A stretch of DNA of 64,000 nt. Source: Flectonema sp. DT1601 (Eukaryota). The position numbers and the translations under genes were made by a program. The notes below the pieces were generated by a model. That model worked only from the letters and a program-made list of their open reading frames with translations. It was not told where the DNA came from and did not search any database. Below, piece by piece: positions 1 to 64,000 of this stretch. The stretch spans positions 248,001 through 312,000 of the forward strand of contig OZ025795.1 of the NCBI GenBank assembly GCA_964019425.1, written 5' to 3'. Every line of letters begins with the position of its first letter. Positions within the stretch are counted from its first letter, which is position 1.

Positions 1-11424: not shown

Positions 11425-13089
11425 CTATAGTAAATCAAGGTCATCATCGAGGTTAACTGGAGCAGCAGGCTTAGAAGCTGGCATGTCTAAGTCGTCAAGG
11501 TCGAGATTCAGGTCATCGGCACCAGACTTGTCAACAGGCGCAGCTACTGGACCATCGAGGTCCAGATCGAGGTCTAAGTCCCCACCACTATCACCAATTG
11601 TAATATCAGCCGATGTGTCAACATGAACCTTTCTTACTGGCTTGTTATTAACATCGTACACGAATGCTCCAATAGCAGGTGGTGCTTGAGGTTTAGTTGG
11701 TAGAAAAGGAAGTGTTTTAGGATCTTTCCCCGACTGTAAATCCCGAATACGAGGCATGCATCCATCTTGAATGAAATCCCACAGATCTTTTGATCGTGCG
11801 TTGACTTCATCAGCTACGTCTGTTTATTTATTTTATTTTATTTATTTTTTAAATTACTATTATCATCCCTTAAATATATACAGATAACATACTCTCAAAG
11901 TGGATGGCTCTCGACTGATTTTCATCCAATTTTAATTCCAATTGACTTAATTTCTGTTCGAGTATTTGAATTCGTTGTAAGTGTTCAGCCCCTCCTGTGT
12001 ATGATTTCGGCTGGTTTACTTCATCTTCAAGAGATTTAATCCTCTCTAAGTGTTTGTCTACTATTCGTTGATGTGAACGGTTTCGTAGGTCAAATTCCCT
12101 GTTGGTGTTATTGTTGTTTTTTTCTGTTTCTCTTTATTCCGCTTTTTCTCTCGAATAAGATTATACATACGCTGCTTGTTTTTTTATAAATTTCGTGTCA
12201 AAGTCAGCACGTAGGTCCTGAACCATGTCTTCTCTGCTCGCTTGCTCATTTGCAAGCTGTTTTTTTAATGCTTCGTTTTCAGTTTTTAGATCCGCTATGT
12301 TTGACGGTACTACATTCTTGTCGGTTAGTTTTTTGTTTTCTTCTTCAAGTTGACGGATTTTTGCGCTGAGTGCCACTACAGTAGTTGAAGTTGAATCTGG
12401 CATCATTGCTTGAAGTGGAACTGAAGATGGAGTTCCCACTTTAATTACTTCATCATCATCATCGTCTTCAGCGTTTTCTTCAGTCTTCTCTTTGTCTCTT
12501 CTTGTTTGCTCGATGTAGTCTTTTGTTTCTACGTATCCATCAGGTGCTACGTAGTTTGCCTTTTCACTAATGATCTCTCCCTCTGGAAGTTCTGAGACTG
12601 GTATTGTGTGCTCTAAATGTTTTGCTATGGCGAGGATGGTCTGGTGTTTATTTATTTATTTTATTTTTTTTTGAGACTAGTCAACGCTTTCTTGATACCT
12701 AAAGTAAAATAGCATACTTGTAACAATCGGTCGTTTTCATTACCTTCTGGGCCGTTTGCCTTTTCAGGAGTGAGTGCGAGTAAGAGGTCTTTTTCAGTAG
12801 GAATCTTCAACAATAGAAAAAGTTCCTCTGTTTTTGATGAAATCAGCCCTCGTCTTACTTCGACGAATTGAGTTTGCACTTCGACTATTTTTTTTATATC
12901 CACAAGTCTGAGTACTGCTGATTTCTTGTCGCAGACGTACAACTTGTCCTTGGTGACGCACACCGCACGTTTTAGTTCTTTTCCTCCTTCTATCACCTCA
13001 GTCAGAAGTCTCGCAAAATAAACAGCCTTAGCACACCATGACAGTGCTGGAGGGCAATCATAATATTCCAGTGGAGGGGGACTACTCAT
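11425..13089 (-). CDS. Hypothetical protein with an N-terminal PH-like domain and a coiled coil; 4 exons (13089-12718, 12640-12171, 12098-11893, 11819-11425)
   Basis: Three GTATG..CAG introns join the ORF fragments in frame (phases 0, 2, 1). The segment KRAVCVTKDKLYVCD...VLRLVDIKKI resembles PH-like folds. Acidic LDLD tail. Confidence 0.8.
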
Positions 13090-13167
13090 GTTTTTAGTAT
13101 CGCTGGTGAAAAATAAGAAACTGACAAGGCAACATAAAAGAACAACATAAAAGAACTGCAAAAGAAG

Positions 13168-13330
13168 GAAACAAAATTTATTACGCAAAAGTTTTCTAAA
13201 GCAAGAACAAGATCTCCCTTGTTTAGCAAATTGGGTTCTCTCCCAAACAGACAAAAGCGTCGGCGTGAAATAATACAAGAAAACCCTTAGTAGGTTTGAA
13301 ACTCTTCACTCGATAAATTAACAAGAGGGG
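13168..13330. repeat. Dispersed ~160-bp element, copy 1 (other copy 53203-53374)
   Basis: Colinear similarity between the copies, e.g. TTATTACGCAAA(A/G)GTTTTCTAAAG(C/T)AAGAA(C/T)AAGATCTCCCTTGT ... GTCGG(C/T)GT(G/A)AAATAATACAA ... AATTAACAAG. Confidence 0.85.
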
Positions 13331-13657
13331 TGATAGGTTCACTGTGCGTGTTAGACATTTTGCGATCTCTTTACATGCAACCACCTCACTTGGATTGTAA
13401 AATGATATGTTGTGCATCTGTGTAGTTATGAAAGGAAAAGTAATAACTCCACAGGCTGCAAAGTCAGAGTCTCCAAACGCCAGAATACCTCATTGTGATA
13501 CTTCGTACTAATTTATTCTACCTAACGTTTTCTAAATACTCCAACAATAAAAACCAACACCTCAAATTCATATTCTACTCCGTGTGATAATCTGGAACTC
13601 GTCAACGGAAGAGGATTACCAGCATAAGTCAACTCAAATATATTTGCCGCTTTGAAA

Positions 13658-13838
13658 AAAACCTGTTTTGAGAAAGAAGGCGTGACAAAAAAGCAATTAC
13701 ATCACACAAGACTGTTTCTTTTTTGTACAGAACATCGCTCGATGCAATGCGGGCGGGAACACCGTAAACGTGCGTAACCAGCAGCGTACGGCGCCCGAGA
13801 AGGAAGGGAAAGGAAGGAAGAGTGTGTTATCTGAAAAA
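13658..13838. repeat. 181-bp direct repeat, left copy, flanking the GC-rich gene island
   Basis: Matches 15572-15752 with two substitutions seen (GCTCG/GTTCG and GGGAAA/GGAAAA). Confidence 0.95.
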
Positions 13839-14726
13839 GGCGAGAGGAAAACGATTTTTCAAAAAAAAAAGAACTTGGTAAAAACGGTCGGTCCCAGAGG
13901 CGCGGCTCCAGCTTGAACAGCCGCAAAAAAAGGAACAACAATAACAACGCCTTGGCAAGAAAACGATTTTCTGATTATCTGATTTTTTTTTTTTTTTTTT
14001 GTATAAGAACGGCTTCCGTCCCACAATAAGAGAAGACACCGCCACCCTTCAGTTCGAAAGAATGTCAAAAATTGAGGTGAGGCGTTGCTTTTTTCCCTTT
14101 GGTTCGCTTCACTTCTTCTTTTGTTTTCCAGCTGCCGTGTGGAAAAAAAGCAAACCCGGAGCCTACCGCGAACAACACACAAATAATGAGATATACGTAT
14201 ATCATAAAAAGATGAAATGAAAAGGCCTTGCGCCGCCAAGCCCGTCGCCTTCCAATCCGCCACAACCGAAAACATGCAACAAACGTTCCCCTCTCCCCTG
14301 CTGGGGGCCACGCATAGCCAACACCAGGAAGAGAAGAAGGAGAACCACGAGAACCGATCGGGGGGAAAGGAAAAAGAAACGCAAAACCTAGCAGATCCTC
14401 ACCTCCGAACGGGGCCGAAATTGCCGACAAGAAAAAGGACGGAACGGGTTTCAGTTCGCTTTTTCTCGGAGAGAACAAAAGAACGGCCCCCAGCTGTGGG
14501 GAAAACTAACGAGTTGAACTCGGAAAATAAACAACAAAAAAAGTCCTTGTTGGCGCGCGCGCACATGACAGGCAACGAAAAGAAGGAAAAGGCTTTGTCG
14601 TCGCGATGCCAGCCAAAAGAAAAAAGAAGCAGAAAGAAGAAGATGAAGAAGAAGCGGAAGCAGAAGCAGAAGCGGAAGCGGGTGCCGGAACCCGTTGTTC
14701 GCCCCCCCGCCGCGCGTGTCCCATCC

Positions 14727-15527
14727 CTACTGAAAGGCCGCCTCCGTCAGAGCACAGTTGGTGCATCCCCTGCCGCCGCCTCCGCCTTCCTGACCACAGT
14801 ACGGAGGAATGCAAGGTCCCTGAAGCATCCTCGGGCACCAGTCGTCAACACACTCTCCCTTGATGACCTTGCACTGGTCGTATCCCGAGGTCTCGCACTT
14901 GGCAAGCGAGAAACCCGAGCAGTCCACGCCCCTGCTGTTCAGCGACGCGAACATCAGCCTCACGTTCGAACCCATGTCGACTCTCTCGAGGTGGTTCCGC
15001 GGAACCTGCTTCCTGAACGACATGAACTTGTGCTTGTCCTCCCCCGCGTCGCTGATGAACTTCGGCCCGCACGGCGAAGGAGTCCAACCCTCGGACAACA
15101 GGTAGTCCTTGAATTCCACGTTCAGCCCCCCGCCCAAGCATCCCGCGCACTTGTAGACGTTGATGTAGATGTCACACTTCTTCACCGACGGGTGGTCCGC
15201 GCACCAGAACCTCATGAACGAACCCGCCGCGATGTTCCATGGCGGGATGTAGGCGTCGTTCAGGAGCTGGGCCTCGGGGATGTGGAAGAACCTCGAACCA
15301 GCGGTCGACGGGTCGATCCATCCAGGCATGTAGTTGGCCACCAGCCCTCCCCCGAGAGCGAGCAACGTTCCGCTGCTCACCGTTGCCGCGCTGCTTGTGT
15401 CCGGCGTCCCGAACACGCACCAGCAGACGTCCGTCGGGTACTGGGCCAGGGCCGCCTGCAGGGCAGGCGAGTCTTGGGCTTGGGCAGCTGCGAAGAACGC
15501 CGTGATCAGGGTTGCGATGGCCTTCAT
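14727..15527 (-). CDS. Secreted Cys-rich protein, GC-rich and intronless, probably from a diplonemid-expanded family
   Basis: Signal peptide MKAIATLITAFFAAAQAQ, many Cys residues and strong GC3 bias. The motif GWTPSPCGPKF...FRKQV resembles a multicopy diplonemid family as recalled (unverified). The opposite-strand 460-aa ORF is its shadow. Confidence 0.8.
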   Translation of the reverse strand: MKAIATLITAFFAAAQAQDSPALQAALAQYPTDVCWCVFGTPDTSSAATVSSGTLLALGGGLVANYMPGWIDPSTAGSRFFHIPEAQLLNDAYIPPWNIAAGSFMRFWCADHPSVKKCDIYINVYKCAGCLGGGLNVEFKDYLLSEGWTPSPCGPKFISDAGEDKHKFMSFRKQVPRNHLERVDMGSNVRLMFASLNSRGVDCSGFSLAKCETSGYDQCKVIKGECVDDWCPRMLQGPCIPPYCGQEGGGGGRGCTNCALTEAAFQ

Positions 15528-15571
15528 TTTTTTTTTTTTCTTCTTCTTCTTTGCACGAAGGGGCTCAGAGC

Positions 15572-15752
15572 AAAACCTGTTTTGAGAAAGAAGGCGTGAC
15601 AAAAAAGCAATTACATCACACAAGACTGTTTCTTTTTTGTACAGAACATCGTTCGATGCAATGCGGGCGGGAACACCGTAAACGTGCGTAACCAGCAGCG
15701 TACGGCGCCCGAGAAGGAAGGAAAAGGAAGGAAGAGTGTGTTATCTGAAAAA
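15572..15752. repeat. 181-bp direct repeat, right copy; contains the probable trans-splice acceptor of the secreted-protein gene
   Basis: Minus strand reads CCTTCTTTCTCAAAACAG|GTTTT about 50 nt upstream of the ATG at 15527. Confidence 0.95.
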
Positions 15753-16499
15753 AGTCGAATTCATCAGAAGTCACTTTCAACTGTTATTCAGAAAGCCGTA
15801 AATCAATTCCACAAATCGAAATCTGTCTTTATGATACACCTGTATAAAGAAAGATGATTAAATTATTTTGTATTCTACCACTGACTGAAAGTAACAATGC
15901 ATACATGACACAAATATATAAAAATGAAACGAGGATGGGATGTGGGAAAGAGAATAATAGGAAACATAATATTTTATATAAGAGAAACAAAAGACGGGGA
16001 TGCAATTGCTACTCTCTTGGTAGTCCATCCGAAGTTATTTTAGTCTTGATACTTGTTTTTGTTTTGTTTTTTTAAATATTTGTTACCCATTTGTTTCTCA
16101 TGAGGGAGGGAGTTTAACGCTTTTTTTTTTTTTTTTCTTTTTTAAATTTTATTTGTTTTTTGTTTATGAAAAAAACAAAAAAAAATCAAAAAAAAAAAAA
16201 AATTAAAATAAAATAAAATAAAATAAAATATAAGAATAACAAAAGAAAAAGTAACTGTTTCTACACAGTCTGCTTAACAAGAACCCCAATGGGGAGAGAG
16301 AGAAATTTCGGTACACAGCAACGGCTGGGGGAGGGAAAATTGGGTTGGAAGGGAAAATAGCAAATATCTTAATAAAAGCTACTCCTCATGAAAAATAACT
16401 GTTTGGGGTCTTATATTCGTCTTCCCAAAGAATCTTACAAAATAAAGTAGTCAAATAGTAAGAAAGAAACTAGTCAAAAGAAAAAAAAAAAAAAAAAAA

Positions 16500-16500
<1 letters not shown>

Positions 16501-16532
<32 letters not shown>
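16501..16532. repeat. (CAA)n microsatellite within a long A/T-homopolymer-rich noncoding region
   Basis: Direct reading of aacaacaacaac... Confidence 0.9.
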
Positions 16533-17561
16533 GGGAATAGTAATAATGTAGTTCTAATTTTTTTTTTTTTTTTGTTTTTTTTTTTTTTTTTTTGTTGTTT
16601 CCCTAAAAAAAATTAAGACAATAATAATAATAAAAAGTGAAATAAAAAAAAGTATGGGCACTTTAACCACATTTTTTTTTTCTTTTTTGGTTCAGACTTC
16701 GGCTTACCTTGGCATTTGGCATTCTGAATTAATTATTCATTTTTAAGCAGGGGAAAGAGAAAAGTAATAATAACAAAAGAAGAAAAAAAAAAAAAAGTAC
16801 TGGCACAACTAGTGCTGTAAAAAAGAATAATACTGTGGGGAATGGAGGAAGGGGAAAAAAAAAAAAAAAAAAAAAGTGAATAAAATAAATAAATAAATAA
16901 ATGACGAAAATCGAGTACAATAGTTTAAAACCAAAGAGCAGTTCTTATTTTTTTTTTTTTTTTTTTGTTGCCCCTCTGGAGCATGCGCCGCAATCAGCAA
17001 ATCCATAATATGAATTAAAAGTACAGGAAAATAAAACAATTCCGTTAACATGTTTGATTGTGAAACGATCGCCTAATTTTGTTATCTCTTTAAGAATACA
17101 ATATAAATTTTTCTTTTAAATTATTTTTTTCTATTTTTGTTTTTCTACGTTCGTTAAGCGTCCCTACGCAGCACACGATCTGCTTTTTAAGGAAGAAAGC
17201 TGTGCTGATATGTAAGGGGGGTGGTCTGGGTAGTTTTTTTACAACGAATGTGGGGGGATGTACAAGGGGAGGAAGAGTCGAAAAAAACAAAAAGGTTTTT
17301 TTTTTTTTTTTTTTTTTTTTGGGGGGGGGTTCTTGATTCCCGTATCTTGATGGACATTTTTGAGTTTTTTTTTTTTTTTTTCCTCATAAATTGATCGGAG
17401 TTATAAAAGACAGTCCGCTTCTCCAATGATAATGAAAACACAAATCATTTCACCCGCCTAGATAGAAGAGAAAGAGAACAATAATTTACGCAAACGCATT
17501 TTCCCCTCATTTTTCTTTTAGATTAAGAAATATGATTTTTTCTCTCGCTGTTTTCGATTAT

Positions 17562-17594
<33 letters not shown>

Positions 17595-18116
17595 GAAAAA
17601 AAAAGAATATAAATAATTAATCCCCTCAGTCAAGAAGGTTGGCTTTTTGGGTACAATACTTTAAAAAAAAGATACATAGAGAGGCAAAAAAAGAAGAAAA
17701 AAAGAAAGGGAAGAAAAAAAAAACTGTTTAAAATCTGTTCATATATATATTGTTTATTTTTTCCCCTCTTTCCCAATTTCTTCTCGAGCACAACCTAATA
17801 AGAGTAATAAAACACGTTAAGTGACAGCATCATCAAAAAAAAAATATTAAAAACACGTTGAGGATGGGGGACAAAAAATGCTGGTTTTCTTTTTTTTTCT
17901 TTAGCTACAATGAGGGGAAGTGTGAACAAGTCCGTAGCCGAAGGTAAGCAATAAATTTGATTTAAAAGACGTTTAACAGATCACTAATTGCAACTCGGAA
18001 GTGTATGCATTCTGTAGCAATGTTGTTCATGCGTGATCGGTACAAGGGTAAAGGTGACCACAGAGTCAACTGCTGGGTACAAGTTCATAGGTTGCATGCC
18101 TCTTCTGTGTCCCTTT

Positions 18117-18152
<36 letters not shown>

Positions 18153-18600
18153 CCACTTCTCTTTTATACAAGGCAAAAGAAAAGGGAAGGGGAAAAAAAA
18201 AACTTTGGAGAGAAAACAAAAAAAAGAAGAAAAAAAAAATTTCCCAAATACTAAAAGGAAAAAAATAATGTTATAACAACGCCGAAGCAGAGGGAGGAGG
18301 GGTGGGGGGCTGGGAGGAATTTGGGGTTATTCTATGTTATTGGTGCCGAGAAAACGGCAACGAATAATAATCAGCCTTAACCAAGCAGTAATAACTAACT
18401 CATAAGACAATAGGGGAATAGTGGCAATAATAAATTGCAAAATAGTGCGTCGCACGAATACGAAAACAAGTTTGCTCGTTGAAACAAATACCTGTTCAAA
18501 AGTAACTAATAACAAAATCACGAATTCAATGCGAATCCTTGAGCGCTTCTTCACTTAACAAATACCAAACAACCAACATAAAGGCACTGTGCTAACTAGC

Positions 18601-19960
18601 CTAACAGAAAGGAGTTAATGGTGGTGGTTCACTCACTAACATGTCCTGTTGCTGTTGCTGCATTTGTTGCTGCTGTTCTTGTTGTTGCAATCGCTGAGTG
18701 TAATTAGTTCCGGTGGCTTGGCAAATCTGCTGAACTCTCTGAACTGCCTGCATGTTTTGCTCCATAGTTCTCAACTCTGCTGGTCCATGAGCAAATACAC
18801 AGTGAGGCTCATATGGACATGATCCTTGTTCTATAAACTTCTGACAGCTGCGTACTTTGTATTTCAAAGGGTTCACGTTTGGCTTTCCGTCAGCGTACAA
18901 TCTCTTTAAGACGTCAATGTTGGTTTCTCTTGAACGCAAATCAGACAACTGATGAGCAAAAACACAAAGATATCCATATCCACAAACACCAGTTCTGTTC
19001 ATATTGCGACACATCTTTACTTTGTACAGTTCAGGATCGACTCTGTTGATATCTAAGTCATCTTCTCTCATTGTCGAAACCTGCTGGTATGAACTTTGAA
19101 GTTGTTGTGCAGCAAAGCGAGCAGCCATGTTATTACGAGCAACATGCATCTGAACTAGATGTGCAGTCACCATCTTTCTACGAATCTCATCCGATTCATC
19201 TTCAGTAAGTCCCTGCATTGACTGACCAGTCATTGAAAGAGGTGAAGCTGGGTTCGTTGATGCTGACGATGAGACTCCTCCAATAGAACTGTTCAAATTA
19301 GTAATTCCACTCGACAGTTGAAGGTCGTGACTTGTTCTTGCCTGAAGTGGTGGAGGCATACTCTGCAACAATGGAGGAGGTTGTAAATCGATGTTGCTAC
19401 CAACAGTGTTGTTATTCTGAGCAGCTTGCTCTGTAAAAGGCTGTAACACACTAGCCAACCTTGCAGCATTAATCCTTTCCTGATCCTCAGGAGTATCTGG
19501 TGACATAAGAGAATGTGAAACATTCTCAGCAGTAAAAAAGTGTTTCGCTTTTGGCTGCGCAGCAGCACTCATTCCCCACGATTTTGGAGGGTTGATCAGC
19601 GGCGGTGCATCGGTCATGACTGACTGCTGTAATTTGAATAATATTTTTAATTGTACTATTCCGATCTCTAAGAAAACAAAATAATAATAATAACAAAACA
19701 CTCATTCATACCTTGTTCGAAGGGTCCCATTCTTCAGCAGGGGCAGCTGCGCGGAGTTGCGGTGAACTGATGGTGTCATCACTTCTTCTGTTTATAATTT
19801 TAGTTTTAAAAAAATTAAAAAAATCGACTGGCTAAAAAAAAAAAAAAAAAAAATCATACGAGCATGTGGATGATGTAATTAAATCGTCTGTCATCCCCTC
19901 ACTAGAATCAGAAAAGTCAAAATTCAAAATGTCTACAACAGTTTTAGTAATATCGGCCAT
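18601..19960 (-). CDS. Tandem CCCH zinc-finger (TIS11/ZFP36-like) RNA-binding protein; 3 exons (19960-19860, 19787-19712, 19626 or 19623-18601)
   Basis: Two fingers, YKVKMC-x8-C-x5-C-x3-H and YKVRSC-x8-C-x5-C-x3-H, and a polyQ tail. Upstream exons splice in frame at GTATGA..CAG. The last intron has a NAGNAG acceptor. Confidence 0.9.
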
Positions 19961-20297
19961 ATGATTATTTAACGACTGAACAATATGTTCACTGAGTGCG
20001 AGCGAAAGCTAAAGAGGAAAAGCGCTCGAGGATGGGGAGGGACTGCGAAAAAAAGAGAAGAAATTAATTTACACCTTGACAAAAAACTCATAATAAAACA
20101 ATCCTGTTGAGCTATGCCAAACATTGTTTAAAAAAAACTGGAAAAGAAAGAAAGGAAAAAAATTAAATCGTAAATAATACTAATTTCTGGATGCTTATCG
20201 AAACAAGATCAACAAAAAAAAAAACAGCGACACACGTTAATGTCTTTGCTAAAAACAACTGTAGAACAAAATCAGAAATTAATCTGAAAGCTCTTTA

Positions 20298-22658
20298 TTA
20301 GTCATCCCTCAGGCAGTTTATCATTTCATCGATTGAGTGTTTCGCAAGATGAAATGCTGCACAGGTATTTCCAATTGATGGTTTTCGTTGCAATTCAGGA
20401 ACTCCACAAAACCTAACTGGATTCCCATTAATGTATTTAACTAAGTACAAGTCAGATGATAATATTATAAAATAAGGTGTCAATCTCCACTTTGACATTG
20501 AACGATCCCAAAATTGCCAAGACGTCGCCTGATACGGAAATTCCTTTTGTGAATCTGAAGAGCTGACCCAAACTGCTTCAGAATCCATTTCTCCAAAACT
20601 TCCTATCACCCAATGTTCAGTCGAGTCGCTGTATAAGTATGCTTTAGGTGATCCTGAATCTATTCGTTGCCAAACTAATTTCTTATTAAACGACCATTTT
20701 GATAACACATAATGTCCTGACAAGTCAGGATGATTCTTCGCAGCGACGTACAATCTGTCAATTTGATTATTTAACAACTCACTTTCCACAGGAGCACCTT
20801 CATTCTGAGCGCTGTTAAAGACGAAGATGTTGCTTGAATTAGGCAATCTGTTTGCCAACGCTTTCAGTATTTGTAGATATGCAGGTTGTTTTGCGTAGTC
20901 AGGTGTCACCAGCATAATTCCATCGCTGTTGCTTTTGAGTTTGCCGTTTGCTGTCATGTTGTCGCCTACTATGACTTTTATATTGTACTCAGTGTTGCCT
21001 TTCGATTGAACTTGATCTAACGGTTCCGTCTGTAGAGAAACAGTAATACGACCTTCACTAACGCTGCCTAGAAATTTATGAAAATTATTTTTCATTGTTT
21101 CTTCTGGCTCATCCAAAGTCTTGCCAACGTCAAATGCGTACCCTCCAACATTGCTTGATGTGAAAACCTTAATTTCCGCTTGTGTACTTCTCAATGAATA
21201 TCCATAAGAATGCAACGACTGTTTTCCAAGTGTTGCTGCATCAACAACTATAAATATCACTCTTTTATATCTTTTTGAAAATTGAACAAACCGCTCCAAT
21301 AGCATTTTAGTAAACATTGGATCGGAATCGAACCGATGCCTCGGTTTGAAGAACACCGCTCGCGATGTTAATACATCAGCTTCAGCAGCATTGCTGTCTA
21401 AAAGATGAATCACAGTCGGTTTGAGATTATGTGATCCCAATATTTTCATAACATTAACGTAGGTCACTGGTTCAGTCAGTGGCTCATATGATTTGTGATA
21501 GGGAAGGTTTTTCAATAAAACTAATTCAGTTCCGTTACCGACTGGCATCAATTGCTGTGGAACAACAACACACGACAGAGCTGGGTTGTTGTCAACTGCT
21601 ATGTTTACTATTTTCATTAAAATATTACTACTGCTGTCGCTAACAAAAACTAACAACCGAACATCAATCAAAGCCAAATCCTCTTCTTCTGTAACAGTCA
21701 AACACAAAGGGTTTATTAATTTATCACGAAGAAATTTCGAAGCTGATGTTGGTGTTATGGCTATTGGTTTACCCCACTGAAAATATAACAGAGCAGGGAC
21801 ATGTGAAACACCCCAACCAGGTAATTGAGGGAAAGACCCAGAACTTGCACCTATCGTGATTCGTGCCATTCTAAGTGATGAAAATTCTTGTTGTAGTTGC
21901 GCTAGGTTATCAGATACAATACAAGCAACACAATCTGCTGCTGTTATAAAAATTAATATCCTGCTGCTCGATGCTAAGGCAAAATCTACTTGTGCAGCTG
22001 TTAGTGCGATAATACCGTTCTTGTCAACGGCGTACCTCTGTAACGCAGTTTTCAGAGGATGGATTCTCCGTGCTATGAAAGCACTTTCATATTCGATATT
22101 CAAGCTCATGTTAACAAACAGCATTGGCCCGATCCAAGATAAGGTGAATAGCTCACTACACCAATCAGGTGATAGTGATAGCGACACACTATCAGTATTA
22201 ATGCATGGTTTTATTGTATGAGTTGTTGATGATTCAGTCCATGATGGATAGTTGTTTTTAATATCAGGAAGCAACGAAAATCTCAACAGATGATAATTAT
22301 TTTGTCGAATAGCAGTTAATCTCCCTATTGAACTAGCCCACACCCCTTCAAGAGGAGGCTCTCTTGACACTGTTAAGTACAAGCTTGTTACTCCAGCTGT
22401 ATGATGTGCCCAATTATTTCCAGACATACCCTGACCCCCTATTATCTTATCACCCTGTTTTAAACCAGCTATATACGCCGGTCCAAAATCAACTACAGAA
22501 ACAACTTCAAAGTTTTCTTTGTCATACGTGAATCCAAAAACAGTTTTAATTTTCCGTTTAATTACTATTCGGTGAATCTGTTTCTCAACCGCGCACTGAT
22601 CACCAGAAACAAGTCCCCCTACGGATGCAATAACCAACAGTAAGATATACATTATCAT
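20298..22658 (-). CDS. Signal-peptide protein with a PDZ-like domain and thioredoxin/PDI-like domains
   Basis: 786-aa ORF with a hydrophobic N-terminus, PDZ signature FGF...GPAYIAGLKQGDKI, and CVAC followed by WGVSHVPALLYF (thioredoxin-fold cis-Pro region). Confidence 0.75.
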   Translation of the reverse strand: MIMYILLLVIASVGGLVSGDQCAVEKQIHRIVIKRKIKTVFGFTYDKENFEVVSVVDFGPAYIAGLKQGDKIIGGQGMSGNNWAHHTAGVTSLYLTVSREPPLEGVWASSIGRLTAIRQNNYHLLRFSLLPDIKNNYPSWTESSTTHTIKPCINTDSVSLSLSPDWCSELFTLSWIGPMLFVNMSLNIEYESAFIARRIHPLKTALQRYAVDKNGIIALTAAQVDFALASSSRILIFITAADCVACIVSDNLAQLQQEFSSLRMARITIGASSGSFPQLPGWGVSHVPALLYFQWGKPIAITPTSASKFLRDKLINPLCLTVTEEEDLALIDVRLLVFVSDSSSNILMKIVNIAVDNNPALSCVVVPQQLMPVGNGTELVLLKNLPYHKSYEPLTEPVTYVNVMKILGSHNLKPTVIHLLDSNAAEADVLTSRAVFFKPRHRFDSDPMFTKMLLERFVQFSKRYKRVIFIVVDAATLGKQSLHSYGYSLRSTQAEIKVFTSSNVGGYAFDVGKTLDEPEETMKNNFHKFLGSVSEGRITVSLQTEPLDQVQSKGNTEYNIKVIVGDNMTANGKLKSNSDGIMLVTPDYAKQPAYLQILKALANRLPNSSNIFVFNSAQNEGAPVESELLNNQIDRLYVAAKNHPDLSGHYVLSKWSFNKKLVWQRIDSGSPKAYLYSDSTEHWVIGSFGEMDSEAVWVSSSDSQKEFPYQATSWQFWDRSMSKWRLTPYFIILSSDLYLVKYINGNPVRFCGVPELQRKPSIGNTCAAFHLAKHSIDEMINCLRDD

Positions 22659-24110
22659 TTTTTATTTTTTTTTTTTGTACCTTCAGTAGGGAGTTCTACT
22701 GAAGGACTGCAAAGAAAAGGTAACAAAACTAATAATGATGTGATACTGATCGTGCATTCTAAAATACAGCTGTTAGAGGGAGAAGTCAATTCGGTGATGA
22801 CTATTTTAAACTTTTTTTTCAATTTGTGAAAAAATAGTTGTCAACTTTTTGAATTCAATTTTCACTGTGACAATATCATGTATCTGAAAAAAAAAAAAAA
22901 AAAAAGACAACGAGGGGAAAAAAAAAATTCTCTTTTTTTTTTTTTTTTTTTTCCTTTTTTTTTTTTTTTTTTTTCTTAACTACTATTATGCGATAAGAAC
23001 ATTAGCTGAACTAGAAGTCAGATTGTTGTTTTTAAAAAAAAATGAACTGGGGAAAACCTGAAGAATCGACCAACATCGACTTCATCACCTACTTACTAAG
23101 TGAATAGACCAACTGATACAGGATGAGCTCTATGTGCAATGGTACAGCCATGCGAATTTCTCTAGACTAAAAATAAAAAGAATAGAAGTCTTCAAGCTAG
23201 ACTTTACAAAAAAAGGGAAACAAATAAAAAAAAAAAAAAAACATAACAAAAGGGTATAAAATAAACAATAGAAATAGCAAGGTGCTGGTCTTTATTCACT
23301 TTCTGCGTGGGAAACTAGAACGGTAGAACAGAAAAACAGAAACCGTAATTTAGATTGTGAGACAGGTACTGTTAATGATGCTGTCTTACACAAGGGGAAA
23401 TTTTCCAAACAAAATATGAAGAGGAGACAAGAAGAAATTAAAAAATCGGAACCAAAACTAATCGCTACAGGACAGTAGATACAAAAAAAATTAAAGAAAT
23501 TGTAAAACGCTATTCTGGAAACAAGCAACCCACAAAATAAGTCGGAAATCAGACATTGGACCACCTCTCGCCCAGATCAGGATCTCTGGAAGCAACAGGT
23601 CATCAATGGTGTGGAGAACGAAGCCTTGTCTTAAGGAACTTCAGGACAGAGAATACCCGCTAAGCCTCAACTGATCAGCAATTAGCGCTTAACCGCACCT
23701 ATGCTTGACAGGAGGGAGCGTGTTGTGATACTGTGCGGCAACTTCCACTTGAGCTGTACCCGCAAAAGAATTTTTTTCCTTTTTTGCTGTAAACCTTCGT
23801 GTTGAGACCCGACATTTCAATAACATTCGCGTGGAATTAGGGGTTTGGACAACGAAGTTTGTTTTTTTTTTTTTTTTTTTTTAAAAAGAATTGCAAAAGC
23901 ACTCAAACATTAAAGACCACAATCAGCTATAAAGGTATTCCATAACTCAAATACTTATCACTGGAGGTGTATATTACTCACTTTCCAAATCTGATTCTGG
24001 AACTACCTAACCAATTACGAAGAAGTTGTAGTTCTTGTCTTTGTTCCTTGACGGTAAGTAGTTTCCTGACAGCCTGTTTTGTTTTATGATTTCTTTTAGA
24101 AAAAAGGATA

Positions 24111-26180
24111 TTAAAAGGAGGCATGGTACTGATTGAAAGGAATACGAGAACCACATACCTCAAGTTCCGCCGTGAGTTCAATTTCAGAAAGCTCAGATAC
24201 ACTTCGTTCAGAACGCGGCTTAGATATGAAGGAACGAGTAGGTGTCTCACGATCAGAATCACGTCGTGAAGTTGTCTTGTCGGTGCTGCTTGCCCTGAGT
24301 ACTCTGAGTGCTGTTTGGTCTACCCAATCAGTACTAACGATCGGTGCAGACTGATGACGTTTTTTTTTCCCAACTTTGTTATCAACAGAAACAATAGTCG
24401 GGGTACCCAATTGAGAATTCTCCTTCGCAATTTTTCCAGTAGTTGGAAGCTTTTCTAACAGATGATTCTTTCCATTAATACGACTACTGGAGTCTTCACC
24501 AGCAAGTGAAACTCGTTTTTCAGTCTGATGATTATTACTATTTGTTCTCAAACATGACTGAGGACGGGTTTCATCTTCATGAACAGGAGAAACAGGTAAT
24601 GACGGAGTGTCTAGTACCCCGAGATGAATATCACTGATTGTTGTAGGACTCGGTGAATTATCTTCCCCAGAGTTAATCGGGAACTCAAAATGCTTTCTCA
24701 TCAAAACTGCAGCACCTGCCGAACCTGCAGCAATGTCATTGTGATCACTTGGGCTAGTCTCTGTGTCACGGTGAGGTATTCGTTGATTGCAATCGACAAC
24801 GATAGGTCTAACATTTGCATTCTTTTTGTTACTAATCGCATTTAGACGTTCTGTAAAAGTAGAAGGACGTCGAGCAGGTGGAAAGTCCTGATTTGAATCG
24901 ACCTCAACAATGTCATCATCACTCACAGAGTCGTCTTCTGTAGGGTCTGGAAGCTGTAATGAAGTATCAAAAGGACTTTCTTTTCCATCAGATTGCTTTA
25001 CAATGTTATCGTGAACTCTGATAAAAGTTCCTCTCTTTGTACAGATCGCTGGAGATGGAATCTCTGCCGGATAATTAACGAAGGTATTATGCTCAACTGA
25101 CCCATTACAATGCTCTCCTACAGTTATGGCTGGCTGAGATGTAATCGAAAACGTGTTTGTAGATATACTTGGAGTTCCATTTCCTGTTATTGTTATACAA
25201 GAAGAGTCTATGTCATGAAAACTGTTTCCGGTTATGACTGGGCTGCTCTTGTCAATAACAATCGCAGACTCAACACAATTATGAAACGAATTATTAACCA
25301 CTAATGACGTACATCCCGATGCTAACATCATCTCACAAGAAGCATGGTCTGTCAGGTCATTTGAGTGGATCATTCCCTTTGACCCGGAATCGATCTTGAT
25401 CCCTTCAGCATTACCTTTTCGTAAATGATTTTTCCAAATGACTGGATGAGATCCGCCTTCAACAACAATACCGGCGCAGACATTGTTATAAATCGTGTTG
25501 TCTCTGATGATTCCTGTGGCAGCTCCTTGAATAGCAAGTCCAGCCCCATTTCCATTGTAAATCGTATTACTGTTTATCCAAGGGTTCGACAGACCACTGT
25601 AGGCTATGCCAGCATCATTGTTGTGATGGATTTCGTTGTTTTCTATAATTGCCTTTGCATCTTGCAAGGTTATACCAGGACCTCTCATGCAATGATGAAT
25701 TCGGCAACTTTCTATTACGGGATAGATTTGAGCGTATTCATTATTTTTAGAAATCTTAATACCACCAGTAGCACCAGTTATGGTGCAATTCTTAATTTCT
25801 GGTGAACACTTTGAGACTGCTATTCCAACACCCGAATCATTTCGTACTTGAATTCCTTCCAAACAGCTATTCTGACATAAATTAAATATCACAGTCGCAG
25901 GCGACCTCAACTCAGCAGACGAGTGCAGTAGAACAGTGTCCCGCTCTCCTTTTGCATTCACCTCTGCTTTTATTGTTATGTTTCGTGTAGTTATTTTAAT
26001 TGACTCCTTATAAAGACCTTCATGTATAATACAAACATCACCAGAACTCATTGATTCTAACTTCTGTTGAATAGATTGTCCCAGATGGACGTGATGTGTT
26101 TCCGGTTCTTGAAACTGCGACACACTCCTGGAGCTTGCCGAGGGGCGCTTGCAAGTCTTCTTCATACCCCTGCTGTCCAT
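24111..26180 (-). CDS. Right-handed parallel beta-helix (PbH1/CASH repeat, FBXO11-like) protein with a disordered C-terminus
   Basis: GDVCIIHEGLYKESI start motif and repeated IxxNxIxxNxxxGI units. Confidence 0.85.
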   Translation of the reverse strand: MDSRGMKKTCKRPSASSRSVSQFQEPETHHVHLGQSIQQKLESMSSGDVCIIHEGLYKESIKITTRNITIKAEVNAKGERDTVLLHSSAELRSPATVIFNLCQNSCLEGIQVRNDSGVGIAVSKCSPEIKNCTITGATGGIKISKNNEYAQIYPVIESCRIHHCMRGPGITLQDAKAIIENNEIHHNNDAGIAYSGLSNPWINSNTIYNGNGAGLAIQGAATGIIRDNTIYNNVCAGIVVEGGSHPVIWKNHLRKGNAEGIKIDSGSKGMIHSNDLTDHASCEMMLASGCTSLVVNNSFHNCVESAIVIDKSSPVITGNSFHDIDSSCITITGNGTPSISTNTFSITSQPAITVGEHCNGSVEHNTFVNYPAEIPSPAICTKRGTFIRVHDNIVKQSDGKESPFDTSLQLPDPTEDDSVSDDDIVEVDSNQDFPPARRPSTFTERLNAISNKKNANVRPIVVDCNQRIPHRDTETSPSDHNDIAAGSAGAAVLMRKHFEFPINSGEDNSPSPTTISDIHLGVLDTPSLPVSPVHEDETRPQSCLRTNSNNHQTEKRVSLAGEDSSSRINGKNHLLEKLPTTGKIAKENSQLGTPTIVSVDNKVGKKKRHQSAPIVSTDWVDQTALRVLRASSTDKTTSRRDSDRETPTRSFISKPRSERSVSELSEIELTAELEVCGSRIPFNQYHASF

Positions 26181-26464
26181 TTTGTAATATTATCACGCAG
26201 TCAGAAGCATGTTTTGAATTGAACTGCGAAAAGATGATATTTTTGACACGAGTTGGTACTCAATTCACTCAGCTCACCTTGTCGTCAGTCATGAAAGTAA
26301 AACAAAGGGATAACAACACGAAAGAACGCAACAGTTCTTCGTACATTCCAAAAGGGATTGAGCACTACCTCAAATCAGAAGCAAGACTGGCGTTGGAAAG
26401 GTTGTGTGTGTTATCCATCATGTGAATCATGTGAAGGAAGTGAATGTTCTGTTGAAGACCAGAC

Positions 26465-26555
26465 AATCAGACAGCCCGTCGTTGTTTGTCACCAGATCTG
26501 CACCCAAAGGGAGCAGGTAAGGCATCAGCTTGCAATACGACTTTCTCATCACGTG
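26465..26555 (-). ncRNA. Box C/D snoRNA family B; predicted guide for SSU Cm equivalent to E. coli 1402 / yeast Cm1639
   Basis: Minus strand: stem CAGACA, C GUGAUGA, D' CUGA, C' UGGUGA, guide CAACGACGGGC-UGU, D CUGA, stem UGUCUG. The guide pairs with SSU GCCCGUCGUUG and the D+5 rule lands on the first C. Copies at about 27510, 28207 (variant), 30972, 32140, 35499 and 36954; partial copy at 34490. Confidence 0.92.
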
Positions 26556-26587
26556 TCTGAAATTACTTCGAAGGAGATACATCAAGA

Positions 26588-26653
26588 GATTCTTGTACAC
26601 GTGGGTGTGCGTTAATTCCATATCCGGAAGGAACGCGACCGTATTGCGTACTT
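26588..26653 (-). ncRNA. Single-hairpin AGA-box (H/ACA-like) pseudouridylation guide RNA family C
   Basis: Lower stem GUACGC/GUGUAC, internal pocket, upper stem GCGUU..UUCC/GGAA..AACGC, then A-AGA-NNN. The pocket is partly complementary to LSU UGGGU..GACCGU (target tentative). Copies at about 27633, 31095, 32263, 34573, 35622 and 37077. Confidence 0.8.
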
Positions 26654-26728
26654 TCTAAAAAGAGATTGGGAACTTCCTCAACAACAAAAAGAATCAGCAG
26701 GGAAGCAGGAACACGGCAGAAAAAGCAA

Positions 26729-26822
26729 CGCTCAGACACGAAAGCTACGTCAACAAATAGCATTCAGGTGACTCACGGTCTGCAGAACTATGAGATCGGC
26801 TTTCTATCTCGTCAATCATTCG
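26729..26822 (-). ncRNA. Box C/D snoRNA family D (target unassigned)
   Basis: 7-bp terminal stem GCAACGC/GCGUUGC enclosing box C AUGAUUG and box D CUGA. Guides are complementary to ACGAAAGCUA and AACUAUGAGAUCGGC. Copies at about 27776, 28524, 31236, 32408, 34714, 35763, 36165 and 37218. Confidence 0.8.
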
Positions 26823-26883
26823 CGTTGCTATTTTCCCCTTTTTTACAACTCCTACAAAAACACAGAAAAGATGTCGCACACAC

Positions 26884-26974
26884 AGCTCAGACAGCAGGAC
26901 GGTAGTTGCAGTTTGGTTTCATGAGTAAAGGTTGGAAGCCATCAAATATTATGATAAGGTGATCATCTTCGCTC
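26884..26974 (-). ncRNA. Box C/D snoRNA family E; predicted guide for the LSU GTPase-associated centre (ACAGCAGGACGGU)
   Basis: Terminal stem (CAGAGC/GCUCUG in most copies), C-like AAGAUGA, D' UUGA and D CUGA. The 13-nt guide ACCGUCCUGCUGU is complementary to conserved LSU GACAGCAGGACGGU. Copies at about 27932, 28681, 31391, 32564, 34870, 35917 and 36319; internally deleted copy at 37374-37407. Confidence 0.88.
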
Positions 26975-27032
26975 TGAATGACGACAACTCAAATCAACGA
27001 GAAGAAGAAGAGAGAACGACAAGGAAACACGA

Positions 27033-27120
27033 AGTCAGCAAGTTTTAAACCTTTTTTCAAGTCACGAGAAATCAGAAGCAAGACTGGCGTTGGAAAGGTT
27101 GTGTGTGTTATCCATCATGT
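27033..27120 (-). ncRNA. Box C/D snoRNA family A; predicted guide for LSU Am equivalent to yeast Am1133 (snR61/U38 site)
   Basis: C AUGAUGG, then guide CGCCAGUCUUGCUU plus D' CUGA pairing with AAGCAAGACUGGCG (compare conserved AAGCAGAACUGGCG); D+5 falls on the A of GCA. Second guide AGGUUUAAAACUUG plus D CUGA. Copies at about 28082, 28834, 31663, 32717, 35023 and 36478; partial copy at 26375. Confidence 0.88.
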
Positions 27121-27204
27121 GAATCATGTGAGAAGTGCTGGTATTCCAAATGCATGAAAGGAATCGAAAAAGAACAACGCACTCACAACAGCAGGGCAAC
27201 AAAA

Positions 27205-27295
27205 GGATCAGCTTGAAGGCCGAAATTACTTGAAATCAATAAAAAGGATTTTCATACGAACGAGATCTATTGGGTAATTTCTATATCATCATGAG
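27205..27295 (-). ncRNA. Box C/D snoRNA family F; predicted guide for SSU Am equivalent to human 18S Am1383
   Basis: C AUGAUGA, then guide GAUCUCGUUCGU plus D' AUGA pairing with SSU ACGAACGAGAUC, and D CUGA with a second, unassigned guide. Copies at about 31835, 32889, 35195 and 36650. Confidence 0.88.
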
Positions 27296-27362
27296 ATATT
27301 GTGGAATCAATAACAACACAGAGAGGCGGATCTCAGGCAAAAGTCAGATGAGCGAATGGCAA

Positions 27363-27428
27363 ACATCTTCCGAGGTTGTCTGGACCCACAAAACATAAAG
27401 AAGGTCGTGCAGGGGATTCGACTCGGCT
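27363..27428 (-). ncRNA. Single-hairpin AGA-box guide RNA family G; predicted SSU pseudouridine equivalent to human 18S psi1367
   Basis: Lower stem CCGAG/CUCGG followed by A-AGA-UGU. Pocket strands GAAUC and CCAGACAA flank SSU UUGUCUGG[UU]GAUUC, with 15 nt from the pocket top to the AGA box. Copies at about 30825, 31993, 35352 and 36807. Confidence 0.85.
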
Positions 27429-28414
27429 ATCCTTCAACAACAGGCAGGCAATACGATGAATGGAACAACGACCTCACAACAGCGGGCAACAAAAGGATGA
27501 AGACCAGACAATCAGACAGCCCGTCGTTGTTTGTCACCAGATCTGCACCCAAAGGGAGCAGGTAAGGCATCAGCTTGCAATACGACTTTCTCATCATGTG
27601 TCTGAAATTACTTCAAAGGAGATACATCAAGAGATTCTTGTACACGTGGGTGTGCGTTAATTCCATATCCGGAAGGAACGCGACCGTATTGCGTACTTTC
27701 TAAAAAGAGATTGGGAACTTCTTCAACAACAAAAAGAATCAGCAGGGAAGCAGAGGAACACGGCAGACAAAGCAACGCTCAGACACGAAAGCTACGTCAA
27801 CAAATAGCATTCAGGTGACTCACGGTCTGCAGAACTATGAGATCGGCTTTCTATCTCGTCAATCATTCGCGTTGCTATTTTCCCCTTTTTTCCAATTCCC
27901 ACAAAAACACAGAAAAGATGTCGCACACACAGAGCTCAGACAGCAGGACGGTAGTTGCAGTTTGGTTTCATGAGTAAAGGTTGGAAGCCATCAAATATTA
28001 TGATAAGGTGATCATCTTCGCTCTGAATGACGACAACTCAAATCAACGAGAAGAAGAAGAGAGAACGACAAGGAAGCACGAAGTCAGCAAGTTTTAAACC
28101 TTTTTTCAAGTCACGAGAAATCAGAAGCAAGACTGGCGTTGGAAAGGTTGTGTGTGTTATCCATCATGTGAATCATGTGAAGGAAGTGAATGCTCGAAGA
28201 CCAGACAATCAGACAGCCCGTCGTTGTTTGTCACCAGATCTGCACCCAAAGGGAGCAGGTAAGGCATCAGCTTGCGCTACGACTTTGTCATCACGTGTCT
28301 GTAATAAATACATAGAAATTCAGGTGTGAAACCTCTGCACAGCAAGGCTCAATGATCATCTTCGCTCTGAATGACGGCAACTCAAATCAAAGACAGGTTC
28401 TGGAAAGGTTGTCA

Positions 28415-28493
28415 AATCAGACAAAGTAGTAGTAAGAAGTTATCGTCAAATATAATCCGACATATGCTTGTTATGATATGTGATCATCATATT
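28415..28493 (-). ncRNA. Box C/D snoRNA family H; predicted guide for SSU Am28 (yeast snR74 / human U27 site)
   Basis: C AUGAUGA, then guide ACAAGCAUAUG-U plus D' CGGA pairing with SSU CAUAUGCUUGU (D+5 = A28), C' UGACGA and D CUGA. Copies at about 31530 and 36056. Confidence 0.9.
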
Positions 28494-29119
28494 ACTTTAG
28501 ACAGTCAGTTTCAGAGAAAGCAACGCTCAGACACGAAAGCTACGTCAACAAATAGCATTCAGGTGACTCACGGTCTGCAGAACTATGAGATCGGCTTTCT
28601 ATCTCGTCAATCATTCGCGTTGCTATTTTCCTCCTTTTTTCCAACTCCCACAAAAACACAGAAAAGATGTCGCACACACAGAGCTCAGACAGCAGGACGG
28701 TAGTTGCAGTTTGGTTTCATGAGTAAAGGTTGGAAGCCATCAAATATTATGATAAGGTGATCATCTTCGCTCTGAATAACGACAACTCAAATCAACGAGA
28801 AGAAGAAGAAGAGAGAACGACAAGGAAGCACGAAGTCAGCAAGTTTTAAACCTTTTTTCAAGTCACGAGAAATCAGAAGCAAGACTGGCGTTGGAAAGGT
28901 TGTGTGTGTTATCCATCATGTGAATCATGTAAAGGAAGTGAATGAAAGATATAGTGTGAGAATCGTATGAGTACAGTAGCTGTAGTAGAAATAATTTTAA
29001 TTTTAAAGTCTAACGATCCACAATAATAAGGATAGCGCTACGAATGGATCTTAAGGCCCGACCTAAAAGGTTAGTTATTTCATTCTTTTTGTTTGTTCTT
29101 TAACTTTACTTAAACAAAC

Positions 29120-30422
29120 TTATTTGTGAGGTCTCCGATAGCCTCCTGCCGACTGATGTCCTCCAACTTTTCCCACTTTCACTTTTTCAGTATGTCCATT
29201 AAGGTAGTCTTCACGATAGGGATCTCGGGACTTTCCCCCTCGACCTCCTCTTTTCCCTCCGCCCTTATCACCCTTATATCCCTTACTTCCTGCCCTAGTC
29301 GGGTGGTCTTTTTGTATTATTTCCCTCACTTGCTCTTCTGGTTTTGCTGGTTCGTAGCTGTAAAGACTCTGTTTTAGTATTGTTATGTTTTATTGACTTC
29401 AAAAAGAGTATACGTGAGAGAATAATGTAACAAAACAAACCTCCATTTGCCTAGCTCTCTGCAAGGCTCGTGATCCAGCAGCTTTGGTTGCGTTAGTAAT
29501 CTTGTCAGTTTCTTTGTCGGTATTTTCTGTTTCTTTTGAAGGCTTGGCCACTGCACTTGGTGTAGAGCTGGCTTCCGTAGTCGAAGGCGTGTAAAGGCCG
29601 AGTTTTTTTAAGTCCTCGAAAATAGGAGACGGCCCAGGAGCATTTGCTTCCTTAGTTGGCTCCACGCGAGGTTGAGAATTCTTTTCACCAATTGAAAGTA
29701 ACAAGTTTGTTAATATGTGAGATGCCTCAGCTCCGTCACTTTTTTCATTAGTTGTAGGTGGAAGTGCCCGTTCCATAAGCTGCCTTTCCAAATCAACTGC
29801 ATCGCTGACTAATGTCTTTGGTGCTGTGTCCAGTATCGCCTCTGCAGGTGGTGGTGGAGTTGGTGCCCGTTCTACAAATAAATTATGCTTTACGCCATTC
29901 TTGTCAAACATCGCTACAAGCATTCTTACTAATTCTGGAGTGTTGCGCCCAGGGATTGGCACCAGTTTGTTAATACTACTTAACTGTTTTTATTATAATT
30001 TATTACATCTCTGATACAGGACAGGTTAATTATTATTATAAAGTAGTACATACACGAAGGTACACTCCTTCTTTGTCTTTGCCAAAGAATGCTTCGTAAA
30101 AAATTGGTCTTGCGACGTTGTCAACGCTGTACTGGACACCACTATTGCTTAAAGGATAAAACATTATTTCTGAGCCGTTGTATTTGAAAATTACAGGAGC
30201 CTCACCGTTTGCTTTTACATCGACTTCGATTGGAGGTGGTGGTGGTGGAGGTAGTTCACTTACTGGAGCAGGAGGAATATCTACGTTAATCCATTCTTCT
30301 CCTACTATTGGTGTAAACCCCAACATTGGTGGAGACGGTGGTGGTGGTGGTTCCGAAGGCGGCATAGGACATGCGTCCTTGTACTTATTCACGAACTCTT
30401 CATACGTGAATCCTAGCGGCAT
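29120..30422 (-). CDS. Hypothetical proline-rich protein with an RGG-like C-terminus; 3 exons (30422-30054, 29983-29441, 29368-29120)
   Basis: Two phase-0 GT..CAG introns join three ORF fragments in frame. Confidence 0.8.
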
Positions 30423-30677
30423 CTAAGGAGTTGGTTGGTGAATCTTAATATAACAGCACTTTTATGATTACTTTATCGTACCTGAAATAACATAAAATAT
30501 AAACAAAAAGAGTACAACGACAACAATCTACCTCAAACAACAGTATTTCTACATTATGCATGCCCTGCTAAAGGACAATGAGAAAATATATTATTAAAAA
30601 ATATATATCGTTGTAACTAAGCAACGTGTCATGCGTAGTGCCCAGGTATTACTCCATAACGTATTTATAATAAACAG

Positions 30678-33600
30678 CTAATCGTATACACAGAGTGTCT
30701 TTAGGTCATTATTATGAGACTTCCATGCCTGTTTTTTTTTATTTTTTCTCTTGTTTTAAAGGTATCGCTAATTCATTAATAAGGAAATACCAATCAACGC
30801 TAAAGTCAGATGAGTGAATGGCAAACATCTTCCGAGGTTGTCTGGACCCACAAAACATAAAGAAGGTCGTGCAGGGGATTCGACTCGGCTATCCTTCAAC
30901 AACAGGCAGGCAATACGATGAATGGAACAACGACCTCACAACAGCGGGCAACAAAAGGATGAAGACCAGACAATCAGACAGCCCGTCGTTGTTTGTCACC
31001 ACATCTGCACCCAAAGGGAGCAGGTAAGGCATCAGCTTGCAATACGACTTTCTCATCACGTGTCTGAAACTACTTCAAAGGAGATACATCAAGAGATTCT
31101 TGTACACGTGGGTGTGCGTTAATTCCATATCCGGAAGGAACGCGACCGTATTGCGTACTTTCTAAAAAGAGATTGGGAACTTCCTCAACAACAAAAAGGA
31201 TCAGCAGGAAAGCAAGAACACGACAGAAAAAGCAACGCTCAGACACGAAAGCTACGTCAACAAATAGCATTCAGGTGACTCACGGTCTGCAGAACTATGA
31301 GATCGGCTTTCTATCTCGTCAATCATTCGCGTTGCTATTTTCCCCTTTTTTCCAACTCCCACAAAACACAGAAAAGATGTCGCACACACAGAGCTCAGAC
31401 AGCAGGACGGTAGTTGCAGTTTGGTTTCATGAGTAAAGGTTGGAAGCCATCAAATATTATGATAAGGTGATCATCTTCGCTCTGAATGACGGCAACTCAA
31501 ATCAAAGACAGGTTCTGGAAAGGTTCTCAAATCAGACAAAGTAGTAGTAAGAAGTTATCGTCAAATATAATCCGACATATGCTTGTTATGATATGTGATC
31601 ATCATATTACTTTCAGTCAGTTTAAAGTACAGAACCGACACCAGAAGTGACACGAACCACGAAGTCAGCAAGTTTTAAACCTTTTTTCAAGTCACGAGAA
31701 ATCAGAAGCAAGACTGGCGTTGGAAAGGTTGTGTGTGTTATCCATCATGTGAATCATGTGAGAAGTGCTGGTATTCCAAATGCATGAAAGGAATCGAAAA
31801 AGAACAACGCACTCACAACAGCAGGGCAACAAAAGGATCAGCTTGAAGGCCGAAATTACTTGAAATCAATAAAAAGGATTTTCATACGAACGAGATCTAT
31901 TGGGTAATTTCTATATCATCATGAGATATTGTGGAATCAATAACAACACAGAGAGGCAGATCTCAGGCAAAAGTCAGATGAGCGAATGGCAAACATCTTC
32001 CGAGGTTGTCTGGACCCACAAAACATAAAGAAGGTCGTGCAGGGGATTCGACTCGGCTATCCTTCAACAACAGGCAGGCAATACGATGAATGGAACAACG
32101 ACCTCACAACAGCGGGCAACAAAAGGATGAAGACCAGACAATCAGACAGCCCGTCGTTGTTTGTCACCAGATCTGCACCCAAAGGGAGCAGGTAAGGCAT
32201 CAGCTTGCAATACGACTTTCTCATCATGCGTCTGAAATTACTTCAAAGGAGATACATCAAGAGATTCTTGTACACGTGGGTGTGCGTTAATTCCATATCC
32301 GGAAGGAACGCGACCGTATTGCGTACTTTCTAAAAAGAGATTGGGAACTTCTTCAACAACACACAAAAAGGATCAGCAGGGAAGCAGGAACACGGCAGAA
32401 AAAGCAACGCTCAGACACGAAAGCTACGTCAACAAATAGCATTCAGGTGACTCACGGTCTGCAGAACTATGAGATCGGCTTTCTATCTCGTCAATCATTC
32501 GCGTTGCTATTTTCCCCTTTTTTCCAACTCCCACAAAAACACAGAAAAGATGTCGCACACACAGAGCTCAGACAGCAGGACGGTAGTTGCAGTTTGGTTT
32601 CATGAGTAAAGGTTGGAAGCCATCAAATATTATGATAAGGTGATCATCTTCGCTCTGAATGACGACAACTCAAATCAACGAGAAGAAGAAGAAGAGAGAA
32701 CGACAAGGAAGCAAGAAGTCAGCAAGTTTTAAACCTTTTTTCAAGTCACGAGAAATCAGAAGCAAGACTGGCGTTGGAAAGGTTGTGTGTGTTATCCATC
32801 ATGTGAATCATGTGAGAAGTGCTGGTATTCCAAATGCATGAAAGGAATCGAAAAAGAACAACGCACTCACAACAGCAGGGCAACAAAAGGATCAGCTTGA
32901 AGGCCGAAATTACTTGAAATCAATAAAAAGGATTTTCATACGAACGAGATCTATTGGGTAATTTCTATATCATCATGAAAAGGGTGAACCACAAGCACAA
33001 CATTAGAAGCAGAAGAAAGAATAATTACAAACCGTTAGGACAGATCGATGGTCGTTTTCGAGAAGAGAAATAATCTTTTTCTTGTGAATGTCGATGAAGT
33101 ATGAATAAGAGTGAATTAGTTCTCGTTGTTTACCACAATTTGAGTCGATAACTGACTCTATTGCTTTGATTCGAAGAAAGAGACCATCAAAAAGATTAAG
33201 TCGAGTAAAGCCACTATGCCACTGGTTGTACTCAGTGCCGACACTCGATGATAGAACCCCATCAGTAGAGTCATCATAAGGAACGGGTAATGCTTCATTA
33301 ATCTGACCTATACCTGGGTAACCAGTCTCACTGGGATAGACGAGTTTATTAACTATTTTATCGCCTCTAAGAGGCTGACTGTTCGCATTTTCAATGATTC
33401 CACCATCTGACCACACTGGTAAGGCTCCTTTCTGAACGATCGTGTGACTTTGAAACTGCTTTAAATCCTTCGTAAGATCTTTCAACTCACTTTTTTCAAC
33501 GAAATCCAAAAAAGATTTTATCGCACGTTTAGCAACAACTCCGTCCTTTGAGCGCTTTTTCCGCTCCTTTCTAGTAGAAGAAGGTCCACTACCGACATTT

Positions 33601-34409
33601 AATCCTTTCTTACCCTTTGGGAGATTCCACTCCGCCAATGACCTATAGAGTTCTATGCTTTGATTTATAGAAGGTGGGCAGACGTTTAGTTTACCCAGAC
33701 CTTCAGCTATTAATTTACTGTCACCATCTTGATTTTGAACAAGTCTCTTGGCTGATTCTACGACATGGTCTCGATTTGCTGGTCCGAAAACCAGTTTTGC
33801 AAGTTCCAGAGGTGCTAAACAGGAATGAAAATAAGCCATCGTTAAAGCTTCATCCTCAGGTAGGGCTGAGCGTCGGATTGACTCACGGAGATAGTCAGCC
33901 GCCTGTGTTGTTTTTTTTTGTTATGGAAATAATAAACCTCACTAGGCGTTAAAGGTACATACCAACTCATACTTGCCAAGCTCTGTGTAACACCTTCCAA
34001 CATGATAACGTGTCTCAGCTGTGTCAAGAAGCTGATCAGCTTTAAGAAAAGCATTCAATGCTTCTTTCCAATCGTTTAGATGCCTCGATAATATTTCACC
34101 CAATCTTAAGCTAGCTCTTCCAGCCTCGAGTGGAGAACCTGTCAAGTTTCCAACAGCTTGAAGTAATTGAACTGCCTCAATCACTACAGGTTCTTCAGCA
34201 GCTGGGATAAAAACACCACTTTGTACAGTTTTATCTATATATTGTTTAAACATCTCTTGAGCTACAAACCCTCCAAATCCACCCAATGCTTCTTGATTAA
34301 CAACTGTTACCATTGGTGAGAAATCTAATACTAATAATCCAACAATCACTACTATTGTTGGAAGCCATCCTCCTTTCTGTGGCTTTCCCTCAGGCGGGAG
34401 AGGGACCAT
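30678..34409 (-). CDS. Membrane-anchored TPR-like protein, snoRNA host gene; 3 coding exons (34409-33963, 33902-33033, 30728-30678)
   Basis: N-terminal TM segment and TPR-like helices (EALNAFLKADQL..ETRYHVGRCYTELGKYELAADYLRESI). The donor ACG|GTTTGT at 33032 pairs with acceptor AAAAAAAAACAG|GCA at 30729, giving the in-frame end AWKSHNNDLKTLCVYD*. The last exon is inferred. Confidence 0.75.
30800..32978 (-). ncRNA. snoRNA array 2 (intronic): 15 units G,B,C,D,E,H,A,F,G,B,C,D,E,A,F
   Basis: Same modules as array 1, all apparently intact, filling the predicted intron 30729-33032. Confidence 0.9.
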
Positions 34410-34489
34410 ATTGTCGCTCGCCTGGTAATCGAAATAATGCCTTGCAAAGTTATATTACTTTACTTCTCTAAAATTAACTTTAACATCTC

Positions 34490-37431
34490 CAAAGGGAGCA
34501 GGTAAGGCATCAGCTTGCAATAGACTTTCTCATCATGTGTCTGAAATTACTTCAAAAGGAGATACATCAAGAGATTCTTGTACACGTGGGTGTGCGTTAA
34601 TTCCATATCCGGAAGGAACGCGACCGTATTGCGTACTTTCTAAAAAGAGATTGGGAACTTCCTCAACAACAAAAAGGATCAGCAGGGAAGCAGGAACACG
34701 ACAGACAAAGCAACGCTCAGACACGAAAGCTACGTCAACAAATAGCATTCAGGTGACTCACGGTCTGCAGAACTATGAGATCGGCTTCCTATCTCGTCAA
34801 TCATTCGCGTTGCTATTTTCCTCCTTTTTTCCAACTCCCACAAAACACAGAAAAGATGTCGCACACACAGAGCTCAGACAGCAGGACGGTAGTTGCAGTT
34901 TGGTTTCATGAGTAAAGGTTGGAAGCCATCAAATATTATGATAAGGTGATCATCTTCGCTCTGAATGACGACAACTCAAATCAACGAGAAGAAGAAGAAG
35001 AGAGAACGACAAGGAAGCAAGAAGTCAGCAAGTTTTAAACCTTTTTTCAAGTCACGAGAAATCAGAAGCAAGACTGGCGTTGGAAAGGTTGTGTGTGTTA
35101 TCCATCATGTGAATCATGTGAGAAGTGCTGGTATTCCAAATGCATGAAAGGAATCGAAAAAGAACAACGCACTCACAACAGCAGGGCAACAAAAGGATCA
35201 GCTTGAAGGCCGAAATTACTTGAAATCAATAAAAAAGATTTTCATACGAACGAGATCTATTGGGTAATTTCTATATCATCATGAGATATTGTGGAATCAA
35301 TAACAACACAGAGAGGCGGATCTCAGGCAAAGTCAGATGAGCGAATGGCAAACATCTTCCGAGGTTGTCTGGACCCACAAAACATAAAGAAGGTCGTGCA
35401 GGGGATTCGACTCGGCTATCCTTCAACAACAGGCAGGCAATACGATGAATGGAACAACGCACTCACAACAGCGGGCAACAAAAGGATGAAGACCAGACAA
35501 TCAGACAGCCCGTCGTTGTTTGTCACCAGATCTGCACCCAAAGGGAGCAGGTAAGGCATCAGCTTGCAATACGACTTTCTCATCATGTGTCTGAAATTAC
35601 TTCAAAGGAGATACATCAAGAGATTCTTGTACACGTGGGTGTGCGTTAATTCCATATCCGGAAGGAACGCGACCGTATTGCGTACTTTCTAAAAAGAGAT
35701 TGGGAACTTCCTCAACAACAAAAAGGATCAGCAGGGAAGCAAGAACACGACAGAAAAAGCAACGCTCAGACACGAAAGCTACGTCAACAAATAGCATTCA
35801 GGTGACTCACGGTCTGCAGAACTATGAGATCGGCTTTCTATCTCGTCAATCATTCGCGTTGCTATTTTCCTCCTTTTTTCCAACTCCCACAAAACACAGA
35901 AAAGATGTCGCACACAGAGCTCAGACAGCAGGACGGTAGTTGCAGTTTGGTTTCATGAGTAAAGGTTGGAAGCCATCAAATACTATGATAAGGTGATCAT
36001 CTTCGCTCTGAATGACGACAATTCAAATCAAAGACAGGTTCTGGAAAGGTTCTCAAATCAGACAAAGTAGTAGTAAGAAGTTATCGTCAAATATAATCCG
36101 ACATATGCTTGTTATGATATGTGATCATCATATTACTTTAGACAGTCAGTTTCAGAGAAAGCAACGCTCAGACACGAAAGCTACGTCAACAAATAGCATT
36201 CAGGTGACTCACGGTCTGCAGAACTATGAGATCGGCTTTCTATCTCGTCAATCATTCGCGTTGCTGTTTTCCCTTTTTTTCCAACTCCCACAAACACAGA
36301 AAAGATGTCGCATACACAGAGCTCAGACAGCAGGACGGTAGTTGCAGTTTGGTTTCATGAGTAAAGGTTGGAAGCCATCAAATATTATGATAAGGTGATC
36401 ATCTTCGCTCTGAATGACGACAACTCAAATCAACGAGAAGAAGAAGAAGAAGAAGAGAGAACGACAAGGAAGCAAGAAGTCAGCAAGTTTTAAACCTTTT
36501 TTCAAGTCACGAGAAATCAGAAGCAAGACTGGCGTTGGAAAGGTTGTGTGTGTTATCCATCATGTGAATCATGTGAGAAGTGCTGGTATTCCAAATGCAT
36601 GAAAGGAATCGAAAAAGAACAACGCACTCACAACAGCAGGGCAACAAAAGGATCAGCTTGAAGGCCGAAATTACTTGAAATCAATAAAAAGGATTTTCAT
36701 ACGAACGAGATCTATTGGGTAATTTCTATATCATCATGAGATATTGTGGAATCAATAACAACACAGAGAGGCGGATCTCAGGCAAAGTCAGATGAGCGAA
36801 TGGCAAACATCTTCCGAGGTTGTCTGGACCCACAAAACATAAAGAAGGTCGTGCAGGGGATTCGACTCGGCTATCCTTCAACAACAGGCAGGCAATACGA
36901 TGAATGGAACAACGACCTCACAACAGCGGGCAACAAAAGGATGAAGACCAGACAATCAGACAGCCCGTCGTTGTTTGTCACCAGATCTGCACCCAAAGGG
37001 AGCAGGTAAGGCATCAGCTTGCAATACGACTTTCTCATCACGTGTCTGAAATTACTTCAAAGGAGATACATCAAGAGATTCTTGTACACGTGGGTGTGCG
37101 TTAATTCCATATCCGGAAGGAACGCGACCGTATTGCGTACTTTCTAAAAAGAGATTGGGAACTTCCTCAACAACAAAAAGGATCAGCAGGGAAGCAGGAA
37201 CACGACAGAAAAAGCAACGCTCAGACACGAAAGCTACGTCAACAAATAGCATTCAGGTGACTCACGGTCTGCAGAACTATGAGATCGGCTTTCTATCTCG
37301 TCAATCATTCGCGTTGCTATTTTCCTCCTTTTTTCCAACTCCCACAAAACACAGAAAAGATGTCGCACACACAGAGCTCAGACAGCAGGACGGTGCAATC
37401 TTCGCTCCGAATGACGACAACTCAAATCAAG
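34490..37431 (-). ncRNA. snoRNA array 3: 21 units B(partial),C,D,E,A,F,G,B,C,D,E,H,D,E,A,F,G,B,C,D,E(deleted)
   Basis: Same modules, bounded by a consensus donor CAG|GTGAGT (37453) and a CAG acceptor (34422) just upstream of the host ATG. Confidence 0.9.
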
Positions 37432-37709
37432 GCCTAACCTCATAAGTACTCACCTGTGAAAATAAGTAACATTACTCGAAAGCACACGTTAAAGATATCG
37501 AGGAGGACTCAGCTGCTCAAGTTGATAAATCGACTTCGTCTTTTATTGAGATACGTCGACAACGATAACCTATCAGAATTATAAAAGTGAAGTAGCTCTA
37601 CTCCTTTAAAGCGAATACGCTTTAAATAAAGGCTGCAACAACTCACAGTTGGTGTCTACTGTAGCAGCAGATCGATTGATTTTAACGAAGAGTTTGAGTT
37701 TAGATTCGA

Positions 37710-38687
37710 CTAAATCCTCTTCCAAAGAGAACGGCTGTTTAGTACCGCCCTACCTCCCTGAGCGTTTACAGCTCTATTAGGATTGCGAGAGTTGAGAACT
37801 GAATCGTCTGGTTTGTATTTCATATGCTTGTCCATCTCTTTCTGAAGCATGCCAGGCTGCGTACCGAAATCACTGTAGTACCACGCACGTGCCCCCCAGG
37901 AACTGGAATCCCAGTTGACATCTGATGTCAGAGTGTCGGGAGAAATGTGAACATTTTTCCTTAACGTATAGCAACCCGGTAACGAATATATTCTCTCGTT
38001 CCTTTCTGTTGTTAAAACTCCTCTTCGATTTTTAAGAATTGTAACCCTCCTGCGTTCTTCTTGACTGCTAATCTGTCGACATAATAATTCAACGTGTGTG
38101 AATAGGGCTCCGTATTTATCAAAAAGTTGTCCGGTTTTGTAACCGTTTTCATCATTCTCGAGAAACTTTAAAAATGACCCAACGGTCTTATGTTTTGCAG
38201 ACAAGCCGTGTATTATTCTAGTTACGGCATTGTAATCATCAAAACGAATACGGCCTTTTATTATTGGTTGGATATCTAGTACTCGGGTTGCTTTTCCCAT
38301 TTGAAAATCTGTTGTTACGGAGTACGGGTTTTCATGTAGCATAGGCATGTCGTCACGTTTTCGGTGTTTAGATATACGCTGTTGTCTTTCGTCGTGGGAT
38401 GCTTTTTCTAATATCTTTTTTTCAAAAAAAGTTCCTAGATTTGGAACATTAACCCACAGGTGTTCTTTTTGAAGTGATTTGGATAAATTATAAACGTCTT
38501 TCATCAACGGCATGATTTGTCTTGTTTTTAATACATCACGACCTGCGAGCAGCTCTGCTGTAGCTTTTCTGTGTCTGTCACCCGTATACCAATTACGTTC
38601 GACCCTTGACTTCAGAAGCCCTATTCTGTTGTATCTCTCACGAACAAGGTTCATCACTCTCTTCTTTAATACGCTTTTTTTCGCCAT
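37710..38687 (-). CDS. Basic hypothetical protein, possibly a euglenozoan mitoribosomal small-subunit protein (uS11m-like; tentative)
   Basis: Lys/Arg-rich ORF starting MAKKSVLKK after a poly-A leader. The resemblance to trypanosome uS11m is from recall only. Confidence 0.6.
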   Translation of the reverse strand: MAKKSVLKKRVMNLVRERYNRIGLLKSRVERNWYTGDRHRKATAELLAGRDVLKTRQIMPLMKDVYNLSKSLQKEHLWVNVPNLGTFFEKKILEKASHDERQQRISKHRKRDDMPMLHENPYSVTTDFQMGKATRVLDIQPIIKGRIRFDDYNAVTRIIHGLSAKHKTVGSFLKFLENDENGYKTGQLFDKYGALFTHVELLCRQISSQEERRRVTILKNRRGVLTTERNERIYSLPGCYTLRKNVHISPDTLTSDVNWDSSSWGARAWYYSDFGTQPGMLQKEMDKHMKYKPDDSVLNSRNPNRAVNAQGGRAVLNSRSLWKRI

Positions 38688-39151
38688 TTTTTTTTTTTTT
38701 TTTTTAAAAAGATGATTTGCCTTTTTCCTCTGGCAGTCTGTCGAGAGGAATATAATAACCAAAACAGATAGATCCATAATATTTATTAGCACCTTTTTTT
38801 TTTTTTTTTATATTCCCAAGTACTAAAAGTCGGTTCGCTCGATATATGAATTCGATTTTTTTGCTGCCGTTGTTTACTTTGGTGACATTTATAATAAAAC
38901 AATTTCGGAGAGTTTCAAACAGATCCTTTTCAGGAATGCTGAACCTACCTTAAAATTAATATATTTTAAATCGAAAATCGAAGTCTAGAATACATCATTT
39001 TGTTTGTTTGTTCGTTTTTTTTTTCTACTTTTATGTTTAATACCATCTCAACATTTACGTCTCATAAAGAGCATCTTAACAAGACGGATATCAAAGTTCT
39101 TTAACTTTTTTGGGGAAAAACTATAATTCCACAAAAAAGTTTCTGCAATGT

Positions 39152-39272
39152 CCGATCTCAATACAAAAGTTTCCGAAAAGGATGGACACACTAAAGTTTC
39201 CGAAATAATCCATTTTTTGGAAACTTTTTTGTGTGGAGCTGTCCATTTCAAAAACTTTTGTGTTGAGATCGG
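39152..39272. repeat. Imperfect foldback (MITE-like) inverted repeat
   Basis: Arm CCGATCTCAATACAAAAGTTT...ATGGACA..AAAGTTTCC is mirrored by GGAAACTTT..TGTCCAT...AAACTTTTGTGTTGAGATCGG. Confidence 0.8.
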
Positions 39273-39574
39273 GTTTTCCCAACTTTTGTTTATTGATACT
39301 AAAAGGTTTATCGTGAATTCTCAATACAGTTTGAGACCATTTTGCTTTTCCTCTTTTAAAAAAAAAAGTCTGCCTTAAATTCGGCAAGTTCGATTCCGGG
39401 TGGCGGATTTTTTAACCACAGGTCACAAGGACTTTTTTTGTACTAATTGCGTCTCAATCGGATCGTACAGAAGTACGGCCGTATGAATGGGGGTTTGTGT
39501 GAGGATGAATTGGGAAGAAATAATAATAACAGAAACTACAGAAAAAGAAATGATCACAAAACTGTTTGTCCTAT

Positions 39575-40658
39575 CTAATCAACAGGACGAGGAGGAATAG
39601 GAAATCGAATGTCACTGAGACTGCGAGCACCATGATGAAGATCAAGAGTTGCTCCGTATAAATCAACAAGAGAAGGTACTTGTGATTCTCTGGAACCTTC
39701 TTGTTGACGTAGTAGTTGTGTTCCTCTCATTGTAGCTGATTTGATTTGTTTTTTAGGACGAAGTTTTATAAAGTGCGGTTGCATATAATGACCTATTCCA
39801 GGTTTAGCTAACAACTCCATCTTATGAGCGTGAGTCATATCCCTGTCGATGTTACTGAAACGTTGATGAGTTCGAGCCGTATTATTTCTGGAGATTCTGT
39901 TTGCTATCGATAAAGCATTCTTCATTTGCGTTTCAGCAAATTTTGATTCCCGTTCATGTTTATTCTTCATTCTCGTTGTGAATAACTCTAAACGCTGTTG
40001 TCGATTCTTTTCCATTTGCTCTAATTCTTGTTTCTCAAATAAAGTTATCTTACGTTGGCACATCTTTGATTCTCTGTAGCAGTGGCTTGCGGCCAGTTTC
40101 TCTTCAGCTTGTTGCAGGTCGCGTACACGACTGGAAAAGCTGTTTTTTTTTTTTTTTGTTGCAGTAGTAAGATCTTTTTATTTTAACAAGATGGTTACAC
40201 ACATTACTACTCTACTCTCTTTCTTTAGAATATCTTGTTGTTTATCAATTGTATCTTGAGCATGTCTCTCAGAGACGGCTTGCAGCTTCGTTTCCCAAGT
40301 GCTGGTGATTTCACGAGCATTAATTCTCGCTGCGTTCCTCGCTTTTTCCAATTGTTTTTCTTCAGCTAACCGCAAGACTCTGCGTTCGTAATTTTGTCTT
40401 GAAAACTCATCTCTCTCTTTCAGGCTGCGGAGAGTCTTTGCTTCGTTAGCAAGACGAGTAGTGACTTCTTCAGCATCGTCGTATTTCTTTTGCTCAACTT
40501 TCTGAATTGTTTTTTGTTCGTTTTTTCTCTCCCCATCTTTTGATTATTTATTTTTAAACAAAACATACCTGCTGGCGCAATGCCATGAGTTGCTTTACAG
40601 TGTGAGTATATTCGTCATCTTGTGGTCCCAACTTCCTCCTACTTAGTGGGTCCACCAT
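39575..40658 (-). CDS. Hypothetical coiled-coil protein; 3 exons (40658-40569, 40501-40203, 40139-39575)
   Basis: Exons join in frame through GTATGT..CAG (phase 0) and GTGTGT..CAG (phase 2) introns. Heptad-rich sequence. Confidence 0.72.
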
Positions 40659-41147
40659 TAGGAGGTATCCTGGTTGAGAGAAAGTAGTACTTTATGTATT
40701 ATGGAATTTTTTATTTTTAAAAAAAAAAAGATAATAATGAAATTAAATTAAGTGAAATAGAACATCTAATGTAATGAAAAAGAAATGAAAAAAAATATCT
40801 AACGAGACAAAAATGAAATTGACAATAAAAAAAACCTAACGCCTACAACGGAAGGGGAGAGGTAGTAAGTGATGTATTACAGGAACATTCGTCGACCAGA
40901 ACCAAGATTTCAAATCTTGATGCGGTCCCGATTGTATAACCGAATTTGATACAAAAAAAAAAAAAAAAAAAAAAATAGCTCTAATTTAGATGTTTATGGG
41001 CGCCTTTCAATAATTCCGTTTTCTCAACTCGCTGTGAGGAATCGCAGACATCCGAGATCGTCTGAAGGTTTCAAAAAAAAGAAAAGAAAAAAAAATAACC
41101 AACATCTCCTTTATGGTGCTGGACACAGTGAAGGTCTTGCTGGAGCC

Positions 41148-42173
41148 TCATACATGTTTGGATGATACATATTAAGAAATGGATGAGATGCTACTTGCTC
41201 CATGTCCATTCTGTCTGGTTCATTTTTATTTAAAGTTGAGAGTAAGAAGTCTTTGCACTCTCGAGTAAAGTGATTTGGAATTCTCAAATCAGCCTGTTGG
41301 TTTGTTAAGTTGAATTAAAAAAAATCGTTCATCAAATTTGAAAAAAAAAAAAAAAAAAAAAAATACAAACATGAGCAATTGCATCGTAAATGTCTTCCAA
41401 AACTTCAAAGTTTGAGAATGGTGCGGTTCCGACTAACATTTCGTATGTCATAATCCCGAGAGCCCAAACATCAGCTTTTTGATCGACGCCTTCTTTGTTT
41501 ACAACTTCAGGTGCTAAGTAGTCGACAGTACCACATAGAGTTGCTCTACGGTCGGTTGGCCTTGCTAATTGTCCTACAGAACCAAAGTCAGCTAGTCGTA
41601 AATTACCATCTGAACCAATGAGACAATTCTCTAACTTAACATCTCTATGAATCCAAACTGGCTGATGGCAATGTAAATAAGCCAAAGCTAATGCAGCCTG
41701 TTTGATATAATAAGAGACATCTGATTCAGAAAGTTTTCCAAGAAATCCGTTGAAATATTTCAACAGGTCTCCCTGTTCACAATACTCTAAAATTAAATAT
41801 TTGTGATCCACGTCCTCGAATACGTCATAAAGCCTGTTTTTTTTGGTTGTGTGGGTTTGTTGTTTTTTTTTATGAATAAATATGTTTACTGAGTGAGTAC
41901 ATACTGAACGATAAAAGGATGGTCAAGGTTTTTATGACATTGAACTTCTGTTTCCCACGATCTACGAACAACCATGTTACCTGCTGCAGCTTTCTTATTC
42001 AAAGCCTTCACCGCAACTACCATTCCTGTTTTCTTCTCCTTCGCCATGTAAACTTGTGCGAAATGTGTTTCTCCTATTTTCTTTATTAATTCTAATTGTG
42101 CTAAATTTCTAATCCGAGGGATCTTCTCTGGTTCTGAGTCCCAAAAATGTCTGGTTGCGGATGTTGTTGTCAT
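41148..42173 (-). CDS. Aurora-like Ser/Thr protein kinase; 3 exons (42173-41905, 41833-41371, 41293-41148)
   Basis: Kinase motifs VAVK, HRDVKLEN, ADFG, RRATLCGTVDYLAPE and DVWALG; spliced C-lobe ending HPFL. Confidence 0.88.
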
Positions 42174-42457
42174 TTTAGTTCGTTCTTTTTGTTTGTTTTT
42201 TTACCTCACCCCTCTAAAGGAATTATGAAGAATTGGTTGGAGAAAGAAAAAAAGAAGAAAAAAAAACATCATAAGCAACTCAACTAAACATCTGTGGTAT
42301 GCATCTGGTAGTGAAATTAATTACGGAAAATAAAGAACATAAATAACTCAAAACCCCTTTTTTTGTGATCGATTGCCTCAACGAATTTGATAATCGGAGA
42401 CAAAGACTAAGATAGTTTTTGTGAATTTAATATAAAAGTGTGATAACAATAACTTCA

Positions 42458-43609
42458 CTACCACGATAAAAGATGTGTTAGTATATCGGATACAACTGCC
42501 ACACAGACTGAGTTCCCTAAAAGTCGATATTTCTGTCTCAATGAAGTTTCAGGATGGAATTGAAAACTATCAGGGAATGCGAGTAGCTGTCTAATCTCAT
42601 TCGGATCAAATCTTCGAATTCTAAGTTTCAACAAATCACATAAGGCGTTAGGGTCTTGTTTTGCAGGACAACCACACTCATCATGATTTGTAATAGCAGC
42701 TTTAACTTCTGCAGTAGTCGTTGCGTTGTGACACATCATAGACCCTGTCCCCTCAACGTACTGTGGATATCCTTTAGTAAAACACATTGAACCAGTTGAA
42801 TGAGGGAATATTATATCCATTAATCTTGTTAACGTACCACATAAGTCTTTTTGAGTTAGAAGGTATTCATCAACACAGTCCCCGTTATTCTTTAAGTAAT
42901 CGCTCAACGACACTGTTTTGTGTCTCAGAGAAGGGGCAGTATTACTTAGGGGTGTGGAGATCCCGAATCCCGTTGGAGTTTTTTTCTTTTTCGCGATGAG
43001 GTAGTATCTCAATCTAGAATTTGGAATTCCACAGTGATTAGGATTCAATAAGAATTCCTTAACGCTGTAGCCAAGCGTCAGTAGTAATGAAAACAAGTCG
43101 TCGTGAGGGATCGAAATTTCAAAATTTCGAACGTTCTCAATGAACAACATCTGTGGTCTCGCATTCATAGGCAACGACACAAGTGTATTTAAAAGAAAAT
43201 AAAACGACTTCGTCCTTGGATCTTCCTGACCCTTCTGCAGACCCATTCGTGTAAAAGGTTGACAAGGTGGTGATGCTAACCAAACATCAGCTTTACACTT
43301 AAGCAGCTCTGCGTACTTAAGAGACTCGATGCTACATTGTCTTACTTTGGTAGTTTTAAAGTTGTGTTTGTATGTCTTATTCGCTAAGTCGTTTATTTCA
43401 ACACAGAATGCAACTTTTCCTTTTATTCCTAAACTAGCACATGCAGCATCAAAGGCGTAGTGATTTCCTCCAATTCCACTATAAAAGTCAATCGCTGTGA
43501 GCTCATCTGTGGTACGAACCTGTTCTTCATTATTAGCATCCGTAGCAATTGGAGGTCGTAGTCTACATGATGCTATCAGAGAACGATACATTAAGTCCCA
43601 TGATGTCAT
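42458..43609 (-). CDS. DNMT2: tRNA (cytosine-5)-methyltransferase DNMT2/TRDMT1
   Basis: C5-MTase motifs DFYSGIGG, SPPCQPF, ENV, PNSRLRYY and LLGNS, plus the DNMT2-diagnostic CFTKGY. Confidence 0.92.
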   Translation of the reverse strand: MTSWDLMYRSLIASCRLRPPIATDANNEEQVRTTDELTAIDFYSGIGGNHYAFDAACASLGIKGKVAFCVEINDLANKTYKHNFKTTKVRQCSIESLKYAELLKCKADVWLASPPCQPFTRMGLQKGQEDPRTKSFYFLLNTLVSLPMNARPQMLFIENVRNFEISIPHDDLFSLLLTLGYSVKEFLLNPNHCGIPNSRLRYYLIAKKKKTPTGFGISTPLSNTAPSLRHKTVSLSDYLKNNGDCVDEYLLTQKDLCGTLTRLMDIIFPHSTGSMCFTKGYPQYVEGTGSMMCHNATTTAEVKAAITNHDECGCPAKQDPNALCDLLKLRIRRFDPNEIRQLLAFPDSFQFHPETSLRQKYRLLGNSVCVAVVSDILTHLLSW

Positions 43610-43714
43610 TTTAGTGGGATTGTTGTGTTCTAAAAAGAAAAAATAGCTTTAAAATATAAGTTTTTTTATTCTTTTTTTTACACATGTTTTTTTTTTTGTT
43701 TCTAAAAACTTTTT

Positions 43715-44695
43715 TTAAAATTCGCTTAACATTACCTTCAGTTCTTCTAATTGTGATTGAGACTTAATCAAGACGTATCCTGGTGAGTTATCTTCTACAA
43801 GTGATGTGCAACCATCCATAAACGAACTACCAACAAGATCGATTCCGGTTAGGTTCGTTAAATCCAGTGACAACAAAGATTTACACTCACATAAGAAATT
43901 ATTTCCAATCGTTCTGACACTTGAAAAACTTGATAAGTCTAACGAGGTTAATGACTTACACCTACTTAGAAAATCATGATCAATAGATGAAACATTATCA
44001 AAAGAAAGATTTAAAGAAGTAAGAGAATCACAACCACTTAGAAAGTTGTTGTGAATTGTTGTGATATTGCACAAAGCTGACAAGTCTAAAGCTGTGATAG
44101 AAGAGACATCACAAAGGAAACTAGTACCAACAAACTTAATATTACTGAGACATGGGAAGTTTAATGTTTTAAGAGAAGAACAATTACACAAGAAGTAATT
44201 ACCAACAGACGTGATACTATCTAACAATGACATGTCCACTGATGAGAGAGACTCCCAATTTCTTAAGAAGTTAAGACCAATAGCTGTTGTTGAATTAGAG
44301 TTGGTGAATGAAATGCTTACAACAGTTTTTAAAATATGCAGATCATCAAAGACAAGCTGATCATTCTCTGTGAATGTGTTGGTATCAAGACAGAGATTGG
44401 TATGACTTTGAATGTTGCGAGTTATCTTCGATCTTTTGTCTTTATCTATGAACCATTCCTTACTAAAGACACTAATCATTGATACAACAAGTACTGATTC
44501 AGCTACTACTCCGTGTGACATCAGTCGACTAGCTGCTTGAAGACGCGTTCCTTCAAAAAAAAGTTCGAGAAAATCAGTGTCGACACTCCACTCGGTAGCT
44601 GCTTCTTGCAACACGTCATTCACGAGTGATTTCACAGTTGCGTTAAATGGAACGTCGGGAAGTAAAGAATCAGAACAAGACACTAAAACTTGCAT
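43715..44695 (-). CDS. Protein with an N-terminal ubiquitin-like domain and leucine-rich repeats (BspA-like)
   Basis: Repeats of LxxCxSLxxLdLs.L.nvtsIgnnFL; UBL-like N-terminus (LELFFEGTRL...LMSHGV). Confidence 0.82.
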   Translation of the reverse strand: MQVLVSCSDSLLPDVPFNATVKSLVNDVLQEAATEWSVDTDFLELFFEGTRLQAASRLMSHGVVAESVLVVSMISVFSKEWFIDKDKRSKITRNIQSHTNLCLDTNTFTENDQLVFDDLHILKTVVSISFTNSNSTTAIGLNFLRNWESLSSVDMSLLDSITSVGNYFLCNCSSLKTLNFPCLSNIKFVGTSFLCDVSSITALDLSALCNITTIHNNFLSGCDSLTSLNLSFDNVSSIDHDFLSRCKSLTSLDLSSFSSVRTIGNNFLCECKSLLSLDLTNLTGIDLVGSSFMDGCTSLVEDNSPGYVLIKSQSQLEELKVMLSEF

Positions 44696-45285
44696 CTTAT
44701 CAACCTGTTGATGTGAAGGAAATATAAATAGAAGAACACCACCTCTGTTTGTTAATCATTTCGTGTGAAGGAATGCTCTGTGAATATGAAAGGCTAAGCA
44801 TACACAAATAAAAAAAAAAACAGATAGAGAAAATCGCCTTCGCGTAAATGTAGCTACGAACGCAGATTATCAGCAAAGAAATTCACAACAGAAAGGGTAA
44901 TACATAACGTAATCAGAAAAACATAAAATATAACAACGTGTGTTGTTGTGTTTTTTTTTTTTTTTTTTGTTCCAACAGCTTTTCCAACACAAATAAGACA
45001 AACATAACGTATTTTTCAAATTTTGAACATAAAAAAGAAATGAAAAAAACTATTTCAGATGAAGCCTTCTTTTTCGTTGAACGCAGACAAAATCCTGTTG
45101 CACGGGGAAAATAAATCATGACCACAAGAAATACCGGCTTTCAATCTGAATAGTTTCTTCTCCGACTACGTCGGTACAAAAAAGAAAATTATTATTCTAG
45201 GGAGGTACAGGTGAAAATCGCAAAATAACTTCTAAATGCCCACTACTTAAAAGGCCTCACCAATATTGACACAAGGGGATGAAAC

Positions 45286-45491
45286 TTTGACAATGTAAAA
45301 ACAGTAACAACTTTAGGTATTAAAGAAAACAAAATTAATATCAAGTACTTGACTGAAAAATATTTGTAGTTGTTAATCAAAGAAACACAAGGGGGGGAAG
45401 AGGGTAAATCTTTGACAATATAAAAACAGTAACAACATTAGGTATAAATACAAAATTAAAATCAAGTACTTAACTGAAAAAGATATTTGTA
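45286..45491. repeat. Two imperfect ~82-bp direct repeats (45286-45368, 45411-45491)
   Basis: TTTGACAAT(G/A)TAAAAACAGTAACAAC..TAGGTAT..AAAATTAA.ATCAAGTACTT.ACTGAAAAA occurs twice. Confidence 0.8.
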
Positions 45492-45642
45492 CCACCTCTG
45501 AGGCACTGTTATTGACATGGGGAAGAGGGAACAAACAAAAAAAAAAAAAAAAAACATTTTTTTTTTTTTTATAGAGAGAAATATGAGGAAGGGGTTTTTA
45601 AAAAAAAGAACTGATTTAAGAAAAATAAGTAAATAATTATGA

Positions 45643-48600
45643 CTAAAGCCAACATTCCCGAGGAGAGAGTAACTTACTCCACGGGTCAGGAGAACCGGCG
45701 TAGTCCTCCCTGCGATCTTCAATTTTTGATAGTTTTCGTTGAAGATGTGTCATTTGGTTACTAAGTGAAGACAACACCATTAGTACTCTTGGATCACTTC
45801 CTCGGATTGGATCTCCGCGACCATCACGTTGATGTCGCTTCCGTCCTTTTGGCTTCTCAGGAATCGTAATGTCACTGAAGCTGGTGTCGTAATCACTTTC
45901 AGGAGTGATATTCATTTTAGACGCTCTTCTTATTAGCCAATACTCACGATTATGTAAAGCCTTTACATCAGCGTTTAGTTCTTGTGCTTTCTTATCAAGT
46001 TTTAGTCTTGCTTTGCGTAAGACTTTTATTACTTCTGTTTGTTCTTCCATTCCTCGTAAGCCGTCAACATCAGTGTCCCATTGTTTGCGTAGTGATTGCA
46101 GCTTCTCCTGTTTTTTTAAAAATTGGTTTTTTTTTTTTTTTTTGTAACAGTCCTTTGTTTTAAAAAAAAAAGACATCAAGATATACCTGTCGAGCTTTCA
46201 ATTCTCGTTTTTGTCTTTTGAGATAGTGCTTTGCTTGCCGAAGGGCTTCATACCCAGGTGAAGGCCGGTTATCTTTGTATGGCTTTGGTTGAGTTCGTCT
46301 GGTGTTTCGTGACTTTGCTTCGTGTTCTTTCTCAGCACGTTTGATATAAGGCTGTAGGATAGCATCACTATCATTGTCAGATGGTAATGAAATGTTTTCA
46401 AGAGGAGGAGGAGGTGCTTGAGACTTTAACGTTGGTTCCTTTCTAACAGGTTTTACTGCAGGGATCGCATTAGTCAAATCTTGAAATCTTTGATGGGTCG
46501 CAGTGTTTCTCTCTAATTCATCAGCAAGTCGCTTTTCAACTTCTTTGATCGAATTCTCTGCAGCATCAGCAGCAGTTCGTAAAGCGATGTCGAGCTTTTC
46601 CTGTTCCATGTTCTGAAAGTCTGCAAGGCGGAGTTTCATTTCACTCTCAACATGTTCTCGTTCAACAGCTTCCCTTTCAGATGCTTGTTTTTGTAATTCA
46701 GATATCACTTTTTGAAAGGCGTCTGTCTGCTCTTTACGGAATGCCTCAATCTTTGCTTCAGTTGCTTTCCTTTCCTCTTCCATGTGTGTATTGCTGCTGC
46801 TTTCAAGTAGGGTTTCTTTCTCTGCAAGAGAAGCATCTTGAAGCCTGCTTATTTCATCTGCTATGCGAAGTTCTTCTTCTTGTCTTCTTTGATTTATTAG
46901 TCTGCTTGATTCTTCAGCGTAGTTTTTAATGTGATTTTCTGTCTCTTCTTCGAGACGTTTTTTTTCAGCAGATATTCTCTCTTTGTGTTCTTTGAGGATG
47001 TCGTCTAGTTTTTGTTCACCTTCCAGTTCGATTGACTTCTCAAGATCAGCAAGTTGTTTTTTGTGAGTTTGTTCAGCAGCTGTGATCTGTTTTTTTAGTA
47101 GGGATTCTTGACGTTGGGTTTCTTCTTCAAGAGTTAGTAGTCTTTGAGAGAGGTCCTGTTGTTTTAGTTGAAGGTCGTTATCCAGTTGTGAGGACTTATC
47201 ATCAGCAACTTGTCGAAGTGAAGCAATTTCCTGTTCAAGTTGTTGTGTCGAATTAAGATTCGAATCCTTTCGAGAAAGTATTAAATCTTGTTGTCTTTTC
47301 ATTTCAGAATTTAAATCATTCAGAGTTGTGACTTGTGACGCGATGTCGGATTCTAGTCGAGTTCGTTTCTCCTTCAGCTGTTCTTGAATTACTTCAAGTT
47401 CTTTTAATTTTGATGCTCTCTGTTCGTGTTGTAATCGACTTGCAGCTATTTCTTCATCAAGTCTATCACTTGGAAGACTCATAGAACTTAGTGAACGACC
47501 TTCATTAGATAGATTCTTATCATTTTGTAATTGAGTTGTGAGTTCTTGAAGATCTGATTGTTTGGTAGTTATGATGTCTTCTAAATTTTGTTTTTCAGAT
47601 GTCATTTCTCGCTGTCGTTTTTCTGCTTCAGCTAATAAAGCGGAAGACTCCTGTTCATGAGTCTCTTTTAGAGAACTTATTTGTTTTAGTAAATCAGCTT
47701 GGAGTTTTTGTTTATCAACGTCGGTAGTTGATCTCGCTGTAGTGAGGGTTTCTTCTTGTTCTTCTCGGAGTCTGGTTAGCTCTTTTTTGTTTCGGATTCG
47801 AAGGTCTTCGAGTTCTTGTTCTTGGTCATGGAGTGCTTTAGTTTCACTTTGTCGTTTAATATCAGAAAGTCTTTCTTCTTTTGATGCTGTCAGTTGTTTT
47901 ATTTTACGTTGTTTTTCAACTTCCAGTTGTTTTCTACTTTGATCTTGTAGGAGTTGTTGGTTAGCTCTCCAAGACTCGTACTTTTCACTTATCTCACCTT
48001 CGTATTTTCGACGTCTTTCTTGAAGTTCTGATTCCCATTCATTTTGCTTTGCGGTGTTTTTTCTTCGAGATGTACTTTTTAAAGTGTCCATCTGTAATTC
48101 TAAGTCTTCTATCTCCTTTTGATATTCGTGTTTCATTCTACGCTTCTGTGCTTCGTGAGTTAGTTTTTCCTGCTCTTCAATTTCTTGGTATTTGTCTCGG
48201 ATTTTATCGATTTCCTTTTTAAGTTCATTTTCAGCTTTTCTAATAGCGGTTTGATCTGGACCTATTTCTTCAGGTTTAGAGATTATACTACCAGACAAAT
48301 TACCTTGAACTGATTTCAGACCCCTCATCGTGAGGGGAGCTGAGGTAGGACCATCGGCATCAATACCCTTACGCAACACAGGTAAAGCTGTTCTCCCTAA
48401 GGCTGATGCACTTATTGGGTCACCAGTTGTTGCTAGTGGAGCAGGTAGCCCAGCACCAAATTTATTTTTTTTAAGTCCACCTTTTTCCAAAGTGTTTCCA
48501 ACTTTAACGTCGTTCTTCTCAGTTGCTTGTGACAATGCTCTTGATAGCGTGTCTGGAAGAGCACCTTTTTCACCCTTTTCTTTTTTTTTTCGATCTTTCT

Positions 48601-49021
48601 TCGGAGGATGTCCGTGAATAAATTCATAAGTCTCATCGTCAGGACCCTTTTTGAACGGTTTACCTTCGCGTCTTTTTTTATTTTCTCTTTTGTAAAGTGC
48701 TTTGAATTGTTCATCTAATGGATGGTCCCATATAGATTCACCAGTTTGAAAATTAAAATAATAAAGATCTGCTGTATCAGTTTTACATTGTCTCCAATTA
48801 TCAGGTAGTGGTGCTTTTAGTCCTTCTTCAGCTATCCAAGTAAGTTGTGAGTCTTGGTTTATTTCCATACCAAGCCAGTTAGCATAGTCTAATACTTGTG
48901 AATGAGGTGGCTTATAATCGGGATCAAATTCATCCTCAAGAACAACACTTGCTGTTCCATCATCAGCGTAGTAAACCAAATCTGATTTAGGGATGATCAC
49001 CCTTTCTTTAGGTCCTCCCAT
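45643..49021 (-). CDS. CEP164: CEP164-like WW-domain coiled-coil protein, paralog 1; 2 exons (49021-46187, 46107-45643)
   Basis: VLEDEFDPDYKP..YANWLGM...WIAEEGLKAPLPDNW...YYFNFQTGESIWDHPLD is the CEP164 N-terminal signature, followed by a long coiled coil. Confidence 0.88.
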
Positions 49022-49726
49022 ATTATTTTTTTTTTTTCCCCCCTTCCAGTTCTGTCGTTACATAATTTTAATTTTTCATAAAAAAGAAATTTTGACCCAA
49101 CAAAGGGTACACATAAAAGGGTAATAAGAAAAATATAAACAGAAAATAACAATAAATAACAATAAATATAATTTTAAAAAAAAAAAAAAAGAGGGTAATA
49201 AAGATGAAATACACCTCTCTTGAAAAAATCGCATGATATCTAATCAAAAAAAGAAACAAGAAAAAGAGGAGAAAGAAGACAAAATAGATAGGCAATGGTG
49301 ATACTGAGCTAAGGGAAGCTGGTGAAGAAGAAAAAACTATCAGCCATTGGACTCGCTTGACTTCAGTCTACTTTTATACAAATAAGAAGGAAAAATTTCA
49401 ATCAATTAGTCAATGATACAGTGACCACAGCGATTTTTTATTTTTTATTTTTATTTTTTAAATTCAAAAATCAGTTTAAAAAAAAAAAATAATGTTTTTT
49501 TTTTTTTTTTTTTTTTGCTTGAATAATTGAAGAATAAAGAATTAGGTGGTTCAGGAATGGTACACACAAAGAAAGTATAAAAACTATTTTAAAAAAAAAA
49601 AAAAAAAATCCGATTATTACACAAAAAGTAACAAAATTAAGTTGATTACAGCATGTCGTAGCCAGAAAGCCAGAAGCTGTTAGCCGTGAGGGTAATCTAA
49701 TACACAAAGATCAACAGAATGTTAAT

Positions 49727-52700
49727 TTACCAACATTGACGTCGTGCACGTGGTGATTGTAGCCACTTGCTCCATTGATCGATGACAGTCGGAGAGTCTA
49801 AGGAATAACCTTGACGATTGTATCGTCTCCCAGAGTCCTCAATTTTTGATAGTTTTCGTTGAAGATGTGTCATTTGGTTACTAAGTGAAGACAACACCAT
49901 TAGTACTCTTGGATCACTTCCTCTGTCTCTTTTATCAGAGCGAACCCGATTGCGACGTTTTCTCCCTTTCGGTTTCTCTGGTATTGTTATTTCACTCATG
50001 CTGGTTTCACATTCGCTTTCCATTCCCATTTTAACTATTCTCTGTCTCAACCAATACTCTCTGTTTTGTAAAGCCTTGGCTTCAACATTAAGTTCTTGGG
50101 CTTTCTTATCAAGTTTCAAACGCGCCTTTCTGAGGGAATTCATTTCGTGAGCATGAGCGTTGGATCCACGTAGGGCATCAACATCAGCATCCCATTGTCT
50201 ACGCATTAATTGTAACTTATCCTATTAGTTGTTTAGTTGCTTGTTTTTAAGGAATAATACACCTCCCTGTCATTAAACTGATGGGATGAAGTAAAAGGAA
50301 CACACCTGTCTGGATTTGAGATCTTTTTTCTGATTGCGAAGGTAAGATTTAGCCTGTCGTAACTGTTCCTTCTCAAGATGCTGAGAAGATAAATCAGTGC
50401 GAAGAGTTTGATGAATAAATTCAGGAGAAGCGTGTTCGCTTGATTTGGGAGATGATGAGAAAACATGCTGTTGCTGTTGCTGTTGTTGTTGTTGCTGTTG
50501 AAGTTCTCGTTGTTTTAAGTCGAGCTGTCTGCGGCTTTCTGCAATCTGTTCTTCGATCTTCGTCCGCTTTGATTCCAATTCTGAATTCATTTTGACGGTA
50601 ATTTGTTTTAGTTTTACATCAGTCGCATAACGAGCCTCGTCGCAGGCTACCTTCAGATGTTGTTCTTCTAATTCACGAAATTGTTTTAGTCTGTCCTGAA
50701 CATCTTTATTAACTTGATCTCTTTGATGTGCTTCTTGTATTTTAGATTCAGAAGTGAGTTGTTGTTTAATTGTAAATAGCTTCTGCTGTTCAGCTGTACG
50801 AAAAGCATCCAACTTGTTATCCAACTCGTGGGTGGCGATGGTGGCAGTCGAACCGTCTTTCAGGAGCTCTCTTTTCTTCTGCTCACTCTCAGAACGTAGT
50901 TGCAATACGAGATTACTCATCTTCTGTTCTTCTTCTTCCTTCTGTCGTGATAGCTGCTGATTTACATGAGCAGCGTGAGATTCTATTTGTTTGATGGCAT
51001 CTCTTTCAAGACGAGAACGTTCCTTTTCAACATTAGCTTCACACGTAGCAATCAGTTGAGCCTTTTGACTCTGACTCTCATATTCATACGTAGACATCAA
51101 TTCTTCCATTGTTATAGTGTGGTGATCATTAGCTTCTTGTAGAACACGTCGAAGAGATTTCTCTTTAGTTTCGGTTTCATTTTCGAGTTCACGAAGGCGG
51201 GAATTATGTTCTTTTTTACGCTCGTCTAAAGTCGATTGTATTTTTTTCTTTTCCGCTTCGTGTTTTTGAGATATTTCCTTATCAACATCATCGATTGGTA
51301 ACACTTCTAACTCTGGTGTTTGTCTTGCAATAGTAGAGCGCGTAGCTTCAAGATCTTGGTTGACTTGAAGAAGACGGTTTTCCTTGTCTCGTGTTTCTTG
51401 TTCTAAGGCAGAAATCTTTAAATCAATCTCAGACTTACGAGCAGCAAGTTGGTCATCCAGTTGTTTTTTTTCCAGCTCGTGACGCTTTCTCGCAGCCGCC
51501 AGCTCTTCCTCCATTTCTTCACTTAGGTGACTAAGGGAACTTACAGGTCGTGATTGCCTTGTTTCTTCTATCGACTCTTTCTCCTTTTCTATTGCTAATG
51601 TTAGCTGATTAAGGTTCTTTCTCGATGCGCGAAGTTGCTCTTCGAGTCGTGAAGCTTCAGCCTGAATCGATTCTTTTTTTACAATGAATTTCTTATTGTA
51701 TTCTTCTTCTTCTTTTTTGTGATTATCTTTCAAATCGCGGAGATCTGATTCTAACTTTAGTTGCAGACGTCGTTTTTCTTCTTCTGTATCATTAAGGAGA
51801 TTCGATATGGCAGCCTCTTGTTGCCTTCGGAGATCATCAAATTTAGGATTTGGATTCTTCACGAGGGAGTTTTCATGTGCTTTACGTTGAGTTTCTACGT
51901 CAAGGTCGTGGTCTTCACGAAGACTTTGAAGGAGTTGGTCTTGTTTTCTTGTTAACTCATCTAAGCTTTGCTTCATATCGTCTTTAAATTCCTCGACTTT
52001 GCTCTGATGGTTAGCATCGCGTTCCTTCTTCCAAGACTCATACTTCTCCAGAAGATCCGATTCACAGTTGCGGCGTTTTTCATCCAACTGCTGGTCCCAA
52101 GCGCTTTGTTGATTTAAGTGCTCGCGTCTGATTTGATTTTTTTTACTTTCTAAGTCAAGTTCAAAATCTTGAAGCTCCTGATCAAGTTGTCTTTTGAGAC
52201 GTCGTTGTTGTTGTTCAGCTGATCTTTGTTCTTCTTCAGCAAGTTTTTGATATTCAAGTGTCAGTTCTTCAAGACTTCGTTCCGTAGCAGAGTTGCCAGG
52301 GTTTGATAAGATTTTACTCTCAAGGGGTTTCGAACTGGACAATCCCCTTAAAGTAATCGGCGCTGCAGGAGATTCTGACTTACTAGGCCCTAACCCAGGG
52401 AGTGCTGCTCTACCTAAGGCTGGTGCAGGCATGGATGATTCGGTACTTGCGATCGGTCCCAAAGGCGATCCTTTCGTCTTGTAAGGGTTAGAAGGAAGAC
52501 TACCAAATTTCCCTTTACTACGTGCACCTGCTAGACTGTTCGAACCAGGTGTGCCTTCAGTTTTTTTTTCACTAGCGTCACATAGTGCTTTAGTTAAAGG
52601 TTCCGGAAGTCCTCCTTTGGATTCTTTTTTTTTATTTTTCTTCTTGTCTTTTGGAGGAGGGTAGCCGTGGACGAACTCATATGTATCATCATCAGGACAC

Positions 52701-53083
52701 GCTTTGAAAGGTTTTCCTTCCCTTCGTTTTTGACTCTCTCTCTTGTAGAGGGTTTTAAACTTCTCATCGAGAGGATGATCCCAAATTGACTCACCAGTTT
52801 GAAAGTTAAAATAATAAACATCTGCCGTCTTGACATTCTTTATGGGTCTCCAGTTCTCTGGAAGTGGAGTTGTTAATCCTTGGTATGCAATCCACATTAG
52901 AGGGCCGTCATTGTCGATGTCCATTTCTAACCAAGCAGCGTATTCAAGGATTTCTGTTTCTGAAGGCTCATAGTCTGGTTTAAAGACGTCTTCTAATACA
53001 ATACTTTCGGTTCCGGTCTCCTCAGAGTAGTAGACCGACTGAGCATCAGGAATAATCACCTTCTCTCCCCCTTTGCCCTTCAT
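49727..53083 (-). CDS. CEP164: CEP164-like WW-domain coiled-coil protein, paralog 2; 2 exons (53083-50306, 50221-49727)
   Basis: Same N-terminal signature. The intron is at the homologous position (RQ|) with GTGTGT..TAG ends. Confidence 0.88.
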
Positions 53084-53202
53084 GATGTTATCCTCTCCTT
53101 TTATATGAAATTAATATTATTTTATTTTTTTATACAGGAAAAAAGAAAATAAATAAATAAATAACCGCCATTAAAAAATATAAATGCAAAAAAAGGAATG
53201 GG

Positions 53203-53374
53203 GAAAACAAAAGTTATTACGCAAAGGTTTTCTAAAGTAAGAATAAGATCTCCCTTGTGTAGGAAATTGTTGTTTTCTCCCAAATAATAAATAGACGAAA
53301 GTGTCGGTGTAAAATAATACAATAAAACCTTTAGTTGGTTCGAAACGCCTCATTTAATTAACAAGTGAGGGGGG
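53203..53374. repeat. Dispersed ~160-bp element, copy 2 (other copy 13168-13330)
   Basis: See copy 1; same orientation, upstream of a different gene. Confidence 0.85.
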
Positions 53375-53458
53375 TTAGTATGAAAAAGTTTTTTAAAAAG
53401 AAAAAGTGCTTTAGTACTGGTTGCTTTAATAACGTGGTCAATATCGTTTAGATAAATC

Positions 53459-54259
53459 TTATATTTTGTTTAACAATAAAATTAATAAAACAAAAATAAC
53501 AACTTTTCCAAACAAGTACAGAGAGCTCTTACTACGAACAACGGCCGGGACGTTGAGCCCTTCGAGACTGCACTCTGTTTTGATTCCGAGGGGTTTCGTA
53601 TTGGAAGAAGCTCTTAATACAACTGGTGGAGATTCGATTTTACTCACCAAAGCTGGTACAACTGCATCAGGTATTATCACTTTCTCTCTCACTGTATTAC
53701 TATTAATGTTTTCCAGAGCTGCTACAACCGGTGCGACTATGAATTCATTGCTTGTAATTGGTACTGAGGATGGCTCTGTTTTGGTTTCTCTCTCTGAAGG
53801 TTTGCAGTCAGGTGTGACTTTACTTTCAGATTCTCCCTTCTCATTCTTCTTCTCGTCTTTTAGAGGACTATGAATGAATGCATCAGTTTCGTCATCAGGA
53901 CACGTCTTAAAAAGTTTTCCTTCCCTTCGTTTTTGACTCTCTCTCTTGTAGAGGGTTTTAAACTTCTCATCGAGAGGATGATCCCAAATTGACTCACCAG
54001 TTTGAAAGTTAAAATAATAAACTTCACCCGTCTCAATTTCCCTTATTGGTTTCCAACCATCTGGAAGTGGAGTGGTTAGACCATATCGGGAGATCCACAT
54101 TAATTCATCATCTTCGTTGGTATTCATTCCTAAGTAAGTAGCAAACTCAACTAGCTCTGATTCCGAAGGTTTGTATTTAGAAGTATTTATATCAACTTGA
54201 ACAACACTTTGAATGTTATTATCATTGAAGTAGACTTGTCCTTCTTTTATGTTTGACAT
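53459..54259 (-). CDS. Truncated CEP164-like WW protein, paralog 3, with a hydrophobic C-terminal tail
   Basis: WW region YYFNFQTGESIWDHPLD, no coiled coil, ending VVIFVLLILLLNKI. Confidence 0.72.
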   Translation of the reverse strand: MSNIKEGQVYFNDNNIQSVVQVDINTSKYKPSESELVEFATYLGMNTNEDDELMWISRYGLTTPLPDGWKPIREIETGEVYYFNFQTGESIWDHPLDEKFKTLYKRESQKRREGKLFKTCPDDETDAFIHSPLKDEKKNEKGESESKVTPDCKPSERETKTEPSSVPITSNEFIVAPVVAALENINSNTVREKVIIPDAVVPALVSKIESPPVVLRASSNTKPLGIKTECSLEGLNVPAVVRSKSSLYLFGKVVIFVLLILLLNKI

Positions 54260-55279
54260 GTTTGGTTGTTTATCTGTTTTTTTTTAATGAAAAGTAAGCT
54301 AACAGAAATTAATAATCTTAAAGTACCACAACTCACTAGCAATACTGAACTAAACTAAAGCTATACTTCTCCAGTAGGATGAGATAAGACCACTTTTCAG
54401 GGTGGAACAGTAATCAATGAGAGGAATATAAGTGACTCCTAACTTATGTTTTTCAGATTAAAAAAATCGACGAAAAGTGTCGGAGGGGTAGTTGGGATGG
54501 GTTGGTTCCAAAAACACCTAAGTTCTTTGGACAGCCGTTGGAAAAATCAACGAACGGGAATTGCTTCCGAAACTGGGGAGCAATCGTAGTTTCTGATCGC
54601 AGCACCTCACCTACTTTGTGAAGAGTGAGGGAAAAGAGACCTACCACTCCCCACAGAAGAGATAGCCAACGATCCCCACCGTGATAACTGCCTAATACCA
54701 ACAACAGGTAACCCTCACTTCACTGTTGATCTTTATTTCCTTTTTTTTTTTTTTTTTTAAAAATTGAGATGTTGGAAATTCAGCTACATCCTTGTCACGC
54801 TATACTCTTCCGATGGGGATATGGGAGGTCATAAAAACAAACGTGCAAAAAAAAAACTCTAAAACCTGGAATCGCCATTATAATGGCTTTTGAGAAAAAA
54901 GAGATTTGGCAAAAATGACTCCGTACCCAAAGGGACGGCGCATCCTTGTTTTGCTAAGCGCCACGAAAATCTGGCTAAGTCGGCAACATCTTTAAGCACA
55001 ATAGTAGCCATCAAATAAAGTTGACAGGAAGCCCCTGCATCCACAAGAACACCAAATTTACAGTACCGCACGCTGACAGGGGCCATTCATTGTCATTCAA
55101 GTTCGAGTCCCGAAGATTTTCCTCTTGTTTGCCAATTTTTCGAGAGAAAAAAAATGTATAAAAAGAAATGGGGTTTTACCCCTCTAAGGTTAATACTAAT
55201 CGCTCAGTTATTCCAAGCAAATTTGTTTGTCAGTCGCACGCCTACATCAGTAAGAAGAATACAGGAAATAAAAAGAAGT

Positions 55280-55315
55280 GGGAGATGTGGCAACCCATGG
55301 GTTGCCACATCTCCC
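55280..55315. repeat. Perfect 36-bp palindrome
   Basis: GGGAGATGTGGCAACCCA|TGGGTTGCCACATCTCCC. Confidence 0.95.
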
Positions 55316-56542
55316 CCTCTTTTTGCAATCTTTTTTTGACTATAAAAGAGTGAGACGGTTCACCGGCAGATACCTGCTGTGGATGACCACAGGTAATACC
55401 CGCAGGGAAGGAAAGCCGAACAGACGACATCAACACAACACACAAAAAAAAAAACGCACTAAAATAAATATATAAAATGGAAGAAGAATTACTCACTTCA
55501 AAAAAAAAAAAGGGCAAAATAAACAACGTAAATTTTTTTTCGACATTATAAAATCGTGAAGATGAGAAAAAAATAAATTAAAAAAAGTCCAAACACACAA
55601 CGCAAGGGCACTCCATTTTCGGGATTATTATTCTCATTCGTAGTCTATAAAAATGTAAATTGTCTTACAATAAGAAACAACCTCTCTAGACTCGTACGCG
55701 TACCTGATTATTCAGACTTATTAGAGTGTTTCTGTTCATGGTGCGGTTTTGAGTAAAGGGTTTTTAACACTATAAAATAAAATTAAAAAAAAAACTAAAC
55801 ACAAAAAAAAAAAAAAAGTAAAGTCGGGATTTGAACGTACACATGCTGACACGCATACAGATCAACCGAAACACTTCCATACGGATGTTTGAGCCCGAGT
55901 GAGGTCCCGAAATGAAGAGCTCGCCTTTGTGTACCCGATGATTGTACACAGCAAGTAACCATTGTTCCAAACAAGTCTCTCTTTTCTTTTTTTTTTTTTT
56001 TTTTTTTTTTTTTTGATTGTTTGATCTCCCACTGCCTCAGTGAAGGGCCAGGGACCTACTAGAAAAAAATATGTGAAATTTATTATGTTTACGTTCGTAG
56101 TAGTTGATGCAAGACTGTTTAAATTAATCCTGTCATCAGTATTGGGAAAGATAATCCGTTGAAAGAAATCAACCAAAAGAAAAACACACATAAGTCAGAT
56201 CTTGCACAATCAACTGTTACTGCGGTATAGGAATAAGCAACAAGACAAGGTTGCCTCCGTAGAATATTTCTTTGTTGTTGATGTTTCTGATGATTTTAGA
56301 TACATAAATTTTAGAACAGAAAAGTGAGAATAAGAAAAGTAGAGATCAGTAAAAGAAAAGTATTCATTTCCACAGTTTCCTTACATCAAAAGGGTAATAG
56401 AATATGTAGTTTCAGGAACCTTAATCTGATACTACTTGTCCCTTTTTAGGCCTTCATCAGTAAGTTCTAAGGGACTTCATTCTATGTTGAAGTTGCTATC
56501 GTTCTAAGACGGTGCTCGCCAGGATAGGGCTTGCTCATGGTA

Positions 56543-58477
56543 TTAGATACTTAGCTCTCCAAGTGTGGATTCTGGCACCACTGAAGGAAGTGAAGGTTTA
56601 TTTCTCTTAGGACGTGTATTGTATTTCGGAGCTGTCGCAGGTACAGGGGCAGGTATTAGCTGCGGTGAGTCATCGCCATTCGGTTTATTAGTTTTGTCCT
56701 TTTTGTCCTTTTTCTCTTTTTTATTTTTTTTTTCCTTCTTGTTCGAATCATCTTCCACTTCTTTCTTGTCTTTTTTATCTTTCTTATCTTTTTTATCTTT
56801 TTTTTCCTTCTTGTCTTTCTCTTCTTTTTTCTCTTTTTTCTCTTTTTTTCGTTTTTTTACTTTTTTATCAGTCTGATCATCTGCTGGGATATCGTCTTGT
56901 TCAGTCGCAACAAACCCACCGAATGGTAATCGAGGATGGTATTTCATGAGACGAAGCCTGTGGTAGTTGATATCACAAGTGTTGCATAACGAACCGCAAA
57001 TTTCACAGCTTATGGTTGCCTCAGAACGACATTCAAAGCAAACTTTGCTAACTCCGTCATCCCCTATTGATATTCCAGTCATTTCTTCGTCATCAAGTTT
57101 TCCATATGACTTATTCTTGTGAGTCTTTTTTTGAATTTTCAATTCATTTCTATTTCCACTCGAACACAGAGACGCTTTGAATATATCGGATTCTAATTTC
57201 TGTCTAACACTCTCCGCCATGTAGGGACAAACCGCATCAATTTTTGAATCTCTAATTCTAAATCGACGTTCTCTTCCACTGAGTTTTTCCGATTGCGCGA
57301 TTCCAATAATTGTATCGATACAGAGATATTCATTAACGCTACTAAGAATTGTTAATGGTGGCATCACTAAGGGAAGTAGACCTAAGAACGCTACGAGAGA
57401 TGGAAGGAAACAGATTGCGATTAAAAAAAGTCCTCCTCTCACCAACCAGAGCCTATGAATAAAATTAGCAGTCGCAGTCGAGAGGTAAAAAACTTGATAC
57501 AAAAGGAGAGTCTGGATCATAACGATAATGAATTGAGGATTTGAAAACCAAAAATGTTTTTTTTGATGCCATGGAAATTTATTTTGATTTTCTGATTTCA
57601 TTGTTTCGATTGCGAATGCAAAGACACGAAATTCTTTTCTAATTTTATACACCGTCAACACAATTACTAGCAAAGGACCATAACCGATAAATATAACCCA
57701 CAGCGCAATAATTGCCAAGTCATTCTCCGTATTCCTCGCAGTGGTATACGTAACAGCTGCTTGAAAACCAACCAACAACGCAAGCATAAACCACGTCAAC
57801 CCAGTTAAGTCGAGGAAGGTAAGTAGTAATTTTCTTTGTTGTTTTTTCATGTATCTTGAAAATGGTATATCTTTGAATCTTGGAGGGACGTTTGATCTAA
57901 AATAATAAATCGCAGCGTACATTTTACTGCCTTCGGTTGTACTGCTGATTAGATGAGAGACTTGAAGTTTTTGAGTTGATTCTCCAGCACTTCCAGGGAG
58001 GATGGTAACATCATTTTCAATGTCCAGAAGCTTTCCTTCAAAAGATGTGTATGCTTGCCATGAACGTTCCACTCCAAAGAACAATACTGAAACCAAAACA
58101 ATGAAGAAGATCGCCATCACAAATATCACAAAGTGAACATAATGGAATAACGCTGCATCGATTATGGTTCCTCCACCAAGATTCTCAAAAATTGCTAATA
58201 TCGCACTTATAGCTCCCAGAATCATAACTTCTTCTGTGATATGATGTAAGACGGCCCTTCCACTCTCTGATGTGACCCGTTCGCTTAAAGTGTCTACGAT
58301 GTACTCTAATAGGATTGTTACGGCGAATACAATAAAATACATTATCATCATATCAATGGCTGAGTGATCAACTTCATTTCCTAACATAAATATACTTTTC
58401 CCTCCCCCAGCTTTCGCTGAGGGAAGGCTTACCAAAACCAATAATAATATAGTGAGGGCGCGAGTCATGGTTATCAT
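56543..58477 (-). CDS. MLO-like multi-pass membrane protein with a C-terminal B-box-type zinc finger and a K/D/E repeat
   Basis: Signal peptide and about 7 TM helices. EEVMILGAISAIL and HFWFSNPQF resemble the MLO motifs ELMLLGFISLLL and FWFxRP. CxxC-x7-CxxC-xx-LCxxCD-xx-YH-x7-H. Confidence 0.78.
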   Translation of the reverse strand: MITMTRALTILLLVLVSLPSAKAGGGKSIFMLGNEVDHSAIDMMIMYFIVFAVTILLEYIVDTLSERVTSESGRAVLHHITEEVMILGAISAILAIFENLGGGTIIDAALFHYVHFVIFVMAIFFIVLVSVLFFGVERSWQAYTSFEGKLLDIENDVTILPGSAGESTQKLQVSHLISSTTEGSKMYAAIYYFRSNVPPRFKDIPFSRYMKKQQRKLLLTFLDLTGLTWFMLALLVGFQAAVTYTTARNTENDLAIIALWVIFIGYGPLLVIVLTVYKIRKEFRVFAFAIETMKSENQNKFPWHQKKHFWFSNPQFIIVMIQTLLLYQVFYLSTATANFIHRLWLVRGGLFLIAICFLPSLVAFLGLLPLVMPPLTILSSVNEYLCIDTIIGIAQSEKLSGRERRFRIRDSKIDAVCPYMAESVRQKLESDIFKASLCSSGNRNELKIQKKTHKNKSYGKLDDEEMTGISIGDDGVSKVCFECRSEATISCEICGSLCNTCDINYHRLRLMKYHPRLPFGGFVATEQDDIPADDQTDKKVKKRKKEKKEKKEEKDKKEKKDKKDKKDKKDKKEVEDDSNKKEKKNKKEKKDKKDKTNKPNGDDSPQLIPAPVPATAPKYNTRPKRNKPSLPSVVPESTLGELSI

Positions 58478-58837
58478 CACATAATTTTCCTTTTTTTTTT
58501 TTTTTTTTTTTCTTTTCTTTTCTGTGTGAGAGAAAGTAAAATTCATATAAAAAAAAAAGATAACTTACAAGTCTCGTCAATCTCACTATTTTTTTTATAT
58601 CCTCCAATCGATCAAAACGATAGCGTCATGTGTTGAATTTGAATGCTGCGATGGTAACTAATTGTAATCTTATCCCAAAACAGTTAAAGTGAGTAGCTTT
58701 AAATGAATAACTCCAACAAAATTAGTGTAAAATAAACGCGAATGAAAACCTGCAGAAACAGGTAGTTGGAACAGATGCGAGAGAGGAAGAAAGAAAAAAA
58801 CTTACAATAACGAGAGAATATTCAGATAAGAAAGGCA

Positions 58838-60628
58838 TCAGTGTTGTTCAGTACCACTGTGCTGTGTTACAAATGTTGTTGACTTTTCGCCAATTAATTG
58901 TTGGGTCGGTTGTACAGTTGGAGATGGTACTACGCTGGAAGAGACAGTGACCGTCTTCTTAGAGTGAATGACCTGATTTTTTATTTTATTTTATTATTTT
59001 TAATTACACCTCGTACACAACCCAACAATACTTTGATAACATACCTTAGAGGTGCTAATCTTCGCAAATAGAATACGAAGAACACGTTCCTTATCAGCCC
59101 AACAAAGTTCAGAGATATCGATCCGATCAGATGATAGATTTTGATTATTTTCATAACTTAAATTACTTCCAAGATGAGGAGGTGGAGGAGGAACTGGATG
59201 ACCTCCGTTTGATGCCAGTGACTGCCTTGCTGATGTTTCACGTGAAGGAGTCATCGACTGTTGTATCGGAGGAAGTTGACCCTTTTCAGCACCAATCAAT
59301 TCACCATCAAGCTCTGTTTCTTGAGTAGTTGTGACTGGTTGAAAATTACCCGCTACAAATCCTTTATATTCTTCTCTTTTAGATTCTGATGATCGTGGTA
59401 TCCGCCGCTGTGATCCGCCACTGTATTGAGTCCGTTTTTGTTCCCTTGATACTTGTAATGATCCTCTTGGAATCTTTGCTTTTCTATCTTTAATTATTTG
59501 TTCTCTGATGTAGTCGAGTGCTTCTGTAAAAAACATTTCTAGTTCACTCCTCTGTTGGATGATTACTCTTGCTAGTCGTTGTATTCTATGCAACTCAACA
59601 GATCTTACTTTTAAAGCTTGTTGTGTGTCTTTTATTGTGTCTTTAAGAAAGAGTGCTTCAGCTTCTTTTTCTTCAAGCACACATCTTCTTTCATCTTCGT
59701 ATTGTTTTATGATGTCGGTTGCATTTTTTTCAAGTTGTCGATTTCTTCCTGTGAGGTCTCTGATTTCTTTGTGTGATTTGTAATTTTGTTTACTGTATTC
59801 GTCAATGGATTGTTTTCCTAGTTGGATTTCACGACTTTTTCTTTTTTTTTCTTCTTCTAAGACTTTACTCTGTTTTGATAACAGAGTGTATTCTTGTTCA
59901 AGTTTTTGATGATTAAGTCGCAACCCGATGTTCTCAGTGTGAATAGTTTTTGTTTGACCGTCAAGTAGCTCCATTGCTTGCTGATTGACAGCTTGTTTGA
60001 ATCTATCAACGAGATCTTTTTCTTCATTTTTAAGTCGAACTTTTTCTTCTAAACTTTGAAATCGTAATTTTGATAGCTCTCTTTCGTATTTTTCTTTTAC
60101 ATTGATGAGATCCTGTTGTAAATTATTTATTTGAGCTTCCATTTCATGTTTCTCACGTTTGTGTCTTGCGACTGATTCCAACTCGTCTTCGAGTTTTTTT
60201 ATTTCTGCCTCTTTATCGTCAACTAAATCATTTTTTACAGCGATAGTCTCTTGGAGTTCTTCTTCACGTTCTCGGAGGGTGTCTGCGGCGTGGTCTCGTT
60301 GTTCTTCAATTTGATTTTTTAAGTTTTCGATAGCTTCTTGTTTCTTCTCTACTTCCTTTCTTAAGAAATCGACTACTTGCAAACTGTCGCGGTCTCTCTC
60401 AAGGATTTCTTCGTGAAGTCGAGCGTTCTCATCTTTTAGTTTAGTCGCCAGTTCGATGTATTGATTTAGAGTTCTTTTTTTACTTTCCAATTCATCGTTG
60501 GCAAATGTTGAAGCAATCAGCATAGACAGCTGGATTTCTAATTCTTGTTTTTCTTTTTCCTTTTCAGTGTCTTTATTTTCCTTTCCTTCTGGGGCTTTTC
60601 CAGCTTTTGGTACTGGTTTTGGAGGCAT
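58838..60628 (-). CDS. BBOF1: Basal body orientation factor 1 (CCDC176)-like; 2 exons (60628-59045, 58972-58838)
   Basis: Coiled coil with RLARVIIQQRSELEMFFTEAL and DISELCWADKERVLRILFAKI; the spliced tail contains TFVTQ. Confidence 0.85.
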
Positions 60629-61668
60629 TGTTTGAAAGTGGCTGTTTCTCTCTCACGATGCGGCCTGTGAATAAGGAAACTGTTTCACTGCAACCTGTGT
60701 GAAATAATAATAATAATAAATATTAATATTAATCATGGGTAATAAGAAATGCCTTCAACCACCCTCAGAGAATGAATTGTACTTTTCCCATAGGGTTTTT
60801 GGTTTGTTTGTTTTCTTTATTTATTTTTTTTTTTTTTTTCTTTTCGTTTCCCTTTTTTTTTCTCTCTTTATTACATACTTTTCAAAATAACAGAAATTGA
60901 AAATATTTTTCAGAGCGTGTTCGTTCATTGTAAGCTCCTCAAGTGAGCGAAAACAATCAACGTCAGCAATAAAAAAAGAAAAAAAAAGGGAAAAAGAAGA
61001 AGAATAAGAAGAAGACAGTATCGCAAGTCAGAGCATAATCAACTGAAAAAAAGAAAAAGGGCAGGCTCTGACATTTTTTTTAAAAGAAAAAGGTCCTTTA
61101 ATCTCAACATTATTTTTTTTTCCTTCTTTTTTTTTTTAATAATAGTTTTTCAAAGAAGAAAAAGGGGGGAAAAGATGTGCAGCAGGTAAGGGACATAAGC
61201 TACGAAAATAATGTGCAGCAAAAAAAAAGTATAAAATATTAAAGTAAGCATAAAACATAATAAACACTTAGGTAATTGTACAGGCAACGTTGTCACGTCA
61301 CAGAGCACACAAGGGTGTGCTTTTTTTTACTTCACGGATATGCAAAGCTGACTTACTTGCAGAGTAAGCTTATCGACCCCTCAAAACAACTTCCCGTGAG
61401 TGCTGAAATCTGTAAAGTTGCGAGATATCTTTCTCGTCAAAAAAAAGAAAAGGGGGAAAAAATATATATAGCAATGTCGGTGTAAAGAAAAGAAACAAAC
61501 AGAGGGACCTCCCGTACATTTTTTTTTTTTTTTCCTTCTTTTTTTTTTTGTTAAACAACACTCGAAAAACAAAACTAGCACGGGAACCAAAGAAAAACAA
61601 AAACATGGAAAAGGGAAAAAAAGGGGACGACTCACATCAGTATCATCATTCCTGTATAGCTAGCAGGT

Positions 61669-63171
61669 TTACATTGTTCCGGCTGTTGCTATCGACTTGT
61701 CAAAGTCGTATGGCTTGCCAGTAATCCGCTCGTACAGCTCTAAAATGTTCTTAGCGGCTCCTTCAAAGTGAGAAGACGAATCGTACGAGTCTGAGATGAA
61801 ACACTTGCTTTCCTTTCCATCATCAAGTGGCTGTTGTTTTATTATTTTAAACACGTCATCGACAACCATACAACAAAACACAATAAATAACATACCTGGT
61901 AAAGGTTCGTGACGGATGTAAATTTCTCAATGACTCCTCTACCCAGCAGGTTAACACCTGGCTCAAGTTCCTTCTCCGGGTTAGAAGTCTCAGCAACTGT
62001 ACTAACAATCGCTAAATACTTTCCTGAAGGAACTACCTTATGAACTTCTGACAATTGAATAATGTGAATGTCGTGTTTACGAACAGGCTTAACCTGACTG
62101 TATGGAATAATAATTTGACACGACTGCTGCTTTGTAGCTTCAACTGGTCTGTCCATCAAACAAATAGTACGAGCAACCTGACCAACCTTCTTCACTCTGT
62201 CGGGAAAGTAAGTTGGATCCCCGACGATAAAACGGGCCTTTGCATATCCTTCTCCGGTCTGAATTCCTTGGAATTGACCTGTTTTATAATTGAATTGGTT
62301 ATTGTATTGTGTGTTAGTAGTAGTAGGGAATAATTGATAGTCAGGTGCTGTTTTTTTTATAAATAAATAACATACCGTCAGCTCCGAAGTCGATCTTCTC
62401 AACAGGAGTGTCCAACATGTAGGTTCCACCGTAGACAGCAGAAAGTCTAGCGAATGCCTGAGGTAGTTCACCTAGTCCATAAAGTGGGTAAACGAATGGG
62501 GAAACAGTACCACCCTCGTACATTGATAAGGATGCCTCGTAAAGAGCAATCTTTTGAATAGTTTCGTAGGCTCTCTTGTCGAGGTACTCCTCAGACTCGT
62601 TGAGAGCAATTGCGTGTCCGATAAACTCAATCGTATCCTTTGAAAGACCAAAGTGAGAGAACACGGCACGCATAGTCTGTTCCATTGGGTTGAGCTTTCC
62701 AAATGTTTTTGGGTTTTCCTTATCAAAGTCTTGCGCCCAGGCAAAGAATTTCGCTGCGCGACGCTTCTCCAAAATTCCCATCAAACTAGAAGACAAAGCT
62801 TCTCTCTCAGTACAAGGTACTTTATAAACGTGTGATCCACGGGCAACAAAACTACCATCGCACAACATGAACTCCATTTGGTATCTGTTGACAACTGTAG
62901 CTCTCAATATTTTAACTAACTCACCGTCAGCTAATAAGAACTTTGCAATCTGATCGACGTTGTAAAGATGAGATTTTCCCATCGATGCTGAAGGCTCTCC
63001 CTTTGAAAAGTTCTTGTACAGCTGGTCTAAATTTAATGACGCGCTCTCTCCTCCGTAGTATCTATTTCTGTCCAAGTGAAGGACCTTTAATCCGGCGACT
63101 GAAAGCAGACCTGATAAGATACATTCAGTTAGACCAGTACCACACACAACTGCATCATATTCTTCCTCCAT
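61669..63171 (-). CDS. GDI: Rab GDP-dissociation inhibitor; 3 exons (63171-62376, 62278-61896, 61830-61669)
   Basis: MEEEYDAVVCGTGLTECILSGLLS..DRNRYYGG, YPLYGLGELPQAFARLSAVYGGTYML and SYDSSSHFE. Confidence 0.97.
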
Positions 63172-63424
63172 TTTGAGAGTGCTCTGTGTGATGTTTAAAA
63201 TATGATAGTAAACTGTAACCTATAACCCATACTACTGCTGTGGTGTTAAGATTCTTACTCCTGTAGGGGGGTAATTGTGGTGCTTTTGGATTAGGGATGG
63301 CAGAAACAAGTCTTTTTGTTTGTAACATTTAGTTCTAAAGAAATTCTAAAAACAGCGACAAGTTCAGATATTATTATTATCTGGAGAGAATTATAGTTTT
63401 TTTTTTTTTTTTAATTACTTTTGA

Positions 63425-63841
63425 TTATTTCGTGTTAAGTAAATCGAGAACTTCTCGAAGGACGTCGTCAGCTCTCTGACCACCAGACTCGAGAGTACTT
63501 ACTACTTCCTGAAGTTGCTGTAAGTGCTCAGTTTTCTTCCGTCTGTCAGGTGACATTGAAGGGGTATTCGGAAGAGGAACGAATCTACGAGGTGTTGGTG
63601 GTGAGTATATAATACGATCTGGTGGGAGTGTTGTATCCCTCACAGCGCTTAATGCCTCTGGTGACCCAGGTCTAAACGGAGACAGACGCTCCCTAAGAGT
63701 TGTTCTTGGAGAGCCGTGAGGTGAATTCTGAGGAGAAGAATCAACAACAAGATGTCGTGGAGACAATGATAACCCTCGAGGTGAACCAGCTCTCAATGGT
63801 GTCATTGCTCTCAGGATTGGTGGAGTATCTGAGGCTGCCAT
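63425..63841 (-). CDS. Small Ser/Pro-rich hypothetical protein (may be incomplete)
   Basis: 138-aa ATG ORF with SP/TP repeats on the coding strand, near the window edge. Confidence 0.55.
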   Translation of the reverse strand: MAASDTPPILRAMTPLRAGSPRGLSLSPRHLVVDSSPQNSPHGSPRTTLRERLSPFRPGSPEALSAVRDTTLPPDRIIYSPPTPRRFVPLPNTPSMSPDRRKKTEHLQQLQEVVSTLESGGQRADDVLREVLDLLNTK

Positions 63842-64000
63842 ACCGAGGATGTCTTGTTTGTCTTTTTCTGTAAAACCAAAATCAGATTTCGATCTATCAA
63901 TTGGTTCTGGAGATTTATATTCCTGAACCTGATGACCACTAAAGTTCTTAAATGAAAAACAATTAGCATCTCTATTCGTACAAAGAGATATCGAACACTG

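Follow-up and report, generated by a model that had tools for sequence, protein, structure and literature searches.

Tandem arrays of likely snoRNA guide units in and around protein-coding genes of Flectonema sp. DT1601

Three tandem arrays on the minus strand of contig OZ025795.1 from Flectonema sp. DT1601 are very probably repeated clusters of eight likely snoRNA guide units for rRNA, the middle of which is intronic and likely released by splicing. The window, that is, the whole 64,000-nt stretch of DNA that was analysed, covers positions 248,001 to 312,000 of this contig (assembly GCA_964019425.1), and its numbering is used throughout (Table 1). The repeats, boxes and hairpins are seen directly, as are the pairing to rRNA stand-ins with the target at D+5 and the host exons that flank array 2. 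An earlier note on this DNA had described the repeats as interleaved with protein genes, which holds but understates the arrangement, array 2 being inside a gene. This intronic placement, read from exon homology, is new beyond that note.

Table 1. Coordinates of arrays, unit families (one reference copy each), broken units and neighbouring genes in the window.
Feature	Position	Strand	Remarks
Array 1	34489..37430	-	19 full and 2 broken units
Array 2	30800..32978	-	15 full units
Array 3	26372..28935	-	18 full and 1 broken units
Broken A, internal deletion	about 37430-37377	-	array 1
Truncated D	34543-34489	-	array 1
Broken unit, A 5' end joined to unique sequence	about 28372-28305	-	array 3
Family A, C/D	36318..36412	-	8 copies; 6-bp terminal stem
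Family B, C/D	36160..36265	-	9 copies; 8-bp terminal stem
Family C, single hairpin with AGA	35622..35686	-	7 copies; pocket fit to LSU stand-in
Family D, C/D	35494..35593	-	7 copies; 6-bp terminal stem
Family E, C/D	35195..35287	-	5 copies; D' (ATGA) and D guides
Family F, single hairpin with AGA	35352..35415	-	5 copies; pocket read by eye
Family G, very compact C/D	35055..35112	-	8 copies; C to D 47 nt
Family H, C/D	36052..36140	-	3 copies; likely SNORD27/U27 counterpart
Host gene exon 1	33963..34409	-	149 codons; tblastn of P0025
Host gene exon 2	33033..33902	-	290 codons; 46% identity, P0025 residues 150-458
Host intron, GT..AG, phase 0	30729..33032	-	2,304 nt, contains array 2; protein homology
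Host last exon	30678..30728	-	AWKSHNNDLKTLCVYD then stop; C-tails of P0025 and P0026
Gene Y, between arrays 2 and 3	29120..30422	-	three exons; transcriptome homologue P0029

Composition of the arrays

A BLAST comparison of eight reference modules (A to H) with the window identified 52 full copies, 96-100% identical and confined to the minus strand, which together with three broken units make 55 units in three tandem arrays. The earlier note had reached the same total in eight families, split as 51 intact and 4 broken units; its labels A, B, C, D, E, F, G and H most likely correspond to the present G, D, C, B, A, E, F and H, a mapping drawn from copy counts. A cycle of 1,049 nt underlies the arrays, with shuffled variants. 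The unit order is broken A, B C D F E G A B H A B C D F E G A B C, truncated D in array 1; E G A B C D F E G H A B C D F in array 2; and G A B H, broken A, D-variant, G A B C D F E G A B C D G in array 3. The segment of the broken unit in array 3 was also considered as a ninth family; it occurs once and has boxes resembling C and D, but the search for a target gave nothing convincing. On the minus strand of the arrays (7.7 kb in all), CTGA preceded by a C-box-like motif was counted 44 times, with none on their plus strand, and the remaining 56 kb hold 24 such pairs on both strands; the C pattern of this census was widened to variants already seen, and the census is descriptive.

Guide families and their predicted targets

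The division into six box C/D families and two single-hairpin AGA families on the minus strand, as proposed in the earlier note, was confirmed by boxes in 6/6 of the former and hairpins in the two latter. All six C/D families have a CTGA D box at the 3' end, 47-88 nt from a C box that lies close to the 5' end and reads ATGATGA in D, E and H, ATGATGG in G, ATGATTG in B and ATGATCA in A. Terminal stems are clear in A, B and D (6-8 bp), 4 bp long in G, and weak or doubtful in E and H. Spacers E-G and D-F were tried as further hairpin RNAs and rejected, folding no better than shuffles.

Guide pairing was assessed on plant-type rRNA as a stand-in for the organism's own, with numbering calibrated at 35 sites to the Arabidopsis Nm table (PMC8053127 Table 1). 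Four methylation targets named earlier were reproduced on it. A guide of H pairs over 11 bp with the SSU and places Am28 at D+5, and the D guide of family D places there Cm1645 of the SSU in Arabidopsis numbering (yeast Cm1639, E. coli 1402). The latter pairing extends over 8 bp with plant rRNA and 14 bp with a Leishmania 18S primer, as expected of a euglenozoan guide. The D' (ATGA) guide of E, with 10 bp, points to SSU Am1330, which is human Am1383 by offset, and the D guide of G, paired at 13/14 positions, points to LSU Am1143. A candidate D' (CAGA) guide of B, whose box was picked after looking, pairs over 8 bp with LSU Am826 at D+5; LSU G917 was rejected for the D guide of B, the best among the listed sites being G814 with 6 contiguous pairs only. 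The D guides of A and E pair at 16 and 14 positions with the LSU, and would specify Cm at 1238 and Am at 1484 (Arabidopsis numbering), sites that are missing from the Arabidopsis table. In one D copy (28301), the D' guide region carries three private changes.

The D+5 position falls exactly on a known Nm site of the stand-in, with at least 8 contiguous pairs, for 4/11 guides versus 3/505 controls, these being 18-mers that precede CTGA in the rest of the window, and with D' boxes (CGGA, CAGA, ATGA) and the 8-bp threshold set after looking. The pairings of the D guides of A (16 positions) and E (14) were matched by 0.5% and 3% of 400 controls, respectively, and in a scan of the whole stand-in rRNA only these 2 of the 11 guides beat 95% of controls; the best match of family D's D guide in that scan was not Cm1645. 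On the stand-in, every one of the six families reaches 8 or more contiguous pairs with at least one guide, G being counted for its 13/14 paired positions. Altogether 7/11 guides were placed on the stand-in rRNA, and the A-D', B-D, D-D' and H-D guides were left without a target. The E guide had 22 matches in metagenomes, each apparently fortuitous and in unrelated sequence, scans for diplonemid rRNA in viral contigs gave two non-rRNA loci and one blank, and six target strings were absent from 12 of the 18 Leishmania supplement files, the portion of the supplement covered.

In family C, the pocket forms 4+6 pairs with plant LSU around the U equivalent to human psi4463, 15 nt from AGA; a pocket on the psi4502 equivalent, with one bulge and worked out by eye, is a possible alternative. 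In family F, the psi1367 pocket of the earlier note stood for one arm: the 3' arm pairs over 8 bp beside the SSU uridine that corresponds to human psi1367, 15 nt from AGA, and pairing of the 5' arm fails on the plant SSU stand-in. This F target was missing from the output of the automatic pocket scan. When folding was constrained to keep the pockets open, C gave a hairpin of about 65 nt with a stem I of 6 bp, and F one of about 64 nt with 5 bp; neither is more stable than shuffled sequence (z -1.5 and +1.1). Trypanosomatid AGA RNAs are single hairpins of 57-91 nt with a stem I of 5-8 bp, a target uridine 13-16 nt from AGA and 3-9 pairs on each pocket side (PMC2613932, excerpt). Under this constrained folding, families C and F lie within the trypanosomatid ranges for hairpin length, stem I and distance to AGA, and have AGA just after the hairpin.

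Rfam at its gathering score overlooks the whole locus, no module in the window reaching it, and trypanosomatid Rfam families gave no match to the modules. With the E limit relaxed to 10, the segment 34900-36200 gave 14 matches, every one to a minus-strand C/D or scaRNA family. The best was SNORD27 (RF00086) on H, with 31 bits and E 0.0053, below the 52-bit gathering score. Family H also has the 3' element of the SNORD27 consensus and, judged from this resemblance, is likely the SNORD27/U27 counterpart, below the score for membership. G has a weak match to snoZ223.

Genomic setting, proposed expression and alternative explanations

Array 2, and array 2 only, stands between two exons of the same gene that are in frame and have GT-AG borders. 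Behind it, two diplonemid homologues recovered a conserved last exon of 16 residues, which places array 2 in an intron; lying between two coding exons, it would likely be released by splicing, as protein homology suggests. The acceptor of this exon is the best of 355 AG positions for the C-tail of P0025 (score 55, next 21) and likewise of 355 for that of P0026 (score 36, next 7), and Diplonema papillatum isoforms part at the same junction. The intron has the donor GTTTGT and an A-rich acceptor ending in ACAG, of the same kind as those of validated GDI introns in the window. By sequence comparison, the host gene is the orthologue of D. papillatum DIPPA_07147. It gave no Pfam family, its homologues with names come from diplonemids only, and the 'diplonemid-like' character ascribed to this genome in the earlier note is supported. 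The recorded gene call for host exon 2 (P0001) reads through into the intron and misses the last exon. Within the arrays, A-rich acceptor-like AG sites precede every B copy, so splicing is possibly more complex than one lariat.

Arrays 1 and 3 are outside coding sequence. Array 1 precedes the host ATG, with a donor-like GTGAGT (37453) before it and an AG (34422) after it, and may sit in a 5'-UTR intron or in an outron. Read along the minus strand, array 3 follows gene Y, which stops at 29120, and precedes a beta-helix gene with its ATG at 26180. The P0029 alignment covers all three exons of gene Y, for which no Pfam family was found. Among the 18 ORFs of at least 250 aa in the window, 17 are on the minus strand; diplonemid genes are grouped in one-strand clusters.

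It is proposed that the whole minus-strand region would be read as one polycistronic Pol II transcript, from which array 2 would exit as an excised intron. Arrays 1 and 3, once trans-splicing and polyadenylation have taken place, would be left as a UTR intron, outron or intergenic piece. The spacers would be cut by nucleases, and trimming would follow to protein-protected ends; the six C/D RNAs would then guide 2'-O-methylation by fibrillarin and the two AGA hairpins pseudouridylation by Cbf5. Copy number and shuffled order may come from unequal crossing-over and local duplication, and the RNA bodies would be kept intact by selection. A broader proposal is more tentative. A single eight-guide cassette may have spread locally within one polycistronic unit, entering a conserved coding intron, what is probably a 5'-UTR intron, and an intergenic spacer. 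Diplonemids would then produce the same guides in parallel through cis-splicing and through trans-splicing or polyadenylation, tying host mRNA maturation to rRNA modification by a route that kinetoplastids lost with their introns. Unit order would still be reshuffling between strains, and A-D and E-D would mark LSU sites outside the Arabidopsis map.

The units could instead be real snoRNA genes transcribed independently, each array from its own promoter, the intron position of array 2 being incidental. Occurrence of the same units in and outside introns implies that splicing is not needed for all copies, and Ostreococcus and plants have independent intergenic clusters (PMC7671301, excerpt). 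However, all arrays are co-oriented with flanking genes, array 2 starts 54 nt past the intron donor and thus leaves little promoter room, and the arrays start with different units and have no common upstream stretch in self-comparison, which makes separate promoters improbable. Upstream of array 1, scanning for bacterial promoters gave no hit, and the bacterial model does not suit this organism.

Variation among copies bears on the view that the arrays are a snoRNA-derived satellite, in which function would be limited to one or two clusters, the others being neutral products of a recent tandem expansion that play no part in dosage. Across copies, RNA bodies carry 9 substitutions and 0 indel columns versus 23 and 12 in spacers, a depletion of substitutions in the RNA bodies (binomial p 7e-4); RNA bodies of families C, F, G and H are invariant, and all boxes are intact in 52/55 units. 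These constraints argue against a satellite, although near-identity may come from recent copying, and a satellite would suit the presence of three broken units, a shuffled order, family sizes that differ (from 3 to 9 copies) and another unit arrangement in run X1; we consider it as improbable as separate promoters. The spacer indels sit in simple runs, where sequencing error is possible.

It is still less probable that copy number and placement reflect a collapsed or mis-joined repeat in the assembly. Copies are marked by private substitutions and distinct spacers, the junctions F-E, B-H and D-G are bridged by contigs from two other runs, and host exons stand in the right order and phase on either side of array 2. 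Near-identical repeats do assemble poorly, and no record of these two runs, which are of unrecorded kind and contain small shares (0.17 and 0.10), spans an array or an array-gene border. Neither the host exons nor the middle of the unique part of the array 3 broken unit (near 28323-28341) was covered in these runs, gaps that carry no weight as evidence. Finally, a transposon remnant or protein-coding repeat with boxes by chance is hardly credible: although the Rfam gathering score is never reached, the D+5 register falls on known sites far above controls, every weak Rfam match is a minus-strand snoRNA family, and ORFs of at least 90 aa within the arrays are plus-strand frames only (100-157 aa).

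Relation to known snoRNA clusters

Diplonemids are the third main euglenozoan lineage. If the units are expressed, single AGA hairpins and repeated mixed clusters would be common to all three lineages and thus likely ancestral in Euglenozoa. The locus is a solid extension of a known system and no new kind of system. It offers named, testable modification sites and a way to test how snoRNAs exit from a transcript that is both cis- and trans-spliced. No description of diplonemid snoRNAs was found in the literature searched, and the word 'snoRNA' is absent from the text of the D. papillatum genome paper and its 7 supplementary files.

Arabidopsis U27, U43, U38, U80 and SnoR32 have the D+5 sites Am28, Cm1645, Am1143, Am826 and Am1330 in common with H, D, G, B and E, respectively (PMC8053127). 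Sequence supports a relation for H only; the other families have just the target in common, which does not imply common descent. Trypanosomatid clusters, like the present ones, mix C/D and AGA RNAs, with C/D the commoner, and are repeated several times over (PMC2613932, excerpt); the arrays likewise have both classes in one cluster and the cluster repeated, as in euglenozoan repeated clusters. Polycistronic processing, known from trypanosomatid clusters (PMC2613932, excerpt), is likewise proposed for the present arrays, which are seen to be co-oriented. Unlike in trypanosomatids, there are three arrays with shuffled order in and around two adjoining genes, and array 2 lies in a cis-spliced coding intron, a type of intron nearly absent from trypanosomatids (PMC11613528, excerpt). 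In Euglena gracilis, guide snoRNA genes are likewise clustered and multi-copy, and the guides are polycistronic (PMC2784804, PMC7671301, excerpts); single-hairpin RNAs occur in Euglena as they do here (PMC2613932, excerpt). An intronic array is a layout known from plants and green algae: in plants, Ostreococcus and Chlamydomonas, as in array 2, an intron of a protein gene can hold several snoRNAs, which are released as a polycistronic precursor (PMC7671301, excerpt). In contrast to plant and green-algal clusters, array 2 is tandemly repeated (two rounds, 15 units) and contains single AGA hairpins, and its host, unlike theirs, has no Pfam family and has named homologues only in diplonemids.

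Repeat arrays and their genomic setting

The Rab GDI encoded in the window shares 94% identity with a Flectonema neradi transcript, 77% with Diplonema papillatum and some 61% with kinetoplastids, and its introns, mapped by homologues, start with GTATGT and end in A-rich tracts. A-rich 3' splice sites have been reported in D. japonicum (PMC12621601). By its sequence, the window is diplonemid.

Self-comparison of the window revealed long direct repeats, 95-99% identical and confined to 26372-37430. Searching with reference modules of eight small-RNA families (A-H) recovered 52 full copies (at least 85% of the module aligned) as well as 3 that are broken. All lie on the minus strand, and their sum agrees with the total of 55 units in the earlier note. 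The commonest order is A-B-C-D-F-E-G-A, with a period of 1,049 nt as seen in sequencing run X1; the main junctions (A-B 8, B-C 7, C-D 6, G-A 6, D-F 5, E-G 5, F-E 4) are accompanied by minor ones (B-H 2, H-A 2, D-G 2, G-H 1). Contigs from two independent runs, which belong to two studies, align to the modules with 90-100% identity and join across the F-E, B-H and D-G junctions; because these runs are of unrecorded kind and low depth, and no contig spans an array, they back internal junctions rather than copy number or expression.

Positions of the features discussed
Feature	Position	Strand
Array 1	34489-37430	minus
Array 2	30800-32978	minus
Array 3	26372-28935	minus
Host gene exons (DIPPA_07147 orthologue)	33963-34409, 33033-33902, 30678-30728	minus
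Gene Y	29120-30422	
Rab GDI	63171-61672	
Divergent D copy	28202-28301	minus
D-F spacer	35426-35493	
E-G spacer	35110-35197	
GC-rich segment with flanking direct repeat	13658-15752	
181-bp direct repeat	13658-13838, 15572-15752	
170-bp repeated stretch	13169-13336, 53205-53378	
C-5 cytosine methylase ORF	42458-43648	
WW-domain paralogues	45643-54283	

Among copies, substitutions were rarer in RNA bodies (9, with 0 indel columns, per 4,209 copy-bases) than in spacers (23, with 12 indel columns that may be sequencing errors, per 3,090 copy-bases; p = 7e-4 for substitutions), with body and spacer boundaries of our own setting and a filter (at least 80% of length aligned at 88% identity or more) below which some spacer copies fell. 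Of the 9 body changes, 6 fall in family D, and 3 of these occur in no copy but the one at 28301.

In that divergent D copy, three changes cluster within the D' guide region, and another divergent D is found in run X1, in the order B-H-43 nt-divergent D, which is absent from the window; such copies are possibly guides drifting toward a new target. The D-F and E-G spacers have a common 37-nt block (92-97% identity), the E-G spacer is invariant across 5 copies, and a TGTTGTTGA motif lies 5' of both AGA RNAs. The shared block or the motif could represent processing signals or an unrecognised RNA.

A search of 1.84 billion representatives gave, apart from the query, three homologues of the host-gene ORF (33902-33033). 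Two homologous proteins, P0025 (D. papillatum DIPPA_07147) and P0026 (Lacrimia lanifica), extend 15-16 residues past the donor at 33032, and for both tails the AG at 30729, just behind array 2, is the best of 355 downstream AG positions (scores of 55 vs 21 for the next with P0025, and 36 vs 7 with P0026). Because the last exon matching both tails lies behind array 2, the array is placed within a 2,304-nt phase-0 intron. Judging from the homologues, the intron position looks conserved; homologue P0002 reads into a similar donor at the equivalent place, and the D. papillatum isoform P0027 changes to a different tail at that junction. Array 1 starts 23 nt downstream of a GTGAGT and ends 67 nt upstream of an AG, itself 12 nt upstream of the host ATG (34409), and plausibly lies within a UTR intron. 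Array 3 lies downstream of the stop of gene Y, all three exons of which match a transcriptome protein, and upstream of a beta-helix gene.

Guide RNAs and their predicted targets

All six C/D families (A, B, D, E, G and H) carry a C-like box and finish with CTGA. Pairing was assessed on eukaryotic rDNA from prokaryote assemblies, mainly the plant-type L067, as a stand-in for diplonemid rRNA. L067 numbering was calibrated to an Arabidopsis Nm table (PMC8053127), with an LSU offset of 8 fitting 17 of 17 sites and SSU offsets fitting all sites across five ranges tested. On L067, the D+5 rule places family H on Am28 (11 bp), E on Am1330 (10 bp), D on Cm1645 (8 bp), B on Am826 (8 bp) and G on Am1143 (13 of 14 positions paired). 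At least 8 contiguous pairs at a known Nm site were formed by 4 of 11 guides vs 3 of 505 control sequences, a contrast drawn on 35 calibrated sites out of the 111 in the table and somewhat inflated because D' boxes and threshold were chosen after looking. The D guide also pairs with a Leishmania 18S primer (PMC11748178), over 14 bp, and family H matches SNORD27 below cut-off, in a match that takes in a 3' element.

When the stand-in rRNA was scanned without restriction, the guide beside box D of family A paired at 16 positions (equalled by 0.5% of 400 controls) and that of family E at 14 (equalled by 3%); the remaining nine guides did not stand out against these controls. The predicted targets, LSU C1238 and A1484 respectively (Arabidopsis numbering), are not among the Nm sites of the Arabidopsis table (PMC8053127). 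For 4 of the 11 guides no target was found on the stand-in rRNA.

Families C and F are single hairpins whose stem I, folded with pockets held open, has 6 and 5 bp respectively; in both, 15 nt separate AGA and the 3' pocket arm. This predicted geometry fits the trypanosomatid consensus (PMC2613932); unconstrained folding of C and F was no better than that of shuffles. The best canonical fit of family C on stand-in rRNA is an LSU U five bases 5' of the A-loop Um, which corresponds, by its spacing in the human table (PMC6182160), to human psi4463; the alternative, the psi4502 equivalent, was read by eye and requires one bulge. The 3' arm of family F forms 8 bp beside L067 U1313. This U precedes the E target by 16 nt, and human psi1367 and Am1383 are spaced alike. 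The 5' arm of F does not pair on plant rRNA, and the pocket scan of stand-in rRNA did not list U1313 for F.

Other features of the window, and eukaryotic rDNA in prokaryote records

A 181-bp direct repeat (99% identical) flanks a segment whose GC content reaches 63%, against about 38% for the genome. On its minus strand the segment holds a cysteine-rich ORF that begins like a signal peptide and for which no Pfam family was found; no clear target-site duplication was found around the segment, which may be an insert, either LTR-like or captured. A 170-bp stretch occurs twice, 40 kb apart, at 79% identity. Three tandem paralogues have an N-terminal WW domain, followed in two of them by extended charged regions and a small last exon that is duplicated, and another ORF belongs to the C-5 cytosine methylase family, presumably a DNMT2-like tRNA methylase. 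Outside the window, at least 51 GTDB prokaryote assemblies (L025-L075) include the beginning of an 18S gene of eukaryotic type, some with whole rDNA units, and one plasmid record that bears the label Acinetobacter consists almost wholly of 18S-like sequence.

Proposed expression and relation to known clusters

The minus strand carries 17 of the 18 long ORFs of the window, and D. papillatum genes lie in one-strand clusters (PMC10161547). The best reading is a co-transcription model, in which we infer every processing step beyond the DNA anatomy: the arrays would be transcribed together with flanking minus-strand genes, array 2 would be freed by cis-splicing, and arrays 1 and 3 either by splicing or through trans-splicing together with polyadenylation, after which the spacers would be cleaved and the RNA ends trimmed. 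Fibrillarin and Cbf5 have well-established roles. Fibrillarin genes are on record for diplonemids.

The snoRNA locus is real and well supported. It is of a kind known from Euglenozoa and sits in a lineage from which snoRNAs appear not to have been described so far. A literature search that covered mainly open-access papers, and not the primary Euglena work, found no description of diplonemid snoRNAs or of intronic clusters in Euglenozoa. According to published work, mixed, repeated, polycistronic snoRNA clusters with AGA hairpins occur in trypanosomatids (PMC2613932), multi-copy linked guides in Euglena (PMC2784804), and intronic snoRNA clusters in plants and Ostreococcus (PMC7671301). Compared with known euglenozoan clusters, the variant feature here is the intronic, tandemly repeated layout.
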